Shown here piece by piece: positions 1-64,000 of a stretch of 64,000 nucleotides of DNA. The translations under genes were made by a program, and so were the position numbers. Under the pieces are notes generated by a model, which had not been told where the DNA came from, made no database searches, and saw nothing but the letters and a program-made list of their open reading frames with translations. The first letter of the stretch is position 1. Each line of letters starts with the position of its first letter. This DNA comes from an uncultured Elusimicrobia bacterium. GTDB lineage: Bacteria > Elusimicrobiota > Elusimicrobia > UBA1565 > UBA9628. Location: contig CAYHPY010000001.1 in NCBI GenBank assembly GCA_964358485.1, positions 81,382-145,381 of the forward strand. The letters run 5' to 3'.

Positions 1-329
1 TTTTTGGAAATCGTCTCGGTGGTGATGCCGGCCATAAGGCTGATGACGAGCTGTCCCGGCCGGACGGCGGGGGCCAGCTCCTCGAGCACCGCGCCCGCGG
101 CCTGGGGCTTGACGCAGAGCACGACAACGTCGGCGCCGGCGACGGCCTTCCTGTTGTCGCTCACGGCATGCACGCCCCACTTGCGGCGCAGTTCCTCCAG
201 GGCCCCTTCCGAGCGGCGGCTGGCGGTCACCTGCTTGGGCTTGGCTAGCCCCGCCTTGAGGATGCCGCCCATGAGGGCCGAGCCCATGTTCCCCGTTCCG
301 ATGAAAGCGATCTTTTTGTTTTTCAGCAT
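1..329 (-). CDS. proC: pyrroline-5-carboxylate reductase, N-terminal part (gene runs off the window start)
   Basis: Reverse-strand ATG at 329-327 translates to MLKNKKIAFIGTGNMGSALMGGILKAG...VVVLCVKPQ, a Rossmann NADP-binding N-terminus typical of ProC. There is no stop before the window edge, so it is absent from the ORF track. Confidence 0.7.
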   Translation of the reverse strand, partial: MLKNKKIAFIGTGNMGSALMGGILKAGLAKPKQVTASRRSEGALEELRRKWGVHAVSDNRKAVAGADVVVLCVKPQAAGAVLEELAPAVRPGQLVISLMAGITTETISK

Positions 330-469
330 CGATGTCCCAGATTCCCCAAAACGGCAAAAAAAAAGAGGACCGCGGGTCGGCGGTCCTGCGCACTAAGTGT
401 ATAACAGGATATTGCGGGTTCGTCAAGCCCCCCCTGGTTACGGCGGCCGTCCGCGCCCCCGGCCTCCCG

Positions 470-1156
470 CTACAGAGCCCGCCTGACGTATTTTCCGCGC
501 GGCGCGATCCGGCCCGCCCTTTCCAGGCCGCCGACGACATCGAGCAGTTCGAAGCGGGCCCTGTCGATTTCCACGTCCCCCAGGCGTTCCAGGTAGCTCA
601 TGGACTCTTTGAGCAAGACCGCCGCGCCCGCCGACATGTTCGAAAAGAAATGGTTGATCAAGCCTGGAGGAGCTTTTTGGAGCGCGCGGGCCAGATGCTC
701 CGTTCTGAGGTTGCGAACGATGGATTGCATGTCGCGGTCGGAGATGGCGGCGAGGTCTTCAAATGTGGGGTAATGCCTGCGAAGCTCTTCGTATATTTCA
801 GGTTTTTTCGTTTTTAAGTAGGTGACGATGTTGTAGCGGGTCTCAAAATCCGCCCTTTCCAGCTCTCCTCCCAGCCGTTCCATGCCGTCCACGATGAAAT
901 CAACGTTCGCTTTGACATGCTCGTCGATGGCGGTCAATTGTTCCCGGGTCAGCGTTCGGATGGTCAGACCCATGAGGCCGACCTTGGATTGAAGCTCCGC
1001 GGGCAAGGAGAGAAGCAGTTTTCGGGCCAACTCCGGATTCATGTAGGTGGCGACGACCGCGATGACCCACGGTTCTTCTTTTCGGAGAATGAACATGTAG
1101 GCGAGGCGGGTGATGTTGTCTTCGGTGAGATAGTGAAACGGCCGAGTCTCATTCAT
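470..1156 (-). CDS. FliG-like domain protein (short flagellar motor switch FliG homolog)
   Basis: The 228-aa C-terminus FSNMSAGAAVLLKESMSYL...DVEIDRARFELLDVVGGLERAGRI matches the FliG C-terminal signature F.NMS.RAA.LLKE.M.Y...DVE.A...LE.AG.I. It is shorter than canonical FliG and has no other flagellar genes nearby. Confidence 0.45.
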   Translation of the reverse strand: MNETRPFHYLTEDNITRLAYMFILRKEEPWVIAVVATYMNPELARKLLLSLPAELQSKVGLMGLTIRTLTREQLTAIDEHVKANVDFIVDGMERLGGELERADFETRYNIVTYLKTKKPEIYEELRRHYPTFEDLAAISDRDMQSIVRNLRTEHLARALQKAPPGLINHFFSNMSAGAAVLLKESMSYLERLGDVEIDRARFELLDVVGGLERAGRIAPRGKYVRRAL

Positions 1157-1178
1157 GAACGGCCTTTCCCCCGCTCCG

Positions 1179-2012
1179 CTATAAAATCGCGCACTGGCGC
1201 GCGAGATTGAAGGCCTTCTCCTCGGTTTCGGCGAACTGCTTGCTCTCCAGGGGGGAGAGCTCGGGGATGATCGCCTGGCCGCCCCACTGCTTCATGCGCT
1301 GGTAGAATTCCTTCTTGAGGTCGGGATCGGAGATCGTCGAGCCGGGGTTGAACTTGATGGTGCGGTAGGCTACGCCGCGGGAAAGCTGGAGGGCCCAATA
1401 GCGGGCCTTCACGTCCAGGATGCGGCGCTCCATGGCGTCGACGCGGTCATGGGCGCTCTCGCAGGGGTCGTAGTCCGAGGAGCCTTCCCGCATGGCCAGG
1501 GAGTCCTCCATGTCCAGGACCGGCGGCTCGATGGAAAAACGCGGCGGAGCCACCACCAGGTCCCGGTCCATCCGCCACTCCCCCGCGGGCTCGGACTCTC
1601 CCGTTTTAATGTTCAGGAGAAAGGCCTTGGCCACCGAGATCATCCCCTCGGCCTTGAAACTTCCGCCCACGATGGCCTCGACATCCAGGATTTTCCCCAG
1701 CCGGCGAAGTTCCGCGGGGTTGGCCAGCTTGCGCTTGTCGAGGCGGTGCTCCTCCATCACTCGGCTGAGCGCCCGCCAGTCCAGGGCCAGAACCTCGCGG
1801 CCGCTGCCCAGGTGGGGGAGGAGCTTGACCGCCAGGCGCCAGCCTTCCGCCGGGTCGGCTCCCAGGGCGGGAAGGAAGGGAAGAACCGCCACTCTCCGGG
1901 GAAGCCGGGCGGCCGCGGCGTGCTGGGCTTGGCACCCAAAGAAGAGGACCATCCCCACCACCAGGCGGATGGTCCGGCTCCCTGCTCCCCACGGCCCCTC
2001 GGCAAAAGGCAC
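1179..2012 (-). CDS. hypothetical protein with hydrophobic N-terminus (possibly secreted)
   Basis: Long ORF with coding-like composition and an N-terminal hydrophobic stretch (VVGMVLFFGC). No recognisable family; exact start uncertain. Confidence 0.4.
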   Translation of the reverse strand: MPFAEGPWGAGSRTIRLVVGMVLFFGCQAQHAAAARLPRRVAVLPFLPALGADPAEGWRLAVKLLPHLGSGREVLALDWRALSRVMEEHRLDKRKLANPAELRRLGKILDVEAIVGGSFKAEGMISVAKAFLLNIKTGESEPAGEWRMDRDLVVAPPRFSIEPPVLDMEDSLAMREGSSDYDPCESAHDRVDAMERRILDVKARYWALQLSRGVAYRTIKFNPGSTISDPDLKKEFYQRMKQWGGQAIIPELSPLESKQFAETEEKAFNLARQCAIL

Positions 2013-2351
2013 GTCTTTACTATAACAGGGGGACCGTGTAATGTAAATTCACATTCGAGTTACTTTGTGTAACTCCGATGTTACTCATATAAATTTATTA
2101 TTAAAATTAATAGACAATTTTAAGTGAAGCACAGGTCCAGCCCCGCGTAGGTGTTGCGGCGCTGGGGCTGTTGGGGCGCGTTCATTATGGCGCCGAACAG
2201 GCTGGCGCCGCCGCCGCCGCCGCCCAAGCCGCCTCCGCCCGCCGGCCGACAATTATAAAATCGAGGGGTAACAAGGGTGTAAGCCCAAGTAACGAGCCTG
2301 TGAATTGAAGACGGCGGTCGTTCGTGGTACCCTTCGCCAGAGGTACACGCT

Positions 2352-3035
2352 ATGAGGAAGTCAATATCATGCTTCTTGGCCGCCGTCGTTTCGGGTCTGC
2401 TTTTCATCGTGCCGGCGAGCGGAACTCCGCAGGACGACGACCCGCTGTTGGCCCATAGGCTGGAGATAGAAACCTCCGATCGCATCAAGAGCCAGATCCT
2501 CGACCCGCTTCTGGGACCCGGCCGGAGCTTCGCCTTCGTCGAGCTGGACCTTGGGGTCAAGCGGGTGCGGGAGGCCAGAGATAAATGGGGCCAGGGAGTC
2601 GCCCGGCGAGTATCGCAAAAAGTTGATTCCACTAGGGGCGTCTCGGATGGGGAGGTAAATGATGAGAATCTCTTTTCGGGATTCGGTCGGGATTTTTTTG
2701 ATGATTTTTCCTCCCGTGCGGCCGGGGCCAACCCCCGGCATCCGGTCAAGGCGAGCACCGATACGGGGAAATCTTTCGCGGGGGAAGATCGAAGGGTGAC
2801 CAGCGGTTCCCAGCGGCTCCAGGAATCCCGGCAAGAAATGGGGGTGGAGGAGCGGAGTTCGGAAGCCCGCCTGATCTTTAAACGATTCAGCGTCTTGGTC
2901 GTCCACGACGCCGGCGTGCCGCCGAAAACGCTGCGTATCGTCCGGGAGATTATCCTGCAGGCCTACAAACGAGACCTTAAACGCGAGGACATTCGTTTCC
3001 ACGGAGCGGATTTTTTTAACGCGAACTTGCCCTAG
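2352..3035 (+). CDS. secreted hypothetical protein
   Basis: Signal peptide MRKSISCFLAAVVSGLLFIVPASG and a plausible RBS (gaggtacacgct) before the ATG. Lies downstream of an AT-rich promoter-like region. Confidence 0.5.
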   Translation: MRKSISCFLAAVVSGLLFIVPASGTPQDDDPLLAHRLEIETSDRIKSQILDPLLGPGRSFAFVELDLGVKRVREARDKWGQGVARRVSQKVDSTRGVSDGEVNDENLFSGFGRDFFDDFSSRAAGANPRHPVKASTDTGKSFAGEDRRVTSGSQRLQESRQEMGVEERSSEARLIFKRFSVLVVHDAGVPPKTLRIVREIILQAYKRDLKREDIRFHGADFFNANLP

Positions 3036-3094
3036 CGGGTTCCCCTCCTTGAAGATGATTCTTCTTGGACCGCAAATGAGATTCAACTCCTAGG

Positions 3095-3991
3095 CTACCA
3101 ATCAGCCGGCTTGATCTTCTCCTTTATCGCCGACGCCCTCAATTCAGCCTGCAAACGCTCATTCGGGGTCATTAAAAGAGAAACTTCCTCAAGATTTTGC
3201 CGCGCCCTTTCATCTTTCTGGGCCGCGGCCAATAGGAACCAGGCGCAGGCCTCAAGCAAATCCCGTTGGACGCCCTGGCCATTCCGGTACATGACGCCCA
3301 GGGAGGCTTCCGCCTCCGGAATGCCTTGATTGGCCGCCAAATCAAACCATTTGAAGGCTTCCGGGTAGTCTTGGGGAACTCCCGAACCGGAATAGTAGAC
3401 CGCCCCCACCGCATTCTGCGAGTGGGCCTCTCCCCGGCGCGCGCCTGCCTGCCACCACGCCAAAGCCCCCGAAAGGTCCGGTTCGCAACCGCTTTCCCCG
3501 TAAAATAAGAGCCGCCCAAGATTGAATTGAGAGCGCGAGTCTCCTTTTTCCGCGGCTTTTTTAAACCAATCGCGCGACGCCTGACAGTCCTTGGCCGTTC
3601 CCTTTCCGTCCAGGTATCTTACGCCAAGCATGTACTCGGCGTCCATGTTTCCCTGGGCCGCGGCCTTCCGATACCAAGCGATCGCGGCTTGGTGATCGAC
3701 CGCGATGCAGTCCCCTTCATCGTAGGAGAGGCCAAGATTGACTTGCGCGGTGGAATTCCCTTGATTCGCCGACTTGCGATACCAATAAATAGCTTGAGCG
3801 CAGTCTTTTGGCATGGCTTGGCCCTTTTGATAGAACCAGCCCAAGGAATTGGCGGCACAGGGGTCCCCAGCCTTCGCGTCCGCCCGAATCTTCTCGATTT
3901 CTTTCTCCTCACATTGCGCCGCGAAGGAACAGGGGCGGGAGGTTCGGTTGGGATTGGCGCAAGCCCCTAGAGCGATTGCCAAAAGAAACAT
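3095..3991 (-). CDS. Sel1-repeat (SLR/TPR-like) protein, probable lipoprotein
   Basis: Multiple Sel1 repeats (AAQGNMDAEYMLGVRYLDGKGTAKDCQASRDWFKKAAEKGD, AANQGIPEAEASLGVMYRNGQG). The start is trimmed to MFLLAIALGAC at 3991 (signal plus lipobox-like Cys), which also avoids overlap with the upstream gene. Confidence 0.7.
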   Translation of the reverse strand: MFLLAIALGACANPNRTSRPCSFAAQCEEKEIEKIRADAKAGDPCAANSLGWFYQKGQAMPKDCAQAIYWYRKSANQGNSTAQVNLGLSYDEGDCIAVDHQAAIAWYRKAAAQGNMDAEYMLGVRYLDGKGTAKDCQASRDWFKKAAEKGDSRSQFNLGRLLFYGESGCEPDLSGALAWWQAGARRGEAHSQNAVGAVYYSGSGVPQDYPEAFKWFDLAANQGIPEAEASLGVMYRNGQGVQRDLLEACAWFLLAAAQKDERARQNLEEVSLLMTPNERLQAELRASAIKEKIKPADW

Positions 3992-4023
3992 GGGACAGAT
4001 GGCGCGGGGGGAAATCCTGATTA

Positions 4024-5010
4024 TCACTGGCCCGGGGCGAGCTTCTCGTCCGATTCTCTTGCCCGAAGCACGGCCGATTCTATCTCCTGGGCCGTCATCA
4101 GCGGCCGAAGCCGCTTCATGTCGGTGAAGGCCACGGGAGTGCCGCGATTGCCGGATCGGACGTACCAATAATAGGCCTCGACCCTGTCGACCGGTACGCC
4201 GTATCCCTCGTCGTAAAAAGTCCCCACCCATTGCATCGCCGCCGGGATGCCCCGGTCCGCCGCTCGGCGAAACCAGCGCAGCGCCGCCCCATAGTCTCGG
4301 GGCGCCCCTTCCCCGTAATAGTTCATTTCCCCGAGCATGTAGTCCGCGCGGACATCATCCGCCGCGGAGGCTTTCGCGTACCACTCCCGCGCCAAGGCTA
4401 AGTCTTTGGGCTGCGCCAGTCCGCGCCGATAATATTCGCCTAAAGAAGTCATCGCCATGTTGAAGCCTCCAGCGGCGGCCTGCTTCCAGAGTTTTAGAGA
4501 TTTTTTGGGGTCTTTCGGCACGCCGTCCCCGCGGTAGTAGGCATCTCCCAGATTTAGCATGCCGACGGTCTTTCCTTTTTTCGCGGCGCTTTCAAACAAC
4601 GCGAGGGCTTTGGCCCGGTCCCGCTCGCCCCCGAGTCCTTCGCTGTAGAGGTTGCCGAGGTTCACCTCCGCCTCGCCGAAGCCATGCGCGACGGCCCGGG
4701 CATACCATTCACGGGCCTTGACGAAATCCTTCGGCACGCCCCAGCCTTGGCCGTACATGTCCCCGATGCTGGTTTCCGCGATTGGGAGGTTCTGGGCGGC
4801 GGCCTTGAGAAACCACTTCATCGCCTCGGCGTGATCAGTCTTGACGCCGATTCCGGAAACATAACGCGCGCCGAGCCGATGTTGCGCCGCCGCATCGCCC
4901 GCAAGCGCGGCCTTCTCGAGCGACGCAAGGTCATTTTGAGGAGCCGCGGTCGGCGCGGGCCGGGCTGCCGTCAAAGCGAGGAAAGAGAATAACAAGATTC
5001 GATTCTTCAT
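4024..5010 (-). CDS. Sel1-repeat protein with signal peptide
   Basis: Signal peptide MKNRILLFSFLALTAARPAPTAAP followed by about 7 Sel1 repeats (A..G.A.AQ..LG..Y..G.GV..D...A..W...AA). Confidence 0.75.
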   Translation of the reverse strand: MKNRILLFSFLALTAARPAPTAAPQNDLASLEKAALAGDAAAQHRLGARYVSGIGVKTDHAEAMKWFLKAAAQNLPIAETSIGDMYGQGWGVPKDFVKAREWYARAVAHGFGEAEVNLGNLYSEGLGGERDRAKALALFESAAKKGKTVGMLNLGDAYYRGDGVPKDPKKSLKLWKQAAAGGFNMAMTSLGEYYRRGLAQPKDLALAREWYAKASAADDVRADYMLGEMNYYGEGAPRDYGAALRWFRRAADRGIPAAMQWVGTFYDEGYGVPVDRVEAYYWYVRSGNRGTPVAFTDMKRLRPLMTAQEIESAVLRARESDEKLAPGQ

Positions 5011-5061
5011 GATATTCCTTCCAAGGATATAACCCCGGCCGCGGGAGATGTCAATGCCTCT

Positions 5062-7161
5062 TTAGGGAAGAACCAGAAACCGCGCCGAGGCTTTCTCCCC
5101 GGAGCGGGAGACTTCCACGGCATGCTTTCCCGGTTTTAGGGGCCACCAGGCGCCGGACTCCGTGGCGGGAAGAAGTTCCCCGTCCACCTTCCAGGTTAAA
5201 TCCCCTTCCGCCACGGTCGCCTTGAGCCGGAGGACCTGCGCCCCGCGCGGAGTGGACGGGTCGAGCCGGAAGACCGCGCCGTCCATGGGAAATTCCACGG
5301 CCAGCGGCTTTGGGGCGGGCGCCGCGGGCGCGCCTTCGGGTCCATGGCTGCGGCACGGTCCGTCCGGCGGATGCTTGGAGGAAAAGACCTCCAGAATCCG
5401 GTCCGGGCACCAGGCCCCCGGAGTTTTTCCGGAAACCGGGCAGACCTCGATTTCCCGGATGCCCGCGGGAACCGGAAAGGGACGCGTCCCCAGTCTTTCC
5501 GCCACGGCCAGGGCGGCGTCTTTTAAAAGCGGGGCCGCGCCCGTGATTCCGGACACCTTTCTCATAGGACTGCCGTCGAAATTTCCCACCCAGACGGCCA
5601 CGGTCCAATCCGGGGTGTAGCCCGCCGCCCAATTATCCCGGTAGTCCTTGGTGGTCCCGGTCTTGGCCGCGAAGGGAAAGGGCAGATGCAGGGGCGAGTT
5701 GAGCCCGAAGGCCTCGGCGCGGGCGGCGTTGTCGGAGAGGATGTGGGTGATCAAGTAGGCGCTTTCGCGGTCCAGGACCCGGCGGGCGGGCTCGGCCGGA
5801 GGTTCTCCCTTGATGGTCCGCGCCGGGAGCCACGCTCCGCCGCGGGCCAGCGCGGCGTAGGCGTCGGCCAGCTCCAGCAAGGTGACTTCCCCGTTGCCCA
5901 GCGCCAGGCCCAGGCCGTAATGCTCGGCGCTCCGGTCCAGGGATTTGAAGCCCGCCGCCCGCAGAACGGCCAGCAGGGCCGGGGCGCCGTAGGACTCGGC
6001 GGCGCGGATGGCGGGGACGTTGTAGGAATTGGCCAGCGCCTCGCGCAGGCGCACGAGGCCGTGGTAGGTCTGGTCGTAATTGCGGGGGGAAAATCCTCCC
6101 GCGGTCTGGATCGGCAAGTCCTCCAAAATGTCCGAGGTCCGCATCCCCCGGGCCAGGCCCAGGCCGTAGACGAAGGGTTTCAGGGTGGAGCCCGGCTGGC
6201 GCGGGGCCAGGACCCCGTCCACCTGTCCATCGGCGGGCCGCCGGAAGTCGGCCGAGCCGACCCAGGCCAAAACCTCGCCGCTCCGGTTGTCGAGCACCAC
6301 CAGCGCTCCGTTGGTGACATTCTGGCCCTTGAGCCGCGCCACATGGGAGGCCGTCAGTTCCTGCAGGCGCCCCTGCAGGCCCGCGTCCAAGGTGGTCGTT
6401 ATCCGCGCCTCGCCGGAGGCGGCCAGGCGGCCGGTGAAATGGGGCGCCAGGAAGGGCCGCGCCTGGGGGAGGACCTCGATTTTCTCGGCTCGGGCGAACT
6501 TCCAGGTGTCTTCGTCCACCCAGCCCAACTCCTTGAGCCGCTTGAGAATCCGCTCCTGCCGGGCGCGGGCCTGGCCGGGCCGCCGGGCGGGGTCGTAGCG
6601 GGCGGGGGATTTCGGAATCCCGGCCAAAAGCGCCGCCTGCGCCAGCGAGAGCTCCGCGGCGGGAACCCCGAAATAAGCGCGGGACGCGGCCTCGGCCCCG
6701 GTCAGTTGCGGGCCGTAGGGGGCGCGGTTGAGGTATTCTTCCAGAATTTCGGCCTTGTCCAGGTTCTTCTCCAGAGTGAAGGCCCCCAGCGCCTCGCGGG
6801 CCTTGCCCCACAAAGTCCGCGGCCGCGGCGAGAGGGCCCGGGCCAATTGCTGGGTCAAGGTCGAGCCCCCGGAGACCCGCCGCCCTTGCCGGGTGTTTTG
6901 CCAGAGCGCGCGGAGCGTGGCCTTGAAATCCATTCCTGGATGGGAGAAAAACCGACGGTCCTCGGCGGCCAAAGTGGCGAGGATGAGCCACGGGGAAATC
7001 TTTTCCAAGGGGACCGGACGGGACAGGGTCGCCTCCTCCGAAAGAACCGTTCGCAGCGCCACGCCGTGGCGGTCCACGATTTCCCGGGAGGCGGACGGAG
7101 GCGCCGGTCGCTCCCCGGCGAAAGCGGGAAGAACCAGCAGGAGGAGAGCCTTAGCGAACAA
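5062..7161 (-). CDS. pbpC: penicillin-binding protein 1C (transglycosylase plus transpeptidase)
   Basis: The N-terminal glycosyltransferase-51 motifs (EDRRFFSHPGMD, GGSTLTQQLAR), a central transpeptidase region and a C-terminal PbpC-type domain match the PBP1C architecture. It overlaps the upstream A2M gene by 11 bp, as in yfhM-pbpC operons. Confidence 0.85.
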   Translation of the reverse strand: MFAKALLLLVLPAFAGERPAPPSASREIVDRHGVALRTVLSEEATLSRPVPLEKISPWLILATLAAEDRRFFSHPGMDFKATLRALWQNTRQGRRVSGGSTLTQQLARALSPRPRTLWGKAREALGAFTLEKNLDKAEILEEYLNRAPYGPQLTGAEAASRAYFGVPAAELSLAQAALLAGIPKSPARYDPARRPGQARARQERILKRLKELGWVDEDTWKFARAEKIEVLPQARPFLAPHFTGRLAASGEARITTTLDAGLQGRLQELTASHVARLKGQNVTNGALVVLDNRSGEVLAWVGSADFRRPADGQVDGVLAPRQPGSTLKPFVYGLGLARGMRTSDILEDLPIQTAGGFSPRNYDQTYHGLVRLREALANSYNVPAIRAAESYGAPALLAVLRAAGFKSLDRSAEHYGLGLALGNGEVTLLELADAYAALARGGAWLPARTIKGEPPAEPARRVLDRESAYLITHILSDNAARAEAFGLNSPLHLPFPFAAKTGTTKDYRDNWAAGYTPDWTVAVWVGNFDGSPMRKVSGITGAAPLLKDAALAVAERLGTRPFPVPAGIREIEVCPVSGKTPGAWCPDRILEVFSSKHPPDGPCRSHGPEGAPAAPAPKPLAVEFPMDGAVFRLDPSTPRGAQVLRLKATVAEGDLTWKVDGELLPATESGAWWPLKPGKHAVEVSRSGEKASARFLVLP

Positions 7162-10100
7162 TTTCGATCTCCGAGGAGGCCGTCCGCCCGAACACCTCGG
7201 GCTCGTACATCTGCTCGGCCCAGGCGGCGGGGGCGTGATAGCGCCCCGGGGTGGTGGCCTGGATCAAATAGGAATAACGGTGCTCCCCGGCGGTCAGATA
7301 ATCGGCGAAGATCGCGATCCGGTCATCGTATTTCTCGTTCCGGTGGAAAGTCCCCCAGTAAGGCGCGCGGGCCGCCTCGGCCCGCAGAACCCGGGCGTCC
7401 TCCCTTCCCTCGACGGCAAACGACGGATCCACGATTTCCCACCCGGCGGGCAGAGGATCGTCGACCGCCACGAAGGTCCGGTCCTGGGGGGTGGTCACGG
7501 TGAGGGTGACTACGGCGCGGGAGCCGGCCTTTAGCTTGTCGCCGCTGTAAAGCGGCTGGAATGTTCGTTTAATCTCAAGCCCTTCTTTGGCTGGCTCCTT
7601 ATATGACGAGGGAGAGAACGACATTTGGAGGGCATAGTACAACCTTCCGATTCCGGTTTTCCGGAATCGGATCATAGCCTTTTGATCCGTTCCCGAAATT
7701 GTTTCTAAAGAATAATCCTTTTTCCGGGCAGTCAAAGACCGCCCGGAAAATTCCTCCTTCCAGGCCGCCGTTGTTCCGTTCGTTACTTCCGCCGAAAACC
7801 TCGGCTCGTCTTTCTCATATCGGCGGAAGTAATCGGTCAGAGCCCGCAACCCCGCCGCGTTCTCCTGCGTCGTCCTCCACCGCCCCTTATCCTTTCTCTC
7901 ATCCGTCAACCATTTCACCGCCTTTTCGTCGTTGGGAAACCCTCCCCGCGCCTCCAACAGGGCCTGCAATAAAACCGCGGTGGTCTTGACGTTGGTGCCG
8001 TGGATCCAGGGCATGGCCATTCCTTCGGGCTCCTCGAAGTGCAGGGAGCGCGGGGATTGGCGGGCCTGGTTGAGCAGTTCGTCGGCCAACAGGCGCCCGG
8101 GGCGCAGGTCGCGGCTCAAGAGCGGCGCGGCCTTGAGCAGGTGGGCCTTGGCCAGGAAGGGGAGTTGGTCCCGCCGCTCGTACAGGTTCTGGAAATAGCC
8201 CGTGAGTTTCCGGCCGTGGAGTGCCAGGGCGTAAACCGCGTAGGCCTGCGCCGCGAAAAACTCGTGGTTGTTGTAGGGATAGGCCCAATCGTCCTGGCGA
8301 TTGATGGCCGCCGACAGCCAGCCGACGGCCCGGTCGATGACCGGCTCCGGGAGGCGGTAGCCCTCTTTCTTGGCCAGATGGGCCACTTCCAGGGCGTAGG
8401 CCGTCACATAGGGATCGGGCAAATCGGGGTTGGGCCAGTAGCCGAAGCCCCCGGAAGGATGCTGGAAGGTTCCCAACTTGTCGAGGTTGGACTGGACTTC
8501 GGCCTTCAATGGGCCCACCGAGCCCAAACCGAAAACCTTGGCCAATTCCTCGCCGACGATGACCGGCATCATCCGGGAGAGCCGCTGTTCCAGACAGCCG
8601 TACGGATATTCCAGGAGGTAGCGCGCGCCTTCGGAAAGCCCGGTCAGCGCGGTGGGCGCCAGGGAAATTTTCAGGCGGCCCGAGCCCGGCACGCCGTTTT
8701 GGGGCCGGGCCACGGCCTCTTCGGCGGTCCCCTCGGTGGCGCCGCTGGTGGCCGACCACTCCAGGCGTTCGGGGGCGCGCACCGGCACCTTCCACTCCAA
8801 GCCGTCGGTCTCGGTCCCCGCCGCCGCCCGGAATTTGAACACGGCGGTTCCGGTGGAGGCCGCCTGGCAGTCCCAGGGGACTTCCGCCGCCTTGCCCGCG
8901 GCCACTTCCAGCTCGCGGCGGGCGTCGCCGGAAACGGAAACCGCCCCTCCGGCCAAGGTCAGTTCCAGGCGCACCCTGGCCGTGGAGGAGGAATAGTTGT
9001 GGACCACGGCCCCGCATTGAAAGGAGTCTCCGACCCGGGCGAAGCGCGGCAGGCTGGGCCTCAGCAGAAGGGGCTTGGACACCGTCAGCCGCGCCTCCCC
9101 GGAGCCGAATTGTTTGCCCGCGTGGGCCACGGCCATCAACCGGAAGCGCGAGAGATTGTCGGGCAAGGTGAAGGAGACCTTGGCCCGGCCCTGGGCGTCG
9201 GTTTGGACGGAAGGCGCCCAGAAGGCCGTGGGAATGAAGCGCGAGCGCAGGTCGACGCCCTCCAGGTTGGCCCCGGAGGCGCCCCCGCCCCCGCGGCTTT
9301 TGCCCTTCTCGCCGAAACTGCGCTGGCCGATCACATACGGCCGCGAGTCGGCGGAGGCGACTTGAAGCGGCCTGGCCCCGTAAAAATCCACGAAGGCGTC
9401 GGGGGTGGCGTAGCCGGTTAGGGCTAGGACGCCTTCATCCACCGCGTAAGCGGTGGCTTCTCCCGTTGTTCCGTTGCCGTTTGAATCCGTTATCTCGATT
9501 TCAACATCAACCTTTTGCCGCGGCCGGAATTGGTTCCGTTGCGGTTTGATCTTTACTTTTAATCTCCGGCCTCCGGGGTCAACGGCCAACGTCGCGTATC
9601 CGAATTTGGCTTGAGGTTTGGCTAGATCTTCGCCGTCCGGGGAGTAGTTGTCGCCCGTTCGTCCTTGGAGAAGAACTACGGAAACAAAGACATTGGGGAC
9701 GGAACGGTCATTCAACGGAATCTGAACGAAGCTGGCTCCGCCGTCGATCCATTCCTCACGACGAGAGATGATCCCTTCCCTCTCCACGGTCACCAGGGCC
9801 CGCGATTTCGGGAAGGGAGATTTCACCATCAGCCGCGCCGTCTCCCCCGGCTTGTAGCTGGTTTTGTCCGGCACGATTTCGATGATGTCGGTATCCGACC
9901 GCGACCACCACGCGTCCCCGGTCCCGGTCACATAGAAGGAATCCGCGGCTTCCGCGGGCCGCCCCTGCTCGTCCTTGGCCGTGACGCTTAAGAAATACTG
10001 CCCCGGCCGGTCCGGGTTCCAGGTCCAGGTGAAGGTGTCCCGGCTGGAGGTGAAGGAAAAGCTCGAGACCTCCAGGTCCCGCTGTTCGCTGACCCATTCC

Positions 10101-12820
10101 AGGCGGCCCGCCACCCCGGCGCGTTGGACGCTCAGCCAGTCGCGGCGGACGACCTTGCCCGAGACCGCCGCGTTCTCGGCCGCCTTCCCCAAGGGGCGCA
10201 AGGCTACGACCTCGGCCCGATAAGCTTGGCCCTTCTCCAGAAATCGAGAAGAAGAGCGCACGCCCAGATAGAGGTCGGCGCGGTGGACCACGGTCAGCGC
10301 CCGGCCGAAGAGGCGCTGGCGGTCGGGGCTGGCCACCCCGGCCTCCAGGACCGCCGCCATGGGCCCGCGGAGATTTCCGGGATCGAGCTTGGCCGAAACC
10401 GGCGCCCGTCCTTGACCGTCCAAGGAAGCGGACCCGGAACCCGCCAGTCGCCCGGTCTCGGAGGTGCGCTCCCACCAGCCCGCGGAAAAATTGAAGCCCT
10501 CGAAGCCGGGAGGGGAGAAGGACCAGGGCTCCAGGCGGAGCTTCCAGTCCATTTTGGCCTCGGTCATGGGGGCCCCGAACAAGTACCAGCCTTCCACCGA
10601 GGCGCGGTACTCGTCGCCCGCCAAATAGGAGTCCCGCTCCGGCGCGACGCGGACTTCAAAGGACGCGGGCTTGAAGGCCTCCACCCGAAAGCCCGCAGCC
10701 AGGTTAATTTTCTTTTCAGGGCCGGGGTTGTAGGGCTCCCCATCTTCTTCAGCGTTCAAGTCGCTGACATGGATGGTCGGGGTGCTCGTGGCCGGGAGCG
10801 CCTCGGTGACCGACAGGGTCCACTCTCCGGTGGGCGCTTCCTCGGCCAGGGCGTGGGCGAAATCGAAGGAAGAGACCGCGGAAAGGGCCGCGGTGCTGAT
10901 CCGGACCTGGGCCCCGCGCGAGTCGGTCACGGTGAGGACCATGGTCCGGGGATCTTTTTCGCCCAGATGGGCCCAGTCCCCCGAGAGCAGTTTCCTCAAG
11001 ATGCCCTTGGCGTAAACCGTTTCACCCGGGCGGTAGACGCCCCGCTCGGTGAACAGGGAACCTTGGTACAGGTGGGGCCGGGGGGCCCAATCGTAATTGA
11101 CATTAAAGCGCCAAGGCGCCAGTTCGTCCTTGCCGTGCATGGTCACCACGGCCGTTCCCTTCGGGTCCTTGGCGAACGCCCAGAGCTTGGGCCGCTTCCA
11201 GCGGGGCCAATCGGTAATGCCCAGCTTGTGCCAGCCCGGGATGTCGGCAAACCCCCGCTTGTCGGTCAGGCCCGTCCAAAGCACCCGGTTGTCGTCGTCG
11301 CGCACCTCGACGGGCACGCTCGGGGCGGGGCCGCCGGTCTTGAGATAAGTCGCCCAGAGCAGGCCCGAGTCCGGCGAGGTCTTGAAGTGCAGGCCCAGGC
11401 GGGTGACGTTGTCGACCGCCTTGACCCAGCAGCCGCCGGGCTCCGGAGTGCGGACCGCCGCGAAGGCCAGGCCCCCGCCGTCGCCCAAGACCTCGTCCAA
11501 ATTGATGAAGGTCCGCAGGCTGACGTTGCGCTTCTCGCCCAAATTCCAGGCTTTGACGGCGGCGCCCTCGGGCGTTTCGGGGGAGTCGCAGTTCCATTTC
11601 AAGCCGTTGAAGAACGGGATGAACTTGTCCTCGGGAATGCGGGTCTTGACCAGGGGCACTTCCCCGGTGTTGACCGCGTTGACCGGATGGCGGGCGGGGA
11701 GATAGCCCTCCAGCACCCCGAAGCCCTGGGGTGTGGTCAGGCGCGGGCAATAGGGCCCGGTCCGCAGTTGAAAGCGGAGTTCCGAACCCAGCCGGTTGCC
11801 GAAAACGTCCTTTAGGCCCGGATCCACCCGGAAGGAATAATCCGTGTCGGGGGCCCAACCAAGATCCGGAAGGTGGTGCCGGACCAGGCGATCCCGGTGG
11901 TTCTGCCCCCCGCTGTATTCGGCGCGATGGCCCTCCACGACGGGCATGGGCGTGGAGGGGCTGACCGTCAGGTGGGCCAACAGGTCTGCGAAGCGGACCG
12001 GATTGGAGAACGAGAGGGGAAAAGAGCGCGGCAAGCACTCGGTTTGGGGGAACTCCAAAGCCCGGAAGGAATACCAGGTCTCAAAGACGATGTCCCGGCG
12101 GGCGATGAGTCCCAAGGTCCCCGCTTCGGCGGGCAGGTCTTGCTTTAAAGTCAGTCGATAGCTCCGGTCGGGCCGCAGTTCCCGGCCCGGCTTGAGGGCC
12201 AGGACATTGGAGGTGGAGGGCAGTACCGCCCCCCAGGCGTAGGGCCAGGCCGCCTTGACCTCCTCGGCCGTCGCGCGCCGCACGCCCAAGGCCACGCCCT
12301 CCCCGCCGCCGCCGTCCAGTCGGGTTTCCTCCAGGGAAATGAAATCCCGCGCCCGGCGAGGGTCCATGTCCATGTTGAAATGCAGAAACAGGGTGGCCCC
12401 CAGTCCGATCCAGCGCTCATCGTGCCGGGGGCGGCTGTCGGTCAGAACGGGACGCAAGGTCTCGAATTCCCAGGAGACCTCCGTGTCCAGGGCCGCGCCC
12501 GACACCCGCGACTTGGTTCCCGCCGGGATCACGGCTTTGTAGGCCGTGGCGGGGGTCAGCGGCTCGGCCGGCTCGAAGGCGACGGTATTGGTCCCCTGCC
12601 AGCGGCACCTTCCCTTAATAGGGGGGGAAAGCCTCAAGGGACAGTCGGCTCCCATGTCCGCGGCCGAGGCCAAGGGCACCATCGGCTGGTTGAAGGTGGC
12701 CGTGATCGCCGAGGCGGCCGTCCTCGAGTCGGTCCGCCCCGCGGGGACGCGGCTGACCACCAGCAACTCGGGGCTCTCCCCGGCCAAGACCGGCCACGCC
12801 GCCAGCAGCAGCCACCGCAT
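7151..12820 (-). CDS. yfhM: bacterial alpha-2-macroglobulin family protein with intact thioester
   Basis: 1889 aa with a signal peptide and the thioester motif YGCLEQ (EYPYGCLEQRLSRMMP). The size and the downstream pbpC match the conserved A2M-PBP1C pair. Confidence 0.85.
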   Translation of the reverse strand: MRWLLLAAWPVLAGESPELLVVSRVPAGRTDSRTAASAITATFNQPMVPLASAADMGADCPLRLSPPIKGRCRWQGTNTVAFEPAEPLTPATAYKAVIPAGTKSRVSGAALDTEVSWEFETLRPVLTDSRPRHDERWIGLGATLFLHFNMDMDPRRARDFISLEETRLDGGGGEGVALGVRRATAEEVKAAWPYAWGAVLPSTSNVLALKPGRELRPDRSYRLTLKQDLPAEAGTLGLIARRDIVFETWYSFRALEFPQTECLPRSFPLSFSNPVRFADLLAHLTVSPSTPMPVVEGHRAEYSGGQNHRDRLVRHHLPDLGWAPDTDYSFRVDPGLKDVFGNRLGSELRFQLRTGPYCPRLTTPQGFGVLEGYLPARHPVNAVNTGEVPLVKTRIPEDKFIPFFNGLKWNCDSPETPEGAAVKAWNLGEKRNVSLRTFINLDEVLGDGGGLAFAAVRTPEPGGCWVKAVDNVTRLGLHFKTSPDSGLLWATYLKTGGPAPSVPVEVRDDDNRVLWTGLTDKRGFADIPGWHKLGITDWPRWKRPKLWAFAKDPKGTAVVTMHGKDELAPWRFNVNYDWAPRPHLYQGSLFTERGVYRPGETVYAKGILRKLLSGDWAHLGEKDPRTMVLTVTDSRGAQVRISTAALSAVSSFDFAHALAEEAPTGEWTLSVTEALPATSTPTIHVSDLNAEEDGEPYNPGPEKKINLAAGFRVEAFKPASFEVRVAPERDSYLAGDEYRASVEGWYLFGAPMTEAKMDWKLRLEPWSFSPPGFEGFNFSAGWWERTSETGRLAGSGSASLDGQGRAPVSAKLDPGNLRGPMAAVLEAGVASPDRQRLFGRALTVVHRADLYLGVRSSSRFLEKGQAYRAEVVALRPLGKAAENAAVSGKVVRRDWLSVQRAGVAGRLEWVSEQRDLEVSSFSFTSSRDTFTWTWNPDRPGQYFLSVTAKDEQGRPAEAADSFYVTGTGDAWWSRSDTDIIEIVPDKTSYKPGETARLMVKSPFPKSRALVTVEREGIISRREEWIDGGASFVQIPLNDRSVPNVFVSVVLLQGRTGDNYSPDGEDLAKPQAKFGYATLAVDPGGRRLKVKIKPQRNQFRPRQKVDVEIEITDSNGNGTTGEATAYAVDEGVLALTGYATPDAFVDFYGARPLQVASADSRPYVIGQRSFGEKGKSRGGGGASGANLEGVDLRSRFIPTAFWAPSVQTDAQGRAKVSFTLPDNLSRFRLMAVAHAGKQFGSGEARLTVSKPLLLRPSLPRFARVGDSFQCGAVVHNYSSSTARVRLELTLAGGAVSVSGDARRELEVAAGKAAEVPWDCQAASTGTAVFKFRAAAGTETDGLEWKVPVRAPERLEWSATSGATEGTAEEAVARPQNGVPGSGRLKISLAPTALTGLSEGARYLLEYPYGCLEQRLSRMMPVIVGEELAKVFGLGSVGPLKAEVQSNLDKLGTFQHPSGGFGYWPNPDLPDPYVTAYALEVAHLAKKEGYRLPEPVIDRAVGWLSAAINRQDDWAYPYNNHEFFAAQAYAVYALALHGRKLTGYFQNLYERRDQLPFLAKAHLLKAAPLLSRDLRPGRLLADELLNQARQSPRSLHFEEPEGMAMPWIHGTNVKTTAVLLQALLEARGGFPNDEKAVKWLTDERKDKGRWRTTQENAAGLRALTDYFRRYEKDEPRFSAEVTNGTTAAWKEEFSGRSLTARKKDYSLETISGTDQKAMIRFRKTGIGRLYYALQMSFSPSSYKEPAKEGLEIKRTFQPLYSGDKLKAGSRAVVTLTVTTPQDRTFVAVDDPLPAGWEIVDPSFAVEGREDARVLRAEAARAPYWGTFHRNEKYDDRIAIFADYLTAGEHRYSYLIQATTPGRYHAPAAWAEQMYEPEVFGRTASSEIEIVR

Positions 12821-12977
12821 GCTCCCTATATAGCACCTTCCCCCCTAAACTTACAATCCTCGGTGCCGGTGGTTGACTTGCTTGACTTACTTGCCTTGCG
12901 GGGCCTTGGGGGTCGGGTTCAACTCGGTGCGCGGTCCTATTGAAAAGTACAAGATTGCGTACTATACTAAGTAATAT

Positions 12978-13259
12978 ATGAAGACCCAAATAATGCCGGC
13001 CTCCGAATTTCGGACCCATTTGGCCCAAGTTCTGACGACGATCCGCGAGGAAGAGTCTCCCTGCTTCATCACCAAGGGGGGAAAAGCGGTGGCGGCGCTG
13101 GTTCCGATCGCGCTCTATGACCAACTGATCAGCGCCCTGGAGGATCGTTTGGATGAGGCCGACCCGGTCTTGGCTTCCGAGGTGCGGGACTCCCGCAGGG
13201 AATACAAGGCCGGGGAGACGGTCTCCTTGCCCAAGCTCAAGAAACTTCTCGGGCGCTGA
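12978..13259 (+). CDS. Phd/YefM family type II antitoxin
   Basis: 93 aa (TIREEESPCFITKGGKAVAALVPIALYDQL) typical of Phd/YefM. Sits immediately upstream of a RelE/ParE-like ORF. Confidence 0.8.
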   Translation: MKTQIMPASEFRTHLAQVLTTIREEESPCFITKGGKAVAALVPIALYDQLISALEDRLDEADPVLASEVRDSRREYKAGETVSLPKLKKLLGR

Positions 13260-13517
13260 GTGCACAGCCTGCGGTTTAGTTCCAAGGCGGCGCGGGAGCT
13301 TTCCTCCTGCCCGAAGGACCTCGGGGAAGCCCTTCTCCGGGCGATCGAAGGCCTGGCCCTCGACCCTCGGCCCCCAGGCGCCAAGAAGCTCTCCAGCGGC
13401 CTGGCCGGGGCTTGGCGCATCCGGGTTCGAAGTTGGCGGGTGATCTACGACATCTTCGACAAGGACAAGGTGGTCCTGGTCGCCAAGATCGGGCCTCGCA
13501 AATCCATCTACCGCTGA
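13260..13517 (+). CDS. RelE/ParE family type II toxin
   Basis: 85 aa (WRIRVRSWRVIYDIFDKDKVVLVAKIGPRKSIYR) with the RelE/ParE C-terminal signature. A GTG start abuts the antitoxin stop (TGAGTG). Confidence 0.75.
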   Translation: MHSLRFSSKAARELSSCPKDLGEALLRAIEGLALDPRPPGAKKLSSGLAGAWRIRVRSWRVIYDIFDKDKVVLVAKIGPRKSIYR

Positions 13518-13639
13518 CCGCGGACTGTGTTTGAACACAGTTGAAATTTAGGGCCAACGGTCCCCCCGGGGCTTGGACCCAATGCCGCCCCGGGTCTGGT
13601 CCCTTCGGCCCTAGGGCGTTTGGCCGGGTCCGTGCTACC

Positions 13640-16327
13640 ATGCATGTCTTGAAAAAACTGATCAGTCTTCTGCTTTCTTGGTCCTTGGTCGTTCCCGCCG
13701 CCGCCCAAGTCCGCTCGGTGCGGCCGGTCCGGCTTTCCGCCCCTTCGGCCCCCGCCGTTTCCCGGCTAGGCGCTCCCCGGTTTACCCCCGTCACCGCTCC
13801 GGGCTCGTCCTTGCCCCGGGTCGAGGCGGCTCCCCGGCTGGCCCCCGCTCCCGCTCCCCGTCCGGCCCAGGCGTTGGCCGTCCACGCCGAGGAGGCGCTG
13901 GCCGACTTCCAGACTTCGCCGGTCGAGAACCTCGCGGCCGAGGAAGCCAGCGGCGCCGGCTCCCGCCTGCTCGATTTCGGCCAAGCCCCTTCCCGCTCCG
14001 GCTCCGTTGAAGCCGTCGCCGAACTTCCGGGCGCCACGGGCCTTTCGGCCCCCGGAACCGAGGAGCCGACCCGCGTCCCGGCCGCCCCCGCCCCGTCCGC
14101 CGCCCCCGAGAAAAAACCCTTCTTCATCCGTCATTGCCGCCTAGCGCGCTGGGCGCTATTGCCCGTCGTCAAACTGCTCTACTCCGTCCGCTCCGCGGGC
14201 CTGGAGAACCTTCCCGCCGGGCCCGCCTTGGTCGTGCCCAACCATGTCTCCTATGCCGACGCCTTGATCGTGGCCTACGCCGCCGGGCGGCCCATGCGCT
14301 TCATGCTGTACCGCCCCATCTACGAGACCAAGGGCCTGCAATGGCTGTTCAAGGCCCTGGGCGCCATCCCCGTCAGCTCGAAAGATTCTAAAGAAGAGAT
14401 CGAGCGCTCCCTGGCCCGCGCCTCCTCGGCCCTCAAGGCCGGGGAAACCGTGGTCATCTTCCCCGAGGGCGCGCTGACCCACACCGGCAACATGGCGGGT
14501 TTCCGCCGGGGATTTGAGCGCATCGCGGCGGCCTCCGGGGCGCCCGTCATCCCCGCCCACATCGACGGCCTTTGGGGCTCGCTGTTCTCCCGCCAAACCG
14601 GCCGCTCCCTCTGGATCCGCCTCAAGGAAATCCCCCGCCCCGTCGCGGTCCGTTTCGGACCGGCGATGGAGCGGCCCGAGGCAAACCTCGTCCGCGAGGC
14701 CGTCCAAGAGCTTTCCGCCGCCTCCATGGAGGACCGCCTACGCCGCTCCGCCGAGCCTCTCCCCCGCGCTTTCTTAAGAACCGCCAAGAGCAAATGGTCC
14801 CAGCGCGCCTTCGCCGACTCTCTGGGACAGGACCTCTCTTACGGAAAGGCGCTGACCGGCGTGGTCCTTTTGGCGGGCTTGCTCAAGCCTGAAATCGGCG
14901 CCGCTTCCCATGTCGGCGTGCTCCTGCCTCCTTCCGCGGGCGGCGCCTTGGCCAATATCGCCGTCGGGACCCTCGGCAAGGTTCCGGTCAACCTCAACTA
15001 CACCGCCTCCGCCGAGGCCATGGCCCACGCCCTCAAGAAGGGCGAGGTCCAAACCATCGTTACCTCCCGCAAATTCCTGGAGGCCCTCAAGGCCAAGGGC
15101 GTCTCCGCCCCGGAGGGAAAGCTCGTTTTGCTTGAAGACCTCCTTCCCAAGGTCCCCGGCTGGAAGAAAGTCGTGACCTTGCTGGCCCTGCGCCTCATTC
15201 CCCGCGCCCTGGCCGCGCGCGTCTATTTCAACGAAGCGTCCCGTTCCTTGGACGATCCCGCGACGGTGCTCTTCACCAGCGGCTCGAGCGCCTTGCCCAA
15301 GGGCGTGGTTCTCTCGCATCTCAACATCCGCGCCGACATCGAGATGGTCCGCGAGGTCTTCCCCATCGGCGCCAAGGACGCCATCATGGGCGTGCTCCCC
15401 TTCTTCCACTCCTTCGGCTATACCGTCACCCTCTGGTACGCCTTGGTGACGGGCATTCCGGCCATCTATCACACCCATCCTTTAGAAACCGACGCCATCG
15501 CCAAGCTGGCGGCGAAGTTCAATCCGACCATCCTGCTGGGAACTCCGACCTTCCTTCAGCGCTATGTGCAAAAAATCCCGGCGGAGGCCTTCCGGGCCTT
15601 GAAGTTCGTCGTGGCCGGGGCCGAAAAATTGCGCGGGAGCATCGCCGACGAGTTCGAGAAGAAATTCGGCGCCCGCCCCTACGAAGGTTACGGCGCCACC
15701 GAGCTCTCCCCCGTGGCCTCGGTTAATCTTCCCGACACCAAAAAGCAGAAGGGCAACAGGGAAGGCTCCGTCGGCCAGGCCCTGCCCGGCAGCGTCATGA
15801 AGGTCGTCGATCCCGACACCGGGGCCTCGGTCCCCGCCGGAGAGCCCGGCATGCTCTTGGTCAAAGGCCCCCACGCCATGCGCGGCTATCTGGACGAGCC
15901 CGCCAAGACCGCCGAGGCCTTGAAGGACGGCTGGTATGTCACCGGCGACATCGCTTCCATCGACCGGGAAGGCTTCGTGACCTTGGTGGGGCGGCTCTCG
16001 CGCTTCAGCAAGATCGCCGGCGAGATGATCTCCCATGTGGCCGTGGAGGAAAATCTCCAGGCCGCGATCGGTTCCGCGGAACAGGTCTTTGTCGTCTCCG
16101 CCGTGCCCGACGAGCGGCGCGGGGAGCGGTTGGTGGTGCTCTACGCCGGGTACGACGGCTCCATCGAGGAACTTCTGGCCAAGGCCAAGGCCGCGGGCCT
16201 GCCGGGGCTGTGGACGCCTTCCAAGGAAAGCTTCCACAAGGTGGACGCCATCCCGGTTTTGGGGACCGGCAAGCTGGACTTGAAGGCGGTCAAGGAATTG
16301 GCCGCCAAGCTCGAAGCGGGCCTTTAG
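13640..16327 (+). CDS. aas: bifunctional lysophospholipid acyltransferase / acyl-ACP synthetase (Aas-like)
   Basis: PlsC-type acyltransferase motif NHVSYADALIV, followed by an AMP-dependent synthetase/ligase domain (TSGSSALPKGVVLSH, YGATE, GDIASIDREGFVTLVGR). The start is chosen at MHVLKKLISLLLSW (13640); the track ORF begins at 13541 with a Pro/Ala-rich extension. Confidence 0.8.
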   Translation: MHVLKKLISLLLSWSLVVPAAAQVRSVRPVRLSAPSAPAVSRLGAPRFTPVTAPGSSLPRVEAAPRLAPAPAPRPAQALAVHAEEALADFQTSPVENLAAEEASGAGSRLLDFGQAPSRSGSVEAVAELPGATGLSAPGTEEPTRVPAAPAPSAAPEKKPFFIRHCRLARWALLPVVKLLYSVRSAGLENLPAGPALVVPNHVSYADALIVAYAAGRPMRFMLYRPIYETKGLQWLFKALGAIPVSSKDSKEEIERSLARASSALKAGETVVIFPEGALTHTGNMAGFRRGFERIAAASGAPVIPAHIDGLWGSLFSRQTGRSLWIRLKEIPRPVAVRFGPAMERPEANLVREAVQELSAASMEDRLRRSAEPLPRAFLRTAKSKWSQRAFADSLGQDLSYGKALTGVVLLAGLLKPEIGAASHVGVLLPPSAGGALANIAVGTLGKVPVNLNYTASAEAMAHALKKGEVQTIVTSRKFLEALKAKGVSAPEGKLVLLEDLLPKVPGWKKVVTLLALRLIPRALAARVYFNEASRSLDDPATVLFTSGSSALPKGVVLSHLNIRADIEMVREVFPIGAKDAIMGVLPFFHSFGYTVTLWYALVTGIPAIYHTHPLETDAIAKLAAKFNPTILLGTPTFLQRYVQKIPAEAFRALKFVVAGAEKLRGSIADEFEKKFGARPYEGYGATELSPVASVNLPDTKKQKGNREGSVGQALPGSVMKVVDPDTGASVPAGEPGMLLVKGPHAMRGYLDEPAKTAEALKDGWYVTGDIASIDREGFVTLVGRLSRFSKIAGEMISHVAVEENLQAAIGSAEQVFVVSAVPDERRGERLVVLYAGYDGSIEELLAKAKAAGLPGLWTPSKESFHKVDAIPVLGTGKLDLKAVKELAAKLEAGL

Positions 16328-16344
16328 GCCCGCCCCGAAGGCAC

Positions 16345-17817
16345 TCAGCTATTGATGGCGGATTTCTGGAGTTCTTCCTCCATCTTCATCAGTTCTTCTT
16401 CCGTCCCCAACTTCTTGGGCCCCTGGAACACCCCTTTGACCGCGGCCAAATAGTAGACCGTCAAGGCGGTCGAAACGCCGGCGAACAGAAAGCCGGATTG
16501 CTGGTTGGGGGGGGCGACGAAGAGGACGGTGATCAGCGCCACCCAGCCCACCGCCAGGGCGTTGATCAAGCCGCCCCATTTCCCCAGGTTCCAGGGCCCC
16601 AGTTCCTTCCAGGTTCCATTGCGGCGGGCCCGCAAAACCAGAGCGACGGGGATGACATAGGAGACGTACAGTCCGATCGTGGAAAGAGACACGATAACCG
16701 TGAAGTGTTTTGAGAATAAGGCGATGCCGAAGGCCAAGACCACCGCCAGCCACACGGCCGGGGCGGGGGTGCGGAACCTCGGGCTGACCTGGGCCCAAAG
16801 CTTGGAATAGGGCATCCCGCCGTCCCGGGCGAAGGCGAAGATCATGCGCGCGTTGGCCGTGATGGACGATAGCCCGCAGAACCACATGGCGGGGAGGATG
16901 GCCCACACCATGGCCTTGCCGAAGCCCTTGCCGAAGGCCTGCTCGGCCACGAAGATAAAGGGATTGGGCGCGGCGGCGGTCGCGGCCAGGTCCTGAATGG
17001 CGCAGGTGACGGCCAGGAGCATGGGATAGCCGAAGACGGCCGAGACCAGCACCGCGATGAACATCCCCCAGGGCGCGTTGCGGCGCGGGTCCAAGGTCTC
17101 CTCGGTGATGTGGGCGGAGGCGTCGTAGCCGGTCAGGGTCCATTGGCTTTGGAGCAGGGCCACCAGGAAGGCCCACGGATAAGGATAGGAAGAGGTGGTG
17201 AATCCCGTCTCGAAGGCGAAAGAGAGCGGCCGGCGCTCGGCGAAGAAGCCGAAGGCCACGATCAGGGCCACCGTGACGGCCATGTGATACCAGACGCTGA
17301 TGTCGTTGCAGATGGCGATGGCCCGGATGCCGTAGTGGTTGAGCAGGCCGTGGCTCAAGAGGAGCGCCGCGTAGACGGCCAAAAGCGGCCCGGTCCCGGT
17401 CCAGCCCATGAGGTCCACCACGAACAGGGCGATGCCGTAGTCGATGCCGGCCGTGGTGGCCAGCTGTCCGATGAAATTAAACCACGCCGTGTACCAGCCC
17501 CAGCCCGGACCGCCCAAGAGGGCGGCCCAGTGATAGACCGCTCCGGCCGTCGGGATGGCGGAGGCGATCTCGGCCATGGAGGCCGCGACCAGGAGGGTGA
17601 AGAAGGAGACCAAGAGCCACCCGATCCCGTTGGCGGCGGGGCCGCCGAAGTTCAGGCCGTGGCCGAAGAGGACCAAAGCCCCGGTCACGATGGAAATGAT
17701 GGTGAAGGAAACCGCGAAGTTGGCGAAGCCCCCCATGTCGCGCAGGAGCTGTTGGGCGTAGCCGTATTGGTGGAGGTCCCGGGCGTCCTTGTGGAGTTGT
17801 TCCTCGTGCGAGGTCAC
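16345..17817 (-). CDS. APC-family amino acid permease
   Basis: 490 aa with about 12 predicted TM helices. The N-terminal region FANFAVSFTIISIVTGALVLFGHGLNFGGPA is typical of amino acid/polyamine/organocation transporters. Confidence 0.8.
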   Translation of the reverse strand: MTSHEEQLHKDARDLHQYGYAQQLLRDMGGFANFAVSFTIISIVTGALVLFGHGLNFGGPAANGIGWLLVSFFTLLVAASMAEIASAIPTAGAVYHWAALLGGPGWGWYTAWFNFIGQLATTAGIDYGIALFVVDLMGWTGTGPLLAVYAALLLSHGLLNHYGIRAIAICNDISVWYHMAVTVALIVAFGFFAERRPLSFAFETGFTTSSYPYPWAFLVALLQSQWTLTGYDASAHITEETLDPRRNAPWGMFIAVLVSAVFGYPMLLAVTCAIQDLAATAAAPNPFIFVAEQAFGKGFGKAMVWAILPAMWFCGLSSITANARMIFAFARDGGMPYSKLWAQVSPRFRTPAPAVWLAVVLAFGIALFSKHFTVIVSLSTIGLYVSYVIPVALVLRARRNGTWKELGPWNLGKWGGLINALAVGWVALITVLFVAPPNQQSGFLFAGVSTALTVYYLAAVKGVFQGPKKLGTEEELMKMEEELQKSAINS

Positions 17818-18653
17818 TGCTTGGGCGCTTCCGGCGGGGCCGTTTGAACCGGCCCGGTGCAGGAGAGTTCCCGGGTCAGACGGTCCCGGCGGGTCGAGAG
17901 ACCATCGAGCGCCGAGAGGCGGGTTTTCAGGGAGTCGCCCGCCCCGTCCAGGGGGCCCAGGATCTTGGTGGTTTCCCCGAAGAGATCGTTGGTCTTGGCG
18001 ATTTTCTCTCGGGCCGCGGCCAGGTTGTCGGCCTGGGTTTTCTGGCGGCGGAAGTTTTCATCCTGCAAAAGATCCTTGGTGATCTGGGAGAAAGCGGGCC
18101 AGGAATAGCGGGCGCAGTACCAGGACCGGATGGCGCGCTCATGGGTGGCGCAATCCTCCTTGAGCTTCTCGGCGGCGGCCTTGCGGCAGGTTTCAAGTTG
18201 AGCGGGCTTCTGATCCTCCGGGACCAGCTTGGTGATCGTCGCGCCCAGTTCGTCGCAGCGGCCCTTGCGGGTCCGGGTCAGGCAGGCCTGCCGCCGGACG
18301 AAATGGTCGGCCAAAAAGCCCCGGGTCTGGTCCATGAGGGCGTCGTAGTCCTTGAGTTCGGCGAAATTCATGCGCCCGCGGATCGTCCCGGAGGAGTCCA
18401 GCCAGCCTTCCTTGACTTCCTTAAGCATGGGCGTCAGGACGAATTCCCGCTGGCATTGGACGGTGAGGTCCATCAGGGTCATCGCGCGCCCGGGTCCGGA
18501 GGCGGCGTCCAAGAGCCGGTCGACCTCCGAAAGCTCCGCCTTCAGCCGCGCGGCCAGGGAATCCAGTTGTTTTTCGGGGGAGTCGGCGGCGCGCGTAGGT
18601 GGAGCCGCGAAGGCCAGGGCCAGGAGACCGGCAAGGAGGGCTTTCTTGTTCAT
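17814..18653 (-). CDS. secreted hypothetical protein (Cys-containing, alpha-helical)
   Basis: Signal peptide MNKKALLAGLLALAFAAPPTRA; overlaps the permease start by 4 bp, so likely co-transcribed. Confidence 0.5.
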   Translation of the reverse strand: MNKKALLAGLLALAFAAPPTRAADSPEKQLDSLAARLKAELSEVDRLLDAASGPGRAMTLMDLTVQCQREFVLTPMLKEVKEGWLDSSGTIRGRMNFAELKDYDALMDQTRGFLADHFVRRQACLTRTRKGRCDELGATITKLVPEDQKPAQLETCRKAAAEKLKEDCATHERAIRSWYCARYSWPAFSQITKDLLQDENFRRQKTQADNLAAAREKIAKTNDLFGETTKILGPLDGAGDSLKTRLSALDGLSTRRDRLTRELSCTGPVQTAPPEAPKQ

Positions 18654-18661
18654 GGCACGAA

Positions 18662-19192
18662 TTATACTGAGGCCGGCCGGGGAAGTCCAGGCATGGCGAC
18701 CCCTTCCTTGACCGCGGCCAGCACGATCCGGGCGCAGGCCTCGGCGTCGGAAAGGGCCTCATGGTGCTTGAGCTCGATGCCCAAGGCCGAGCAGACGTTG
18801 GGCAGGCGGGTCGGCCGGATGTTCCAGGCCTTGCGGGCCAGGCTCACGGTGCACACGAAGGGGTTCTTGGGTCCGGGCACCCCCGCCGCGGAGCAGCAGG
18901 CGGCCAGCACGCCCTTGTCGAAGGATGCGTTGTGGGCGGCGATGAAGTCTGCGCTCTCCAGAATCGGGGAAAGCTCCGGCCAGACCTGCCCGAAGGAGGG
19001 CTCTTTTTCCACCTTGGACCAGGTGATGCCGTGGATATAGGTGAAGAGAAATTCCCGGCGGGGAGGCCGAACCAGGCGGTGGATTTTTTGGACGATCTTG
19101 CCGCCCTCGACCACCACCAAGCCCACCGCGCAGGCCGAATCCCGTCCTTGGTCGGCCGTCTCAAAGTCCAGCGCGGCGAAACGCATGGTCAA
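18662..19192 (-). CDS. DnaQ-like 3'-5' exonuclease (DEDD family)
   Basis: Exo I motif FAALDFETAD, Exo II region FIAAHNASFDKGVL, and Exo III HEALSDAEA. Confidence 0.75.
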   Translation of the reverse strand: MTMRFAALDFETADQGRDSACAVGLVVVEGGKIVQKIHRLVRPPRREFLFTYIHGITWSKVEKEPSFGQVWPELSPILESADFIAAHNASFDKGVLAACCSAAGVPGPKNPFVCTVSLARKAWNIRPTRLPNVCSALGIELKHHEALSDAEACARIVLAAVKEGVAMPGLPRPASV

Positions 19193-19199
19193 TTATAGT

Positions 19200-19262
19200 A
19201 AAAATAGGGACACCCCCCATTTTTACCATCGCTTGGTAAAAATGGGGGGTGTCCCTATTTTT
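19200..19262 (-). terminator. 28-bp perfect inverted repeat (hairpin) at the lysC stop codon, likely a bidirectional terminator
   Basis: aaaaatagggacaccccccatttttacc / atcgctt / ggtaaaaatggggggtgtccctattttt: perfect 28-bp arms, a 7-nt loop and T-runs on both sides. Lies between the lysC stop and the exonuclease start. Confidence 0.5.
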
Positions 19263-20493
19263 ATTTTCTGGTTAGGCCGTAGGCTTTGTGGAGGGCGCGC
19301 AGGGCGGTTTCGGCGTGGCGGGAGTCCACCACGCAGGAGATCCGCAGGTCGGAGGCGGTGATCATGTGGATGTTGACCCCGGCCTTGGCCAAGGTCTCGA
19401 ACATCCGAGCCGCCACCCAGGGGTGGTGCCGGAAACCCGTGCCCACCGCCGAGACCTTGGCCACGGATTCATTCAAGTCCACCCGGGCCTTGAGCTCGCG
19501 GGCCACCTTCTCCAGCGCCGCCACGGCTTTGGAGCTTCCGGCGCGGGGCGTCATGAAAGAAATCGCGTTGACGCCTTCCTTGGAGGGCGCCGACTGGATG
19601 ATCATGTCCAGCGGGATGGCCTTGGCCGCCAAGGCCGACAGGATGCGGGCGGCCACGCCGGGGCGGTCCGGAACGTCGGCCACCGTCAGGCGCACCTCGC
19701 CCTTGTCCAGGGCCAGGCTCGAGACATAGGCTTTTTCCATCGCGCGGTTTTTCATGCCTCTCCTTTTACTCACGATCCAGGTTCCGTTTTGGGGGTGGAA
19801 GGCCGAGCGGACATGGATGTCCACCTTGTAGCGGCGGGCGACTTCCAGGGACCGCGCCTGCATGACCTGGGCGCCGGCTCCGGCCAGCTCCAGCATTTCT
19901 TCAAAGGTGAGCCGCTGGAGCTTGCGGGCCTGGGGGACGACGCGCGGGTCGGCGGTGTAGACGCCCTTGACGTCGCTGAAAATCTCGCAGGCCCCGGTCT
20001 TAAGGGCCGAGGCCAGGGCCACCGCGGTCAAGTCCGAACCGCCCCGGCCCAAAGTGGTGACGTCGTCGCTGGGGTTGAGAGCCTGAAAGCCCGCCACGGT
20101 CACGATCCGCCCGGCCTTGAGATGCGCCCGAATCCGGTCGGTCCGGATGCGGACGATCTGCGCTTTGGTGTGGGCTCCGGCCGCCACGATGCCCGCCTGC
20201 GGGCCGGTCAAGGAAACCGCGGGCGCGCCGCGGCCGATGCACGCCATGGCAAACAGGGAAATCCCCACCTGCTCGCCGGTGGAGACCAGCTGATCCAGCT
20301 CCCGCTCGTCGGGCTCGGGGACCACGCGGGCGGCCAGCTCCAGAAGCTCGTCGGTCATCTCTCCGGGGGCCGAGACCACCACCACCACGGCATAGCCCGC
20401 CCGGCGCAAAGCCACGGCCCGGTCGGCCGCCCGCTGGATCTTCTCGGGATCAGCCACCGAGGTCCCGCCGAACTTGAGCACTTTGATCTTCAT
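19261..20493 (-). CDS. lysC: aspartate kinase with C-terminal ACT domains
   Basis: MKIKVLKFGGTSVADPEKI...VVVVSA is the classic aspartokinase N-terminus. The start is trimmed to the ATG at 20493 (the track ORF extends upstream). Confidence 0.9.
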   Translation of the reverse strand: MKIKVLKFGGTSVADPEKIQRAADRAVALRRAGYAVVVVVSAPGEMTDELLELAARVVPEPDERELDQLVSTGEQVGISLFAMACIGRGAPAVSLTGPQAGIVAAGAHTKAQIVRIRTDRIRAHLKAGRIVTVAGFQALNPSDDVTTLGRGGSDLTAVALASALKTGACEIFSDVKGVYTADPRVVPQARKLQRLTFEEMLELAGAGAQVMQARSLEVARRYKVDIHVRSAFHPQNGTWIVSKRRGMKNRAMEKAYVSSLALDKGEVRLTVADVPDRPGVAARILSALAAKAIPLDMIIQSAPSKEGVNAISFMTPRAGSSKAVAALEKVARELKARVDLNESVAKVSAVGTGFRHHPWVAARMFETLAKAGVNIHMITASDLRISCVVDSRHAETALRALHKAYGLTRK

Positions 20494-20587
20494 TCCGGGG
20501 GCCATCATAGCAATTTGCCCGGTCCCGGGGCGCTCATGCATTGAAAAACCGGTGGCACAAACCGATATTTCAAGGTATACTATTCGG

Positions 20588-21730
20588 GTGATCCAGCGCC
20601 CACGCGCCCTGCGGGCCGTTCGTTCCTTGCTGATCCGCCATCCCGTCGTTGCCCTCTTGGGCGCCCGCCAAGTCGGAAAAACCACCTTGGCCCGGGAGGT
20701 TCAGCGGGGTTTTGGCGGATCGTCCTCTTGGTTCGACTTGGAGGATCCCGCGCACCTGGCCCGCTTGTCGGAGCCGATGCTCGGATTGCGGGGCCTCAAG
20801 GGCTTAGTCGTGATCGACGAAGTCCAGCGCCTCCCGGGTTTGTTCCCGGCTTTGCGCGTCCTGGCCGACCGTCCGGGCCGGCCCGCCCGTTTTTTGCTCC
20901 TGGGAAGCGCGTCTCCCGACATCCGCCGGCAGGGCGCGGAGTCCTTGGCCGGAAGAATCGCCCATTACGCGTTGGGGCCCCTGGCGCTGGACGAGGTCGG
21001 CCGGCCCGCCCTGAACCGTCTTTGGCTGCGGGGGGGATTGCCGCGGTCCTTTCTGGCCCGCTCCGAGGCGGTCGGCGCCGAGTGGCGCAGGGAGTTCGTC
21101 GCCAGCTTTCTGGAGCGCGATTTGGGGCAGTTGGGCTTCCGGTTCCCGGCCCAGACCATGCGCCGGTTTTGGACCATGCTGGCCCATTATCATGGGCAGA
21201 TTTGGAACGCGGCGGAGTTCGCGCGCTCCTTCGGGGTCGCGGACACCACGGTCCGCGGTTATCTGGACGCCCTCTCGGCCAGCTTCCTGGTCCGCCAGCT
21301 TCAGCCTTGGCACGAGAACCTGGGCAAGCGCCAGGTCAAATCCCCCAAGATCTATATTTCGGACTCGGGACTCCTGCACACCTTGCTCGGTCTTGAGACC
21401 ATGCCCCAGCTTCAGAGCCATCCGAAGCTGGGCGCCTCTTGGGAGGGTTTCGCCTTGGAGATCGTGGTCCGGGTCCTGGGCGCCCGGCCCGAGGAGTGCT
21501 TCTTCTGGGCCACCCACGCTGGGGCCGAATTGGACCTGCTGATCGTCAAAGGCGGCAAGCGCCTGGGTTATGAGTTCAAATTCACCGAGGCTCCGGCCCT
21601 GACCCCATCCATGAAGATCGCGTTCAAAGACTTGCGGCTGGACTCCCTGCAAGTCCTCCACGCCGGGCAGGACGGCTTCCCGCTCGCCGACGGCGTGCGG
21701 GCCGTGCCGTTGGCCGCTTTTAAGCCTTAA
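20588..21730 (+). CDS. AAA+ ATPase with C-terminal DUF4143 (COG1373-like)
   Basis: Walker A LLGARQVGKTTL, Walker B LVVIDEVQ, and a downstream DUF4143 region (IYISDSGLLHTLLGL...HPKLGASWEGFALE). A GTG start at 20588 is proposed. Confidence 0.7.
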   Translation: MIQRPRALRAVRSLLIRHPVVALLGARQVGKTTLAREVQRGFGGSSSWFDLEDPAHLARLSEPMLGLRGLKGLVVIDEVQRLPGLFPALRVLADRPGRPARFLLLGSASPDIRRQGAESLAGRIAHYALGPLALDEVGRPALNRLWLRGGLPRSFLARSEAVGAEWRREFVASFLERDLGQLGFRFPAQTMRRFWTMLAHYHGQIWNAAEFARSFGVADTTVRGYLDALSASFLVRQLQPWHENLGKRQVKSPKIYISDSGLLHTLLGLETMPQLQSHPKLGASWEGFALEIVVRVLGARPEECFFWATHAGAELDLLIVKGGKRLGYEFKFTEAPALTPSMKIAFKDLRLDSLQVLHAGQDGFPLADGVRAVPLAAFKP

Positions 21731-22640
21731 GGACCTTGACTCCCGCCCGGTCCGGATTCAAAGTCAGCACCCGGACGCGGACGCCGGCCTTGGCAAAGGC
21801 CTCCTTCATGCGGCGGCCCACCAGCACCGCCCGCAGGCCCGCCGGGCACAGGGCGGCCACGGACGGGCCCGCCCCCGACAAAAACGCCCCGCAGGAGCCG
21901 ACTTTGCGGGCGGCGGCCAGCGCTTCTTCCAAACCGCGGACCAGCGGCGCGCGGTAGGGCTGGTGCAGGCGGTCTTGCGTGGCCGTCGCCAATTGCGCCC
22001 AGCGGCCCGCTTCCAGGGCCGCGGCCAAAAGCACGCTCCGGGAAAGATTGGCCACCGCGTCGGCCAGGGGCACTTTCTTAGGAAGGGCGGCGCGGGATTT
22101 TTGCGTGCTCAGCGCGTAGTCCGGCACGCACACCACGACGGCCGCGTTCTTGTGCAGGCGCAGGGGCGCCACGACCAGCCCCTCCTCCGACGGCGCGCAG
22201 GCCACCAGCCCGCCGTGGACGGCCGCCGCGGCGTTGTCGGGATGGCCCTCCAGGGCGCAGGCCATTTCCAAAAGCTTGAACCGCTTGCGGGGCCGCTTTT
22301 TGTTGAGCGCGTTGCCCGCGTAGAGCCCCGCCAAGACCGCCGCGGCCGAAGACCCCAGACCCCGCCCCAGCGGAATGCAGTTGACGGCCTTGAAGACCAA
22401 ACGCCCCGACCCCGAAGGAAGGACCAGGCGCGCCGCCTTGACCATGAGATTGGAGCCGTCGCGGGGGAGCTCGTCTTCTCCTTCCCCGTCGATGCGCACC
22501 AGGTCCGGGCCCGTCCCGGTGTGCAGTTCCAAGGTCAGCTCGTTGTAGAGCGCCAAGGCCAGGCCGAAGCAATCGAATCCCGGCCCCAGGTTGGAGGTGG
22601 AGGCCGGAACCCGGACGCGCGCGCGCGCGACCAACGCCAT
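21720..22640 (-). CDS. thrB: homoserine kinase (GHMP kinase)
   Basis: N-terminus VRVPASTSNLGPGFDCFGLAL and the GHMP motif PLGRGLGSSAAA. Confidence 0.85.
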   Translation of the reverse strand: MALVARARVRVPASTSNLGPGFDCFGLALALYNELTLELHTGTGPDLVRIDGEGEDELPRDGSNLMVKAARLVLPSGSGRLVFKAVNCIPLGRGLGSSAAAVLAGLYAGNALNKKRPRKRFKLLEMACALEGHPDNAAAAVHGGLVACAPSEEGLVVAPLRLHKNAAVVVCVPDYALSTQKSRAALPKKVPLADAVANLSRSVLLAAALEAGRWAQLATATQDRLHQPYRAPLVRGLEEALAAARKVGSCGAFLSGAGPSVAALCPAGLRAVLVGRRMKEAFAKAGVRVRVLTLNPDRAGVKVLKA

Positions 22641-22641
22641 T

Positions 22642-23670
22642 TTAAATCCTGGCCCCGCCCGCCAAGTCCTTGGCCGAGACCGTCCGGCGGCGGAACTTGA
22701 AGGTCAAAGGGGTTTCCGGGTCCTTGAGGCCGTGGCCCGTGAGCACGCAGACGATCTTGCCCTTAAGAGGATAACCCTGCCGCGCGCACTTAAGCAGGCC
22801 CGCCACGCCGGCCGCGCTGGAGGGCTCGCAGAACACCCCTTCGGCCTTGGCCAAGAGCCGGTAGGCCGCCAAAATCTCCTTGTCGGTGACCGAATCGATC
22901 AAGCCGCCGGACTCGTCGCGGGCCTTGAGCGCCCCGTCCTTGGAAACCGGATTGCCGATGCGGATGGCGGAGGCCACCGTCTTGGGCTTGTCCACCGTGC
23001 GCCCCAGGACCAAGGGGGCCGCGCCCGCGGCCTGATAGCCCATCATCCGGGGGCGCAGGCCCAGCTCGGAGTAGCCGCGCCAGTAGGCGGTGATGTTTCC
23101 GGCGTTGCCCACCGGCATGAACTGAAAATCGGGGGCCTGGCCCAACTGCTCGGCCACCTCGAAGGCGGCGGTCTTCTGGCCCTCCAGGCGGTACGGGTTG
23201 GTGGAGTTGACCAAGGTGTAGCCCAGCTTGACGGCTTGCCGGCGCGCCAGCTCCAGGGCCTGGTCGAAATTGCCGCTCACCTCCACCGTCTCGGCGCCGT
23301 GCATGAGGGCCTGGGCCAGCTTTCCCTGGGCCACCGCCCCCTTGGGCAAAAACACCACGCAGCGCAGGCCCGCCCGCGCGGCGTAGGCGGCGGCGGACGC
23401 GGCGGTGTTTCCCGTGGAGGCGCACAGCACGCCCTTGGCCCCTTCCTCCACCGCCTTGGAGATGGCCAAGGTCATCCCGCGGTCTTTGAAGGAGCCGGTC
23501 GGGTTCATCCCTTCCAGTTTTAAATAGACCGCGCCCGTCGTCAGCCCCGCCGACGCCGCGATCAGGTCCGCCCGCAGCAAGGGGGTGTCGCCCTCGTGGA
23601 GGGTGACGATCGGCGTCTTGTCGGTGACCGGCAGGCGCTCGCGCCAGCGTTGGATGATTCCGGATGTCAC
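22642..23670 (-). CDS. thrC: threonine synthase (PLP-dependent)
   Basis: PLP-lysine region NPTGSFKDRGMTLAISKA and CASTGNTAASAAAYAARAG; its stop abuts the thrB start. Confidence 0.9.
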   Translation of the reverse strand: MTSGIIQRWRERLPVTDKTPIVTLHEGDTPLLRADLIAASAGLTTGAVYLKLEGMNPTGSFKDRGMTLAISKAVEEGAKGVLCASTGNTAASAAAYAARAGLRCVVFLPKGAVAQGKLAQALMHGAETVEVSGNFDQALELARRQAVKLGYTLVNSTNPYRLEGQKTAAFEVAEQLGQAPDFQFMPVGNAGNITAYWRGYSELGLRPRMMGYQAAGAAPLVLGRTVDKPKTVASAIRIGNPVSKDGALKARDESGGLIDSVTDKEILAAYRLLAKAEGVFCEPSSAAGVAGLLKCARQGYPLKGKIVCVLTGHGLKDPETPLTFKFRRRTVSAKDLAGGARI

Positions 23671-23789
23671 GGCGACCAGTTTACATTTTTGGGGGGCCGG
23701 CCTTCATTGACTTCACTTGTTGCACGGGATAAAATGTCCCGGTCCAGGACCGAGTTCCGCGTAGGCCGCAAATTGCAATACAGACTTGC

Positions 23790-23935
23790 AATTTGCAGTA
23801 AAGGTCTACCTGCGGGACAGCGGCCCGCTCCACGCCCTGCTGGAGCTGCCCTCCGCCGGGGAGTTGCTGGGCCATCCCGCCCATCGCGTCGGCCAAGGCG
23901 TCTCCCGCGTAGAGCTTCGGCCGGAAGGAGTTTGA
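23790..23935 (+). pseudogene. remnant of a second DUF4143 AAA ATPase gene (internal fragment of about 45 codons)
   Basis: The + strand translation KVYLRDSGPLHALLELPSAGELLGHPAHRVGQGV...stop aligns to the KIYISDSGLLHTLLGL region of the intact ATPase at 20588-21730. Its 3' portion shares a 45-bp repeat with the 3' end of the nucleotidyltransferase gene. Confidence 0.4.
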
Positions 23936-23967
23936 ATTTCCTACAATGCGACTTAGATAAATTCCCG

Positions 23968-25263
23968 ATGATGAAAGCGAAGACGGCCCTTCTTCTGCTC
24001 CTCACTCTCTGTCTCTGTCCATTCGGAGGACGCGCATTTGCGGCGACGGAGAACGTGTTCCGTAAGCACAAGAATGCCGTTCTGCGCGTGCGCATTCTCG
24101 AGCGCTCCTCGGGCGCGCAAGCGAGCGTGGGCTCCGGGTTCTTCGTGGGGCGCGGCGGGCTGGCCGTCACCAACTTTCACGTCGTCGCCCACCTTGTTTG
24201 GAAGCCGGGCTCCTACGAGGCCGTGGGCGTGCTTGAAAACGACGAATCGAAGCGCGTCGAGCTTTTGGCCGTGGACGTCGTCCATGATCTGGCGGTGCTC
24301 CGCATCGAGGGAGCGCCGACGCAATCTCTCATCCTGTCGGCCTCCATCCCCCCCAAGGGTCAACGGCTCTACGCCTTGGGCAATCCACATGACCTCGGGA
24401 TGACGATCATCGAGGGAAGCTACAGCGGCCTGCTTGAGGACTCTTTGGTCCAGACGGTGCATCTGACGGGAACCTTGAATCCCGGCATGAGCGGGGGTCC
24501 GGTGCTCAACGGCTCTGGACAGGTCGTGGGGGTTTCGGTGGCGAGCGCGGGAGACGAGGTGAGCTTCCTGGTGCCGGTGGCCTTCGTCAAGACCCTCGTT
24601 GAAAACGCCCCGGCCTCCGCCACTCCGGAGGCGTTGCGGGCGGCCGTGTCCTCCCAGCTCGCGTCCCACCAGGAGACCATCGCCGGCCGACTCACCGGGT
24701 CGCCCTTCCAAACGCAGAGCCTGGGGCCCTTCCAAGTTCCGGGGAAGCTTTCTCCGGCCTTCCGCTGCTGGGCCAACTCGGATGAAGCCGAGGGGCAGCC
24801 CTATGAAGTCATCCACTCGCAATGCGATGCCGACGGCACCGTCTTCATAAATGACAGGCTTAACACCGGCACGATTGACTTCGCGCATCACATGCTTGAG
24901 GGGGGGAGCCTCAACGCCTTCCGGCTCTCCGCTCTGCAGAAGCGCTATTTCCATGAGAACTCCTCGTTCGCCGGGGAAGCCGGGGGCTTTCTGTGGGCGG
25001 GCATGGGCCAGGAGGACCAGGATCTGACTCCTTATGATTGCTCTTCGTCCACCGTCGAATCGAGAGAGCTCGTTTTAAAGGCCATCATCTGCCTGCGCGC
25101 CTACAAAAAGTTCCCGGGCCTCTACGACATGCAGTGGAGGGGGACTTCCTTTGTGGACAGCCGCCGCGCGTTCACGTCCTATCTCACGGTCGAGGGAACT
25201 TCGCGCGAGAACGCGGAAAAGTTCCTGCGCCGGTATCTGGAGGCATTCACGTGGAAGAAGTAG
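23968..25263 (+). CDS. secreted trypsin-like serine protease (S1C/Do-like, no obvious PDZ)
   Basis: Signal peptide MMKAKTALLLLLTLCLCPFGGRAFA, His region VTNFHVV, Asp region DLAVLRI, and catalytic Ser motif GMSGGPV. The start is trimmed to 23968. Confidence 0.75.
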   Translation: MMKAKTALLLLLTLCLCPFGGRAFAATENVFRKHKNAVLRVRILERSSGAQASVGSGFFVGRGGLAVTNFHVVAHLVWKPGSYEAVGVLENDESKRVELLAVDVVHDLAVLRIEGAPTQSLILSASIPPKGQRLYALGNPHDLGMTIIEGSYSGLLEDSLVQTVHLTGTLNPGMSGGPVLNGSGQVVGVSVASAGDEVSFLVPVAFVKTLVENAPASATPEALRAAVSSQLASHQETIAGRLTGSPFQTQSLGPFQVPGKLSPAFRCWANSDEAEGQPYEVIHSQCDADGTVFINDRLNTGTIDFAHHMLEGGSLNAFRLSALQKRYFHENSSFAGEAGGFLWAGMGQEDQDLTPYDCSSSTVESRELVLKAIICLRAYKKFPGLYDMQWRGTSFVDSRRAFTSYLTVEGTSRENAEKFLRRYLEAFTWKK

Positions 25264-25385
25264 GGCCGCCGCCTGCTTCGCCGCCTCCCGCCGCGGAGGC
25301 GGGCCCGGGCCCGGTTGCCTGGATCGAGAGAGGGACGACGACGGCGCTGATCCTCCTGGTCACGATCCCGACCGACGCGGTGGTG

Positions 25386-25940
25386 ATGTACAACGCGATG
25401 TATCAGCGCGTCTCGCCGCCCATGATCGGGTTCATCGTGATGACTTGGCTTATTTCGAATCTCGTGATGTTCCTCCCTTGGTCCGGCCTCTGGGCGTTGG
25501 CCACCAAGGTATTCCGGCGGCGCGCGCGCTTCATCGGCCATCTCAATACCGCCCTGCTCGCGGGCCTCCTGTGGACCTGGCTGCGCGGGTCCCTGGACGT
25601 TGTCGTGTTCGCCGTGTCCGCCGACGATCAACGCAGCGTGCCGTACTTCTTGCTTCTCGGCGCGGCCTTGTCGGCCACGCTCTGGGGGCACCTGCGGCTG
25701 GTCTCCACGGCGTCCCCGCGCCGGCTGGGGGGCGTTGCCATCATCATCGGCGCGTTCGTTGTCGGGATCGCCTCCGGCGTTCGGGCGCTTGCCATCCGGC
25801 GCACCCCCGCCGCGCGGACCGCCGACATTACGATCTTTCCGCATTTCCTGCGGCTCACGGCTCCGGTGTCAATCGAGCGCCACATTCAGTCCCTGGATGG
25901 ACTCAAGAAAACGGTCGACGCGCGCGCGAAGGAACTCTAA
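25386..25940 (+). CDS. hypothetical integral membrane protein
   Basis: Several hydrophobic helices (IGFIVMTWLISNLVMFLPWSGLWALA, GVAIIIGAFVVGIASG) downstream of the protease. The start is ambiguous (25314-25386). Confidence 0.4.
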   Translation: MYNAMYQRVSPPMIGFIVMTWLISNLVMFLPWSGLWALATKVFRRRARFIGHLNTALLAGLLWTWLRGSLDVVVFAVSADDQRSVPYFLLLGAALSATLWGHLRLVSTASPRRLGGVAIIIGAFVVGIASGVRALAIRRTPAARTADITIFPHFLRLTAPVSIERHIQSLDGLKKTVDARAKEL

Positions 25941-26006
25941 AGACCGCCGTTTCCGGGGGAAGTGTGTGGCGTCCTTTTTGGCGGCTAGCCCCAAAGCTTC
26001 GCCGGT

Positions 26007-26858
26007 TCAGCGCGGAGTCGACGCGCCCATCGCGTCGGCCAAGGAGTCCCCCGCGTAAAGCCTCGGCAAGATCCCGCCCGGCCGTCCGAAATGAGGCGCG
26101 CAGTCGACGGGGGCCCCGGGGCCCGGCAGCACGAACCGCCGTTCTTGGGGGGAATAATACAGGCAGCCCGCTTCCTCCGAAGGGCGGCTCCTCGCGAAGG
26201 CCTCCGCGCCCTCCAACGCTGCCAGCCACTGGGTTTTGAGGGCGGTCGGTTCCACCGGCGCGGCCAGGTGGAGACGCTCGAAATCCACCGGCTGGTAGCG
26301 CCCCCGGCGGCGGATGAGGTCCAGCAGGGAGATCGGGGTAAATCCCGGGTCCTTGCCGACCGCCGCCCAGAGCAGGGCCGGGAAGGGGAGGAGCTCCGCG
26401 TGGGCGTAGAGCACGTCCAGGAAATCCCGAGGCTCGTCGCGGCCGGCCAGCGCCAGGACTTTGTTGACGGCCAGATCCACGGGATGAAGCGCCCAGCCCG
26501 CGCCGGCCAGGCGCACGGCGGGCATGAAACGCCACGCCGAGTCGTGCGCCCATTCGATCTTCACTCCCTGGTCCCCGGCCTCGGCCAGCGCCCGGATGTA
26601 TCCGGGCTGAGCGACTTGGACCGACACCGCGATGCCGTTGTCCTCCAAGACCTTGCGGTCGGCCGCGAAGGCCGTGGCCACCCGCTCCGCGGAATCATGA
26701 AAGTAGTCCAGGTCATTGCTGAAACGCTTGGACTCCGGGCGAAAATGCAGGGCCGCCGCTCCGGCCAGGTGGCTGTCGGGAGTCCGATTTGGGGCCAGCA
26801 AGAGGGAGACCTTCGCTTGAAAAGGAGTTAGCGGCATAAGCGCGCCGCCGTTTCCCAA
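26007..26858 (-). CDS. nucleotidyltransferase, AbiEii/AbiGii-like (DUF1814) putative toxin
   Basis: N-terminal region KVSLLLAPNRTPDSHLAGAAALHF...RFSNDLDYF matches the AbiEii nucleotidyltransferase fold signature (GG.AL...R.S.DLD.F). Confidence 0.65.
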   Translation of the reverse strand: MGNGGALMPLTPFQAKVSLLLAPNRTPDSHLAGAAALHFRPESKRFSNDLDYFHDSAERVATAFAADRKVLEDNGIAVSVQVAQPGYIRALAEAGDQGVKIEWAHDSAWRFMPAVRLAGAGWALHPVDLAVNKVLALAGRDEPRDFLDVLYAHAELLPFPALLWAAVGKDPGFTPISLLDLIRRRGRYQPVDFERLHLAAPVEPTALKTQWLAALEGAEAFARSRPSEEAGCLYYSPQERRFVLPGPGAPVDCAPHFGRPGGILPRLYAGDSLADAMGASTPR

Positions 26859-27094
26859 GCTTGCCGCCCGCCGTGTTTTTTAAGCTGCTCCACCACCCAG
26901 GGGATGTCGGACGCCGTCAGGGGGCGGGCGGGATCGAAGGACCAAAAGCAGGAGGTCTGGAATTTTCGGAAGGCGCGGCGGGCTTCCCGAAGGCGGACCA
27001 TTTCCCTGGCCGTTTCCGGGGGCAGGACGCGGCGGCTCTTGGCGCCCCCACGGCGGCCGATTTCGGATAGGTAGCGGCGAATGGACTGGTCCAT
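26828..27094 (-). CDS. small basic protein, putative cognate partner or antitoxin of the nucleotidyltransferase
   Basis: The 88-aa ORF overlaps the NTase start by 31 bp (a TA-like arrangement) and contains LSEIGRRGGAKSRRVLPPETAREMVRLREARR. It is not a canonical AbiEi. Confidence 0.45.
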   Translation of the reverse strand: MDQSIRRYLSEIGRRGGAKSRRVLPPETAREMVRLREARRAFRKFQTSCFWSFDPARPLTASDIPWVVEQLKKHGGRQAWETAARLCR

Positions 27095-27160
27095 TGGTAT
27101 ATTATAAGCCGCTTATGATAAAAAGTCAATATTACGGCCCCTGGCAGTCCTGGGCCGTGT

Positions 27161-28453
27161 TTACAGCATCCGCAGAACGGTATGCTTGGCGGCCACGGAC
27201 CCCAGCCGCAAAATCTCGCGGCGGGCGGCGTCCACCTGGCCGTGCTCGGCCTCATGGGTGGTCAGGACTATGGGCACGCCCCAGCGCGTGCGCTCGGCCG
27301 GCTGGTGGATGGTGGCAATCGAGATCCCGCGCCCGCCCAACGCCTTGGCGATGGACGCCAGCACCCCGGGCTTGTCCTGGGCGTGAAAGCGCAGGTAGAA
27401 CGGGGCCTTGGACTGGGCCACGGCAATCAAGCGCGACGGCCGCCGGTCCAGCTTGCGGGCGGGGATCGAGCCCAAAAGATCGCGGGACAGCATGAACACG
27501 TCGCCCACCACGGCGCTGGCGGCCGGTCCCGGGCCCGCGCCCTTTCCGTAGAACATCAGGTCCCCGGCGGAGGAGGCCCGGACCAAGAGGGCGTTGAACT
27601 CCCGGTGCACCGAGGCCAGCGGATGGGCCAAAGGCACCAAGGTGGGAAACACATGCGCCTCCACCCCCACCGACGCGCCCCAGTCCAGCTTCAAGGAGCC
27701 CAACAGCCGCACGGTGCGGCCCAGCTCCTCCTTGGCGAAGGCCAAATCCGCCTCGTGCAGGTTCTCGATCCCTTCGCGGGCGATCTTCATGGACGGCAAA
27801 GAGGTCCCCGTCAGCAAGGAGGCCAGCACCGAGACCTTGTGCGCGGTGTCGGTGCCATTTAAATCCAAGGTGGGGTCCTTCTCGGCCAAGCCTTTTTCCT
27901 GAGCCTCCTTCAAAGCGGCCTGTAGGGGAATGCCTTCCTGCGCGCGGCTTAAAATGTAGTTCGTGGTCCCGTTCAAAATCCCCGTCACCGCTTCAATCGT
28001 GTTGCCCGCCAGGCCGTTGTCTAAAGCCTCGATGATGGGAATGCCGCCCGCCACGCTGGCCTCGAAATAAAGGCGCGCCCCGCGCCGGGCGGCGGCCTTC
28101 TGCAGTTCGGGCCAGCAATGGGCCAGCAGGCGCTTGTTGGCGGTGACCACATTCATGCCCGACTCCAGGGAGAACAAGACCAGTCGCCGCGCGTCCTCCA
28201 GGCCGCCGATCACCTCCACGATGATGTCGATCCCGGGGTGGCTGACGAGTTGGCGGGGGTCGGTGGTCTGATAGACGTCTTTGCCCAGGCCGAGAGCTTT
28301 GGCCTCTTTCTTGACCTGGCGGTCGCAGACGGCGCCGATAACGATGTCGGCGCCCAGTCGCCGGGAGAATTTCTCTCGATTGGCCTGCAGGAGGCGAATG
28401 GTTTCCCGTCCGACGAAGCCCAGGCCGGCGACGGCCACGTTGATGGTTCTCAC
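27161..28453 (-). CDS. hom: homoserine dehydrogenase with C-terminal ACT domain
   Basis: N-terminal Rossmann VAVAGLGFVGRE, catalytic region LYFEASVAGGIPII and NGTTNYIL, plus a C-terminal ACT domain. Confidence 0.9.
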   Translation of the reverse strand: MRTINVAVAGLGFVGRETIRLLQANREKFSRRLGADIVIGAVCDRQVKKEAKALGLGKDVYQTTDPRQLVSHPGIDIIVEVIGGLEDARRLVLFSLESGMNVVTANKRLLAHCWPELQKAAARRGARLYFEASVAGGIPIIEALDNGLAGNTIEAVTGILNGTTNYILSRAQEGIPLQAALKEAQEKGLAEKDPTLDLNGTDTAHKVSVLASLLTGTSLPSMKIAREGIENLHEADLAFAKEELGRTVRLLGSLKLDWGASVGVEAHVFPTLVPLAHPLASVHREFNALLVRASSAGDLMFYGKGAGPGPAASAVVGDVFMLSRDLLGSIPARKLDRRPSRLIAVAQSKAPFYLRFHAQDKPGVLASIAKALGGRGISIATIHQPAERTRWGVPIVLTTHEAEHGQVDAARREILRLGSVAAKHTVLRML

Positions 28454-28463
28454 GGGAGGGAGT

Positions 28464-30908
28464 TTACTTTTTTTGGGGTGTTATCTTTATGACGATTGGT
28501 AGGCAATCCACGAATTCCGCAACCACGCGGAAGTCATCCTCTCCTGCATTTTCAAGGATGATGGGCTCGAATTCCGGATTGATCGGCGATAATGTAATCC
28601 GGACTCGTTTCCAGGCGCCCTCGTCAGTGACCCCGACCTCGCTCGAGTACTTCTTTACGGTATACCGGCCGTCGTTCTCAGGGTCACAGATCAAGCGGCT
28701 TTCGACTAGGACGATCTTGCCATTCCGGCTCCCACCTCTTTCCCATCGGAAAATGCACCAAGCTCCGTCCGGAATTCTTGGGAGCATTGACCGGCCTTTG
28801 ACGAAGGTAACGAACATGTCTCGATTCAGCCGCCAGCCTGAGGGAACTTCCACCCAGCCAAGGGGGTTTGTTTTTTGCTCCTCGGTGAATTCACCCGCGG
28901 CCACGGCGAGGGAGAAAACCGGGAGGTGCGTGACGTGCTGTGCGGTGAGCGCGATATTGGGCAGGATAAATGGTTCCGGTGCCGGGTTGATCTCAAGCGG
29001 AGGCGTGACGGCGTGACGGGCGGCGTTCGTGAGGTGCTCTTGCAGGTAGGCGCTCAGGTCCGTGTCCTCGCACCATACAAAGCAGCCCTTCCGGCCGCGC
29101 GTCAGCAAAGTTTTATACGTTCCTTTGATGATTTCCTGGACCCGGTCGAGAATCGCCTTTTCCGCCGCCGACTTTCCCTTCGCCGCGAGTAGGTCGGATT
29201 TCCAGCCCTTCAAAGATGAGTCGGTCTTGGCGCGCATTTCGGGGATGCCGACGACCTTCCCATCCTTTAATGAGAGGTCGCCCCCAATTAGGACGCCGAG
29301 CCAGTCGAATTCAAGGCCTTGGCAGGTATGAATGCAGCCGACCTGTCCGATGCCGTCCGGGCTGGTGGCCCAATTTTCCCCATCAAAATTCCATGGAAGC
29401 TTCAACTCATCGGCCGCCACGTGCTTGGTGCCGGCACCGCGCCCGCGTCCCTGCTTTGGCCAATCCCATGAGTAGCCCGCGATGAGGCGCGCCTTGTTGG
29501 CCGCGTTTTTGGCCCTGAGCGCGGCGTAAAGGTCTTCGGCCCTCTCGAAAACGCGAAAATCGTATTCGTTATCCCAGCCCGCGGCGGCCCCAGTTCCTCC
29601 GACTTGAAGAACTTGATCGAGCCAATTTAAATATCCAGTGGAGCCGTTGCAGCGGAACTGGGCCGATAACCGCAAGGGCTCCTGCATCTCGGCGTTAAAC
29701 TTTTTCGCGGCTTTTCTGATCGCCGCCACGGAGCCGATGTCGTTCCAGGAAACCGTTTGGCCCTCATCGATGAAAAATACGCTGACGCGGGCCGCTCGAA
29801 CCATGTCTTCGACCATGCTGTTGCCTTTGTACTGAAACGCCCCTTTCCCTTTGAGGCGATGGGCCTCATCGATTATCAGCACTTCAAATTGCCGGTCCTT
29901 GCGGTAATCGACGTCGTGGAAGGTCCATGAGGAATTCAAAAGTTGACGGCCATCTTCTCGATACCCCCGGTTTCCGCGGGATAATTGCTCTATCAACGTT
30001 TTTCGGAAGGCGGCGTTGGGGGCCACGAAGAATCCCGCCCGCTTTTCCTTTAGAATTTCGGAGAGCAGGCGAATTGCAATGACGGATTTTCCGGTTCCGG
30101 GCCCGCCCTCGATTATGAAGACATGTCGCTTGGTTAAATTCTTTTTGGTGAGGATTTCGTGGCGGACAATTTGAAATGCCTCGTACTGCTCATTGATCAA
30201 GAAGAACTCCGGATTTCCATCCAGCATGCTGCTAACTCGTCCGATCAGTTCGTCGGACGGCCGCATCTTGCCGTTTTCGATAAGGAACATCACATCCCGC
30301 TTGGGTTTCAGCGGAACGACGGTTTCGAGGTATTTTTTCAGTTCTTGGGAATCGTTCGCCAGAAATAGCCGCGAATCTTTCAACAGATCCTTGTACTTGG
30401 GGTCCTCCAAAGGTTCCGGCTTTCGACGATTTAGGTTGAAGAGATAGGCCGCGGCATGGAGGGAAATGGCCGCTTGCCGGACATCTTCGTTGAAGTTCAG
30501 AATCAGCCCTTTGTAGCCCAGCGCCTGGGCGGATGGGTGCTGAGTTATTTTCCCGCCGCCCACGGGAGCCCAGACCATGTCCTCCGGTCCGGCCGCCCTG
30601 GCATCTGCCCACGCCTTAAGTTCAATGATTAGCCCGTTGTCGGTTTTGCCGTCATTGCCGGACAGAAGAACATCCACGCGGAAGCGGCCCGCGGCCGAAA
30701 CATGATACTCGATGGCCACCTGCACCTCATCCTCGACTTGGGCGTTGCCCAAAGCTATTGAAAAGCGCGCGTATTCGTCCGCCCACACTCTCTGATCGCT
30801 GGGGACGCTGCCGGTCTTTTCCCGGAACTTGGTTACAAGCATCGATTGTAGCCGGTTTGCGTTGACATCTTCGAGGAACCCGGCTCTGGACGATTGATAG
30901 ATAATCAT
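28464..30908 (-). CDS. three-domain fusion: PD-(D/E)xK-like nuclease N-domain, DUF2075 (Schlafen-like) ATPase/helicase, and C-terminal LexA/S24-like autopeptidase
   Basis: N-terminus: RFRVDVLL...IIELKAW (D...ELK nuclease-like). Middle: Walker A IIEGGPGTGKSVIA, Walker B VLIIDEAHRL, DUF2075-like core. C-terminus: VAAGEF (LexA Ala-Gly cleavage-site-like), then about 36 aa later GRSMLP (Ser nucleophile, cf. GDSMxP), TVKKY (Lys of the Ser-Lys dyad) and LSPINPEFEPI (LexA C-terminal motif). The ATG overlaps the Fic stop by 4 bp. Confidence 0.75.
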   Translation of the reverse strand: MIIYQSSRAGFLEDVNANRLQSMLVTKFREKTGSVPSDQRVWADEYARFSIALGNAQVEDEVQVAIEYHVSAAGRFRVDVLLSGNDGKTDNGLIIELKAWADARAAGPEDMVWAPVGGGKITQHPSAQALGYKGLILNFNEDVRQAAISLHAAAYLFNLNRRKPEPLEDPKYKDLLKDSRLFLANDSQELKKYLETVVPLKPKRDVMFLIENGKMRPSDELIGRVSSMLDGNPEFFLINEQYEAFQIVRHEILTKKNLTKRHVFIIEGGPGTGKSVIAIRLLSEILKEKRAGFFVAPNAAFRKTLIEQLSRGNRGYREDGRQLLNSSWTFHDVDYRKDRQFEVLIIDEAHRLKGKGAFQYKGNSMVEDMVRAARVSVFFIDEGQTVSWNDIGSVAAIRKAAKKFNAEMQEPLRLSAQFRCNGSTGYLNWLDQVLQVGGTGAAAGWDNEYDFRVFERAEDLYAALRAKNAANKARLIAGYSWDWPKQGRGRGAGTKHVAADELKLPWNFDGENWATSPDGIGQVGCIHTCQGLEFDWLGVLIGGDLSLKDGKVVGIPEMRAKTDSSLKGWKSDLLAAKGKSAAEKAILDRVQEIIKGTYKTLLTRGRKGCFVWCEDTDLSAYLQEHLTNAARHAVTPPLEINPAPEPFILPNIALTAQHVTHLPVFSLAVAAGEFTEEQKTNPLGWVEVPSGWRLNRDMFVTFVKGRSMLPRIPDGAWCIFRWERGGSRNGKIVLVESRLICDPENDGRYTVKKYSSEVGVTDEGAWKRVRITLSPINPEFEPIILENAGEDDFRVVAEFVDCLPIVIKITPQKK

Positions 30909-32011
30909 AATGTTTGTGGCCTCAATGAATAGCTCGTGCTCCGCCCCCCCGCCGCCTCCTTAACCAGTATCCCATGCCCAATCAACCCCACAATATCCCG
31001 CTGCGCCGTATCGTGCGAACATTTCATCAGCAACGCCCACTTCGTCGTCGTCAGCTTCCCCTTGAACTCCCCATCCAACAGCCTATTCAGCATCCCCCGC
31101 TGCCTCTCGTTAAGCGAGAGATGGGCGCAAGTCTTCCAGAACGCCTCCTTCTCCAGGGCGGCCTTTAAAGACGCCTGCGCCCCCAAAATGGCGCGGTCCA
31201 GGCAAGCCAAAAACCAAAGCATCCAGTCGGTGATGTCGAGGGTTCCCTTCCCGGTGGCTTCAAGGATCGCGTAGTAGGCCTTGCGCTCCAGCTGGATTTG
31301 CGCCGACATGCTGTAGCAGCGCCGGGCTCTGTTCTCCGACCGGGCCAGCGCCCAGTCCGCGATGGCGCGGGCGACCCGGCCGTTGCCGTCGTCGAAGGGG
31401 TGGATGTTCACGAACCATAGGTGCGCCTGCGCGGCCCGGAGCAGGGGGTCGAGGTCGCCGGGCCGGTTGGCCCATTGGAAGAAGGCGCTCATTTCCGATT
31501 CCAGGCGCTCCGCCGCCGGCGCCTCGTAGTGGACTTTTTCAAGCCCGATGGCGCCGGACACCACCTGCATGGGGCCCGCGGCGTCGTCGCGCCAGCGGCC
31601 GACTTGCACGCGCTGCGGGGCGATGGGAAACAGCGACCGGTGCCAGTCCAGCAGGCGCTCCTGGGTCAGGGGTTGGGAATAGTTCCGCGTGGCTTCCAGC
31701 GTCATGTCCACCACGCCCTCCACGCGGCGGTCCGCGGGTGTGAGGCCCGCGATGTCTAGCCCCAAGCGGCGGGCGATGGAAGAGCGCACTTGGTCCGGGT
31801 TAAGGAACTCGCCCTCGATCTCGCTGGATTTGACGACGTCCTGGGTGAACGCTTTTAGGACGGCCTCGTTCTGCTGCGAGAAGCCGAGGCTTTCCAGCGA
31901 GCCGATGAGCTGTCCTTGCCTTAGGCGCGCGGCCGCCAGGGGCTGGACCAGGGCTTCCTGGCGCCAGTGGAAATTGGGCCAGTCATCGTGTTCGTGGATG
32001 TATTTGGTCAT
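30905..32011 (-). CDS. fic: Fic/Doc family protein (putative AMPylase) with N-terminal DUF4172-like region and C-terminal wHTH-like region
   Basis: Canonical Fic motif HPFDDGNGRVAR (HPFx[DE]GNGR). 368 aa; the stop overlaps the downstream fusion gene start (ATGA). Confidence 0.85.
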   Translation of the reverse strand: MTKYIHEHDDWPNFHWRQEALVQPLAAARLRQGQLIGSLESLGFSQQNEAVLKAFTQDVVKSSEIEGEFLNPDQVRSSIARRLGLDIAGLTPADRRVEGVVDMTLEATRNYSQPLTQERLLDWHRSLFPIAPQRVQVGRWRDDAAGPMQVVSGAIGLEKVHYEAPAAERLESEMSAFFQWANRPGDLDPLLRAAQAHLWFVNIHPFDDGNGRVARAIADWALARSENRARRCYSMSAQIQLERKAYYAILEATGKGTLDITDWMLWFLACLDRAILGAQASLKAALEKEAFWKTCAHLSLNERQRGMLNRLLDGEFKGKLTTTKWALLMKCSHDTAQRDIVGLIGHGILVKEAAGGRSTSYSLRPQTL

Positions 32012-32174
32012 AATACGCAGACTGTGCGTATATTATAATGCGTAAAGTTAATAATTTCAAGTCTTTATACGCTAAATGTTCGTAGAATAAGCGAATTAAT
32101 CTACGCATGGTGGCTACTTGACGAAATCCCGCCGACCTGCTAAACTTGTTGTGTATAACTAACAACTGTTAGGT
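32012..32174. promoter_or_regulatory. AT-rich divergent promoter/operator region between the fic operon and the MNT/HEPN pair
   Basis: taatacgcagactgtgcgtatattataatgcgtaaag...tacgctaaatg...ctacgcatgg: five tacgc/gcgta half-sites, including the near-palindrome tacgcagac/tgtgcgta. Low GC relative to the flanks. Confidence 0.4.
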
Positions 32175-32804
32175 ATGACTAACGATATCCCCAGCGGCCC
32201 ATCGCTTCCCCAAGAAGACGCCCAAACGCGCGTCCTGAGATTCCTTTGGCGCAGCCGGAGCGAATGGAGCGGCCGGGAGGTCGCCCGCAAGGTGGGCTTG
32301 AGCGCGCCCGCCTGCCACGCGGCCCTCAAGAAGCTCGACGCCAGGGGGCTGGTTCTTTTCAGGCGCGTCTCGAACGTGCATCTATACCAGATTAACCCCG
32401 AGAACTATCTGGTCCAGAAGATCTTCGCGCGCCAATTCGAGGCCGAGGCGGCCATGCCCAAGGAGGTCGCCGCCCTGGTGGTGAAGTCCCTGGTCGATTC
32501 CCCCAAGACCGCCATCCAGGCCATCGTGCTTTTCGGCAGTATGGCGCGGGGCACGGGGCGCATCGGCAGCGACCTGGACCTCCTGGTTGTCCTTGCGGAG
32601 AAGGAAGGCGCCACGGCTCTGGAGCCGCGAATTGAGCGGCTAAGGGAACTGCTGTTCAAGCGCTTCAGCGTCCCTTTGTCGCCCTACATCCAAACCTTGT
32701 CCGAACTGAGGGAAAAGCACCAACAAAAGCTGCCGTTGATCGGAGAGATTCTTAAAGACGGACGGACCATTTACGGCCAAGAAATCAAGGAGTTGCTGCC
32801 ATGA
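32175..32804 (+). CDS. minimal nucleotidyltransferase (MNT/MntA-like) with N-terminal wHTH, putative antitoxin
   Basis: Pol-beta-type NTase motif LFGSMARGTGRIGSDLDLLVV, and an N-terminal wHTH (SGREVARKVGLSAPACHAALKKLDARGLV). Confidence 0.75.
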   Translation: MTNDIPSGPSLPQEDAQTRVLRFLWRSRSEWSGREVARKVGLSAPACHAALKKLDARGLVLFRRVSNVHLYQINPENYLVQKIFARQFEAEAAMPKEVAALVVKSLVDSPKTAIQAIVLFGSMARGTGRIGSDLDLLVVLAEKEGATALEPRIERLRELLFKRFSVPLSPYIQTLSELREKHQQKLPLIGEILKDGRTIYGQEIKELLP

Positions 32805-33208
32805 CCCCGAAGAAGCTCAAGACGCGCTCGGTGTCGCGTGAGCGCCATTCGACCTATCTCAAGAAGGCGATGGAGTTCCTGCGGGCCGCGGAGTCGTCGA
32901 TGAAAATAGGCGATTGGGACGCCGTGGGACTCAACGCGGTCCACTCGGCGATCTCCGCCGCGGACGCGGTTCTGGTCTATTACGGCGGCGTTCGCTCTGC
33001 CGGCGATTCCCATCATGACGTGGCCGGCCTTTTGCGCCAGCACATCAAGGATGACCAGCTCGGTTCTAAAATACAGACGCTCTCCAAGGTGCTTGGCTAT
33101 AAAAACTTGGCCGCCTATGAGGATCGGGAAGTCACGGAGGCCGAGGGCCGGGACGCGGAGAAGCTGGCGCGGCGGTTTTTGGATTGGGCTCAGTCGCGCT
33201 TGGCGTGA
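32801..33208 (+). CDS. HEPN domain protein (HepT-like putative toxin)
   Basis: The 135-aa ORF overlaps the MNT stop by 4 bp and contains an R-x4-6-H HEPN motif (RSAGDSHHD). Confidence 0.7.
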   Translation: MTPKKLKTRSVSRERHSTYLKKAMEFLRAAESSMKIGDWDAVGLNAVHSAISAADAVLVYYGGVRSAGDSHHDVAGLLRQHIKDDQLGSKIQTLSKVLGYKNLAAYEDREVTEAEGRDAEKLARRFLDWAQSRLA

Positions 33209-33285
33209 GCCCTGGGGCTTCTCCTCCGGGCGGCATCTTTCCCGATGACCGGCAGTTGACGGTTATTTATCGTGGGCTTAATTGC

Positions 33286-33330
33286 GAGTTGGCTATTTAA
33301 CTTTAGTGATCTAAAGTTAAATAGCGGGAA
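33286..33330. promoter_or_regulatory. perfect 14-bp-arm palindrome in a 295-bp AT-rich spacer
   Basis: ctatttaactttag tgatc taaagttaaatag, within the non-coding region 33209-33502 upstream of the gene at 33503. Confidence 0.35.
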
Positions 33331-33502
33331 TGGCCTTAAAGAAGGCGATTTATTAATTCCATATTGGGTCTCAAAATGGAGTTATTGATTCCAAATTGAC
33401 ATTATCCCCGGCAAACCCACCTGGGCTCGGCCCCCCTCTCCCGCGGCCCTTTCCCGAAATACTCCAGTAATCATTAAGGATCATAATGAATAGCCTCCTC
33501 CC

Positions 33503-35659
33503 ATGGTTATTCATTTCCTGGCCCTTATAACCCTCCTAGCCCTCCCCGGGGCCGCGCAGGACTTGTCCCCGCTCCCCGAACCCGCGCCCCGCCAGACGCC
33601 CGCCTCCCAAACCGCCGCCCCGGAACTGGTTTTGGAAGTCATTTCCGTCGAGGGTTTCGTGGAACTGCGGCGCGTGGGGGAGACCGAGTGGAGCGAACTC
33701 GTGGAGTTTCCCATCGAGCTCAATGACCGGGACCGCATCCACACCTACAACGACGCGCGCGTTCGCCTGCGCCTCGACGACGGCACCGAGCTGACCTTGG
33801 GGCCCTACGCCATCTTCTCGGCCGACCGCAAGCGGAGCGATCTGACGGTTTTCGCCCTGGGGCGGGGGCGGTTGGAGGCCAAGGTTTCCCCGGGGGGCGG
33901 GCGGCGCAAGCGGCGGTTGGAGATCCGCACGCCGGCGGCCTCGGCTTGGACGGTGGAGGGGGAGTTGACGGTGGATCACACCTCCGAGGGGCGGACCATC
34001 GTGTCCGTGCGCGGGGGGGAAGCCGAGGTCCGGCCCAAGAGCGGTCAGCCGCGGGGGCTGATTTCCGGGGAGGAAGTGGAGATCGTGGATGGGTCGGCGG
34101 GCAAATCCCGCGAGGCGGGGGAGCGTCCGGCGCCCAAGCCGCCGCGGCGGAAGGTGGAGGTGGTGGAGGACCGTCCGGAGCGGGCGAAGGCTTGGGCCGC
34201 GCCGCCCAAGGCGGGAATGCCGGATCGGGTTCGAAGCCGGGCCCGGCGGGAAGTGGAGCGGGAGTTGGGGCTTTTTATGGCGCGGGAGGCGGTGGAGGCT
34301 TCCGCGGCCATGACGGCCAAGCACCCGGTTTACGCCGAAGGCAAGGTTCTCATGGACGCCTTCGGGCGCAGGGCGCGGGTGGAGGAGTATGTCTCCCGGC
34401 CGGATTCGACCTCTTTTAAGCTGATCACGCTCAACCAGCGGGCCGGGCGAAACGATTGGGCCGTCTTCGAGGTCACGGCCAACGCCGGGCTACCGGAGAA
34501 TTTGGCCGACGCGGGAAATCTTTGGTTTCAGCGGGGCGGGGCCAAGCCGGGCTTTTACGCGGTGCGCGAGCGGTGGACGGTCTCTAATGGACGGGATTCG
34601 GTGGTGCGGGTCATGGTGGACGGGGATTCCTTGGCGGTGGACATTCCCGTGCGGCCGGTCTATGATCCGGTCACGGGCCAATATGAGTCCCAAATCGTCT
34701 CCCCGGCTTACCAGACCGTGTTCGGCAACTCGTATGAGTTCATCAACGGCGAGGCGGCCGCCATCGACCGGATATGGAGCGAGACGGGAGCGGCGGCCTT
34801 CCGGCCCCTCAACAACGGGGTGGTCTCGGGCTCTTTGGTGGGGGGCATGGCTTGGCACGCCCAGCCGATCCAGGTGGACGTGCGGGACGCCGCGGTACCG
34901 GCCACGCGCCTGGCCACCTACTGGGAAAACGCTTTCTTAAGCACGGACCCGACCGACGCCACCGGCAACGCCACGGGGCGGACCTTGATCGAGGCTTTCG
35001 ATTATCCGGCCTCCTTCCGGGGGGAATTCCGGGAGCGGCGCTTCTACATCGACTTCCGCGACACCAACGGCAACGGCATCCAGGACTTCCCCGAGATCAC
35101 TCAGGCGGGGGCCGGCTGTTTCTACGGCAACTGCGCGGTGGCCAACGTTTTTTACGATCGCTCCAACCGGCTCAACGGGACGGCGCTGGTGGCCCTGCCG
35201 GGCTCGGGTTGTCAGGGGACGACGGCGGCCTGCGGGACCAATGACGGAGACACCGTGTTTTTCTCCGATACCAACGGCAATGGGGCCTTGAACGCCGGGG
35301 AGGCGTCCTTGGTGGGGCCGCGGACCACTTTCGACGCGGCCTTGCTGGCTTTCGCGGCGGCCTCGCCGCGGGCCTGGACGGAGAACCGGCAGTTGCTGGG
35401 GACCGACTCCGGGGAGGTGCTCGACACCGGCGGGGAGTTCTCCAGCCCCGTCACGGGGGAGTCGGTCGGGGCTTTGGACCAGGTTTCGGGGCTCTTCGAG
35501 CGCTTTGCCTACCAGCGGACCTTGACCAGCTCGGAATTCTCCGGGCGGTCCATCGATTTGGTGCTGACGCCGGTCATTTATCTTAAATCCGGCCTGCTGG
35601 ACCCGAAGGCGGTGCACGGCGAGGCGCCCGCCCCGGGCGGGGGGCCGATTTCGCCCTAA
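33503..35659 (+). CDS. large secreted protein with N-terminal FecR-like domain
   Basis: Signal peptide MVIHFLALITLLALPGAAQ. Residues 50-170 resemble the FecR/anti-sigma periplasmic fold (VELRRVGETEW..., RVRLRLDDGTELTLGP, RLEIRTPAASAWTVEGELTV); the rest is Gly/Asn/Thr-rich with beta-like repeats. Confidence 0.5.
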   Translation: MVIHFLALITLLALPGAAQDLSPLPEPAPRQTPASQTAAPELVLEVISVEGFVELRRVGETEWSELVEFPIELNDRDRIHTYNDARVRLRLDDGTELTLGPYAIFSADRKRSDLTVFALGRGRLEAKVSPGGGRRKRRLEIRTPAASAWTVEGELTVDHTSEGRTIVSVRGGEAEVRPKSGQPRGLISGEEVEIVDGSAGKSREAGERPAPKPPRRKVEVVEDRPERAKAWAAPPKAGMPDRVRSRARREVERELGLFMAREAVEASAAMTAKHPVYAEGKVLMDAFGRRARVEEYVSRPDSTSFKLITLNQRAGRNDWAVFEVTANAGLPENLADAGNLWFQRGGAKPGFYAVRERWTVSNGRDSVVRVMVDGDSLAVDIPVRPVYDPVTGQYESQIVSPAYQTVFGNSYEFINGEAAAIDRIWSETGAAAFRPLNNGVVSGSLVGGMAWHAQPIQVDVRDAAVPATRLATYWENAFLSTDPTDATGNATGRTLIEAFDYPASFRGEFRERRFYIDFRDTNGNGIQDFPEITQAGAGCFYGNCAVANVFYDRSNRLNGTALVALPGSGCQGTTAACGTNDGDTVFFSDTNGNGALNAGEASLVGPRTTFDAALLAFAAASPRAWTENRQLLGTDSGEVLDTGGEFSSPVTGESVGALDQVSGLFERFAYQRTLTSSEFSGRSIDLVLTPVIYLKSGLLDPKAVHGEAPAPGGGPISP

Positions 35660-35663
35660 GCGC

Positions 35664-36863
35664 ATGAGACTCTTGCCCGCCTTGCTTGCGCTTCTGGCCC
35701 CCGCCGCGGTTACGGCGGCCGAGGTGCTTCCCGTGCTCCGGCTGGATTTTTACGGCGGACAGTTTTTCTTCGAGCGCCAAGCCCCGTCGATCTCGGCCAG
35801 CGGGGATTGGTTGTTTTCGCCGGCGCTGCGTTTTTCCGACGGGGATCTGTTGATCCCGAGCGTGTCCGGCTCCTACCGGCGCAGCCGCGACATCCATGAG
35901 TACCTGGGCGGGGGATTTATCACCGACGAGACCCTAAACAACACCGCGGCGCTCAAATGGGTCCACTATTTGGACGAGGCCTATGCGGTCAAGCCCGCCT
36001 TTTCCTACAAGAACGAACTGGTCTCGGAAACGGCCGATGAGAAGCTGGGCAACGGGCTTTTCGATCACCATAAGATCTCGGGCGGGCTGGAGATCGAGCG
36101 GCAGGGTGAATTTCTGCGCTCCATGCGCCACGCGTTCCACGCCTTCGGGGTGCGCTACTACAACTTCAAGGCTTTGACGGCGGGGCAATTCGGGACGGAG
36201 GTGCAGTCCGGGGAGAATGTCCTGGATTTCAACTCCTTCGACTATACCTGCGCGGCCCAGCTTGTGCCCTGGGAGAAGACGACGGTCAATGTCACCGGGA
36301 CGGGGTCCTACCGGGAGTTTCTGGACCAGAAGATCGTGACCCGGGCGGGGACCTATTCCGAGGCCAACCGGAAGGACCTTTTTGCGGCCTTCTCGGCGGG
36401 CGTGGAGCGGCTTCTGCCGGGGCTGGGCTCGGGGTGGTATTCCTTCGAGCCTTCCGGGGGCTTTACGGTGGGTTGGGATCAGCTGGGTTCCAACCAGGAC
36501 CATTACGACGCCCCGCGCCTGCGCTACGATGCCGATTTTTACGATTACAAGGAAGTTCAGGTGGGGCTATTTCTCAAGGCGCTGATCGGGGGCAAGCTCA
36601 CCGTGTCGGGGCAGTACGACTACACCCGGCGGTTTTACAAAACGCGCGCCGCGCGCAACACCGAGGGGGTGGAAATGGCCGACCGCGCCTTCAACAACAC
36701 GCATGTCTTCACCTACGAGTTCTCGCGGCCCATCGCCCGGGGCTTTTCCATCAAGGCGCGGGGCGGCTACCGGGTGGAGTCCTCCAACGACAAATACGAG
36801 CGGACCTACCGCTCCAACTTCCACGCCGCCCACTACTTCCTCGGCGCCGGCTGGGCCTACTGA
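35664..36863 (+). CDS. probable outer-membrane beta-barrel protein
   Basis: Signal peptide MRLLPALLALLAPAAVTA, alternating amphipathic beta-strand pattern and a C-terminal aromatic-rich end (HYFLGAGWAY). Starts 5 bp after the preceding gene. Confidence 0.5.
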   Translation: MRLLPALLALLAPAAVTAAEVLPVLRLDFYGGQFFFERQAPSISASGDWLFSPALRFSDGDLLIPSVSGSYRRSRDIHEYLGGGFITDETLNNTAALKWVHYLDEAYAVKPAFSYKNELVSETADEKLGNGLFDHHKISGGLEIERQGEFLRSMRHAFHAFGVRYYNFKALTAGQFGTEVQSGENVLDFNSFDYTCAAQLVPWEKTTVNVTGTGSYREFLDQKIVTRAGTYSEANRKDLFAAFSAGVERLLPGLGSGWYSFEPSGGFTVGWDQLGSNQDHYDAPRLRYDADFYDYKEVQVGLFLKALIGGKLTVSGQYDYTRRFYKTRAARNTEGVEMADRAFNNTHVFTYEFSRPIARGFSIKARGGYRVESSNDKYERTYRSNFHAAHYFLGAGWAY

Positions 36864-36867
36864 TATT

Positions 36868-36932
36868 GGTGCCAGGTATCCACTTTCTTAACATTCTTCC
36901 GGGGAAAGTTTAGAAAGTGGATACCTGGCACC
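36868..36932. mobile_element. MITE-like 65-bp element with perfect 21-bp terminal inverted repeats (copy 1)
   Basis: ggtgccaggtatccactttct...agaaagtggatacctggcacc flanking a 23-bp core (taacattcttccggggaaagttt). Sits 4 bp after the OMP stop codon; a near-identical copy is at 54774-54838. Confidence 0.55.
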
Positions 36933-36936
36933 GAAA

Positions 36937-37860
36937 TTAGAACTTGCGGCGGTGGCGGCGGACGATCATCAGCGCCGAGGCGGCCGCGAGGCCGGCCAGG
37001 AGCAGGACCGCGAAGATTTTGGCGGGACCCTTGATGGCGGGGGCGAAGGGCAGGGGATGTTCGAGCACGCGGAAGGAGGCGAGGGTGTAGGAGAAGTCGC
37101 CCTCCAAAACGGGGAAATCCGCCAAATCGGCGATGCAGGTGATCAGGTAGCCCCGCTCCAGTCCCGGGACGATGATCGAGATGACCTTGAGGTCGTGGAC
37201 CTTGGTGGTCTCGGGCGTGATGAGGATTTTGGTCGTCCCCGAAAGGATGGTTTTGTAGACCGCCGGAATGACGACGACGGTTTTCTGCCCCGTGCCCGTC
37301 ACCCGTAGGGCCTTGAGCCGGTCGATTTCGATGATTTGGGCGCTCTGGCGGGAGTAGCCCTCGAACACGCCTTTGAGTTCGGACTCCACGATCTTCGCGG
37401 CCCGGTCCTTGAGCCGATCGGTCATCGGGGGAACCGGGGTTTCGGTGACCACCACGTTGAGCACGGGGGGCATCCGGCCCTCCGGGGCGGATTTGAGCAT
37501 GGAGAAAGCGTCGACAAACCGGCCTTTTTTATTTCCGGGGAAGGAGTGGTTCCAGCCGGGGGCCGGGGAAATGGCGAAGCCATAGGCCTGGTTTTTATGA
37601 GCTTCGTCGGGGATCGGTAGGCCCCGCCGCGGCGTGAAGAGCCAGAGCCCGAGGCTGACCGCCGAGACTAAGACCAGAATCCAGCCCCAAGGCCGGCTTT
37701 TGCGATCGAGCGGGCCGGTGGCCTGGGTGGAGGACGGAGCCGCGTAGCCGCCGTACTCGCGTTTGGCTTGGACCTCTTTCCAATGGGAGAAATTGATCTG
37801 ACAGCCCGCGCAATCCTTGGCCTTGTCCGGCTGTTTAAGTCCGCAATTGGGGCATTCCAT
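36937..37860 (-). CDS. membrane protein with N-terminal zinc-ribbon (CPNC...CAGC)
   Basis: MECPNCGLKQPDKAKDCAGCQ zinc ribbon, a TM helix (WILVLVSAVSLGLWLF), a periplasmic-type domain, and a C-terminal TM (IFAVLLLAGLAAASALMIV). Confidence 0.5.
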   Translation of the reverse strand: MECPNCGLKQPDKAKDCAGCQINFSHWKEVQAKREYGGYAAPSSTQATGPLDRKSRPWGWILVLVSAVSLGLWLFTPRRGLPIPDEAHKNQAYGFAISPAPGWNHSFPGNKKGRFVDAFSMLKSAPEGRMPPVLNVVVTETPVPPMTDRLKDRAAKIVESELKGVFEGYSRQSAQIIEIDRLKALRVTGTGQKTVVVIPAVYKTILSGTTKILITPETTKVHDLKVISIIVPGLERGYLITCIADLADFPVLEGDFSYTLASFRVLEHPLPFAPAIKGPAKIFAVLLLAGLAAASALMIVRRHRRKF

Positions 37861-37872
37861 GCGTGCGGCCTA

Positions 37873-38544
37873 TTATAACTGATCCCCGGCCGCCAAAGAG
37901 GCGATCTCAGCGGACGGCCAGATCCGGGTCCCTCGCTCGCCGCGCTTGGAAATGAGGACCAGGGCATGCCCCACGGCGCGGGCGGGGATCGGTTTGAGCC
38001 CCGCCAGAGGGCCCATCAGTAGGAAGGACAGCTTTCCCAGGAGCGAGAGCGCGGCCGCCTCCAAGGGGCGGCGTTCCGTGCGTTCGCCCAACAGAAGTCC
38101 CGGCCGAAGAATCTGCACGCTTTCGAAGCCCAGGCCCGACACGGCCGCCTCGATTTCGCCTTTGACGCGGGGGTAGAGAAACGGCGAGGACGCGTCGGCC
38201 CCCTGGGAGCTGACCAGGTAAAAGTTTCGCGCCCCTGAGGCGCGGCCGGCCCGGGCGGCCGCCAGGACATAGTCGAAATCCACCCGCCGGAAGGCCTCGG
38301 CGCTGCCCGCCTTTTTGCGGGTGGTGCCCAGACAGCAGAAGACGTCGTCGGCCGCGGGCAGGGGGCGCTCGGCCAAGCGCTCGAAATCAACGGGTTCGAA
38401 AGCGAGCTTCGGCGCGGCGGGAAGGGGGGAGCGTCCGGCCGCGATGACTTGGGCGAAGTCCGGGTCCTCCAGCAGGAACTTGACGCACCAACTCCCGACC
38501 AAACCGGTGGCGCCCAGGACCAGCGCCCGGCGTCCCGGGTTCAA
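37873..38544 (-). CDS. NAD(P)-binding atypical SDR/NmrA-like oxidoreductase
   Basis: N-terminal Rossmann motif LVLGATGLVGSWCV; 223 aa; 4-bp overlap with the downstream kinase gene. Confidence 0.6.
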   Translation of the reverse strand: MNPGRRALVLGATGLVGSWCVKFLLEDPDFAQVIAAGRSPLPAAPKLAFEPVDFERLAERPLPAADDVFCCLGTTRKKAGSAEAFRRVDFDYVLAAARAGRASGARNFYLVSSQGADASSPFLYPRVKGEIEAAVSGLGFESVQILRPGLLLGERTERRPLEAAALSLLGKLSFLLMGPLAGLKPIPARAVGHALVLISKRGERGTRIWPSAEIASLAAGDQL

Positions 38545-40685
38545 GCGCCGGAAATCGCCGCTTCAAACGCCGCGTAGAGCTCCGTGGCGTTGCGAAACCG
38601 CGCGTCGGGCAGGATGGCCAGGGCTTTCTTGAAGAATGGCTCCAGGGCGGGCGGGTGCGCGGCGATCTTTCCCTTGACCTTGGCCAGGTAGGGGTCCTTG
38701 CCGGTGAAGGGCAGTTCCCCGGTGGCCATCTCGAAGAGGCAGACCCCCAGGGCGTAGAGGTCGCTGGCCCGGCTGAGCTCCCCGCCGTGCTGTTCCGGGG
38801 CCATATAGGCGGGGGTGCCCATGGCGGTCTGGCTTTGGGTTTGAACGGAGGGGCTTGAGGTGCGGCGGGCCAGGCCGAAATCCATGATCTTGACCCGCCC
38901 GTGCTCGACCATGATGTTGGAGCTTTTTAGGTCCCGGTGGATGACGCCCTTGGAGTGGGCGTAGTCCAGGGCCTCGCACACGGGGCGCAGGATTCGGAGC
39001 ATTTCGGAGGGCTCCAGGCGCCGGGAGGCGCTGCGGTCGATCATCTGGAGGATGTTCTCGCCGTCCACCAGCTCGAAGACCAGATGGACTTCTCCGTTTT
39101 CGACGAACACGTCGTGGATCTGGACGATGGCGGGATGTTTGAGGGCGGCCACCGTCTTGGCTTCGGCCATGAAGCGCTCCAGCTCCTTGACGCTGGTTTG
39201 ATAGTGCTCGTGAAGCCGCTTGATGGCCACGGGCCGGTCCAGGCGGGTGTCCACGGCTTTGTAGACTTCGCCCATTCCCCCGCGGCCGATGAGCTTGCCT
39301 AATTTGAAATGCCCGCCGATGAGCCCGTCTTTGGCGGGCGGCGTGGCCGGGGGCGTGGCGGGTTGCTCCGGTTTGGGTGGCGCGGGGTGCTCCTCGGCGT
39401 GGCCCGTCACCTGGACATCCATGATTTCGGAATTGTCGGTTCGGCGCCAGGCCAGATAGACCGGGACGCTCACCGCCAGGAGGATGGCGATGAAAATAAA
39501 GGTCGGAAAATGGGGCGCCAGTTCCTCCGAGAAATTTCGAGCCCCGGGGGCCGCCGGGGTGGACGGGGCTCCCGGGGTCTTGGGGGCGCGGCCGAGTTCC
39601 GCCAGGGCTTCCGTATAATAGGAAGAGAAGGCGGGATTGAGTTCGGAGGCTTTTTTGAGGTCCTCAAGGTATTTTTCCGGGAGCTCGCCGAGGAGTTTTC
39701 GGGCCGTACCCTTCTGGACCCACGCGAAGGGGTCCTTGGGATCCAAGGCGACGGCCTTCTGAGCGTCGGCCAGGGCGTCCTTGGGCTTGCCGAGCTGGTT
39801 GTTGGCGGCGGCGCGCAGGGCAAGCAGGGCGGCGGCGTCGGGCTTGAGGGCCAGGCCGACGTTGGCGTCCTTGAGCGCGTCGGCGGGCTTTTTAAGGAAG
39901 AGGGAGGCGAACGCCCGCTGCATATAGGCTTTCGGGTTGCTGGGCATCTGGGCGATGGCCGCGGTGGCCTGACGGTGCATGGCCTCGTAGTCCCGCAGGC
40001 GCAGGGCGGTCTCGGCCTGGCCGGTGCGGCCGACGGATTCCGTAAATCCCGCCGGGCGGGTCAGGGCGGAGGCGGCTTGGCTGACGAGCAGGCGCACCTC
40101 GGCGGGGGTCGCCAATGGGGCGGGAATGCCGCCGGTGGACGCGGCCGTGCGGGGTTTGGAGAGGTTCAAGACGCCGGTCGCGGCCAGATCGTCCGGGTTC
40201 TTCTTGAGCACCGCCTGGGCGTCGGCGGCGGCTTCCGGATAGCGGCCCGAGGCGAAATTGGCGATGGCCCGCGCCTTCAGCGCGTCGGCGTTCTCCGGGT
40301 CGGCCGCGACGGCCTTTTCGGCGCGCTCCAGGGCCTTCGGATAATCCCCGGTTTGGGTGGCGAGGCGGGCGGCTGCGGCCTGGACCCCGGAGTCCTTGGG
40401 GAACATGTCGGCGAGGGCGTTGGAGTCCGTGGAGAGGGCCTGCTTTTGCTCCTCGTTCTTGCGCGCCTCTTCCGGGGCCGGGGGCGTCTTGGCCTTGGCG
40501 GCGGCGTCCTCGGTTTTTTGGATTTGTTCGATTTTGGCGCGGTTGTCTTCGAGGGTTTGGCGGGCTTTTTCAACCGTCAATAGGGAGTATTGTCCGAAGG
40601 ATGGGCGAGGAGTAGTGGGGGGCTCTTGTGAGACCGCAATCTGGCCGCAGAAAATAACGATAAGTGGGACTAGAAACGGTCTCAT
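38541..40685 (-). CDS. receptor-type Hanks Ser/Thr protein kinase with extracytoplasmic TPR sensor domain
   Basis: Signal peptide MRPFLVPLIVIFCGQIA, TPR-rich region, TM helix (FIFIAILLAVSVPVYLAW), then a kinase domain with IGRGGMGEVYKA, AIKRL, HRDLKSSNIMV, DFGLAR and GTPAYMAPE. The start is trimmed to 40685. Confidence 0.8.
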   Translation of the reverse strand: MRPFLVPLIVIFCGQIAVSQEPPTTPRPSFGQYSLLTVEKARQTLEDNRAKIEQIQKTEDAAAKAKTPPAPEEARKNEEQKQALSTDSNALADMFPKDSGVQAAAARLATQTGDYPKALERAEKAVAADPENADALKARAIANFASGRYPEAAADAQAVLKKNPDDLAATGVLNLSKPRTAASTGGIPAPLATPAEVRLLVSQAASALTRPAGFTESVGRTGQAETALRLRDYEAMHRQATAAIAQMPSNPKAYMQRAFASLFLKKPADALKDANVGLALKPDAAALLALRAAANNQLGKPKDALADAQKAVALDPKDPFAWVQKGTARKLLGELPEKYLEDLKKASELNPAFSSYYTEALAELGRAPKTPGAPSTPAAPGARNFSEELAPHFPTFIFIAILLAVSVPVYLAWRRTDNSEIMDVQVTGHAEEHPAPPKPEQPATPPATPPAKDGLIGGHFKLGKLIGRGGMGEVYKAVDTRLDRPVAIKRLHEHYQTSVKELERFMAEAKTVAALKHPAIVQIHDVFVENGEVHLVFELVDGENILQMIDRSASRRLEPSEMLRILRPVCEALDYAHSKGVIHRDLKSSNIMVEHGRVKIMDFGLARRTSSPSVQTQSQTAMGTPAYMAPEQHGGELSRASDLYALGVCLFEMATGELPFTGKDPYLAKVKGKIAAHPPALEPFFKKALAILPDARFRNATELYAAFEAAISGA

Positions 40686-40725
40686 TTCACTATTATGGTA
40701 AAATCGGGAAAGGCACTCAATAGAG

Positions 40726-41292
40726 GTGAAAATGAAAATTCTATTCCTCGTCATCGCTTTCCTCCCCGTGTTCGCATCGGCGGGAAATCCTATCCAAAAA
40801 ACAAAGCGGAATGCGCTACAGAAAAAATTTGACTCTTTGGTGTTGCGCCTGAATTCTATTCCGGGAGGCAAGTGCCTGAGTCAGGAAGTCGCTTCGTCTT
40901 TCGAGGTTCCGGAGCATTGGGAGTGCCGTTTGGAGGAAGTCGATGCTGAGTCCACCACCGATGGGATGGTGCATAACGCGAATCTCCTGGTGGAAATCTC
41001 TACGACAGCGGCCGAACGGGGAGCCAGGCGATTAGTGTTTTTTTCAATGGAGTGGGGTTCGGATCGCAGAAGCGTGGAATACTACACTTTCATCACTTCC
41101 CTGGACGGCGAACTGGTCAAGGCCTTGGAAACGCACAGCAAACGGGACGAAAAAGGCCAAGGGGTGAGGGGCTCGGCCATCGACATCCCCCAGGACCTAA
41201 AAGCCAAAGAAATCCGCGACCGCTATAAGCACGAACTCGAGTTCTGGCTCGACGGCAAGTACCGCAAGAAGCAGAAGCCGAAAAAGAACTAG
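40726..41292 (+). CDS. secreted hypothetical protein (left boundary paralog of the secreted-protein island)
   Basis: Signal peptide MKMKILFLVIAFLPVFASA. The C-terminus RYKHELEFWLDGKYRKKQKPKK matches the C-terminus of the protein at 52754-53350 ([18 protein letters not shown]). Confidence 0.5.
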   Translation: MKMKILFLVIAFLPVFASAGNPIQKTKRNALQKKFDSLVLRLNSIPGGKCLSQEVASSFEVPEHWECRLEEVDAESTTDGMVHNANLLVEISTTAAERGARRLVFFSMEWGSDRRSVEYYTFITSLDGELVKALETHSKRDEKGQGVRGSAIDIPQDLKAKEIRDRYKHELEFWLDGKYRKKQKPKKN

Positions 41293-41433
41293 CCGCCGCC
41301 CCCTTACGGATCGATGGTTTATTTACCATCAATCCCAGAGGGACCCAAGGGGATGCCCAAAAAGGCCGGCGGGAAGTAGGCCAATTCGCGCCCTTGACAG
41401 TTCCAGCCTCCGGCCCTATCCTATAGCGATCCC

Positions 41434-41853
41434 GTGACCCTATCCCGCCCCTGGCGTTTCGCCCTCGCGGGCGGCCTCTTCTTGGCCGCCGCGCCCATCC
41501 TTCAAGCGGGCACGGATTTTCTCAATTTCAGGGAGACCAGCGTTCCTCAGGAGGTCCGGGCCGATTTGGAGACAATCGGCTACGTCTTTGAAGAAAGATT
41601 CGGAGGCGTTCGAAAACCCCGTGAATGGCCCTTGGAAAAGGCTGAATATCTCGCCTTCCTGGAGCCTCACGACCTGAAAGCCAAGCCCATCGATGAAAGT
41701 CTTCGTGTTTCCTTGCTCCTTCGCGGCTACCGAATGGATCAGGACGCGGGACGCATACTGACCGGGGAGCCCGCCCGGCCACGAACTTGGAGATCCAAGC
41801 CTTCAAGAAATCCATGGAGGACGCCCAGCGGGCCAACAGCCTGGAGCGACTGA
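41434..41853 (+). CDS. secreted N-terminal ORF, possibly the frameshifted 5' part of the downstream HExxH gene
   Basis: Signal peptide MTLSRPWRFALAGGLFLAAAPILQAG. It overlaps by 67 nt, in another frame, the 41787 ORF, which lacks both a signal peptide and an ATG start. Confidence 0.4.
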   Translation: MTLSRPWRFALAGGLFLAAAPILQAGTDFLNFRETSVPQEVRADLETIGYVFEERFGGVRKPREWPLEKAEYLAFLEPHDLKAKPIDESLRVSLLLRGYRMDQDAGRILTGEPARPRTWRSKPSRNPWRTPSGPTAWSD

Positions 41854-43118
41854 CCCAATTCCTATCCGAGCAGAACCCCGATAGGCCGCTGCACTTCAAT
41901 CATTGGATGAAAGCGAAAGGGATGGGAGCGGAGGGCCCTCCCGGGTTGGTCGGCGCCCTCCAGGATCCCAACCAAAAAGCGGGCGAGCTGCTGTCAACCG
42001 CCCGCCAGGCTCAATTGGAAGGCGCCCGCGTTTTCGACGGCAAGAAATCCCTGCCTGACTGGGACAAGGACACTTTGCCGGTGAAGCCTGATTGGGGCGG
42101 GGCAAGCCGGGTGCCCTACGCGGGGGATGTGGAGCGGCGCTTGGGCTCCCTCTTAAGCGCCTCGGCGGAGACCCACCTGGCCAAGAACCCGGCGGGCCGT
42201 GAACTGCTGGACCGCTTCCGCGGCAAGGACGGCAAGGTGGAGCTGCCCGCCTTCCTCATCCTGCCGATCAACGACTCCATGGACGCCGCCTACTCGGCCC
42301 CCAACAAGGCGCTGATCTTCAATCAGACCTACGTCGTCAGGGGGATGACGGAAAAACTTCCCGAGAGGAAGCGATCGGAGCTCCGCCGGGAGCTGGCCGA
42401 CCCCAAGAAGTTCGCGGAGTATCTGTTGGCGCATCCCGAGGCCCGGGACGCCTTCATCGCCGGCCACGATGTTCAGATGGTCCACGAGTTGACCCACGGG
42501 TTTCAGGACCGCCTGGGGACGTTGTCGGAGGAGCAGGAGCGGGGAAACCTGCCGCAGGGGACCATCATCGAGAAGGAGACGGAGGCCTTTTTCGCGCATG
42601 CCAAGTACCTGCATCACAAATTGGTGCAGGATCCGGAGTCTGTGAGGGACAATCCGAGACTTGAGGAGTATGCCGAATTCATTAAAAGCGCTGAGGTTTT
42701 GGAAAAGATTGTTTCCGATGCTTACACGCAGAATTATCCGACGGGGGCGGCGACATTCCCTACCCTGAAATCCATCCAGAGGGAACGGATCAGCCAGGCC
42801 CGAATTTTAATAGGAGAGAGCGCGTACGAGAAAATCGGTGAATTGAAGCTTCGAGGCTTGCAAGCCGGCATGAAGGAATTGGAGGCCGAAGAGAGCCGAG
42901 TTTCGGCCAGGATGCTAAAATTCATGAATGACGAATACCCAGCGATTCAAATGGAGGGGCGAAGGCGATTGGCCGCCCTGTATATCGTGAAGGCGCGGCT
43001 TGAGCCGGAATGGTATAAACGGGATGGGTATTTAAATTCCGCCAAAGACTTGGTTTCCGATGAAAAATCTTTGCGCCTGATTGCGAGCTTGCGCACGGAG
43101 CCGCCCGAGGACGAATAA
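41787..43118 (+). CDS. HExxH-motif protein (putative zincin-like metallopeptidase)
   Basis: Contains VHELTHGF (HExxH). A TTG start is inferred (the first ATG is at 41814). Its 3' third is duplicated at 43936-44211. Confidence 0.5.
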   Translation: MEIQAFKKSMEDAQRANSLERLTQFLSEQNPDRPLHFNHWMKAKGMGAEGPPGLVGALQDPNQKAGELLSTARQAQLEGARVFDGKKSLPDWDKDTLPVKPDWGGASRVPYAGDVERRLGSLLSASAETHLAKNPAGRELLDRFRGKDGKVELPAFLILPINDSMDAAYSAPNKALIFNQTYVVRGMTEKLPERKRSELRRELADPKKFAEYLLAHPEARDAFIAGHDVQMVHELTHGFQDRLGTLSEEQERGNLPQGTIIEKETEAFFAHAKYLHHKLVQDPESVRDNPRLEEYAEFIKSAEVLEKIVSDAYTQNYPTGAATFPTLKSIQRERISQARILIGESAYEKIGELKLRGLQAGMKELEAEESRVSARMLKFMNDEYPAIQMEGRRRLAALYIVKARLEPEWYKRDGYLNSAKDLVSDEKSLRLIASLRTEPPEDE

Positions 43119-43645
43119 TGAGAAAGACTGTTTTCGCCATTTTTGCCGCCTTTTTCTCGGCCTGCGCCAATAAAACATCCGTTCCCGGCATGGAGTTGGC
43201 CGTTTACGAAGACCCATCGGGCCTATTCTCTTGTGAGGGTCCCGCCGATTGGCGCGTTCACGAACATCGAACGCATAAAGGTTTTGTCCAATTTTTCGGC
43301 CCGGCGGGAGACGCGCCCTTCGGAGCATCTATCGGCATCCATTACGTCCATCCCGATAATCCCGGTATTTTTACCCCGATCGACAAGTATCCCGCGCTGA
43401 TGTCATCCGGGGCCGTGCCGCGCGAGCGCCTATGGCGCGGCCAAAAAGTCATCGAGTTCGACTACCTAAAAAAGCCGTTCGAGATCCACGGCAAGGTCGA
43501 GCCGGGAATGCGGAAGCATTTAAGCGTGCTCATCCCCGCCAAGACCGGCTATTTCGTCCTCGACCATTCGGTCAACGAGAAATACCACCACGAGACTAAG
43601 CACGTGTTTGAGACCGTGGTCAACAGCTTTCGCCCGAAAGACTAA
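43118..43645 (+). CDS. lipoprotein, paralog A
   Basis: Signal peptide plus lipobox-like Cys (MRKTVFAIFAAFFSACANK). About 88 percent aa identity to 44211-44735; start is coupled to the upstream stop (TAATGA). Confidence 0.6.
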   Translation: MRKTVFAIFAAFFSACANKTSVPGMELAVYEDPSGLFSCEGPADWRVHEHRTHKGFVQFFGPAGDAPFGASIGIHYVHPDNPGIFTPIDKYPALMSSGAVPRERLWRGQKVIEFDYLKKPFEIHGKVEPGMRKHLSVLIPAKTGYFVLDHSVNEKYHHETKHVFETVVNSFRPKD

Positions 43646-43649
43646 ATTC

Positions 43650-43790
43650 AGCGTTTCGACTTGCCGCGGCGCCGTTTTTCCGGGGCTCTTGAGGCGCCCA
43701 GTGCATCCTGGAGCCGCCGCCGCCGTATCCTCGGCCTCGACCACAGCGCGTCTTCGGCCCCGGAAGGCGGCCTGCAGGCGCCGGAGCAAT
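43650..43790 (-). pseudogene. remnant of SEC-C-domain gene (internal deletion in duplicated copy A)
   Basis: The minus-strand fragment LRRLQAAFRGRRRAVVEAEDTAAA matches the C-terminal part of the intact gene at 44732-45799. Confidence 0.4.
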
Positions 43791-43807
43791 GGGGGCGCGG
43801 AATTAGG

Positions 43808-43850
43808 GAAAGCTTAAGTAGGGCGGTGCCAGGTATCCACTTTCTGCATT
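43808..43850. repeat. 45-bp junction repeat containing a solo MITE TIR
   Basis: agggaaagcttaagtagggcggtgccaggtatccactttctgca carries the 21-bp TIR (43825-43845). The same repeat ends duplicated copy B at 45838-45880. Confidence 0.6.
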
Positions 43851-43935
43851 CCCTACCCTGAAATCCATCCAGAGGGAACGGATCAGCCAGGCCCGAATTT
43901 TAATAGGAGAGAGCGCGTACGAGAAAATCGGTGAA

Positions 43936-44211
43936 TTGAAGCTTCGAGGCTTGCAAGCCGGCATGAAGGAATTGGAGGCCGAAGAGAGCCGAGTTTCGGC
44001 CAGGATGCTAAAATTCATGAATGACGAATACCCAGCGATTCAAATGGAGGGGCGAAGGCGATTGGCCGCCCTGTATATCGTGAAGGCGCGGCTTGAGCCG
44101 GAATGGTATAAACGGGATGGGTATTTAAATTCCGCCAAAGACTTGGTTTCCGATGAAAAATCTTTGCGCCTGATTGCGAGCTTGCGCACGGAGCCGCCCG
44201 AGGACGAATAA
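43936..44211 (+). pseudogene. duplicated 3' fragment (91 codons) of the HExxH gene
   Basis: Nucleotide sequence 43851-44225 is near-identical to 42755-43130. It encodes only the C-terminal 91 aa (MKLRGLQAGMKELEAE...), with no upstream gene body. Confidence 0.5.
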
Positions 44212-44735
44212 TGAGAAAGACTGTTTTCGCCATTTTTGCCGCCTTTTTCTCGGCCTGCGCCAATAAAACATCCGTTCCCGGCATGGAGTTGGCCGTTTAC
44301 GAAGACCCTTCGGGCCTATTCTCTTGCGAGGGACCCGCGGATTGGCGGGTTTATGAGCACAAAGGCGATAAAGGCCATGTCCAATTTTTCGGACCGGCGG
44401 GAAACTCGCCCTTCGGAGCCTCCATCGGCATACATCACTTGCACCCCAGCGAAGCCTGGTTTGTCCCGATCGACAAGTATCCCGCGCTGATGTCGTCGCG
44501 GGCCATTCCTAGGGAGCGCATGTGGCGCGGCCAAAAAGTCATCGAGTTCGATTACCTAAAAAAGCCGTTCGAGATCCACGGCAAGGTCGAACCGGGAATG
44601 CGGAAGCATTTAAGCGTGCTCATCCCCGCCAAGACCGGCTATTTCGTCCTCGACCATTCGGTCAACGAGAAACACCACCACGAGACGACGCAGGTATTCG
44701 ACGCCGTCGTCAACAGCTTCCGTCCCAAGGATTAA
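44211..44735 (+). CDS. lipoprotein, paralog B
   Basis: The same signal/lipobox N-terminus as 43118-43645, with a diverged central region (YEHKGDKGHVQFFGPAGNSP...HHLHPSEAWFVP). Confidence 0.6.
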   Translation: MRKTVFAIFAAFFSACANKTSVPGMELAVYEDPSGLFSCEGPADWRVYEHKGDKGHVQFFGPAGNSPFGASIGIHHLHPSEAWFVPIDKYPALMSSRAIPRERMWRGQKVIEFDYLKKPFEIHGKVEPGMRKHLSVLIPAKTGYFVLDHSVNEKHHHETTQVFDAVVNSFRPKD

Positions 44736-45799
44736 GTGCCGCGCCGCGGACCCCCGCGGCGCCGTTTTTTCGGGGCTTTGGAGGCGCCCAACGCTTCCAC
44801 GAGGCGCCGAGCCCGGTCCGCCAACTCCGCCGGGACCGGCAGGCCCAGGGCTTCCCGCATCCAGATGATGGAGGGGATGTTCAACGAGCCCGATAGTGCG
44901 TCGGGGGCGCGCGCGAGCGAGGACTCGTATTCCTTGAGCAGGTCGGCGAGAAACCTCCTCCCTTCTGAGTTGCCGGCGGCTTGGCGGGGGGTCCGGCCTC
45001 CCAAAGCGGGCACGGGTTCGTCCGGCCAGCGCCTTTCCCTTTCCTGGAGGGCTCCCGCCAGGGCGCTTCGGGGATCCGCCGCCGCCGTATCCTCGGCCTT
45101 GACCACAGCGCGTCTTCGGCCCCGGAAGGCGGCCTGCAGGCGCCGGAGCAATGGCGGCGCGGAATTGAGGAACGCCTGCCATGAAAGGCCGGGCTCATGG
45201 ACCTTGGCCATGCGGTAGGCGCCCTCTACCTCAAACTTGAGTTCCAAGCGCTCCAGAGGGGAGAACACGACGGCTTCGCCCCAGGCTTCCGCGGGTCCGC
45301 CCTGGCGCCTCAGGCGCATCCCCAAGACGTCCCAAACCGCCGCTTGGCGCGAGGACGACACGTCGGCCACATCGAACTTCTCGCCGGAGAAGAGATCCTG
45401 GACGGCCAGGCCCGTCCCGGGACGGACCTCAAGCACCTCGACGATCGTGACGGCCGTGGACTTATGCTTGGCCAACTCGGAGCGGTCGGAAGCGCTCAAG
45501 TCCTCGGCGCGCTCGGCCTCGAAGCGCTCCAGCAAGGTCCGTCCGCCCCGGCGGCGGCCGGTGATCAGCCAGTCCAAAAATAAGCCGAAACGGGGTCCCT
45601 CCTTGACCGGGCCGGCCTCTCCGTGTTCCTCCCAGGCGGCCTGCAGTTCGGCCTTGCCTGCCGCCTCGAGCGCGAAGGCGGCGATCTCCTCGGTGAGGGA
45701 CGTGAGGCGCGGCGTCGGGGCGCCGTCTTTCAGGCAGCAATTCTTATATTTCTTCCCGGAGCCGCAGGGGCAAGGCTGGTTTCGTCCGATTCTGCCCAT
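44732..45799 (-). CDS. SEC-C metal-binding motif protein
   Basis: N-terminal QPCPCGSGKKYKNCC (SEC-C/YecA-type Zn motif). The start is trimmed to MGRIGRN at 45799; 4-bp overlap with the paralog B stop. Confidence 0.6.
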   Translation of the reverse strand: MGRIGRNQPCPCGSGKKYKNCCLKDGAPTPRLTSLTEEIAAFALEAAGKAELQAAWEEHGEAGPVKEGPRFGLFLDWLITGRRRGGRTLLERFEAERAEDLSASDRSELAKHKSTAVTIVEVLEVRPGTGLAVQDLFSGEKFDVADVSSSRQAAVWDVLGMRLRRQGGPAEAWGEAVVFSPLERLELKFEVEGAYRMAKVHEPGLSWQAFLNSAPPLLRRLQAAFRGRRRAVVKAEDTAAADPRSALAGALQERERRWPDEPVPALGGRTPRQAAGNSEGRRFLADLLKEYESSLARAPDALSGSLNIPSIIWMREALGLPVPAELADRARRLVEALGASKAPKKRRRGGPRRGT

Positions 45800-45837
45800 A
45801 TATAAGAATAGGCTATCAATCTCAGAGGCGACCAAGG

Positions 45838-45880
45838 GAAAGCTTAAGTGGGGCGGTGCCAGGTATCCACTTTCTGCACT
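45838..45880. repeat. 45-bp junction repeat containing a solo MITE TIR (second copy)
   Basis: agggaaagcttaagtggggcggtgccaggtatccactttctgca; TIR at 45855-45875. Confidence 0.6.
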
Positions 45881-45896
45881 TTCCCCCGGGCCGATC

Positions 45897-46886
45897 CTAC
45901 CGCGCCAAATCGTCAAAGGCGGCTTGCGCGCGGCCATTGACGTAGTCCAGTTCCTTCTGCTCCACCCCCTCCATTTTCGCGACGGCTTCCATGAGTTGGG
46001 AGAGGTTGAAACGCATTAGAACGCAGGCCTCCCCGCTTTCCAGCTTCCAGGTCGCGCTTGGAGGGGTCTCCTGGAGAGCGGCGTCCAACGGCTTGCGCCA
46101 GGCCTTCATGGCCCAGGGTCGGGGACTTTCAGAGGCTATTTTCATTTCCTCGGGAGTCGGCGCGGGCATGTAGGGAGGGGACATCCAAGAGGCGGCGGCG
46201 ATATGCGCTCTCGCGAGCTTTCCGATTTCATCGCGAGCCATTTCCCGCCCATCGCGCCACGTCGCGGAGCTCGAGACGCTGCCAAAGCCGACTCCCTCGA
46301 AAAAGCGGCCTTCGGCTGTTTTGACGGCAGCCGAACCCCGTTGCGCCCAGGCCGGCTCGGGACCTAATTGGACGGCGGAAGAATCAAAAGCGATGAGGGC
46401 GTTATGGCGGTAGTATTGTTCGATCTTGTGGTCCAGGTTTCCCTGGGCCAGCACCGTTTTCACCGCTTCAGTGAGGGGAATCCGGACCAGGATGGATGGA
46501 GTTCCGGCAGGGGACTTCCACCGGGTCGTGGGGGGAGTTTTCTTGGCCAGGAGGAAAAGAGGGTCTTGCCAGCGAGGAGGTTTTCGCGGGATCCACTGCT
46601 CTTGGTCCTCATTAGGAAGATTGCCTGCGGTCGTAGACTCCATGTAAATGCGGGCCATGGTGTCGAAATGTTTTTTCGCCAAATCGTAGGCGGCCAAGCG
46701 GGCGGCTTCTTCGGTTTTACCGACGCCCTCGAAATGATCGCCTTCGGCCGTTTTGACGGCCGCCGTGCCCCGCTGGACCCAGGCGGGCACGGTTTCCGCC
46801 TCCCGTGCCCGGGGGCCCGCGCATGCCATGAGCGACAAAAAAATGGGCGGGGACAGAACTCTAAAGAAATCAATTCGGCGGTTCAT
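45897..46886 (-). CDS. lipoprotein with two tandem LPP20-like repeats
   Basis: Signal plus lipobox (IFLSLMACAG). Internal duplication: PAWVQRGTAAVKTAEGDHFEGVGKTEE versus PAWAQRGSAAVKTAEGRFFEGVGFGS. Confidence 0.5.
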   Translation of the reverse strand: MNRRIDFFRVLSPPIFLSLMACAGPRAREAETVPAWVQRGTAAVKTAEGDHFEGVGKTEEAARLAAYDLAKKHFDTMARIYMESTTAGNLPNEDQEQWIPRKPPRWQDPLFLLAKKTPPTTRWKSPAGTPSILVRIPLTEAVKTVLAQGNLDHKIEQYYRHNALIAFDSSAVQLGPEPAWAQRGSAAVKTAEGRFFEGVGFGSVSSSATWRDGREMARDEIGKLARAHIAAASWMSPPYMPAPTPEEMKIASESPRPWAMKAWRKPLDAALQETPPSATWKLESGEACVLMRFNLSQLMEAVAKMEGVEQKELDYVNGRAQAAFDDLAR

Positions 46887-47079
46887 CGGGTCTCATTGTA
46901 GCAGACGGCGGCCGCCGGGACCGGCAGGCCCAGTACCCCCGCGCCCCCTTACGGATCGATAGCTTATTTACAATCAATCCCAGAGGGACCCAAGGGGATG
47001 CCCAACCGCAGGCCCAAACTCCCGGGGCGGGGTTTCCCGAGGGCGACGCCCCCCGCCGGTTTCTTGCTACCATTCGCTC

Positions 47080-47628
47080 ATGAAGACCGAAGTCCGGCGC
47101 CTGAATCCCGAGACTCGCTGGGACTTCATGTCGCTGCGCGCCTACCCGGGCTGCGATTGGTGCTTTTGCGTGGCCTGGCATGTCCCGATCTGGGACGGCT
47201 GGAAGGAGCGGACCGCGGCGGAGAATCGGGCCCTGCGGGAGAATCTGTTTTCCCTGGGCCGCTACGACGGCTACCTGCTTTATGTGGACGGTCGGCCGTC
47301 GGGCTGGTGCCAGGTGGGGCCCCTGGCCTGGTTTCCCAAAATGGTCGGGCAATTCGGCCTGGAAGGGGAGCCCGAACAGACTCCGGTGGTGGGCTGCCTG
47401 GAAATCATCCCGGAGTATCGAAAACGGGGCTTGAGCCGGGTTCTCTTGGACGCGGCGCTCGCGGACTTGGGCCGCTCCGGCGTCCGGCGGGTCCTGGCCA
47501 TTCCCCGGGCCGGCCGGCACGAGGACGGAAAGGTTTGGACGGGGCCCATGGCGCTGTTTGAGTCGAGGGGTTTCAAGCCCCTGCGCGAGGCGGGGGAGCG
47601 GGTGGTGATGGAGTTCCTCGTTCCCTAG
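47080..47628 (+). CDS. GNAT family N-acetyltransferase
   Basis: 182 aa with acetyl-CoA-binding-like region LEIIPEYRKRGLSRVLLDAAL. Its 3' end is duplicated at 50100-50237. Confidence 0.65.
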   Translation: MKTEVRRLNPETRWDFMSLRAYPGCDWCFCVAWHVPIWDGWKERTAAENRALRENLFSLGRYDGYLLYVDGRPSGWCQVGPLAWFPKMVGQFGLEGEPEQTPVVGCLEIIPEYRKRGLSRVLLDAALADLGRSGVRRVLAIPRAGRHEDGKVWTGPMALFESRGFKPLREAGERVVMEFLVP

Positions 47629-47671
47629 ATTCCCCCTGCCCTGGCGTGTTCGGGGCGGAGGTGTTATCCTT

Positions 47672-48526
47672 ATGAGGATGCCAAAAAGGGGCCTTTGGGC
47701 GTTGGCGCTTTTATTCCTCCTTCCGGGAGCATGGGCGGCTCCACCCACCGATGAGGAGCTTGAGGCCGAGGACCGCAAGGAATTGGTCACGCCGGCGCCT
47801 CCGGATTTTAAGCCCGAGGACCAGGGAAAGAAGTTGAAGTTGACTCTTATTCCCCGGGACGCCGAAATCCACAGGGGGGAGGCCTTTTGGTTTCGCCTCG
47901 AAGTTCAAAACATTGGACGGACCCCTGTCCCTTTGAATGCGGAATGGTCATTTTTCAAGATCGGGTACGGTGAAGCGCTGGAATATCGATTCCTGGTGAC
48001 TCCTCCCAAGGGAGTTGAGAGGGAGGAGCCGGTCAATTTTTTCCCCACAATGGGGTATCGGTATTTTTCCCCAATCGTTCCCGGTGGCGATAAAATGTCT
48101 CCGGAGGAAAGGGCAGAGGCCTCTCGCCGTATTGAGGCGGAAATGCCATACAAGCGAGCCCGGGGATTCGGGCTTCGGATGCACTTGGCCCCAGGGGAGA
48201 CTCTCCGCACCCGCCCCTGGAAGCATCTGGAGCTAATCCAGGCATACAAGCGGTTGCGGCAGGGAGAAGATCCGTTTCCCCCTGTTCCCGGGGAATTTCG
48301 GGAAGTGGATTTCCACTCCATGGAATTCGATAAAGTCGGAACCTATCGAATTCGAATAGTTTTCACGGCTGATCCCTGGCTCAAGGCTCCGGATGGGGAA
48401 GAGATTGAGGAGGGCATCCGGCTTGGCCTTAGTCGGGAGTGGCAGATGGAGCAGTATAAGGCAAGACTTCGGGAATCCCTTGGCCGTTTCGAGTCGAACG
48501 TCGTTGAGGTTGAAGTCGTTCCGTGA
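47672..48526 (+). CDS. secreted protein, cassette copy 1 gene A
   Basis: Signal peptide MRMPKRGLWALALLFLLPGAWA. The first 49 aa are identical to 50281-51135, then about 65 percent identity; the C-terminus VVEVEVVP is shared. Confidence 0.6.
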   Translation: MRMPKRGLWALALLFLLPGAWAAPPTDEELEAEDRKELVTPAPPDFKPEDQGKKLKLTLIPRDAEIHRGEAFWFRLEVQNIGRTPVPLNAEWSFFKIGYGEALEYRFLVTPPKGVEREEPVNFFPTMGYRYFSPIVPGGDKMSPEERAEASRRIEAEMPYKRARGFGLRMHLAPGETLRTRPWKHLELIQAYKRLRQGEDPFPPVPGEFREVDFHSMEFDKVGTYRIRIVFTADPWLKAPDGEEIEEGIRLGLSREWQMEQYKARLRESLGRFESNVVEVEVVP

Positions 48527-50055
48527 TCGCGGGCTTGCTGGGTTCCTTCCTGCTGATTTTCTCCGGAGGCTTGGCCATGGCCGCCCCATGTCAGCCCCAA
48601 ATCCGGGACCGCCTATCTGCTTGCGAGCCGCCCAAGGCGGAACGCGATCTTCTTTTGGCGGTGGCTCGGAGAGTCGTCGAAGCCCATGGGATGTTTCAGA
48701 AATCCTTATCCCGGGAAGCCGCGTTAAGGAAAATGGCCGCAGGGGGCGAAGATTTGGACCTTCTTGGTCAATGGAAGCTGAGTTTTATCGAAATGGAATG
48801 GGAGCGCAAGCGGATGGAGTTATATTCGGAGCGCGCGCTGTCCGCGGCGCAAAAAATATACGGGATTGTTCCTCCGGTCGTTTCTGGAAACGTCGCCAAT
48901 GGCCCCATGGCGGGCCATCCGGTCAGTTGGAGTCCGCAGTTTTTGCGTTCCCGGGAAAACTACCGCCTTGGGGTTCGACCCGACGGCTCGGATTATTATA
49001 TGGAAACAGTCTTTGATCCCGGAGATGGTGGAATAACGGATGAGGACGGCCGGGTTAATATTGGCATCGGATCGTTTTATTTGGCAGCCGCGATGGGGGA
49101 TACCCTCTTTTTGGCCTTGACGGTACACCACGAAGGGTTTCACTTCTGGGAGCTATTGACTCGAGGTTGGGACACTCATGAGGCCGGGGAAAGTCGCGCA
49201 TGGGGCGAGACAGTCAAGGCGGCCGAGGCCATGGGGGCTGGAGAGGATGCGAAAAAGGCTGTCCACCATATCATGGCGGAAGTTGAGGAGGCGGCGCGGC
49301 AAGATGAATTGAATCCACCGTTCCATAGCGAGAAAATTCAGTTCGATGTGGCCTTGGACTACGAAAGAACCCAAATTGATTCCCATATTGCCGCAATGGA
49401 GCGAAAGGCATTGGACGCCCGGCTGGAATCAATGCGGGCCGAAGCCGCGGGGAAATCCGAGGAGGCCAAGAAGGCCGGAATGTTGGCCCGCTTGGAGGAG
49501 GAGGCCGCCCGCTGCGGGTTCAAGTTCCTTCACCCGGGCAATTGGAATCGATACGGGTTCTATGAAGAGGAGGTTCCGGGGAATAAGCACTTGGGGGCGC
49601 ACTATTATTTCGCCAGAGGCCTCACTTGGGATGAATTTCGGACGGTCCTATTTCTGGCGAGGGCTTGCCTGGATGAGGGGCTTAATGAGCCCTGCAACGA
49701 CGGCTTGGACATCATCAATCGTCGATGGGGTAAGGACGGCTTTGGGGAAGGGTGGGAACTGGCGGTGGAAGGCGGCCAGGGCGGGCAAAAGGCGTGCCTC
49801 GAATACCTTCAGGGACGGATCAAACCCCCCATGAACGTTCGCGGCATCGATAAGGCGGCCTCTCGGGCCTGGAAAGACCTCCGAAAGCGATGGAAGCGGG
49901 AGGGGGAGGCCGCCATGAGGCGCCACCGGCAACAGCAGGCGGAGGCCGAACGGCCGCGAAAACGCCGGGATTGGGAGGCTGATGATTCCGACGGGGAGAG
50001 CCGCTGCGGCAATGCGAATTCCGAAACCGGAATCGTGGGTTGCCGCTCCCGCTGA
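48523..50055 (+). CDS. secreted HExxH-motif protein, cassette copy 1 gene B
   Basis: Signal peptide, two Cys near the N-terminus (APCQPQ...SACEPPK), and an HExxH motif (TVHHEGFHFWEL). The C-terminal tail ...RCGNANSETGIVGCRSR is shared with 51132-52703. Confidence 0.6.
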   Translation: MIAGLLGSFLLIFSGGLAMAAPCQPQIRDRLSACEPPKAERDLLLAVARRVVEAHGMFQKSLSREAALRKMAAGGEDLDLLGQWKLSFIEMEWERKRMELYSERALSAAQKIYGIVPPVVSGNVANGPMAGHPVSWSPQFLRSRENYRLGVRPDGSDYYMETVFDPGDGGITDEDGRVNIGIGSFYLAAAMGDTLFLALTVHHEGFHFWELLTRGWDTHEAGESRAWGETVKAAEAMGAGEDAKKAVHHIMAEVEEAARQDELNPPFHSEKIQFDVALDYERTQIDSHIAAMERKALDARLESMRAEAAGKSEEAKKAGMLARLEEEAARCGFKFLHPGNWNRYGFYEEEVPGNKHLGAHYYFARGLTWDEFRTVLFLARACLDEGLNEPCNDGLDIINRRWGKDGFGEGWELAVEGGQGGQKACLEYLQGRIKPPMNVRGIDKAASRAWKDLRKRWKREGEAAMRRHRQQQAEAERPRKRRDWEADDSDGESRCGNANSETGIVGCRSR

Positions 50056-50237
50056 TCGGGCCGTCCTTTCCTCCCCGGTTCTGGCCCTTACTCCTGGCTT
50101 TGTCGGCTCCCGCCCGGGCCGGCCGGCACGAGGACGGGACAGTTTGGACGGGGCCCATGGCGCTGTTTGAGTCGCGGGGTTTCAAGCCCCTGCGCGAGGC
50201 GGGGGAGCGGGTGGTGATGGAGTTCCTCGTTCCCTAG
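50040..50237 (+). pseudogene. chimeric junction ORF: signal-peptide-like 5' part fused to a duplicated GNAT 3' fragment
   Basis: The 3' part (AGRHEDGTVWTGPMALFESRGFKPLREAGERVVMEFLVP) duplicates the GNAT C-terminus. The 5' part (SFPPRFWPLLLALSAPARAG) resembles the signal region of the gene at 52754. The junction is at the shared cccgggccggc. Confidence 0.5.
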
Positions 50238-50280
50238 ATTCCCCCTGCCCTGGCGTGTTCGGGGCGGAGGTGTTATCCTT

Positions 50281-51135
50281 ATGAGGATGCCAAAAAGGGG
50301 CCTTTGGGCGTTGGCGCTTTTATTCCTCCTTCCGGGAGCATGGGCGGCTCCACCCACCGATGAGGAGCTTGAGGCCGAGGACCGCAAGGAATTGGTCACG
50401 CCGGCGCCTCCGGATTTTAAGCCCGAGGGCGAAGAGCGGAAGCTGAAGCTGACGCTCATTGCCCGGGATTCGAAAATCCGCAAAGGCGAAAATTTTTGGT
50501 ATCGCCTCGAGGTCCAAAACGTCGGTCCTCGAGCCATTCCTTTTAAGGCGAAGTGGTCTTTTTTTAAGGTTGGATACGGAGAGGCGTTGAATTACCGTTT
50601 TCTGGTGACGCCTCCCGGCGGGGTCGAATTGGATCCGCCAATTCGGTTCATGTTGTCGATGGGTAGGGCCTATCTTGACCCTTTTGTTCCCGGTGGGGCA
50701 AAAATGTCGGTCGCCGAGCGGGCCGAAGCGGCTCGTAAAATTGCGGACGACATTCCCCGAAAAGAGGCGCGGGGTTTCGGGCTTCTGGTCAATTTGTCTT
50801 CGGGCGAGACTCTCCGCACCCGTTCCTGGGAATACTTGGACCAAGGCCGCGCCTATCGGCGGCTGAGACAAGGTGAGGATCCATTTCCTGCAACCCCGGG
50901 AGAATTTAGGGAATTGGCTCTCGCTTCGTTTAAATTCGATAAGGTCGGCACTTATCGTATCCGAGTGGAATTCGCGGCCGATCCCTGGCTTGTGGCTCCG
51001 GATGAGGAAGAGATTCAGGAGGGAATTGAGTTTGGCCTCACCCGTGAATGGCAAATGGAGCAGTATGAAGAGAGGGTCCAAAGATCCCTCGGCCGATTCC
51101 AATCCAATATCGTCGAAGTCGAAGTCGTTCCGTGA
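50281..51135 (+). CDS. secreted protein, cassette copy 2 gene A
   Basis: Paralog of 47672-48526. The upstream 190 bp (50238-50427) is identical to 47629-47818. Confidence 0.6.
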   Translation: MRMPKRGLWALALLFLLPGAWAAPPTDEELEAEDRKELVTPAPPDFKPEGEERKLKLTLIARDSKIRKGENFWYRLEVQNVGPRAIPFKAKWSFFKVGYGEALNYRFLVTPPGGVELDPPIRFMLSMGRAYLDPFVPGGAKMSVAERAEAARKIADDIPRKEARGFGLLVNLSSGETLRTRSWEYLDQGRAYRRLRQGEDPFPATPGEFRELALASFKFDKVGTYRIRVEFAADPWLVAPDEEEIQEGIEFGLTREWQMEQYEERVQRSLGRFQSNIVEVEVVP

Positions 51136-52703
51136 GAGTCGGGCTCCTCGCCCTTCTGTGGCTTATTTTCCCCGTTGGCCGGGCGGCTGCCGCCCCCTGC
51201 GATCTCGATCTTCAGAAACGCGTTTCGGTTTGTGAGCCGCCTAAGGAGGAACGCGAACGACTGATGAAAATGGTGCGGCGAGTCGTCGAGGCGCACGGGA
51301 TTTACCAGGATTCTTGGTCTCGGGAAATCACTCTGCGGGAAATGGCCGCCGGGAAGGAGGATTTGAATCTTCTGGGTAAATGGAGGCGGAGTTTGATCGA
51401 TGTTGAATGGCAACGGAAGAGGATGGAGTTGTATGCGGGGCGTGCTTTATTGGCGGTTCAGAGAATTTACGGAATTGTCCCCACCGCCATTTCCCGAGAA
51501 GTCTTCAATGGCCCGTTTGCGCGCCATCCTGCACGGTGGGAGCCGCGCTTCTTGCATTCAAGAAAAATCGGCGAGGGCGAATATCAGGCGGCGTATCGGT
51601 CCGAGAAGTGTCCGGATGGCTCGGAATATTTTTTAGAAACGAGATTCGGGTCTGGGGATGGTGGAGTAACTGACGAGGACGGGCAGGTTAATATTGGAAT
51701 TGAGGCGTTTTATTGGTCGGTCAGATATGGAAGCCCGCTCCTTTTGGCGTTGACGGTGCACCATGAGGAAGTCCATTTCTGGGAACTCGTGTCCAGCGGA
51801 TGGGACACGCATGAGGACGGGGAGAAGCGCGTGTGGGGAAAGACGCTCGCGGCGGCGGAGGCCATGGGAGCCGATGCTCTCATGAAGAATGACATTGAGC
51901 AACAAATGCTGAATTTTGAAAAGGACGCGGAAGGCGGGGGGGATGGAGTGGCGGCGTCGAGTTCCCCGTTTCATAGCGAGAATATTCAGTTCGATGCGGC
52001 CTTTGACTTCGAGAAAGCCTTGTTGGATTCTCAGATGGCGAATCTGGAACGCGGGGCCTTATCCCGGCGGCTGGAGGATTTGAGGGCCGAAGCCGCGGGG
52101 AAATCCGAGGCGGCCAAGAAGGCCGGGATGTTGACACGCTTGGAGGAGGAGGCCGCCCGCTGCGGGTTCAAGTTGCTTCACCCGGGCAATTGGGATCGAT
52201 ACGGGTTCTATGAAGAGGAAGTTCCGGGGAATAGGCACTTGGGGGCGCACTATTATTTCGCCAGAGGCCTCAATTGGGATGAATTTCGGACGGTCCTTTT
52301 TCTGGCGAGGGTTTGCCTGGACGAAGGGCTGGGGGAGCCTTGCAACGACGGCCTGGACATCATCAATCTGCGATGGGGAAAGGACGGCTTCGGGGATGGG
52401 TGGGAGCTGGCGGTGGAAGGCGGCCAGGGTGGGCAAGAGGCGTGCCTCGAATACCTCCAGGGGCGGCTCAAACCCCCCATGAGCGTTCGCGGCATCGACA
52501 CGGCGGCCTCGCGGGCCTGGAAAGACCTCCGAAAGCGTTGGAAGCGGGAGGGGGAGGCCGCCATGAGGCGCCACCGGCAGCAGCAGGCGGAGGCCGAACG
52601 GCCGCGAAAAATCCGGGATCGCGACACTGATGATTCCGACGATGAGCGCCGTTGCGGCAATGCGAATTCAGAAACCGGAATCGTGGGTTGCCGCTCCCGC
52701 TGA
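51132..52703 (+). CDS. secreted HExxH-motif protein, cassette copy 2 gene B
   Basis: Paralog of 48523-50055; HExxH present as TVHHEEVHFWEL. Conserved N-terminal Cys pair and C-terminal tail. Confidence 0.6.
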   Translation: MRVGLLALLWLIFPVGRAAAAPCDLDLQKRVSVCEPPKEERERLMKMVRRVVEAHGIYQDSWSREITLREMAAGKEDLNLLGKWRRSLIDVEWQRKRMELYAGRALLAVQRIYGIVPTAISREVFNGPFARHPARWEPRFLHSRKIGEGEYQAAYRSEKCPDGSEYFLETRFGSGDGGVTDEDGQVNIGIEAFYWSVRYGSPLLLALTVHHEEVHFWELVSSGWDTHEDGEKRVWGKTLAAAEAMGADALMKNDIEQQMLNFEKDAEGGGDGVAASSSPFHSENIQFDAAFDFEKALLDSQMANLERGALSRRLEDLRAEAAGKSEAAKKAGMLTRLEEEAARCGFKLLHPGNWDRYGFYEEEVPGNRHLGAHYYFARGLNWDEFRTVLFLARVCLDEGLGEPCNDGLDIINLRWGKDGFGDGWELAVEGGQGGQEACLEYLQGRLKPPMSVRGIDTAASRAWKDLRKRWKREGEAAMRRHRQQQAEAERPRKIRDRDTDDSDDERRCGNANSETGIVGCRSR

Positions 52704-52753
52704 CCGAGCCGTCCTTTCCTCCCCGGTTCCGGCATTGCTACAATCAATCCGGC

Positions 52754-53350
52754 ATGGCATTCTCCTCGGTTCTGGCCCTTCTCCTGGCTTTGACGGCCCC
52801 CTCCCGGGCCGGCGAGGCGCCCGCCGTCCCCACCTCCGCCTCCGCTCCGGCGAAGGCCGAGGTCAAGGCCTCCACCGCCGCCGCCAAGCCGGGGGCCGTT
52901 CCGGGGATGAAGAAGTTCGTCGCCCATGTCCTGGAGGAGGGGATGTCGGAATCCCTGCCCTCGGCCTTGGTCGCCGCCTATGAGCTTCCGGAGGGCCTGG
53001 ACGGAAGGATTTTGCAGGTCACTCCGCAGGAAACCACCGACGGCCTGCTCCACGCTTTCAACGCCCTGGTTCTCGAAGAAGAGCCCTCCAAGGTCCAGCG
53101 CTTGATCCTGCTGGCCCGCAAGCAGGCGGGCGACGGCCGGAACACCGAATTCCACGCCTTCATTTGCGCTCCCGACGGAACCTTGATCAGGGTGGTCCGC
53201 TCCGCCTGGAAAAACGACCCGGAGGGCCAGGCGATGGGCGCCTCGGCGTCGCATCGTCCGTTGAGCGCGGCGTCCCCGGCGGTCAAAGCTCTTTTCCGCC
53301 ACGAGCTGGATTTCTGGCTCAAGGGCCGCTTCCGGAAAAAGCAGGAATAA
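52754..53350 (+). CDS. secreted hypothetical protein (right boundary paralog of the island)
   Basis: Signal peptide [22 protein letters not shown] (start trimmed to 52754). The C-terminus [18 protein letters not shown] is like that of 40726-41292. Confidence 0.55.
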
Positions 53351-53351
53351 G

Positions 53352-54770
53352 ATGGCCCGCCAATCCGCCTACGACGTGGTCGTCATCGGCAGCGGGCCGG
53401 GCGGCGAGGGCGCGGCCATGAAGTCGGTGAAAGCCGGGCTCTCCACCGCGGTCGTGGAATCCTTCCGGGAAGTCGGGGGAGCCTGCACGCACCGGGGGAC
53501 CATCCCCAGCAAGGCCCTGCGCCAAGCCGTTCAGCAATTGGCCGAGTTTCGGCGCAATCCCTGGTATAAGCGCGCGGCCGCCCGCTTTTCCGTCGATTTC
53601 CCCGATCTCTTGAAGGAAGCCGACCGGGTGATGTCGGCCCAGGTGCGCCTGCGGACCTCGTTTTACGAGCGCAACGGGGTCAAGATTTTGGAAGGCCGCG
53701 CCGCCTTCGGCGGGAAAAACGAGATCCGGGTGGAGCATCCGGAGCACGGCGCCCTGGTCCTGAAAGCGGCCAATGTCGTCCTGGCCATGGGCTCCCGTCC
53801 TTACCGTCCCCCGGAGGTGGATTTTTCCCATCCCCGCGTGCTCGACAGCGACAAGGTCCTGGGCCTCAAGGAAACCCCGGCGTCGATCGTGATCTTCGGG
53901 GCCGGCGTGGTCGGCTGCGAGTACGCCTCCATTTTCCGGAGCCTGGGCTCGAAGGTAACCTTGGTCAACACCCGGGAGAAGCTTTTGACCTTCCTGGACG
54001 ACGAAATCATCGACGCCTTGAGCTACCACCTGCGCGACCAGGGCGTGATCCTCCTGCACAACGAGGAGCATGCCAAGGTGGAGGCCGACGAGAAGGGAGT
54101 TTCCTTGCATCTGAAATCCGGGAAAAAGATTCGGGCCGAGTGCCTGCTCTGGGCCAACGGCCGGACCGGCAACACCGATGGCATGGGGCTCGAGTCCCTG
54201 GGCGTCAAGCTCGACTCCCGGGGCAACGTCCAGGTGGACGAGAATTACCGGACCGCGGCCCCGCATGTCTTCGCGGTGGGCGACGTGGTGGGTTTCCCGG
54301 CCTTGGCCTCGGCGGCCTACGACCAGGGGCGCTTTGCCGCCACCCAGATCGTGGAGGGCCGCTGCGACGAGCGCTTGGCCCGGGACATCCCCGCCGGAAT
54401 CTATACTTTGCCGGAGATTTCCAGCGTCGGGCGCACCGAGCGGGAGCTCACGGCGGCCAAGGTGCCCTACGAGGTTGGCCATGCCTTTTTCCGGAGCCTG
54501 GCCCGGGCCCAGCTCATGGGCGAGACCGTGGGCATGCTCAAGCTTTTGTTTCACCGGGACACCCTGGAGATTTTGGGCGTGCACTGCTTCGGCTCCCAGG
54601 CCGCCGAGATCATCCACATCGGCCAGGCGATTTATTCCCAGAAGGGCCCGGCCAACTCCCTGCTCTACTTCATCAACACCACCTTCAATTATCCCACCAT
54701 GGCCGAAGCCTACCGCGTCGCCGCGCTCAACGGCTACAACCGCCTCAAAGGCATCGCCCCCAAGGCCTAG
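53352..54770 (+). CDS. sthA: soluble pyridine nucleotide transhydrogenase
   Basis: Near-collinear match to E. coli SthA/UdhA: [57 protein letters not shown]. Confidence 0.9.
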
Positions 54771-54773
54771 GAT

Positions 54774-54838
54774 GGTGCCAGGTATCCACTTTCTTAACAT
54801 TCGCCCGGGGAAAGTTTAGAAAGTGGATACCTGGCACC
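54774..54838. mobile_element. MITE-like 65-bp element with perfect 21-bp TIRs (copy 2)
   Basis: ggtgccaggtatccactttct taacattcgcccggggaaagttt agaaagtggatacctggcacc; begins 4 bp after the sthA stop. The core differs from copy 1 by 2 nt. Confidence 0.55.
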
Positions 54839-54844
54839 AATGAT

Positions 54845-55528
54845 ATGAAGGGTTTGAGGGGGGTGGGGGTTGTCGTTGGGGTGGTCTTGGCGGTCATGGT
54901 CGTTCGCGCCAAGGGCGGGTGGTTTTTGGAGTCGTTCGCTTTGGGGATGAAGAGTTTCGGCGCTTTCGCCCCCGCGGTTTTGATCTTGGCTTATGTTCCG
55001 GCCTGCCTGTTTTTGATTCCCGGGTCGGCCCTGAGCCTGGCGGCGGGAGCGGTGTTCGGGACGCTCCGGGGGACGATCTATGTTTCGGCGGGCTCGGTCC
55101 TGGGGGCGTGCGCGGCTTTTTTCGCCGGGCGCTATTTGGCCCGGGACTGGGTGCGGGGCCGGCTGGCCGAGCATCCGCGCTTGGAGGTCTTGAGCAAGGC
55201 GGTCGGCAAGGAAGGCTGGAAATTGGTCGGCTTGACCCGGCTTTCCCCGGTGTTTCCCTTCAACCTGCTCAACTACGCCTACGGGGTGAGCGAGGTTTCC
55301 TTCCGGGATTACCTGCTGGCCTCCTGGATCGGGATGCTGCCCGGGACTTTGCTTTACGTGTCGTTGGGCTCCTTGCTGGGAGAGGCGACGGGAGTCAGCG
55401 AGGCCGCGGGCTTGATGAGCGCGGCCCCCGGCTACCGGTGGGTCTCCATCCTGGGCTTTTTGGCCACGGTCGCGGTGGCGGTCCTGGCGGGAAAGCTGGC
55501 CAAGGACGCGCTCGAGAGGAAACTCTAA
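54845..55528 (+). CDS. DedA/TVP38/TMEM64 family membrane protein
   Basis: Start trimmed to MKGLRG. Typical DedA motifs (PGSALSLAAGAVFG, GLTRLSPVFPFNLLNYAYG). Confidence 0.75.
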   Translation: MKGLRGVGVVVGVVLAVMVVRAKGGWFLESFALGMKSFGAFAPAVLILAYVPACLFLIPGSALSLAAGAVFGTLRGTIYVSAGSVLGACAAFFAGRYLARDWVRGRLAEHPRLEVLSKAVGKEGWKLVGLTRLSPVFPFNLLNYAYGVSEVSFRDYLLASWIGMLPGTLLYVSLGSLLGEATGVSEAAGLMSAAPGYRWVSILGFLATVAVAVLAGKLAKDALERKL

Positions 55529-56865
55529 TGGAACCGGAACTGGGTTGCGTGCGCCGCACCTTGCGCTTCTATGGGACCCTCTTTGCCGGGTCGGGGGTGG
55601 CCTTCCTCCTGGCCGGGGGCTGGGTCCTGTGGGGGATGAACTTGATCGGGGCCCGCCTTCCCGGGGGCGCCGAGGTCCCGCTGGGGCCGGTAACGCTTTG
55701 GTTGGGATTGACCGGCTCGCTCATGGCGGTTCTGGTGGCCGCGACATTTTTCCTGGCGCGCGACCCGCGCCAGGAAAACATCTGGTTTCTGGTCATTCTT
55801 TCTAAGTTCGTTTCGGCGGGATTGTTCGCGGCGTTCGCTTTTGCCACGGGCAACTCCGGGTTTTTGCTGGCGGCGGCGACCGACGGCCTCATCGGCCTTC
55901 ATTACATTTACTTGCGGGGGATCGTCCGGTTGTACCGGCACGGGACCTTCGAGCCGTACTTTCCCGCCGCGAGCGGTCCTTTCTACGAGGTGTGGTTTGC
56001 CAAGGCCAACGATCCCAAGACCCGGAGCGCGGTCTGGGTGCGCTATGTTTTCGAGCGGGGCGTCGAAGGCGCGCGCGCTTCGTGCTGGTGGATCCTCTTT
56101 GACGCCCCCTCCGGCAAGGTGGCCCACGGGAAATGGGAATGGGACGCCTCCGAGCTCTTGAGCGGCCCGAAGAGTCCGTTCCGCCTCAATGTCTCGCGGG
56201 TGGAGCCGGGGCGGCTGTTGGGGGCGGGGGAGGGCGCTTTCTGGGATTTCGCCTGGACGAACGCCGGCGCGCCGGCGTTCTCCTTCGTCCCCCCGGTCCT
56301 GGCGGGGATTTTGCCGTCGGGGTATGCCGTTCCGTTGAGCCTCGGGCGTTTCACGGGCAGCGCGACCATCGACGGCACGACGCTGGAGCTCAAAGACGCC
56401 CCGGGTTCTATCGGCCACCTGTGGGGCCCGCGCATGGCCCAGTCCTGGCGCTGGGCCCACGCGGTCTTGGACGGAAAAAACGGCCCTTCGGTTCTGGAGA
56501 TCTTGACGGCGCGGGTCATGCTCGGGCCGTGCCGCTCCCCGGAAATGACCACGGCTCATTTCTGGCACGAGGGGCGGCATTATCAGAGCGTCGGCCTGCT
56601 CGCGGCCCTGACCACGGCCTCCCGGCGGGAAGGGGAGACTTGGACTTTCCGGATCGATTTCGGGGAGCTGTCGGTCGAGGGGGAGTGCTCCCCCGCCGCT
56701 GGCTTAAGCGTTGCGTTGCCGTACCAAAGTCCCGACGGCCGCGCCTTGACCTGCCAGAATTCCAAAACCGGAGCCATGCGCCTGACCCTCCGCCGTCCCG
56801 GGCGGGAGGCGGAAATCCTGTCGACGGCCGATCAGGCCGCCGTCGAATTCGCCGGGCCCGCATGA
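55528..56865 (+). CDS. membrane protein with C-terminal soluble domain (tentatively CrtC/AttH lipocalin-like)
   Basis: About 4 N-terminal TM helices, then a 300-aa Trp-rich soluble domain (WEWDASELL, FWDFAWTNAG, GHLWGPRMAQSWRW). The family assignment is weak. Confidence 0.35.
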   Translation: MEPELGCVRRTLRFYGTLFAGSGVAFLLAGGWVLWGMNLIGARLPGGAEVPLGPVTLWLGLTGSLMAVLVAATFFLARDPRQENIWFLVILSKFVSAGLFAAFAFATGNSGFLLAAATDGLIGLHYIYLRGIVRLYRHGTFEPYFPAASGPFYEVWFAKANDPKTRSAVWVRYVFERGVEGARASCWWILFDAPSGKVAHGKWEWDASELLSGPKSPFRLNVSRVEPGRLLGAGEGAFWDFAWTNAGAPAFSFVPPVLAGILPSGYAVPLSLGRFTGSATIDGTTLELKDAPGSIGHLWGPRMAQSWRWAHAVLDGKNGPSVLEILTARVMLGPCRSPEMTTAHFWHEGRHYQSVGLLAALTTASRREGETWTFRIDFGELSVEGECSPAAGLSVALPYQSPDGRALTCQNSKTGAMRLTLRRPGREAEILSTADQAAVEFAGPA

Positions 56866-57242
56866 ACGCGGCCGCCCTTATTTTCCCCCTGCTGGCGGCG
56901 TACGCCGCGCACGCCCAAAGCCCGGTTTCGCAAGAAGAGCTCAAGCGCCAACTCGAGCGCCGTCTCTCGTTTTTTCCGTTTTGGATGCGGCTTTACTTCG
57001 CGGCGAGCGCCGTTTATGTCGGTTGGCTCGGCCCGACTTTGGTCCTGGGCCGCTGGCGGCGCTTTTCCGCGCTGGATGAAGTCGAGGCCGAGGACTGCCT
57101 GGGCCGCCTTCAGCGCGACGGGCGGCTCTTCATCCGCGGGCCTTTCCTGGGGATCAAGAGCCTGCTGTTGGCGTGCTGTTACGGCTCTCCCGAGTTTTTG
57201 AAAACCATCGGCTATCGGGCGGGGGCCAAGTCCCATGCTTGA
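56862..57242 (+). CDS. small hypothetical protein upstream of GMC oxidoreductases (possible small subunit)
   Basis: 127 aa with an N-terminal hydrophobic segment. Overlaps the neighbouring genes by 4-8 bp, suggesting an operon. Confidence 0.4.
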   Translation: MNAAALIFPLLAAYAAHAQSPVSQEELKRQLERRLSFFPFWMRLYFAASAVYVGWLGPTLVLGRWRRFSALDEVEAEDCLGRLQRDGRLFIRGPFLGIKSLLLACCYGSPEFLKTIGYRAGAKSHA

Positions 57243-58668
57243 GGATTTCGATTTTGCGGTGGCGGGCGGCGGAGCGGCGGGCTGCGCCTTGGCCGAGCGG
57301 CTCTCTTCGGAAGGCGCGCGGGTGCTGCTCATCGAGAAAGGCGGCCGGGCCAAGCCCGGGGCCGACGCCTTCGAGGCGGTGTATCGTTACTACACCCGCG
57401 CCGGGCTCTCCGCTTCTCTAGGCAACTGCCTTCTGCCCATTCCAACCGGGACGGCGCTCGGCGGGACCACCACCATCAACTCGGCCACCTGCCTGATGAC
57501 TCCCAAGGAAACCTTGGAGCGCTGGGAGCGGGGGGCGGCGGGCGGCTTTTCGGCGGGGGAATTTCAGGGTCATCTGGACGAGGCCTGGCGGCGCCTGATG
57601 GTCAAGACCGCTCCGGCCGAAACGATGAGCGCTTCCAGCGGATTGTTTCTCAAGGGGCTGAGCGCGCTGGGCTTGGAGGGCGGCCACCGCCTGGACCGCG
57701 CCGAGGACCGGTGCGTCGGCTCGGGGCTTTGCTGTTTCGTCTGCCCCGAGGACGCCAAGATGAGCGCGGAGAAGGCGTTTTTGCGGCGGCCCGCGGCGGG
57801 GCTTGAGATCGCCGTGGACACCGGACTGGAGTCGATTTCCGAGGAGCCCTCGGCCGTCCGGCTCCTTCTGCGCGGCCCCGGCGGAACTCGCCGGATCGTT
57901 CGATGCGGGCGGCTGGTCCTGGCCTGCGGGAGCCTGGCCACGCCCTATTTCGTCCGCCGGTTCAAGCTGGGCGCCCGTTGGGCGGCGGCGGGCAACGAGC
58001 TTTCCCTGCATCCGGCCAGCAAGGTCTTCGCCCTCTTCGACGAATCGGTGAAAAGCTGGACCGGCGTGCCCCAAGGCGCGGGCTGGGTGGACCCGCGGGA
58101 GCCGCTCATCCGCTACGAGGGCGTCTACACCCCGCCGGAGATGGCGGCGGTGACCATGCCCTTGGAGGGACGCGCGCTGGCGTGGTGGTTGTCCCGCTAC
58201 GACAAGGTGGCGACCTTCGGCTTTATGATCCGCGACCGCAGCCGGGGCAGCGTCCGCTATCCCGGAGGGCCGGACCTTCCCCTGATCCGCTACGACATGG
58301 GCCCCGAGGACGCCGCCCTCATGGTCCGGGCCATGAAGTTCGTGGGCCGGGCGTTTTTCGCGGCCGGGGCCAAGCGGGTGGTCATCCCCATCAACCGCGA
58401 AGGAAACGATTTCACGGACGCCGCGGCCCTGGAGCGCGAGGAGTTTCCCGGCGCCCGGCCCCGGGAATTTCAGATGATGGCCTTCCACCCATTGGGGACT
58501 TGCGGGGCGGGACGCGCGGTGGGCTGGGACCTGGCTTTGACGGACCGGATTTTCGTCTGCGACGGCTCGGTGGTGCCGGAAAGCCTGGGGGTCAATCCCC
58601 AGATCACGATCTACGCCTTCGCGCTGAGGCTGGCCGAGCGGCTTCTGGGAAGGGTCCATGCGGGTTGA
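57235..58668 (+). CDS. GMC family FAD-dependent oxidoreductase
   Basis: N-terminal FAD-binding motif DFDFAVAGGGAAGCALAERL. The C-terminal GMC region is present (HPLGTCGAG, CDGSVVPESLGVNPQITIYA). Confidence 0.7.
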   Translation: MLEDFDFAVAGGGAAGCALAERLSSEGARVLLIEKGGRAKPGADAFEAVYRYYTRAGLSASLGNCLLPIPTGTALGGTTTINSATCLMTPKETLERWERGAAGGFSAGEFQGHLDEAWRRLMVKTAPAETMSASSGLFLKGLSALGLEGGHRLDRAEDRCVGSGLCCFVCPEDAKMSAEKAFLRRPAAGLEIAVDTGLESISEEPSAVRLLLRGPGGTRRIVRCGRLVLACGSLATPYFVRRFKLGARWAAAGNELSLHPASKVFALFDESVKSWTGVPQGAGWVDPREPLIRYEGVYTPPEMAAVTMPLEGRALAWWLSRYDKVATFGFMIRDRSRGSVRYPGGPDLPLIRYDMGPEDAALMVRAMKFVGRAFFAAGAKRVVIPINREGNDFTDAAALEREEFPGARPREFQMMAFHPLGTCGAGRAVGWDLALTDRIFVCDGSVVPESLGVNPQITIYAFALRLAERLLGRVHAG

Positions 58669-60190
58669 GGATTTCTCGGACCTCCCGGAGGAGGGACACT
58701 TCGATTTCGTGGTGGTGGGCTCGGGCTTCGGGGGCTCCGTGGCGGCTTTGCGCCTGGCGGAAAAGGGTTACTCCGTGGCGGTCCTGGAGGCCGGGCGGCA
58801 TTTCCGGGACCGGGATTTTGCCGGGTCCAACTGGAACCTGGCCAAGACCTTCTGGCTCCCGGAATTCTTCCTGCGCGGAATCATGCGCCTGACCTTGCTC
58901 AAGGACGTCCTGATCCTCTCCGGGGCGGGCGTGGGCGGGGGCTCCTTGGTCTACGCCAACACCTTGCTGGAACCCGGGGACCGGTTTTACGATTCGGAGC
59001 AGGTCAAACGCCTGGCGCCCAATCTCCGTGAACTGCTCCGCCCTCATTACGCGATGGCCAAGCGCATGCTGGGCGTGGCCGTCAACCCCCGCCTTTTTCC
59101 CGCCGACGAGACTTTGCGCGAAATCGCGGAGGAAACCGGACGGGGGGACACCTTTGAGCCCACCAAGGTCGGGGTGTTTTTTGGCGAGCCCGGCAAGACC
59201 GTGCCCGATCCTTACTTCGAGGGCGCGGGCCCGGAGCGGGCGGGCTGTCTTTTCTGCGGGGCCTGCATGGTGGGCTGTCGGCACAACGCCAAGAACACCT
59301 TGGCCAAGAACTACCTGTACCTGGCCTCCGGCAAGGGCGCCCGGATTTTTTCGCTATCCCAGGTGTCTCGGATCGAGGAAGGCCCCAAGGGTTTCGAGCT
59401 GAGCGTGCGCCGCCCCGGCTGGGGCGGGGGCCGGCGCAAACTGCGGTGCGCCAAGCTCGTGGTGAGCGCGGGCGTGCTGGGCACCATCCGCCTGCTCCTG
59501 TCCCCGGAAAACCGCCTTTCCGCCCTGCCCGCGCGCCTGGGCCGGGACGTGCGGACCAACTCCGAGGTGATCATGGGCGCGACGGATTTGGCCGGCAAAA
59601 AAGATTACTCCCAAGGCCTGGCCATCAGCGCCGGCTTTTGGGCGGACGAGGACACGCACATCGAGGCCGTGCGCTATCCGGAAGGTTCCGACGCGATGAG
59701 CCTGCTCTCCATCCCCTGGAAAAAAGGCCTCGGGCTCTTCAAGCGCCTTCGCCTGGCCTGGCCCCTGGGCTGGGCCAAGAACAGCACCATTCTCCTGGTG
59801 ATGCAGGCCCTGGACACCCGGCTGCGCTTGGTTTTGAAAGGCGGCCGCCTTCACAGCGAACCCGAGCCGGGATCCGCGCCCCTGCCCCTTTCGATCCCCG
59901 CCGCCGACCGCACCCTGGAGCGCTATTGCGAAAAGACCGGCAGCTCAGGCCTGGCCTCGGCCGCGGGCGAGCTCCTGGGCGTTTCCACCACCGCCCACAT
60001 CCTGGGCGGGGCGGTGATGGCGCGCGGGCCGGAGGACGGGGTCACCGGCCTGGACGGCAAAGTCTTCGGCTACGACAACCTGTGGATCCTGGACGGCTCC
60101 GTGGTCCCGGCCAACCTCGGGGTCAACCCGTCTCTCACCATCACGGCCTTAAGCGAGCACGCCATGAGCCAGGTCCCACCCAAGCCATGA
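58658..60190 (+). CDS. GMC family oxidoreductase (cholesterol-oxidase-like subgroup)
   Basis: FDFVVVGSGFGGSVAALRLAEKG, the FCGACMVGCRHNAKNTL segment typical of the cholesterol oxidase/GMC group, and a C-terminal LDGSVVPANLGVNPSLTITAL. Confidence 0.75.
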   Translation: MRVEDFSDLPEEGHFDFVVVGSGFGGSVAALRLAEKGYSVAVLEAGRHFRDRDFAGSNWNLAKTFWLPEFFLRGIMRLTLLKDVLILSGAGVGGGSLVYANTLLEPGDRFYDSEQVKRLAPNLRELLRPHYAMAKRMLGVAVNPRLFPADETLREIAEETGRGDTFEPTKVGVFFGEPGKTVPDPYFEGAGPERAGCLFCGACMVGCRHNAKNTLAKNYLYLASGKGARIFSLSQVSRIEEGPKGFELSVRRPGWGGGRRKLRCAKLVVSAGVLGTIRLLLSPENRLSALPARLGRDVRTNSEVIMGATDLAGKKDYSQGLAISAGFWADEDTHIEAVRYPEGSDAMSLLSIPWKKGLGLFKRLRLAWPLGWAKNSTILLVMQALDTRLRLVLKGGRLHSEPEPGSAPLPLSIPAADRTLERYCEKTGSSGLASAAGELLGVSTTAHILGGAVMARGPEDGVTGLDGKVFGYDNLWILDGSVVPANLGVNPSLTITALSEHAMSQVPPKP

Positions 60191-60840
60191 CGCGGCGCGC
60201 GCCCTGGATCGTCACGGTCGAATACGCCCTGGGGCTCTCGGCCCTGGCCGCGGCCTTGGGGATCAACTACTGGGCCGGCCGCCTGGCCGACACTTTCGGG
60301 GAAGGCGCGCCGATTTTGCAGGACCTGTTTTTGTCCACCCTTCCGGTGGTGGACACCCAGGTGATCTTCGTCTACGGCTACGGATTTTTTTTAGCGTGGC
60401 TGTTCACCGCGGTCCTGCTGTGGGAGCGGCGGCGGGCGCCCTATATCGCCTGGTCCTTCGCGCTACTCATCGTGGTCCGGTCCTTCTTTATTCTGCTGAC
60501 GCCTCTGCACCATCCCCTGGCGGAGCTGCCGGTGGCGGGGGACCCGCTTTATGAGGCCATCGGCCGCTACCTCACCTTCAAGCATGACCTGTTTTTTTCC
60601 TCGCATACTTCAACGCCGTTTTTGGCCGCGCTGATTTTGCGGGGGCGTTGGGTGCGCCGCTCGTTTTTGGCGATTTCCCTGATCATGGCGGCGACCGTGC
60701 TGTTGGGGCGCTATCATTATTCGATCGACGTGTTCGGGGCTTTTTTCATCACCTACGCCCTGCACAAGGGCGAGGTGCGGTGGTTTCAGCCCGCGTATGG
60801 CCGGCTTAAGGCCCGGCTGACGGCCGTTTCGTCCTCTTAG
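60187..60840 (+). CDS. PAP2-superfamily (sphingomyelin-synthase-like) membrane protein
   Basis: 6 TM helices with PAP2 C-motifs (SSHTS, GRYHYSIDV). Confidence 0.55.
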   Translation: MTRRAPWIVTVEYALGLSALAAALGINYWAGRLADTFGEGAPILQDLFLSTLPVVDTQVIFVYGYGFFLAWLFTAVLLWERRRAPYIAWSFALLIVVRSFFILLTPLHHPLAELPVAGDPLYEAIGRYLTFKHDLFFSSHTSTPFLAALILRGRWVRRSFLAISLIMAATVLLGRYHYSIDVFGAFFITYALHKGEVRWFQPAYGRLKARLTAVSSS

Positions 60841-61067
60841 GGCAGGCAGGCAAAAAACCGCGCCGCGGAGCAGACCAGGACTTCGTCCCGGAGGGTCAAG
60901 AGCTCCGCGGGAGCGTCGCGAACCACCTGGAGGGCCGCCTCCGGCTAGGCGTTCCTTGAAGTCGCGCATGGCTTTTATGGTTTACATGAAACTATAAAAA
61001 AGTCATGACCTATTTATATGTATATATAAAAAAGTCATACCCATTCCGCCTAAAAAAAGGGGCCCGC

Positions 61068-61112
61068 CCGGGGCTCCTGGGACCCCGGGCGGACCTTTCT
61101 CGGCACGACTAA
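61068..61112 (-). terminator. rho-independent terminator for the minus-strand cytochrome gene
   Basis: aaaaaaa ggggcccgcccgggg ctcctggga ccccgggcggac: a GC-rich hairpin followed on the minus-strand transcript by a U7 run, 16 bp after the stop at 61128. Confidence 0.5.
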
Positions 61113-61127
61113 GTTTTCAGCGCTTCG

Positions 61128-61565
61128 TTATTTCTTGTGGCACTTCATGCAGCCGCCCTTGGAGGCGAAGGCCTTCTTGCCGTCATGGCAGGAACCGCAG
61201 TTCTTGCCGGCGTACATGTCGGACATCTTCAGCCCGACATCGGACTTCTTCTGCTGGAACAAGGCGGGCTCGCCCTCATGGCAGGTCTTGCAGTCCGCTT
61301 TCGCTTGGTGCTTGCGGTGGGGGAATTTGACCGGGGCCATTTTGGCGGTCTTGTCGAAGAGGATCGTCTCCGGGCCGTTCTTGGCGTCGGCGGCCGGGGC
61401 GGCTTCGGCCGCGGGGGCCGCTTCCGGGGCCTTGGCTTCGGCGGCGGGCGCCTTGGCCTTTTCTTCCTTGGCCTTGGCTTTGCCTTCGCCGGCGCAAGCG
61501 GAGCCGGACAGAAAGGCCGTCATCAACAACGCGCTCAGAACTGCGGTGAAACGGGGCATGGTCAA
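61128..61565 (-). CDS. triheme c-type cytochrome lipoprotein (c3/c7-like)
   Basis: Signal plus lipobox (LLMTAFLSGSACAG), an Ala/Lys/Glu-rich linker, then three CxxCH motifs (CKTCH, CGSCH, CMKCH). Confidence 0.7.
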   Translation of the reverse strand: MTMPRFTAVLSALLMTAFLSGSACAGEGKAKAKEEKAKAPAAEAKAPEAAPAAEAAPAADAKNGPETILFDKTAKMAPVKFPHRKHQAKADCKTCHEGEPALFQQKKSDVGLKMSDMYAGKNCGSCHDGKKAFASKGGCMKCHKK

Positions 61566-61665
61566 TCCTCCTTGTCGAGGGCCGGTCGGGACCCTCCTGC
61601 CGGAAACTATGCAACATTTTCGCCTAATTTAAAAAGGCCAGACTGTTGCAATCTGATAGGGCGCT

Positions 61666-63459
61666 ATGAATTTCTTCGCGGTCGGCGGGGTGTTATTCGC
61701 CTTCGCGGCTTCCGCCGCCTTCGGAGCGGTTCCCCCGGGATTGGAGAAATCCGTGCACGCGGGGCTGGATTGCGCGTCCTGCCACTCCGGGCCCGAGACG
61801 GGAGGCATGGCCAAGGCGGACTGCTCGACCTGCCATGACGGCCCGGCCAAGGCCTTGGGGGCCACCCGGCACGGACAGGCCTTGGCCCGGAGCAAAGGGG
61901 CGGGCGCTGGGGCCTGCTTGGCTTGCCACGGGTCCGGCCATCAAATAAAAAAAGCGGCGGCCGAGGGTTCCCCCACAGGCCGGGCCAATCAGCCCGCGAC
62001 CTGCGGCGCCTGCCACGGCAATGGAGGCAAGGGCGCCCACATGCCCGACGGGCACGCGGCCCTGGAGTCCTACCGTCTGAGCGTTCACGGCCAAGCCCTG
62101 GCGGCCGGAAACGCCAAGGCGGCGGCCTGTTCCGATTGCCACGGGGGCCACGACATTCGGAGCCCGGGCAAGGCCGGTTCCAAAGTGGGGCGCGCGAACT
62201 TGGCCGCGACTTGCGGGGCTTGTCACGCCAAGGAAGCGGAGGGTTACCGGGGCGGCGTCCACGGCCGGGCCTTGGCCCGAGGCGTCCGGGAGTCGCCCTC
62301 CTGCACCGACTGCCACGGGGAGCACACGATCCGCTCCCCGAAGGAATCCGGCTCCAGCGTCTGGCGCGGGTCGGTGACCAAGACCTGCTCGGGCTGTCAT
62401 GGCTCCGAGCGCATCGCCGCCAAATTCGGGGTCCCCACCGACCGGCTCAAGACCTTCATGGATTCCTACCACGGCCTGGCGGCCGGGGGCGGGAACTTGA
62501 GCGTGGCCAACTGCGCCTCCTGCCACGGCTGGCACGACATTCTGCCCTCCGACGATCCCCGCTCCACCGTCCATGGCGGCAACCTGGCCGGGACCTGCGG
62601 GCAATGCCATCCGGGCGCCGCGATGAAGCTTTCCGGGGGCAAGGTTCACGCCTCCTTGGCGGGGTTCGGCGAGGGAAGCCGCATCGCAGCCATACTCAAG
62701 AAAATTTACCTGATTCTGATTCCCCTGGTGATTCTGGGCCTGCTGTTTCATAATTTCGCGGATCTCCTTCGCAAGGCCTTGGCGTCGGCCCCCTTGCCGC
62801 CCTTGAAAGACGAGACCGGGGATATCCTGTTGACCCGGGGAGAGCGGCTCCAGCATGGAGCGTTGGTCGCGTCCTTCGTTCTTCTGGCCATCAGCGGCTT
62901 CGCCCTCAAGTATTCCGGCTCCTGGCTGGCGGCGGCTTTCTCCTTGCTGGGGGGAGAAGGGGGCCGTCTGTACGCTCATCGGGCGGCGGCCGCGGCCTTC
63001 GTCGCCTTGGCCGTCGTGCATCTGGGCTATTTGGCCTTCTCGGCCCCGGGCCGCCGGCGCCTGCGGGCGATTTTCCCGGCGCGCCGCGACCTTCCCGACG
63101 CGGCCGCGCTTCTGCTCTTCAACCTGGGGCTCTCCGGAGACCGCCCCAAGCTCCCGCGCTGGTGCTACATCGAAAAATCGGAGTACTGGGCCCTGATGTG
63201 GGGCTCGGCCGTCATGATCGCGACGGGGGCGGTTCTCATTTTCCACAATTTCGTGATGGCGAAATTTCCGTTGTGGGTGATCGAGGCGTCGCGGGTCGTG
63301 CATTTCATGGAGGCGGTGCTGGCCTGCCTGTCGATCATCGTGTGGCACGGCTACTGGGTGAGCTTCGACCCCGAGGTCTATCCCATGAGCTGGGCGTGGT
63401 TGACGGGGCGCCATCGTTTGGGAGGGGCGCACCGCAAAGGAGAGCCGGGCCATGATTGA
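61666..63459 (+). CDS. CbcL-like fusion: decaheme c-type cytochrome domain plus C-terminal dihaem b-type cytochrome (HydC/FdnI-like) membrane domain
   Basis: Signal peptide and ten CxxCH motifs (CASCH, CSTCH, CLACH, CGACH, CSDCH, CGACH, CTDCH, CSGCH, CASCH, CGQCH). Then 4 TM helices, each with a conserved His (LQHGALVASF, VVHLGYLAF, LIFHNF, IVWHGYW). Confidence 0.75.
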   Translation: MNFFAVGGVLFAFAASAAFGAVPPGLEKSVHAGLDCASCHSGPETGGMAKADCSTCHDGPAKALGATRHGQALARSKGAGAGACLACHGSGHQIKKAAAEGSPTGRANQPATCGACHGNGGKGAHMPDGHAALESYRLSVHGQALAAGNAKAAACSDCHGGHDIRSPGKAGSKVGRANLAATCGACHAKEAEGYRGGVHGRALARGVRESPSCTDCHGEHTIRSPKESGSSVWRGSVTKTCSGCHGSERIAAKFGVPTDRLKTFMDSYHGLAAGGGNLSVANCASCHGWHDILPSDDPRSTVHGGNLAGTCGQCHPGAAMKLSGGKVHASLAGFGEGSRIAAILKKIYLILIPLVILGLLFHNFADLLRKALASAPLPPLKDETGDILLTRGERLQHGALVASFVLLAISGFALKYSGSWLAAAFSLLGGEGGRLYAHRAAAAAFVALAVVHLGYLAFSAPGRRRLRAIFPARRDLPDAAALLLFNLGLSGDRPKLPRWCYIEKSEYWALMWGSAVMIATGAVLIFHNFVMAKFPLWVIEASRVVHFMEAVLACLSIIVWHGYWVSFDPEVYPMSWAWLTGRHRLGGAHRKGEPGHD

Positions 63460-64000
63460 TTGGAAAAAGTGGCTGTCCTGGAAGACGCTCTTCAGCGTGC
63501 CCAGCATCATCGTTCTTTCCTTGGCGGGGCTGGGCGGGGTCGTGCACTACTCGGAAACCCCGTCTTTCTGCCGCTCCTGCCACATCATGGAGCCGTATTA
63601 CAAAGCCTGGAACGACTCCAAGCACAAGAACGTCAAATGCGTGGAGTGTCACTATCCGCCCGCCCAGCCCAAGACTTTGCTTTGGAAGAAGTTCCAGGCG
63701 TTCTCGCAGGTGGCCAAGTACGTCACCCGGACCTATTCCTCCAAGCCCTTCGCCGAGGTTGACGATTCCTCCTGCCTGCGCTCGGGCTGTCATTCCACCC
63801 GGTTGTTGGAAGGCAAGATCCGGACCAAGGGCGGGATCAACTTCGACCATCGTCCCCACTTGACCGAGGTCCGCCGCGGGCGCAAGCTGCGCTGCACCTC
63901 CTGCCACGGTCAGGTCATGGTCGGCAATCATATCGAAGTGACCTACGACACCTGCTACCTCTGCCATTTCAAGGGCCGCGGGGAAGGGCGGGAGCTCAAG
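63452..64000 (+). CDS. NapC/NirT family tetraheme membrane-anchored quinol dehydrogenase (partial, runs off window end)
   Basis: ATG at 63452 overlaps the previous stop by 8 nt. N-terminal TM anchor, then CRSCH, CVECH, CTSCH and CYLCH motifs. No stop before the window edge. Confidence 0.7.
   Translation, partial: MIDWKKWLSWKTLFSVPSIIVLSLAGLGGVVHYSETPSFCRSCHIMEPYYKAWNDSKHKNVKCVECHYPPAQPKTLLWKKFQAFSQVAKYVTRTYSSKPFAEVDDSSCLRSGCHSTRLLEGKIRTKGGINFDHRPHLTEVRRGRKLRCTSCHGQVMVGNHIEVTYDTCYLCHFKGRGEGRELK

What the first reader, a model, noticed from the sequence alone, without database searches (positions are those of the whole stretch)
23790..23935. AAA-ATPase (DUF4143) gene remnant sharing a 45-bp repeat with the 3' end of the nucleotidyltransferase gene
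23878-23922 and 26014-26058 are about 90 percent identical (cgcccatcgcgtcggccaagg...). At 23.8 kb the plus strand reads as an internal DUF4143 ATPase fragment (KVYLRDSGPLHALLEL...), while its minus strand reads PKLYAGDALADAMGG. At 26.0 kb the same sequence forms the C-terminal tail PRLYAGDSLADAMGAS of the intact AbiEii-like NTase. This suggests a past recombination that fused ATPase-derived antisense sequence onto the NTase 3' end, or deleted most of an ATPase gene. It also marks the edge of the insertion between thrC and the protease.
Basis: seen in the sequence. Interest (0 to 1): 0.55.

Follow-up and report, generated by a model that had tools for sequence, protein, structure and literature searches.

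The report
Two gene scraps in defence-gene insertion
The flagged 120 bases are two real gene scraps joined end to end, a piece of a DUF4143 ATPase gene and the tail of an AbiEii-type toxin gene; they are debris from mobile defence genes that split a threonine-synthesis operon, which is ordinary genome wear.

Summary
The repeat is real. The ATPase fragment is also real. The 31-residue peptide covering 23801-23878 has one hit among 1.84 billion proteins, a DUF4143 protein (78% identity, E 4e-4).

The tail LP.LY.GD.LAD is native to this AbiEii-like family. It is present in every homolog at 72% identity or more and in distant ones from other phyla, none next to an ATPase in the seven contexts examined. 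So 23878-23921 is a relic of a nucleotidyltransferase (NTase) 3' end, abutting the ATPase relic tail to tail.

Sister Elusimicrobia have hom-thrC-thrB-lysC contiguous. Here about 3.5 kb sits between hom and thrC: the relics, a protease plus membrane-protein pair, and a small-protein plus NTase cassette. An intact PDC-S01/DUF4143 ATPase sits between thrB and lysC.

All four repeat mismatches are silent or conservative. That hints the relic came from a second, once-functional NTase copy, not from decay of a local duplicate.

Verdict: ordinary pseudogene debris at a defence-gene insertion site. The exact history is unresolved because no close relative was found. Interest is low.

The parts
23801..23878 (+). 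Relic of a DUF4143 (PDC-S01-type) AAA ATPase gene: 26 in-frame codons, KVYLRDSGPLHALLELPSAGELLGHP, corresponding to about residues 292-317 of a roughly 400-aa protein
   Evidence: tblastn with the window's intact ATPase, E 0.005. Pfam DUF4143 positions 78-104, E 0.058. P0361, a DUF4143 protein, matches at 78% identity, E 4.3e-4 library-wide, and 57/78 nt identical. There is no nucleotide similarity to the resident ATPase.
23878..23921 (-). R1: relic of the 3' end of an AbiEii-like NTase gene (PKLYAGDALADAMG), truncated on both sides. It is the left copy of the 44-nt direct repeat.
   Evidence: 40/44 identical to 26024-26067. 85% identical over 40 nt to the 3' end of the P0002 gene in L004. Aligns with the 3' ends of four other family members.
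26024..26067 (-). R2: the same tail (PRLYAGDSLADAMG) inside the intact NTase gene; right copy of the repeat
26007..26837 (-). Intact AbiEii-like nucleotidyltransferase. The likely start is MPLTPFQ at 26837; the mechanical ORF runs to 26858.
   Evidence: P0001 is 100% identical. 17 of 30 homologs hit PF08843 AbiEii. PADLOC AbiEii E 0.0029. The window protein itself has no Pfam or NCBIfam hit.
26828..27094 (-). 88-aa gene overlapping the NTase start by 10 nt; presumed partner or antitoxin of the cassette, in no known family
   Evidence: The same 88-aa plus NTase pair, with the same overlap, occurs in L004, L005 and L010 in unrelated contexts. No Pfam, NCBIfam or PADLOC hit.
23968..25263 (+). Trypsin_2 (S1C-like) serine protease with a signal peptide; first gene of the pair enclosed by R1 and R2
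   Evidence: Pfam Trypsin_2, E 7e-25. Closest homologs outside the same strain are only 53-57% identical.
25251..25940 (+). 229-aa membrane protein overlapping the protease stop by 13 nt; second gene of the pair
   Evidence: Gene call in L001. 45% identical orthologs follow the protease with the same 13-nt overlap in L018 and L022.
23747..23825 (.). Extended stem-loop. The core is a perfect 11-bp inverted repeat, GCAAATTGCAA-N7-TTGCAATTTGC, at 23768-23796. Its 3' arm includes the first codons of the ATPase relic.
   Evidence: DNA fold -22 kcal/mol, z = -5.3, 0 of 200 shuffles as stable.
23707..23735 (+). Promoter-like site TTGACT-17-TAAAAT facing the protease. If used, it would put the relics in a roughly 225-nt 5' leader.
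   Evidence: Consensus scan only
27101..27129 (-). Promoter-like site TTGACT-17-TATAAT in front of the 88-aa gene
   Evidence: Consensus scan only
23679..23685 (.). GTTTACA, left copy of a 7-bp direct repeat at the outer edges of the whole insertion, 9 nt upstream of the thrC start
   Evidence: Weak: two random 40-nt windows share a 7-mer with P about 0.12.
27159..27165 (.). GTTTACA, right copy; it contains the hom stop codon (TAA on the minus strand)
20588..21730 (+). Intact AAA_14 + DUF4143 ATPase (PDC-S01 candidate defence gene) inserted between thrB and lysC. It is not the source of the relic.
   Evidence: Pfam. PADLOC PDC-S01, E 5.6e-80. Absent from this position in L013 and L014. No nucleotide match to the relic.

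Best explanation
The 121 bp at 23801-23921 are two pseudogene fragments joined tail to tail. One is 26 codons from the middle of a DUF4143/PDC-S01 ATPase gene on the plus strand. The other is 14-15 codons from the 3' end of an AbiEii-like NTase gene on the minus strand.

They are debris from earlier occupants of a site where mobile defence and toxin-antitoxin cassettes have repeatedly been inserted and lost, namely the hom|thrC junction of the threonine operon.

Inferred history: an ATPase gene and an NTase cassette once lay convergently here. Illegitimate deletions removed the ATPase 3' part together with the last NTase codons, giving the sharp junction at 23877/23878. Further deletions removed the ATPase 5' part and the NTase body. 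The intact NTase now 2.1 kb away is a second, related copy. The 44-nt direct repeat is therefore homology between two family members, not a transfer of ATPase sequence.

The relic has no function of its own. Its only likely consequence is as a short substrate for recombination that could delete the enclosed protease and membrane-protein pair.

Shown: the identity of both fragments, the native origin of the tail, and the insertion relative to sister genomes. Inferred: the order of events and the two-copy origin.
For: 1. The repeat is real and non-random.
2. The tail LP.LY.GD.LAD is a family feature of the NTase. NTase 3' ends of other loci align with R1 at the DNA level.
3. The ATPase fragment is authentic, and its match to a genuine DUF4143 protein runs through LLGHP. 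It therefore ends exactly where R1 begins.
4. Sister Elusimicrobia L013 and L014 have hom, thrC, thrB and lysC contiguous or overlapping. Everything from about 23686 to 27158, and the ATPase at 20588-21730, is therefore inserted.
5. The 88-aa plus NTase pair sits in different contexts in L004, L005, L008 and L010, as a compact cassette whose NTase 3' end is its edge.
6. The neighbourhood is a defence island. It holds SoFic, an SLFN-helicase/S24 protein resembling AbiO/Nhi, a nucleotidyltransferase (NTP_transf_2) gene next to a HEPN gene, and PDC-S01.
7. All four R1/R2 differences are synonymous (2) or conservative (K/R, A/S). They fall on states seen in other family members, with no stop or frameshift. 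Four random substitutions do this with P = 0.035. This fits divergence between two functional copies better than decay of a duplicate.
Against: - No close relative with a different state of this locus was found. All contigs carrying it are the same strain, 99.8-100% identical. The order of events is therefore untested.
- The substitution-pattern argument rests on four sites.
- The exact flanking of the protease and membrane-protein pair by R1 and R2, in direct orientation, is what an insertion-associated duplication or a single-crossover integration would also give.
- Three independent truncations are needed to leave fragments this short.
Confidence: 0.6

Rival explanations
1. The repeat was created when the protease and membrane-protein pair arrived. 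There are two versions. In one, a circular or linear DNA carrying the pair plus an NTase tail integrated by a single crossover within the resident NTase tail (Campbell-type, as with islands that carry a copy of their target gene's 3' end). In the other, the insertion duplicated 44 bp of target. R1 is then the displaced original tail, and R2 plus ASTPR* is the restored one.
For: R1 and R2 are direct repeats that bracket exactly one conserved two-gene module with minimal flanks: 46 bp before the protease start and 83 bp after the membrane-protein stop. The module occurs elsewhere as an independent pair. The functional gene keeps an intact, family-typical short tail, while the R1 copy runs on without a stop.
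Against: There is no integrase, recombinase or transposase in the enclosed 2.1 kb. A target duplication of 44 bp is far longer than known transposition duplications. The nearest protease and membrane-protein modules (L018, L022) are not next to an NTase gene. If R1 were the original tail, the NTase would have carried a roughly 57-aa junk extension through antisense ATPase sequence. The mismatch pattern does not look like decay of the non-functional copy. The crossover version still needs two different NTase-tail-bearing DNAs, so it overlaps the main explanation.
Confidence: 0.25
2. One reading: the NTase C-terminal tail was acquired from the antisense strand of an ATPase gene by recombination.
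For: Only the adjacency of the two fragments at 23.8 kb.
Against: The tail is present across the NTase family in unrelated genomes without ATPase neighbours. Genuine DUF4143 proteins continue after LLGHP with xFGASWEGF, which the relic does not. In other words, the 44-mer is not ATPase sequence.
Confidence: 0.02
3. R1 is functional. It would be transcribed from the promoter-like site at 23707-23735 as part of the protease 5' leader, and there it is antisense to the 3' end of the NTase (toxin) mRNA. It could pair with that mRNA and couple or repress toxin expression.
For: There is a promoter-like site upstream. The predicted intermolecular duplex is -112.8 kcal/mol against -62.8 +/- 5.7 for shuffles, and three of the four mismatches become G.U pairs (and own reading). 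The leader is somewhat structured, z = -2.5.
Against: Strong pairing is automatic for any 91% repeat. Three of three transitions being wobble-compatible has P = 0.125. There is no Rfam match. There is no conservation data, since only one strain carries it. No other NTase locus has such a second tail copy.
Confidence: 0.04

Closest known systems
Pseudogene debris in defence islands and insertion hot spots (turnover of mobile defence and toxin-antitoxin cassettes)
   Same: Short, truncated fragments of defence-type genes (PDC-S01 ATPase, AbiEii-like NTase) lie beside intact members of the same families. They sit among other defence genes (SoFic, an AbiO/Nhi-like helicase, a nucleotidyltransferase (NTP_transf_2) gene next to a HEPN gene) at a site that is empty in sister genomes.
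   Different: The hot spot lies inside a core biosynthetic operon (hom|thrC and thrB|lysC) instead of beside a tRNA gene or an integrase. No mobility gene is present.
attL/attR repeats of integrative elements that carry a copy of the 3' end of their target gene
   Same: Imperfect direct repeats made of a gene's 3' end flank an inserted segment. The copy attached to the gene body keeps the gene intact.
   Different: The enclosed segment has no integrase or recombinase and is only 2.1 kb. The displaced copy lacks the natural stop. No empty site has been observed.
AbiE (AbiEi/AbiEii) type IV toxin-antitoxin / abortive-infection systems, including the MenAT relatives
   Same: The NTase belongs to a family whose members hit PF08843 and are annotated AbiEii/AbiGii. 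It is preceded by a small overlapping gene in a compact mobile two-gene cassette.
   Different: The partner is an 88-aa protein with no AbiEi (winged-helix, COG5340) signature. The window protein itself is below Pfam and NCBIfam thresholds. There is no match to solved structures by profile.
AAA_14 + DUF4143 ATPases (PADLOC candidate defence family PDC-S01)
   Same: The relic carries the family's most conserved motif, K.Y..DsGl.h.LL, and matches a family member at 78% identity.
   Different: Only 26 codons remain, with no P-loop domain and no start or stop. It is not a copy of the intact ATPase 2 kb away.

Membership tests
DUF4143 / AAA_14 ATPase (PDC-S01): relic 23801-23878 | Sequence match to the DUF4143 domain | tested here: met
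   P0361, a DUF4143 protein (Pfam E 4.5e-29), matches at 78% identity, E 4.3e-4 library-wide. tblastn with the window's intact ATPase gives E 0.005. The Pfam score of 13.6 bits is below the gathering score of 28.1. There is no PADLOC hit for the fragment.
DUF4143 / AAA_14 ATPase (PDC-S01): relic 23801-23878 | N-terminal P-loop AAA_14 domain and a complete open reading frame | tested here: not met
   Homology is limited to 26 codons. Upstream in frame there is a stop at 23762-23764 and no similarity. Downstream the frame reads NTase antisense. It is a fragment, not a gene.
AbiEii / DUF1814 nucleotidyltransferase toxin (PF08843): ORF 26007-26837(-) | Profile match to PF08843 | tested here: inconclusive
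   The window protein has no Pfam or NCBIfam hit and a PADLOC AbiEii E of 0.0029. However, 17 of 30 homologs at 59-82% identity hit PF08843, best E 6.4e-9. NCBI names some of them AbiEii/AbiGii family.
AbiEii / DUF1814 nucleotidyltransferase toxin (PF08843): ORF 26007-26837(-) | Upstream AbiEi-type antitoxin (winged-helix transcriptional autorepressor) | tested here: not met
   The upstream gene is 88 aa and has no family match in Pfam, NCBIfam or PADLOC.
AbiEii / DUF1814 nucleotidyltransferase toxin (PF08843): ORF 26007-26837(-) | Nucleotidyl transfer to tRNA, and toxicity neutralised by the partner | not testable with these tools
   Needs biochemistry or genetics.
NTase 3'-end relic: R1 23878-23921 | Homology to the family's C-terminal tail at both DNA and protein level | tested here: met
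   40/44 nt identical to the resident gene and 34/40 to the L004 gene. It aligns with four other members. The tail motif is present in 38 of 107 homologs.
Integrative element with attL/attR | Direct repeats flanking the inserted DNA | tested here: met
   R1 and R2, 44 nt at 91% identity, bracket 23922-26023.
Integrative element with attL/attR | Integrase or recombinase encoded within or beside the element | tested here: not met
   Only a Trypsin_2 protease and an unassigned membrane protein lie between the repeats.
Integrative element with attL/attR | An unoccupied site in related genomes | not testable with these tools
   No close relative was recovered. All contigs carrying the locus are the same strain. 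The collection scans found nothing.
Transposon-type insertion of the whole 3.5-kb block | Target-site duplication, terminal inverted repeats and a transposase | tested here: inconclusive
   A 7-bp direct repeat, GTTTACA, lies at both outer edges, but P is about 0.12 for any shared 7-mer. There are no significant terminal inverted repeats (32 of 500 shuffles score as well) and no transposase.

The most novel reading that the evidence does not exclude
R1 is kept because it works as RNA. Carried in the 5' leader of the protease mRNA, it would be a 44-nt antisense match (43/44 pairs counting G.U) to the 3' coding end of the AbiEii-like toxin mRNA. That would add an RNA layer of toxin control linking the two modules. 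Alternatively, R1 and R2 could serve as sites for reversible excision of the protease module.
Probability: 0.04. Interest if true: 0.6.

Novelty: already known. Interest (0 to 1): 0.15.

Why it matters
It matters little beyond annotation.

- The locus should be annotated as two pseudogene fragments, not as an ATPase remnant that donated sequence to a toxin gene.
- The case illustrates that mobile defence and toxin-antitoxin cassettes can colonise and turn over inside a core amino-acid biosynthesis operon (hom-thrC-thrB-lysC) in a groundwater Elusimicrobia genome. In doing so they break translationally coupled gene junctions and bring their own promoters.
- The AbiEii-like family with an 88-aa partner, and the protease plus membrane-protein pair, are uncharacterised modules that might merit study in their own right.

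Tried and rejected
- Genome-contig scan with the protease: only two distant hits at 28-30% identity, no synteny information.
- Metagenome-contig scan with a 26-mer spanning the ATPase|NTase junction: nothing.
- Degenerate pattern for YAGDxLADAMG: one chance hit, L020, which is not an NTase.
- Viral-contig scan with the relic ORF: nothing.
- Rfam at E <= 1 over 23400-27400: no match.
- PADLOC on the relic peptides: no hit.
- Profile of 30 NTase homologs against PDB sequences: no hit.
- The trypsin-like protease beside hom in sister locus L013 looked like a possible ortholog, which would have implied a rearrangement. It is unrelated.
- The 281-aa convergent neighbour of the protease module in L022 looked like a possible NTase. 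It is unrelated.
- An extended 71-nt version of the repeat (23851-23921, 76%) was rejected. The extra 27 nt are 52% identical, and that stretch matches a genuine DUF4143 protein through LPSA..LLGHP.
- Terminal inverted repeats at the ends of the 3.5-kb block: not significant.
- Second NTase-tail relics in other NTase loci: none.
- The relic as a copy of the resident ATPase: no nucleotide similarity.
- Literature: no paper mentions DUF4143 together with AbiEii.

Full report
**1. Observation**

The intergenic region between thrC (22642-23670, minus) and a protease gene (23968-25263, plus) is 297 bp.
- Within it, 23878-23921 is a direct repeat of 26024-26067, with offset 2146, 40/44 identical and a longest exact run of 21 nt.
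- blastn-short scores this at E = 5.8e-10 against the window plus fetched loci. It is the only significant non-self match of the region.
Otherwise the description and the quoted translations are accurate.

**2. The ATPase fragment is real**

On the plus strand, 23801-23878 reads KVYLRDSGPLHALLELPSAGELLGHP.
- The window's own intact AAA_14 + DUF4143 ATPase (20474/20588-21730) finds it by tblastn as its best non-self hit, E 0.005, 13/26 identical.
- Pfam DUF4143 gives a sub-threshold 13.6 bits.
- A phmmer search of the 31-residue peptide against 1.84 billion representative proteins returned exactly one protein, P0361, at E 4.3e-4 and 78% identity.
- P0361 is a DUF4143 protein (Pfam E 4.5e-29) with ...[35 protein letters not shown].... 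At the DNA level 57/78 positions agree.

The match runs through LLGHP, so ATPase homology ends at 23878. After that, genuine family members read xFGASWEGF and the relic does not. Upstream of 23798 there is no similarity, and there is an in-frame stop at 23762-23764. There is no nucleotide similarity to the resident ATPase, so the relic is not a recent copy of it.

**3. The 44-mer is NTase sequence, not ATPase sequence**

The ORF 26007-26858(-) probably starts at MPLTPFQ, 26837. It has 3133 homologs at E <= 0.001.
- The window protein misses Pfam and NCBIfam thresholds.
- 17 of 30 homologs at 59-82% identity hit PF08843 AbiEii. PADLOC gives AbiEii at E 0.0029. NCBI names some members AbiEii/AbiGii family.

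The C-terminal tail was examined across the family.
- Among the 120 best homologs, 107 contain PGGVLP. Of these, 38 continue x[LF]Y.G[DE] and 27 continue with GD.LAD-like sequence.
- All the closest homologs have it. Examples are P0002 ...PKFYEGDSLAEAMNAPGGEI, P0004 ...PDLYTGDSLADSMI and P0011 ...PRLYTGDSLADLLRDSSRGA.
- Distant ones have it too: P0088 ...PRFYRGDRLADTLRNIEL and P0119 ...PQFYDGDVLAENLTRMERIE.
- In the seven distinct genomic contexts fetched for the window's gene and for P0002, P0005, P0012 and P0015, no DUF4143 ATPase is adjacent.

It follows that 23878-23921 is a fragment of an NTase 3' end on the minus strand. It also matches the 3' end of the P0002 gene in L004 at 34/40 nt and aligns with the ends of four other members. 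It is truncated on both sides:
- Homology to NTase genes stops at the P of P(K/R)LY on the gene-body side (23921/23922).
- It stops after AMG on the distal side (23877/23878), so the last five codons and the stop are missing.

The ATPase and NTase fragments abut without spacer, tail to tail.

**4. Context**

Gene order in the window is:

lysC(-) | ATPase(+) | thrB(-) thrC(-) | relics, protease(+), membrane protein(+), NTase(-), 88-aa gene(-) | hom(-), SLFN-helicase/S24(-), Fic(-), a nucleotidyltransferase (NTP_transf_2) gene next to a HEPN gene.

The closest threonine synthases outside the same strain are only 76-80% identical. In two such Elusimicrobia, L013 and L014, hom, thrC, thrB and lysC are contiguous, with hom|thrC separated by 4 nt or overlapping.
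- Everything between the hom stop (27161-27163) and the thrC start (23670), about 3.5 kb, is therefore inserted.
- The intact ATPase between thrB and lysC is also inserted.

PADLOC assigns the intact ATPase to PDC-S01 (E 5.6e-80) and the Fic protein to SoFic. The helicase resembles AbiO/Nhi. The operon has thus been colonised by defence-type genes.

The two intact modules in the insertion behave as independent units elsewhere.
- The 88-aa plus NTase pair, with the same 10-nt overlap, is a compact cassette found in unrelated contexts.
- The protease plus membrane-protein pair, with a 13-nt overlap, recurs at 53-57% and 45% identity in L018 and L022 with other neighbours, none of them an NTase.

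A 7-bp direct repeat, GTTTACA, lies at both outer edges of the block. One copy contains the hom stop. The other lies 9 nt before the thrC start. This is not significant on its own (P about 0.12), and there are no terminal inverted repeats.

All contigs carrying the relic are the same strain from Hainich groundwater samples, at 99.8-100% identity. There is no comparative information on the relic itself.

**5. How it arose**

The shown facts are:
- two short, doubly truncated fragments of mobile defence-type genes;
- a sharp junction between them;
- a position at the edge of an insertion in a defence-gene-rich region;
- an intact member of each family nearby.

The most economical reading is pseudogene debris. 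An ATPase gene (plus strand) and an NTase cassette (minus strand) once lay convergently at this site. Deletions then removed nearly all of both.

R1 could be a remnant of a second NTase copy or a duplicate of the resident tail. One piece of evidence bears on this. All four differences are synonymous (CTC/CTT Leu, GGA/GGG Gly) or conservative (K/R, A/S), and they fall on states present in other family members. In simulation, four random substitutions are all silent or conservative with P = 0.035. This hints at divergence under coding constraint, that is, two once-functional copies. I put 0.6 on this.

The main rival (0.25) is that the repeat was generated when the protease pair arrived. That could have been a single crossover within the tail, or a duplication, because R1 and R2 bracket exactly that module. 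Against it:
- There is no recombinase in the enclosed segment.
- 44 bp is far too long for a transposition target duplication.
- The nearest protease modules are not next to NTases.
- The original NTase would have had a roughly 57-aa junk extension.

The crossover version still needs two different NTase tails, so it overlaps the main model. The available data cannot settle the order of events.

**6. Function**

None is indicated.
- A promoter-like site (TTGACT-17-TAAAAT, 23707-23735) faces the protease. If used, it would place the relics in its 5' leader.
- There, R1 would be antisense to the toxin mRNA tail. The predicted duplex is -112.8 kcal/mol against -62.8 +/- 5.7 for shuffles, and three of the four mismatches become G.U.
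- Strong pairing is automatic for any 91% repeat, however. Three of three wobble-compatible transitions has P = 0.125.
- Rfam finds nothing, and no other NTase locus has such a second tail copy.

I keep this as the most novel reading not excluded, at about 4%.

**7. Verdict**

It is wrong on the headline idea: the NTase tail is native, and the 44-mer at 23.9 kb is an NTase relic. This is an ordinary by-product of cassette turnover, so novelty is 'already known' and interest is low.

Noticed in passing
window 23747-23825 (core 23768-23796): A strong stem-loop lies upstream of thrC and the protease. It has a perfect 11-bp inverted repeat, GCAAATTGCAA-N7-TTGCAATTTGC, unique in the window, extended by two further 7-bp helices. 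Its 3' arm includes the first codons of the ATPase relic. DNA fold z = -5.3. It could be an operator, an attenuator, or a fold-back scar of the rearrangement.
   Followed up: partly
window 23679-23685 and 27159-27165: A 7-bp direct repeat, GTTTACA, lies at the two outer edges of the 3.5-kb insertion. One copy contains the hom stop codon. It is a possible target duplication or a duplicated hom end, but it is not significant by itself (P about 0.12), and there are no terminal inverted repeats.
   Followed up: partly
window 42754-43215 / 43847-44308; also 43502-43582 / 44592-44672 and 43739-43792 / 45101-45154: An exact 462-nt direct repeat and two shorter exact repeats (81 and 54 nt) lie within about 2.5 kb. 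This looks like a recent segmental duplication or a repeated element.
   Followed up: no
window 47567-47819 / 50176-50428 (ORFs 47672-50055 and 50281-52703): An exact 253-nt direct repeat lies at the start of two tandem gene pairs of like size (284 aa + 510 aa and 284 aa + 523 aa). This suggests a tandem duplication of a two-gene unit.
   Followed up: no
window 19199-19263: A perfect 30-nt inverted repeat with a 5-nt loop (TAAAAATAGGGACACCCCCCATTTTTACCA / complement) lies just downstream of lysC.
   Followed up: no
window 20588-21730 and 28464-32804: The threonine operon is embedded in defence-type genes. A PDC-S01 ATPase sits between thrB and lysC. Beyond hom lie an SLFN-helicase with a Peptidase_S24 domain (AbiO/Nhi-like), SoFic (DUF4172-Fic), and a nucleotidyltransferase (NTP_transf_2) gene next to a HEPN gene.
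   Followed up: partly
window 26828-27094 (and L004, L005, L010): The AbiEii-like NTase family is consistently preceded by an 88-aa protein with no known family, overlapping the NTase start by 10 nt. This is not an AbiEi-type antitoxin, so it may be an undescribed partner type for this toxin family.
   Followed up: partly
NTase homologs P0001-P0120: The C-terminal tail is facultative. About a third of homologs carry x[LF]Y.G[DE]..LAD, sometimes with a longer extension. The rest end within a few residues of PGGVLPR.
   Followed up: yes
L016/L017 1800-3091: In two other assemblies of the same strain (99.8% identical) the protease gene is split into 292-aa and 123-aa ORFs by indels. This is either an assembly error or a population variant with a broken protease.
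   Followed up: no

Follow-up and report, generated by a model that had tools for sequence, protein, structure and literature searches.

We describe an 814-residue protein, encoded in a 64-kb window (the whole stretch of DNA analysed) from an Elusimicrobiota genome, in which a PD-(D/E)xK-like N terminus, a DUF2075 SF1B helicase, a linker and a LexA-like S24 domain are fused in one chain (28464..30908, minus strand). On balance, we favour its interpretation as an Nhi-like defence nuclease-helicase with a self-cleaving switch, normally paired with a MazG-like protein, the junction with a Fic gene being specific to this locus. The fusion family is widespread, horizontally mobile and uncharacterised and normally forms a two-gene cassette, in which a MazG-like NTP pyrophosphohydrolase is translationally coupled upstream; in the window, this MazG-like + DUF2075(-S24) cassette is represented by its effector gene, without the usual partner. 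The cassette is defined in this analysis and is not a published system.

The fusion is not a one-off: more than 80 clusters at 53–60% identity share its Pfam set, and databases already list members of this large family under the name 'DUF2075 family protein'. Across a survey of 82 related loci (74 clusters after de-replication), about two-thirds of the fusion relatives carry the S24 autopeptidase domain; short relatives without it, at 62–66% identity, also occur. The conserved partner is a 116-residue MazG-like pyrophosphohydrolase, found by tblastn in 66 of 84 loci, which lies directly upstream of the fusion gene in 48 of 52 S24-bearing loci (de-replication leaves 49 such loci, 46 of them with MazG adjacent). 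In 59 of 63 loci the fusion gene starts no more than 32 bp after the MazG match ends, and in 13 loci the distance is zero; it is MazG-like and fusion genes that an overlap akin to ATGA joins at related loci. The MazG-like protein has intact catalytic acidic residues, with ExxExxE...ExxD conservation of at least 90% across 64 sequences, and PF12643 was assigned at L005, L006, L007, L088, L089, L090 and L036. Genes near the homologs include AbiEi/AbiEii, HNH, Fic and IS200-type genes, and the cassette is also seen as a two-gene islet amid housekeeping genes.

At the window locus, ORF translation gives the fusion gene (28464–30908) and, upstream on the same minus strand, a 368-residue Fic gene (30905–32011). 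The Fic stop (...ACA TTA TGA) and the fusion start (ATG ATT ATC) share a 4-bp ATGA (30905..30908, minus strand), an overlap that was noted in the first-pass annotation and that both the ORF coordinates and the junction sequence confirm. Just upstream of the Fic start lies a sigma-70-like match (TTGAAA-17-TATAAT, 11/12; 32032..32060, minus strand), which as a consensus match only is a candidate promoter for Fic, fusion and hom in that order; no convincing terminator-like site was found between these three genes. The homoserine dehydrogenase gene hom (Pfam; 27161..28453, minus strand) starts 10 bp past the fusion stop; this host gene probably shares a transcript with the pair but lies outside the module and serves as context. 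Assembly artefacts are ruled out by a second, independent assembly from groundwater (L094), in which both genes recur intact.

The accessory, defence-like setting proposed for the pair is borne out by its neighbours in the window, which include MNT/HEPN (32175–33208), a weakly AbiEii-like 283-residue gene and a trypsin-like protease. The idea that the pair interrupts a threonine operon stands in part: hom, thrC, thrB and the aspartokinase gene form an unbroken run in the two nearest relatives, and hom lies 3.5 kb from thrC in the window, but the pair sits upstream of hom rather than between thr genes. Third-position GC content is 0.67 in the fusion gene, 0.835 in the Fic gene, 0.863 in hom and 0.84–0.91 in flanking host genes, the value for Fic being host-like and that for the fusion gene not. 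In the best non-self matches, Fic reaches 82% identity, hom 67% and the fusion protein 60%, with the best matches of the last coming from other phyla.

The Fic gene (30905..32011, minus strand) encodes a DUF4172 domain (residues 4–85, E = 4e-33), a Fic domain (residues 114–222, E = 3.5e-18) and a wHTH-like C-terminal tail typical of its family. Its translated catalytic motif, HPFDDGNGRVAR (residues 204–215; 31367..31402, minus strand), aligns with the same motif in Coxiella CbFic2 (PDB 8CIL), which matches the window protein over residues 1–364 (E = 2.6e-89). Both SoFic-type features, the HxFx(D/E)GNGRxxR motif and the DUF4172 N-terminal domain, are therefore present, and the PADLOC SoFic model covers residues 12–362 (E = 3.2e-40). 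The window protein shares with SoFic and CbFic2 the architecture of DUF4172, Fic and C-terminal HTH, but is related to CbFic2 and not to S. oneidensis SoFic, scoring 45.9 bits against the NCBIfam equivalog NF046030, for which the cutoff is 550. A putative auto-inhibitory motif read from the sequence, S62-S-E-I-E66-G67 (31811..31828, minus strand), contains S62-x3-E66-G67, which we take to fit the class II Fic inhibitory motif (S/T)xxxE(G/N). The nearest homologs, 81–82% identical and from Elusimicrobia, are standalone genes in aro-operon or LemA/TPM surroundings, and no DUF2075 gene lies downstream of them. The window Fic is thus most likely an independent, host-resident gene of the SoFic/CbFic2 type, and it probably acts independently as a SoFic-like AMPylase.

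It had been proposed that the pairing with Fic is obligate. Such a two-gene toxin or defence module, in which Fic would AMPylate the nuclease-helicase or its target, or would replace MazG functionally, is improbable in our assessment. In its favour, the genes overlap by 4 bp with no terminator between them, one promoter-like site precedes Fic, and the pair is intact in two independent assemblies. Also in keeping with such a module are two loci at which Fic-family genes adjoin a MazG–fusion cassette (at L023 on the same strand and of a different Fic subfamily; at L035 54% identical and divergent) and the regulation by DNA binding of CbFic2, the closest solved relative. However, none of the 82 other surveyed loci has Fic in the coupled position, which is where the MazG-like gene sits in the S24-bearing clusters; a Fic-like gene occurs within the 6–8-kb flank at just five of them (74 clusters), never coupled, a frequency that fits ordinary defence-island clustering. 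The solitary closest Fic homologs also count against an obligate module, the difference in GC3 between Fic and fusion genes indicates separate histories, and SoFic has been reported as a standalone defence gene (Millman 2022).

As MazG is the conserved partner, no other Fic is coupled, the Fic homologs stand alone and GC3 differs, the pairing is most likely a local accident in this Elusimicrobiota genome, in which a fusion gene unaccompanied by MazG came to lie between Fic and hom. Since the MazG-less fusion gene is flanked here exactly by hom and by a host-like Fic gene of a type that normally stands alone, the ATGA overlap would be a secondary, locus-specific junction and not a conserved system. 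There is still room for a functional link with Fic that evolved locally, given this overlap, a lone promoter-like site and a pair found intact in two samples.

The cassette is recognised by an adjacent same-strand MazG-like (PF12643) gene, which the window copy does not have: none occurs anywhere in the 64 kb, and the Fic C terminus bears no MazG remnant. This absence may mean that the window copy is non-functional. Decay of the copy after loss of MazG, which would leave it as non-functional cargo upstream of hom, is the least probable of the readings that we considered. Besides the missing MazG, a sister-strain contig (L004) points in this direction, with a nonsense change at fusion codon 59, an altered Fic stop and Fic/HEPN frameshifts clustered in 29668–33367, but at a coverage of just 4.6× these changes may be errors. 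Against decay, the ORFs are full length in both the window and L094, every invariant residue of the family is intact, and three S24-bearing and nine short-form clusters likewise have no adjacent MazG.

Of the domain assignments in the first-pass annotation, DUF2075, Peptidase_S24 and Fic are all supported by Pfam, and the N terminus of the fusion protein is putatively PD-(D/E)xK-like. In this putative nuclease region (residues 1–250; 30159..30908, minus strand), the candidate catalytic residues E67, D79 and E96-x-K98 (30615–30710), the last read as E96-L-K98, are invariant in 23 homologs and in alignments A1 and A2. The full-length model places helix 39–55, strands 63–67, 80–85 and 90–98, helix 125–139 and strand 149–156 in an α-β-β-β-α-β order. 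The PDDEXK_3 Pfam matches are all below threshold (E = 0.006–0.03), a search of the region against PDB sequences gave no match, and a model of the domain by itself was unusable (pLDDT 44). We therefore regard the N terminus as a putative PD-(D/E)xK-like nuclease on the basis of sequence and modelling.

The helicase core (residues 261–615; 29064..30128, minus strand) matches Pfam SLFN-g3_helicase/DUF2075 with E = 3.2e-85 and contains, as read from the sequence, Walker A GGPGTGKS (residues 268–275; 30084–30107, minus strand) and Walker B LIIDEAH (residues 344–350; 29859–29879, minus strand). Its structural neighbours are SF1B helicases and include the repair helicase-nucleases RecD, AddAB, Dna2 and FBH1. 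Sequence and fold together suggest features of an ATP-driven 5′–3′ helicase joined to a nuclease. Schlafen group III helicases (SLFN11 and SLFN14) belong to the same Pfam family and have matching structures; the fusion differs in being bacterial, in lacking the Schlafen AlbA_2 RNase domain and in having another N terminus and an S24 tail.

The closest likeness in plan is to Nhi (S. epidermidis SERP2475) and Nhi-like proteins, single-gene anti-phage nuclease-helicases (Bari et al. 2022; Millman et al. 2022), which consist of a PD-(D/E)xK-type nuclease and a DUF2075 helicase (10.1101/776245; Millman 2022). In both, an N-terminal region of the PD-(D/E)xK type, putative in the fusion, precedes a DUF2075 (PF09848) SF1B core, and Dda, Upf1 and Dna2 are shared structural neighbours. 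The fusion protein differs in its additional 170-residue LexA-like S24 tail and in belonging to a family that is normally two-gene with MazG-like. Orthology with Nhi was considered and rejected, the PADLOC match being partial and marginal: the Nhi (E = 2.3e-10) and AbiO (E = 1.1e-10) models align with fusion residues 234–421 only, at about positions 180–330 of a 470-position profile.

The S24 tail (LexA/UmuD-like; residues 663–799; 28512..28922, minus strand) is identified both by fold and by its Pfam score of 39 bits, which exceeds the curated gathering cutoff of 23.3. The catalytic residues Ser707 (28788–28790, minus strand) and Lys752 (28653–28655, minus strand) within it align with LexA S119 and K156; of 53 sequences, 51 retain the serine and 51 the lysine, and alignments A1, A3 and A4 show no variation at either position. 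The predicted self-cleavage site A671|G672 (LAVAA|GEF; 28893..28898, minus strand) aligns with LexA A84-G85 and UmuD C24-G25 and precedes Ser707 by 35 residues, compared with 34 in LexA. Among the 53 sequences (median identity 39%), 52 retain A670 and 48 retain G672, and 23 homologs show no change at any catalytic or cleavage residue. In the model, the cleavage-site loop (668–680) is of low confidence and its docking in the active site cannot be judged. The tail thus resembles LexA, UmuD and lambda CI in its Ala-Gly site, Ser-Lys dyad, site-to-Ser spacing and fold, and UmuD aligns to it as well as LexA does. It differs in its cargo, a 650-residue enzyme rather than a DNA-binding HTH or short pro-peptide, and in lying C-terminal to a nuclease-helicase, within a distinct clade rarely linked to HTH. 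As the first-pass annotation supposed, such a domain on a DUF2075 protein seems undescribed, no published description having been found in the searchable literature.

This S24 subtype comprises 1,672 representative clusters. The domain sits C-terminally in 139 of 149 cases, and HTH was detected in just 7 of 78 short representatives scanned separately. Its many partners, as identified by Pfam and PADLOC, include Mrr, DISARM DrmMI, Druantia DruE and restriction enzymes of Type I, IIG, ISP and III, and we conclude that the clade is a promiscuous module on restriction and defence enzymes. An [A/C]-G site lies 33–46 residues ahead of the catalytic Ser in 166 of 200 related sequences, and AAA, AAC or VAA directly precedes the scissile Gly.

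LexA/UmuD-type domains and MazG-type house-cleaning enzymes are classically tied to DNA damage. The cassette might accordingly serve not immunity but an accessory DNA-damage response, in which MazG would sanitise damaged dNTPs while the helicase-nuclease, subject like UmuD to RecA-controlled proteolysis, processes damaged DNA. The repair enzymes among the structural neighbours and the loci amid housekeeping genes are compatible with this role, to which we assign as low a probability as to the obligate Fic module. The patchy cross-phylum distribution and atypical GC, the AbiE, HNH, Fic and IS elements nearby, a domain plan equal to that of Nhi and the overwhelmingly restriction- or defence-related hosts of the S24 clade argue instead for defence.

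In a defence role, by analogy with Nhi, the nuclease-helicase would act on invading or replicating phage DNA, with the S24 tail as a post-translational switch. A signal, for example a RecA–ssDNA filament, would lead Ser707 and Lys752 to cut the chain at A671|G672, detaching the LexA-like, dimerising domain and leaving a 671-residue enzyme that ends in ...VAA.

The direction of this switch can be argued both ways. UmuD is activated by cleavage, and the tail could hold the nuclease-helicase inactive until RecA–ssDNA filaments made during infection trigger an activating cut, an abortive-infection or infection-sensing logic akin to UmuD to UmuD′ conversion or prophage induction. We consider this possible but unlikely. 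It would suit DUF2075 proteins, which have no cognate methylase for self-protection, the conserved cleavage site and dyad, the equally good alignment of UmuD and the toxicity of one Nhi homolog on expression (10.1101/776245). It sits poorly with the presence of the clade on Type I, IIG, ISP and III enzymes and Mrr, which must be active before infection, and with the S24-less short relatives, which presumably work without such a lock.

The ...VAA end of LexA(1–84) is a ClpX signal, to which the AAA or VAA ends of the predicted products of the S24 family are comparable. We prefer an off-switch because the same clade occurs mainly on constitutively active restriction enzymes, and because LexA cleavage is inactivating and exposes the ...VAA ClpX degron; the degron argument is weakened by the 39 of 166 sites in the clade that end in ...AAC instead of ...AA. 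Type I HsdR undergoes ClpXP-dependent restriction alleviation after DNA damage. The comparison that we propose is one of mechanism and not of membership, a DNA-cutting enzyme being removed when host DNA is damaged or unmodified, with the difference that in the fusion the proposed trigger would be built in as the S24 domain. Cleavage may thus provide the nuclease-helicase with a damage-triggered shut-off, in effect a built-in 'restriction alleviation'.

The two genes that the first-pass annotation had described as a translationally coupled Fic plus nuclease-helicase-peptidase module are present on the minus strand of the window at the positions proposed for them. Fic (30905-32011, 368 amino acids, Pfam domains DUF4172 and Fic) precedes a fusion protein of 814 amino acids (28464-30908), and reading of the sequence confirms a 4-bp overlap between the two open reading frames (ATGA). 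Both Walker motifs (A and B) were recovered, as was HPFDDGNGRVAR, the Fic motif. In the fusion, Pfam identifies SLFN-g3_helicase (formerly DUF2075) over residues 261-615 (E = 3e-85) and Peptidase_S24 over residues 663-799 (39 bits, where the curated cutoff is 23.3). From its residues, the S24 domain appears CATALYTICALLY competent.

Profile matches and the modelled structure together establish the predicted core of the fusion as an SF1B ATPase/helicase, whose structural matches include RecD2, RecD, Upf1, Dna2, Dda, SLFN11 and SLFN14, and its tail as a LexA-like domain in which the dyad and the predicted cleavage site are intact. Pfam gives no significant match to residues 1-250, and matches to PDDEXK_3 at the N terminus are sub-threshold. 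Residues Glu67, Asp79 and Glu96-Leu-Lys98 are invariant in 23 homologs and fall on a PD-(D/E)xK-type strand order in the full-length AlphaFold model (mean pLDDT 75); a model of the N-terminal 252 residues alone reached a pLDDT of 44 and was discarded. As the PDDEXK_3 matches are sub-threshold and the domain-only model is unusable, we regard the N terminus as no more than a probable PD-(D/E)xK nuclease. Searches of PDB sequences with phmmer returned no match to the whole fusion or to its S24 region, the profile of one homolog alignment (A1) matched P-loop regions only, and the N-terminal profile of a second (A2) returned nothing meaningful. The anti-phage protein Nhi shares the nuclease plus DUF2075 plan, and the same set of structural matches has been reported for it. 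PADLOC models for Nhi and AbiO, however, match the fusion weakly and partially, so we assign it an Nhi-like architecture rather than orthology to Nhi.

The fusion belongs to a sizeable family. Among 5.8 billion proteins searched, dozens of clusters had about 800-815 amino acids, 53-60% identity and the same Pfam set; a short form of about 630-660 amino acids, also recovered, lacks the S24 domain and shows 62-66% identity across the part in common. Databases label these relatives only as 'DUF2075 family protein'. Since a single-sequence scan of contigs gave three loci only, the survey of gene neighbourhoods rests on an alignment-based metagenome scan and look-ups of exact proteins, which yielded 82 loci with relatives at 32-60% identity, grouped into 74 clusters at 90% nucleotide identity.

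The conserved partner of the family is a MazG-like protein, not Fic. A MazG-like gene of 116 amino acids (PF12643) lies directly upstream on the same strand in 48 of the 52 S24-bearing loci with sufficient upstream sequence, often with an ATGA-type overlap at the junction like that between Fic and the fusion gene; by cluster, it adjoins the fusion gene in 46 of 49 S24-bearing and 15 of 25 short-form cases. Conservation of its acidic residues (ExxExxE...ExxD) is at least 90%, and an intact NTP pyrophosphohydrolase adjoining a DNA-targeting effector suggests a putative action on dNTP or modified-nucleotide pools. The proposed pairing with Fic does not extend to the family: the coupled position holds Fic in none of the surveyed clusters, and a Fic-like gene occurs inside the 6-8 kb flank in only five of the 74. 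At one of the loci compared (L023), MazG is preceded by a Fic of another subfamily, and at another (L035) a Fic 54% identical to ours stands in divergent orientation. A search of the whole window found no MazG-like sequence, no MazG remnant is visible at the Fic/fusion junction, and the Fic protein ends in a family-typical C terminus. An HNH_2 gene (PF13391, about 312-320 amino acids) was considered as a conserved third component and rejected, as it lies 3' of the fusion gene at three loci only (L007:10442-11380, where it overlaps the 3' end of the fusion gene; L061:3301-4218; L055:8138-9100), with weak matches in two more; it joins the cassette only occasionally, as a third gene.

Fic and the fusion also appear to have separate histories. 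The closest Fic homologs are standalone genes in Elusimicrobia metagenome-assembled genomes (81-82% identity), one lying within an aromatic-amino-acid operon just upstream of aroA and another adjoining LemA/TPM genes. The hom sequence assigns the host to Elusimicrobiota. Self matches aside, Fic reaches at best 82% identity, hom 67% and the fusion 60%, and the nearest relatives of the fusion are in Verrucomicrobiota, Kiritimatiellae and Planctomycetota; GC3 is 0.67 in the fusion gene against 0.835 in Fic, 0.863 in hom and 0.84-0.91 in the other threonine genes. On these identity contrasts, the relatives in other phyla and the deviating GC3, the fusion gene looks like a later arrival wedged between two host-like genes. 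The supposed module is best interpreted as a pair of accessory genes, independent of each other, that a local insertion brought together, and the Fic pairing carries little weight because it is apparently a local accident. PADLOC assigns Fic to the single-gene SoFic system, which is standalone according to Millman et al., and its closest solved relative is Coxiella CbFic2 (PDB 8CIL, E = 2.6e-89), an AMPylase/deAMPylase under DNA-binding regulation. The 81%-identical homolog (L092:6001-7107, assembly GCA_026388115.1) is inserted in a trp/aro biosynthesis operon, with DAHP synthase on one side and aroA on the other, paralleling the window, in which the transcription unit that starts with Fic ends in hom; this Fic lineage may be prone to amino-acid biosynthesis operons.

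An identical, intact Fic-fusion pair occurs in an independent groundwater assembly (L094). In a contig from another sample that is 99.8% identical to the window (L004), 16 of the differences are concentrated in the HEPN-Fic-fusion segment (29668-33367), with none in hom. They comprise a 1-bp deletion in HEPN, frameshifting indels in Fic and a TGA to TGG change at its stop (30905), a premature stop at codon 59 of the fusion gene (30734) and a 3-bp deletion that keeps the frame. Either the accessory genes are decaying in a sister strain or the 4.6x coverage has introduced errors.

The view that an accessory cluster interrupts the threonine operon is essentially right, as hom, thrC, thrB and the aspartokinase gene are contiguous in the two nearest relatives (L096 and L097) and 3.5 kb separates hom from thrC in the window, although the Fic-fusion pair itself lies upstream of hom, which starts 10 bp past the fusion stop. 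Upstream of Fic there is a strong promoter-like site, and the stretch from Fic through to hom shows no convincing terminator. Within 19261-28453, a trypsin-like protease gene stands between hom and the thrC side, with hom beyond it alongside an 88-aa/283-aa gene pair; in L096 the protease is upstream of hom and divergent. The protease block is flanked by a 71-nt direct repeat (23851-23921 and 25997-26067, 76% identity) that places a copy of the 3' terminus of the AbiEii-like 283-aa gene just upstream of thrC and looks like the scar of a rearrangement that parted hom from thrC. It was the sole notable repeat in a search of the window for island boundaries, which found no tRNA and no convincing flanking att-like repeats.

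The overlapping 88-aa and 283-aa genes (26007-27094, minus strand) have their own strong promoter-like site (11/12) at 27101-27129, just downstream of hom, and may form a type IV toxin-antitoxin-like pair; the 283-aa gene has a weak AbiEii match only (E = 0.003). Divergent from Fic, genes for an HTH-nucleotidyltransferase (MNT, 209 amino acids) and HEPN (135 amino acids) overlap by 4 bp on the plus strand (32175-33208) and match only weakly the PADLOC candidate PDC-M05A/B and the MntA antitoxin model. The AT-rich spacer from HEPN to a FecR-like gene holds a perfect 15-nt inverted repeat, GCTATTTAACTTTAG / CTAAAGTTAAATAGC, with a 4-nt loop (33292-33325), which may be a terminator or an operator. 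A secondary BLAST match between L004 and the window revealed a 66-bp segment present twice in the same orientation (about 36869-36934 and 54773-54838; 97% identity, about 17.9 kb apart).

The S24 tail extends well beyond the fusion family. An exhaustive search with residues 655-814 returned 1,672 representative clusters (928 with E <= 1e-10), and among the 149 top matches (P0241-P0389) the domain lies within 25 residues of the C terminus in 139. Restriction or defence enzymes make up the overwhelming majority of the N-terminal partners: Type ISP C-terminal domains, ResIII/SNF2/DEAD helicases, N6_Mtase/Eco57I/MmeI and AlwI, Type I HsdR and S subunits, Mrr, LlaJI and DpnI-like enzymes, PLD and HNH nucleases, Schlafen AlbA_2 and STAND NTPases. 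Strong PADLOC scores were obtained for Type IIG, I, II and III restriction enzymes, DISARM DrmMI and Druantia DruE. The first set of 69 was skewed to long proteins, and the remaining 78 shorter ones were scanned separately; only 7 of these 78 are classical HTH-S24 repressors, and several of the 78 are partial DUF2075 or restriction-modification sequences. In 166 of 200 sequences an Ala/Cys-Gly site stands 33-46 residues (mode 35) ahead of the catalytic serine, and the residues before its Gly are most often AAA (84), AAC (39) or VAA (22).

By analogy with Nhi, the fusion would attack phage DNA, and its tail would cleave itself at Ala671-Gly672 upon a signal such as RecA-ssDNA. We favour cleavage as an off-switch, a built-in restriction alleviation, because the clade's hosts are mostly enzymes that need activity before infection, cleavage of LexA inactivates it, predicted cleavage leaves products with ...AA at the end, resembling the ClpX signal that LexA(1-84) exposes, and short relatives without S24 exist. 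Activation of the fusion by infection is a serious rival and a role in DNA repair a lesser one. More broadly, we tentatively suggest, at rather less than even confidence, that this distinct S24 clade is a widespread regulatory plug-in that ties the stability or activity of restriction and phage-defence enzymes (among them Type I, IIG, ISP and III, Mrr, AlwI, PLD, HNH, DrmMI, DruE, STAND NTPases and Nhi-like DUF2075 proteins) directly to RecA-ssDNA or some other signal of stress, as SOS-linked restriction alleviation or an infection sensor, and that the MazG-like plus nuclease-helicase-S24 cassette is an undescribed defence system using it.

The searchable literature, which is incomplete and excludes most subscription journals, already contains Nhi, Nhi-like proteins and SoFic; it returned nothing on DUF2075 with MazG, on S24 fused to restriction or defence enzymes, or of relevance on MazG-like proteins in defence. 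Occurrences of 'S24' in Millman 2022 proved to be supplementary table numbers and were rejected as peptidases. The MazG-like plus nuclease-helicase(-S24) cassette, a common two-gene unit that crosses phyla, is absent from that literature and from the defence-system models tested, and the fusion itself is a variation on a known theme, an Nhi-like nuclease-helicase to which a putative LexA-type switch and, in its family, a MazG partner are added. The most interesting lead is the wider pattern of S24 tails on defence enzymes. Tails of this LexA type are found on restriction and defence enzymes by the hundred. If the tail cleaves itself, it would provide a direct post-translational link from DNA-damage or ssDNA signalling to the activity of DNA-cutting immune enzymes, which bears on the old question of how self-restriction is avoided after DNA damage.

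Follow-up and report, generated by a model that had tools for sequence, protein, structure and literature searches.

A LexA-type peptidase domain joined to a nuclease-helicase in an uncultured Elusimicrobia bacterium: a predicted self-cleaving module that may act as an off switch

Here, I show that a single gene of an uncultured Elusimicrobia bacterium encodes an 814-aa protein in which a putative nuclease and a DUF2075 helicase are followed, at the C-terminus, by a domain that is almost certainly a genuine S24 domain of the LexA/CI/UmuD type, as judged from its sequence and its modelled fold. The explanation that best accounts for the observations as a whole, to which I assign a probability of roughly 0.4, is that this domain is a self-cleaving module that would detach from the body of the enzyme, that RecA* would be the trigger, and that the enzyme would thus be switched off.

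The features of the gene are collected in Table 1, with positions referring to the window, i.e. the whole stretch of 64,000 nucleotides that was analysed. The C-terminal peptide quoted in a preliminary description of this DNA is the exact translation of 28464..28900 (-) and forms the end of one 814-aa ORF; conservation of MIIY... at the N-terminus of its homologues marks its start as the real one. The AlphaFold model of the full-length protein reaches a pLDDT of 85.7, falling below 50 at residues 633-642 of the linker; the linker as a whole is weakly conserved in the homologue alignment, and homologues naturally devoid of an S24 domain end within it or a few residues earlier (at about query position 625-660). 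No NCBIfam model matches the 814-aa protein.

Table 1 Window positions of the fusion gene, its domains and predicted catalytic residues, and the gene upstream
Feature	Position	Strand	Basis
Whole gene, 814-aa nuclease (putative) / DUF2075 (Schlafen group 3) helicase / Peptidase_S24 fusion	28464..30908	(-)	ORF and Pfam
N-terminal domain, aa 1-240, PD-(D/E)xK motif	30189..30908; motif core 30615-30674	(-)	Alignment of 55 homologues
SF1B helicase/ATPase core, aa 261-615	29064..30128; Walker A GPGTGKS 30084-30104	(-)	Pfam PF09848
Flexible linker, aa 626-662, helicase to S24	28923..29033	(-)	pLDDT and poor conservation
Peptidase_S24 (LexA/CI/UmuD-type) domain, aa 663-803	28500..28922	(-)	Pfam, profile, BLASTP, Foldseek
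Predicted scissile bond A671-G672 in L-A-V-A-A|G-E-F	28893..28898	(-)	Aligns to LexA A84-G85
Predicted nucleophile S707 in G-R-S-M	28788..28790	(-)	Aligns to LexA S119
Predicted general base K752 in Y-T-V-K-K-Y	28653..28655	(-)	Aligns to LexA K156
DUF4172-Fic protein, SoFic-like, translationally coupled, upstream; HPFDDGNGRVAR at 31367-31402	30905..32011	(-)	Pfam, PADLOC

Several lines of evidence concur on the identity of the C-terminal domain. Pfam Peptidase_S24 (PF00717) matches residues 663-799 over 115 of its 116 profile positions (E 7.5e-10), with a score of 39 bits against a family cut-off of 23.3 bits. When a profile built from 30 homologues of the C-terminal domain is compared with the PDB, nearly all matches are LexA and UmuD, and in the best full profile alignment LP-x-x-x-x-AAG, G-x-S-M and T-V-K pair with LexA 76-85, 117-120 and 154-156; a profile is required, for phmmer with the single sequence, either of the C-terminal domain or of the whole protein, found no match in the PDB. 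BLASTP against E. coli LexA aligns the site, the Ser and the Lys at 29% identity over 119 aa, and places A671-G672, S707 and K752 in register with A84-G85, S119 and K156. The AlphaFold model of the domain has a pLDDT of 88, and its top 34 Foldseek matches all belong to LexA, lambda CI or UmuD' (probability 1.0, E as low as 7e-6, target-normalised TM up to 0.74). Given such E-values, the modelled fold and the conservation of the residues, a chance motif match in the C-terminal domain is rejected.

The four motifs pointed out in the preliminary description, VAAGEF (669-674), GRSMLP (705-710), TVKKY (750-754) and LSPINPEFEPI (773-783), are all present, and the LexA register claimed for site, Ser and Lys is recovered by profile and BLASTP alike. 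Its statement that they lie at nearly the same spacing as in LexA holds for the distance from the Ala-Gly pair to the Ser (35 residues versus 34), but not for that from Ser to Lys (45 versus 37), nor for that from Lys to the proline of LxPxN (23 versus 13), the last two being longer because of two insertions, one of 8 and one of 10 residues, that are peculiar to the family. The loop just past the scissile bond (674-679) has a pLDDT below 50 in the AlphaFold model, like a mobile cleavage loop. The competence of the domain for self-cleavage, predicted from sequence and fold, is well supported, and cleavage at A671-G672 itself is probable.

The body that this cleavage would release is, to all appearances, the ATPase/nuclease foreseen earlier. 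Its central part matches Pfam SLFN-g3_helicase (PF09848) over profile positions 1-354 of 354 (E 3.2e-85); with this domain and both Walker motifs present (Walker A GPGTGKS, aa 269-275; Walker B IIDEAH, aa 345-350), the protein is a member of DUF2075 / Schlafen group 3. In a Foldseek search with the full-length AlphaFold model the helicase fold matches RecD, RecD2, human SLFN11, Upf1 and Dda, and a full-length profile against the PDB returned generic P-loop matches only. Residues 1-240 have no Pfam match; E67, D79, E96, L97 and K98 are invariant across a 55-sequence alignment, with codons checked, and the conserved motif D79...E96-L-K98 suggests a PD-(D/E)xK nuclease. Neither Pfam nor Foldseek found an HTH or winged-helix DNA-binding domain in the N-terminal 660 aa. 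The Ala-Gly site lies between body and protease domain, so that the predicted cut would, as had been proposed, split the two.

N-terminal nuclease and DUF2075 (PF09848) are likewise found in one polypeptide in Nhi and 'Nhi-like' proteins (Bari et al.; Millman et al. 2022), and by likeness to these the 814-aa protein may be regarded as a putative anti-phage defence enzyme. Its matches to PADLOC AbiO, Nhi and PDC-S41 are weak; those to the Nhi/AbiO models are partial rather than full-length, covering residues 234-421 only (E ~1e-10). The described Nhi proteins are devoid of an S24 domain, and the fusion clade usually has a MazG-like partner gene. Human SLFN11 (7ZEP), whose DUF2075 helicase domain (PF09848) is homologous and found by Foldseek, has a biology tied to DNA damage and replication stress, but with another N-terminal nuclease, no S24 domain and another regulation the parallel is conceptual only.

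The S24 domain is less conserved than the body among homologues (~40% versus ~60% identity), yet its cleavage and catalytic residues are strongly conserved. Among 89 fused homologues A671 is kept in 88 and G672 in 75 (Ser in 12), while S707 and K752 are each kept in 88, as well as in 148 of 149 diverse carriers of the same S24 subtype. In these 149, P1 is occupied by Ala in 124 and by Cys in 23, and 136 have Gly at P1'; the sites include AAA|G (84), AAC|G (23) and VAA|G (16), and P3-P1 reads AAA, VAA, IAA or LAA in 110. Ala-Gly and Cys-Gly are the cleavage pairs of LexA/CI and UmuD, respectively. As regards the generality of cleavage, a minority of sites, in about 8-13% of family members, have Ser or Thr at P1'; the LexA mutant G85D is non-cleavable.

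It is very improbable, in the light of this pattern, that regulatory self-cleavage is absent and that the S24 domain serves instead for dimerisation, for docking to the RecA filament or as a trans-acting protease, with the Ala-Gly pair kept for structure. The Ser and the Lys are retained along with the A/C-G pair in ~90-99% of the 149 carriers, which is hard to explain without catalysis at the A/C-G site, and the site lies at the LexA distance from the Ser. What speaks for such a role is that the LexA C-terminal domain doubles as a dimerisation domain, that some carriers have the P1' Ser or Thr just mentioned, and that the 814-aa protein is devoid of two conserved residues specific to the subtype. 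The latter belong to a set of near-invariant residues in the insertions, absent from LexA (D742-P-E-x-G-G, S756, K758, W766 and H768), from which this protein departs at two positions (K758 to V, H768 to R); its module could, therefore, behave atypically.

The module is by no means specific to the 814-aa protein. The subtype comprises 2583 representatives at E<=1e-3, of which 605 reach E<=1e-30; in 141 of the 149 carriers no more than 15 residues separate it from the C-terminus, and just 7 of these 149 best carriers have an HTH domain. Carriers include helicases and translocases (DUF2075 helicases, ResIII/SNF2 translocases of Type I/III-like kind, DEAD-MZB helicases), methylase-nuclease fusions of R-M systems (MmeI-like and Type ISP/PglX-like; Type_ISP_C/Eco57I/MmeI) and nucleases (Mrr, AlwI, LlaJI, PLD). 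The S24 module would be, in other words, a portable regulatory cassette found at the C-termini of many restriction and defence enzymes that target DNA.

According to the favoured explanation, the C-terminal 150 residues would act as a LexA/CI-type S24 autoprotease, cutting their own chain at A671-G672 by means of S707 and K752 and yielding a ~16-kDa S24 fragment (G672-K814) and a ~76-kDa nuclease-helicase (1-671). RecA-ssDNA filaments, the cell's own signal for DNA damage and recombination, would stabilise the cleavable conformation, as in LexA and CI. Cleavage would turn the enzyme off by removing a probable dimerisation domain and by leaving the body with a new ...L-A-V-A-A-COOH end, resembling the latent ClpX degron that cleavage uncovers in LexA(1-84). 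The outcome would be a built-in 'restriction alleviation', sparing the host's damaged, recombining or unmodified DNA the attack of a nuclease-helicase devoid of methylation-based self-marking.

Precedents exist for both elements of this shut-off, since in LexA-like proteins a ClpXP C-degron lies directly beside the cleavage site (PMC5742171), and in E. coli restriction is shut off by proteolysis after damage or recombination, ClpXP acting on HsdR (PMC4231737, PMC11109961). EcoKI HsdR (ClpXP) and P. aeruginosa HsdR (Lon-dependent inactivation) thereby offer a functional analogy, in that a translocating nuclease is shut off when damage, recombination or hypomethylation exposes host DNA; there, however, a separate protease reads stalled complexes, whereas here the enzyme itself would carry out the first proteolytic step. 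As to the degron, cleavage would leave 23 of the 149 carriers with an ...AAC end, which makes a poorer motif for ClpX, and the small residues at P1-P3 may reflect a requirement of the active site instead. The broader proposal, that the S24 cassette has been repeatedly recruited to the C-termini of restriction endonucleases, R-M fusions and defence nuclease-helicases as a RecA*-sensing self-destruct switch working through an Ala-Ala-COOH degron, is a tentative one and rather unlikely.

Whether cleavage would turn the enzyme off or on is informed by close homologues without the module (60-67% identity), some having the same MazG-like partner, which stop just before the module position; because they exist, the body is presumably active and tolerated without it. 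Yet the same homologues can be turned to the opposite account, in which the S24 domain holds the nuclease-helicase inactive and RecA*-stimulated or intrinsic self-cleavage, upon damage or phage infection, frees an active effector: the product 1-671 would be nearly coterminal with them, and they are presumably active enzymes. Such activation draws on exactly the same evidence for cleavage competence, and UmuD, in becoming UmuD', is a precedent for S24 cleavage that activates, which counts against an off switch. SLFN11, a eukaryotic DUF2075 relative, responds to DNA damage (PMC6765204). Activation is, nonetheless, unlikely. The S24-less homologues share the partner gene, so that the body is tolerated without an inhibitor; and a damage-dependent on switch makes poor sense for most carriers, which include translocases, R-M fusions and Mrr/AlwI/LlaJI nucleases, because restriction enzymes must act at DNA entry, while some carriers must methylate constitutively and waiting for RecA* would defeat their purpose. 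The wider distribution of the module thus argues against activation as the default, and its presence on restriction and R-M enzymes, together with the commonness of module-less homologues, fits a damage-triggered off switch at least as well as an on switch. If cleavage does occur, I consider inactivation somewhat the likelier consequence.

By analogy with LexA and CI, the chances that RecA*/DNA damage is the trigger are about even. The LexA residues lining the pocket for RecA F203 (V79, V82, F111, L113, V146, V153) correspond in this protein to residues that are likewise hydrophobic, or else small (F665, V669, F699, T701, L734, Y749), with F699 invariant, although this is a weak argument since the positions are also core residues; every carrier, moreover, acts on DNA, as fits a damage or ssDNA signal. 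Both points weigh against a self-cleavage independent of RecA, be it set by an intrinsic slow timer, by the state of the motor (stalled translocation or DNA binding), by a phage factor or by another stress, which seems quite unlikely. It has, on the other hand, a precedent in IrvR, a LexA-like protein whose RecA-independent autocleavage (PMC7101444) counts against a RecA trigger, and the two subtype-specific insertions, with their near-invariant residues, could make a different sensor surface. Restriction alleviation by ClpXP reads long-lived translocation states and not RecA directly (PMC4231737). Furthermore, steric bulk on the N-terminal side of LexA hinders entry into the RecA groove (Cory et al.); a 670-aa body might impede it likewise, for which the 40-aa linker could compensate.

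Compared with the best-known S24 proteins, the domain shares with the LexA C-terminal domain (MEROPS S24; PDB 1JHE/1JHF, 3JSO, 8TRG) its fold, the A-A-G site, the G-x-S-M nucleophile, the T-V-K base and the L-x-P-x-N-x-E-F-x-P-I strand, and V-A-A at P3-P1 is identical to the latent ClpX degron of LexA. The two differ in overall identity (29%) and in the insertions with their subtype-specific residues, and where LexA carries a winged-helix DNA-binding domain there is here a 660-aa nuclease-helicase on a ~40-aa linker. In lambda CI (PDB 2HO0/2HNF, 3BDN; Foldseek ranks 3-4) the cleavage region is closer still, YPVFS-HVQAG-MF corresponding to LPVFSLAVAAG-EF with a conserved Trp after it, and the linker is long as here; CI, however, is a transcription factor and its cleavage ends repression, whereas the present domain is attached to an enzyme. 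UmuD is an S24 autoprotease in which cleavage alters the activity of a non-repressor, at a Cys-Gly site such as that of 23 of the 149 carriers, but it sheds a 24-aa N-terminal arm to become active and has no fused enzyme, whereas here the whole S24 domain is predicted to be released.

The fusion gene belongs to an islet of low GC that also contains SoFic-like and MNT/HEPN genes. Its ATG overlaps the stop codon of fic (ATGA), the latter being identified by Pfam DUF4172 (4e-33) and Fic (3.5e-18) and by PADLOC SoFic (3.2e-40); as a functional partner Fic is rejected, for fic occurs in none of 13 homologous loci and a MazG-like gene in 11. A genome-locus search with the single 814-aa protein returned 3 loci. 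The plasmid collection held one match, in Halomonas sp. PA16-9, with the S24 part out of frame with the body in an unannotated region; a MazG-like gene lies just downstream of the Halomonas homologue too. No recA, lexA or clpX was found within the window, and no SOS-box-like operator resembling the E. coli LexA box upstream of the operon, where a 7-nt inverted repeat (ATACGCA-N5-TGCGTAT) lies beside a sigma-70-like promoter.

In the literature on the LexA-like superfamily, S24 autoproteases figure as switches of transcription factors (LexA, phage repressors) and of UmuD, and in the searchable literature no description of a DUF2075 nuclease-helicase / S24 fusion was found. The S24 tail on many restriction and defence enzymes points to an undescribed switching of such enzymes by self-cleavage, a prediction that covers hundreds of protein families' worth of sequences. 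Were the domain an on switch, the protein would be the first defence effector to be activated by RecA*. If the favoured explanation is true, the module would be a compact, portable, damage-responsive degron or cleavage device for engineering. If S24 gates enzymes directly, the SOS signal would govern defence nucleases and restriction enzymes at the post-translational level, which would give a simple answer to the long-standing question of how DNA-cutting immune enzymes spare the host chromosome during repair and recombination; with the tail as an off switch, this would amount to an enzyme-intrinsic, SOS-coupled restriction alleviation that limits autoimmunity across many defence families.

In the window protein, the 814-aa fusion of a nuclease, a DUF2075 helicase and a Peptidase_S24 domain, the resemblance of the C-terminal domain to LexA is real, and by every feature testable in sequence and predicted fold the domain belongs to Peptidase S24. 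The peptide quoted in the preliminary description is the exact translation of 28464-28900, the 3' end of a single intact ORF. Single-sequence searches of the PDB gave no match; a profile built from 30 homologous C-terminal domains (A1) matched almost only LexA and UmuD chains, its fullest alignment, with full-length E. coli LexA, pairing L-P-x-x-x-x-A-A-G with 76-85, G-x-S-M with 117-120 and T-V-K with 154-156. BLASTP (29% identity over 119 residues) likewise pairs A671-G672, S707 and K752 with A84-G85, S119 and K156 of LexA, in the register that had been proposed. Identity to lambda CI (sequence from NC_001416) is 27% over 131 residues, and the cleavage regions are strikingly similar (YPVFS-HVQAG-MF in CI, LPVFSLAVAAG-EF here). 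In the AlphaFold model of the domain (pLDDT 88), the 34 best Foldseek matches are LexA, lambda CI and UmuD', with signal peptidases next. The claim of nearly the same spacing as LexA holds from Ala-Gly to Ser (35 against 34 residues) but not beyond, the distances from Ser to Lys (45 against 37) and from Lys to the proline of L-x-P-x-N (23 against 13) being widened by two insertions, of 8 and 10 residues, relative to LexA. The protein is nevertheless no LexA/CI repressor, for it lacks a DNA-binding domain.

Several residues that LexA lacks are near-invariant in this module subtype, namely W685, D742-P-E-x-G-G, Y754, S756, K758, W766 and H768; those of the insertions (D742-P-E-x-G-G, S756, K758, W766, H768) possibly form a second sensor or docking surface. 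Of the 32 most conserved positions, it has the usual residue at 30 in the window protein, the exceptions being K758 (Val) and H768 (Arg), a combination found among 89 sequences only in the window protein and its identical database twin; both also carry Leu for E709 and Asp for G746.

The preliminary description was right to speak of an ATPase/nuclease body, as the helicase domain, Walker A (GPGTGKS) and Walker B (IIDEAH) motifs, nuclease signature and fold matches attest. Pfam has no match in residues 1-240, where a PD-(D/E)xK signature (E67, D79, E96-L-K98) is invariant across a 55-sequence alignment. The full-length AlphaFold model (pLDDT 85.7) matches SF1B helicases in Foldseek (RecD, RecD2, human SLFN11, Upf1 and Dda). 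Between helicase and S24 domain runs a linker of some 40 residues, poorly conserved and with pLDDT below 50 at 633-642, and low model confidence at the six residues that follow the predicted scissile bond (674-679) is as expected of a mobile cleavage loop. The true start is that of the 814-aa form, because the N-terminal MIIY... is conserved in homologues; for P0001, the identical protein in public data, one gene call starts later (752 aa). The body belongs to the DUF2075/Schlafen-group-3 helicases and shares its architecture with the "Nhi-like" anti-phage proteins, to which the window protein adds the S24 tail. PADLOC matches to AbiO, Nhi and PDC-S41 are partial only, the curated Nhi and AbiO models gave no full-length match to the body, and NCBIfam has no model for the protein.

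A search of 5.8 billion proteins returned 1902 matches, the best 120 of which comprise 88 fused proteins (750-850 aa) and 32 without an S24 domain (627-666 aa). The latter, 60-67% identical in the body, end at about query 625-660, just ahead of the first S24 strand. Of 89 fused sequences, 87 retain A670, 88 retain A671 and 75 retain G672 (12 have Ser), and S707, M708 and K752 are each present in 88, despite some 40% identity of the S24 domain between members, the body being about 60% identical. Ala-Ser replaces Ala-Gly at the predicted site in a populous fused subclade (P0054, P0065-P0067, P0073, P0074, P0084 and related proteins), with clusters of 92-201 member sequences, which falls below the precomputed Pfam S24 threshold; its members may cleave slowly or not at all.

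The main new result is that the module is not private to the window protein. Scored against 1.84 billion cluster representatives, the A1 profile has 2583 matches at E<=1e-3, 1684 at E<=1e-10 and 605 at E<=1e-30. The best 150 of the 2583 score 179-251 bits and are 144-1969 aa long; in 141 of the 149 best carriers, no more than 15 residues follow the module. Pfam scans of these 149 place beside Peptidase_S24 DUF2075 helicases (21 carriers), ResIII (13) with SWI2/SNF2, Type_ISP_C (12) with Eco57I, N6_Mtase and MmeI methylase domains, and DEAD + Helicase_C + MZB giants of 1878-1969 aa, one with an REase domain; also found are the HsdR C-terminal domain, HSDR_N, RE_AlwI, RE_LlaJI, RE_endonuc, Mrr_cat, DpnI_C, PLDc_2, DUF3427, SLFN_AlbA_2 and nSTAND3. 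An HTH, the classical repressor architecture, occurs in only 7 of the 149. Of these diverse carriers, 148 have S67 and 148 have K112 (profile numbering), and the cleavage tetrapeptides are AAA|G (84), AAC|G (23), VAA|G (16), IAA|G (7), LAA|G (3) and a few with |T or |S. Before Gly, P1 is thus only Ala or Cys, the very pairs found at the sites of LexA/CI and UmuD; this pattern is taken as independent evidence that the site is a substrate.

Self-severing of the window protein, as the preliminary description predicted, is well supported at the level of sequence: the catalytic residues are intact, a LexA/UmuD-type site lies at LexA distance from the Ser, and a flexible linker precedes it. By analogy with the S24 family, S707/K752 would cleave A671-G672, a reaction promoted by keeping the cleavage loop in the active site, giving a body of residues 1-671 (~76 kDa) and a G672-K814 fragment (~16 kDa). 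The proposed RecA* or damage trigger is plausible by analogy. In LexA, RecA F203 enters a pocket of V79, V82, F111, L113, V146 and V153 (Cory et al.); the aligned residues F665, V669, F699 (invariant), T701, L734 and Y749 appear compatible with that mechanism and are not diagnostic of it, since they also belong to the core. RecA-independent cleavage is a caveat here, as LexA-like cleavage of that kind exists in IrvR (PMC7101444) and N-terminal-side bulk impedes LexA entry into the RecA groove (Cory et al.).

Cleavage had been proposed to activate the enzyme. As the direction of the switch, inactivation seems somewhat more likely. Most carriers are restriction or restriction-modification enzymes, which must act at DNA entry, some also methylating, and for which awaiting a damage signal is not an option. 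Homologues that lack the S24 domain are common, and some of them share the MazG-like partner, so that the body needs no inhibitor to be tolerated. Moreover, the predicted cleaved body would end exactly as LexA(1-84) does, in ...V-A-A-COOH, a latent ClpX degron that in LexA ensures destruction after cleavage, LexA-like proteins generally having a ClpXP C-degron beside the site (PMC5742171, citing Neher et al. 2003); an AAA, VAA, IAA or LAA end is predicted in 110 of 149 carriers. It is also established that cells need restriction to be alleviated by proteolysis when DNA has been damaged, recombined or hypomethylated, a need met in E. coli by ClpXP acting on HsdR (PMC4231737, PMC11109961) and in P. 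aeruginosa by Lon-like proteases. Loss of the S24 domain would also, by analogy with LexA, strip a dimerisation element. Activation is the less likely direction, yet cleavage can activate, as in UmuD, and inactivation accounts less well for a P1' Ser or Thr and for ...AAC ends.

A MazG-like gene (PF12643, ~116-134 aa) lies upstream in 11 of 13 homologous loci, immediately so in eight, with or without the S24 tail; in three (L009-L011) a toxin-antitoxin cassette is inserted between it and the nuclease-helicase gene, and a JGI locus (without DNA) has the same arrangement. This suggests an undescribed two-gene system of a MazG-like NTP pyrophosphatase and a nuclease-helicase, and no paper on DUF2075 with MazG was found in the literature searched. 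A MazG-like sequence was looked for in the window and not found. The only match in a cultured, completely sequenced strain, Halomonas sp. PA16-9, has the MazG-like gene just downstream; its body is 37% and its S24 domain 45% identical, with AAG/S/K intact, and the two lie in different reading frames overlapping by ~70 nt, an arrangement due either to a frameshift or an error in sequencing, or to the protein being naturally split. The PLSDB table has no annotation for the region.

Positions of features in the window and in homologous loci (L)
Feature	Position	Strand	Detail
Nuclease-helicase-S24 gene	28464..30908	-	814 codons
VAAGEF / GRSMLP / TVKKY / LSPINPEFEPI	from residues 669 / 705 / 750 / 773		window protein; codons re-checked
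Schlafen-group-3/DUF2075 helicase domain	residues 261-615		Pfam, E 3.2e-85
Peptidase_S24	residues 663-799		Pfam, E 7.5e-10, 39 bits (cut-off 23.3)
Subtype insertions with near-invariant residues	28635-28685, 28605-28612		residues 742-758, 766-768
ORF, 283 aa	26007-26858	-	overlaps next
ORF, 88 aa	26828-27094	-	
Homoserine dehydrogenase	27161..28453	-	GTG start only 10 nt beyond S24 gene's stop codon
DUF4172-Fic gene, SoFic-like	30905..32011	-	PADLOC 3.2e-40; catalytic motif HPFDDGNGRVAR intact at 31367-31402
Inverted repeat ATACGCA-N5-TGCGTAT	32016-32034		perfect, 7 nt
Sigma-70-like promoter, TTGAAA-17-TATAAT	32060-32032	-	11/12 matches; upstream of fic
MNT/HEPN pair	32175..33208	+	32175-32804 and 32801-33208
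Low-GC islet	28400-33500		52-60% GC; flanks 65-70%
MazG-like genes	L001 5648-5998; L003 5648-5998; L005 5426-5782; L006 7654-7992		
MazG-like genes	L007 3-317; L009-L011 3469-3873; L013/L014 4639-5004; L016 7578-7892		
Halomonas sp. PA16-9 match, NZ_CP040452.1	L016 4962-7432		

The gene sits in a low-GC islet, inserted beside homoserine dehydrogenase, that holds fic, the DUF2075-S24 gene and the MNT/HEPN pair, and that has the look of a small defence/toxin-antitoxin islet gained by horizontal transfer. The fic stop codon overlaps the ATG of the nuclease-helicase gene (ATGA). Fic was rejected as a conserved partner, being present in none of the 13 homologous loci; its occupying the usual place of the MazG-like gene could be a partner swap or two single-gene defence systems stacked in one operon. 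The inverted repeat between the -10 element and the fic start is a candidate operator of this operon and is unlike the E. coli LexA box. Just past homoserine dehydrogenase, two overlapping ORFs with no Pfam match at E<=1e-3 resemble a toxin-antitoxin pair in arrangement.

The co-occurrence of DUF2075 and S24 is already visible in databases, for a JGI automatic label of one homologue reads [quoted passage not shown]. The full-text literature, with most subscription journals outside coverage, yielded no DUF2075-S24 fusion and no S24 tails on restriction or defence enzymes. To sum up, a known autoprotease switch is here carried by enzymes rather than transcription factors, a recurrent regulatory cassette on DNA-targeting immune enzymes that is testable and apparently undescribed.
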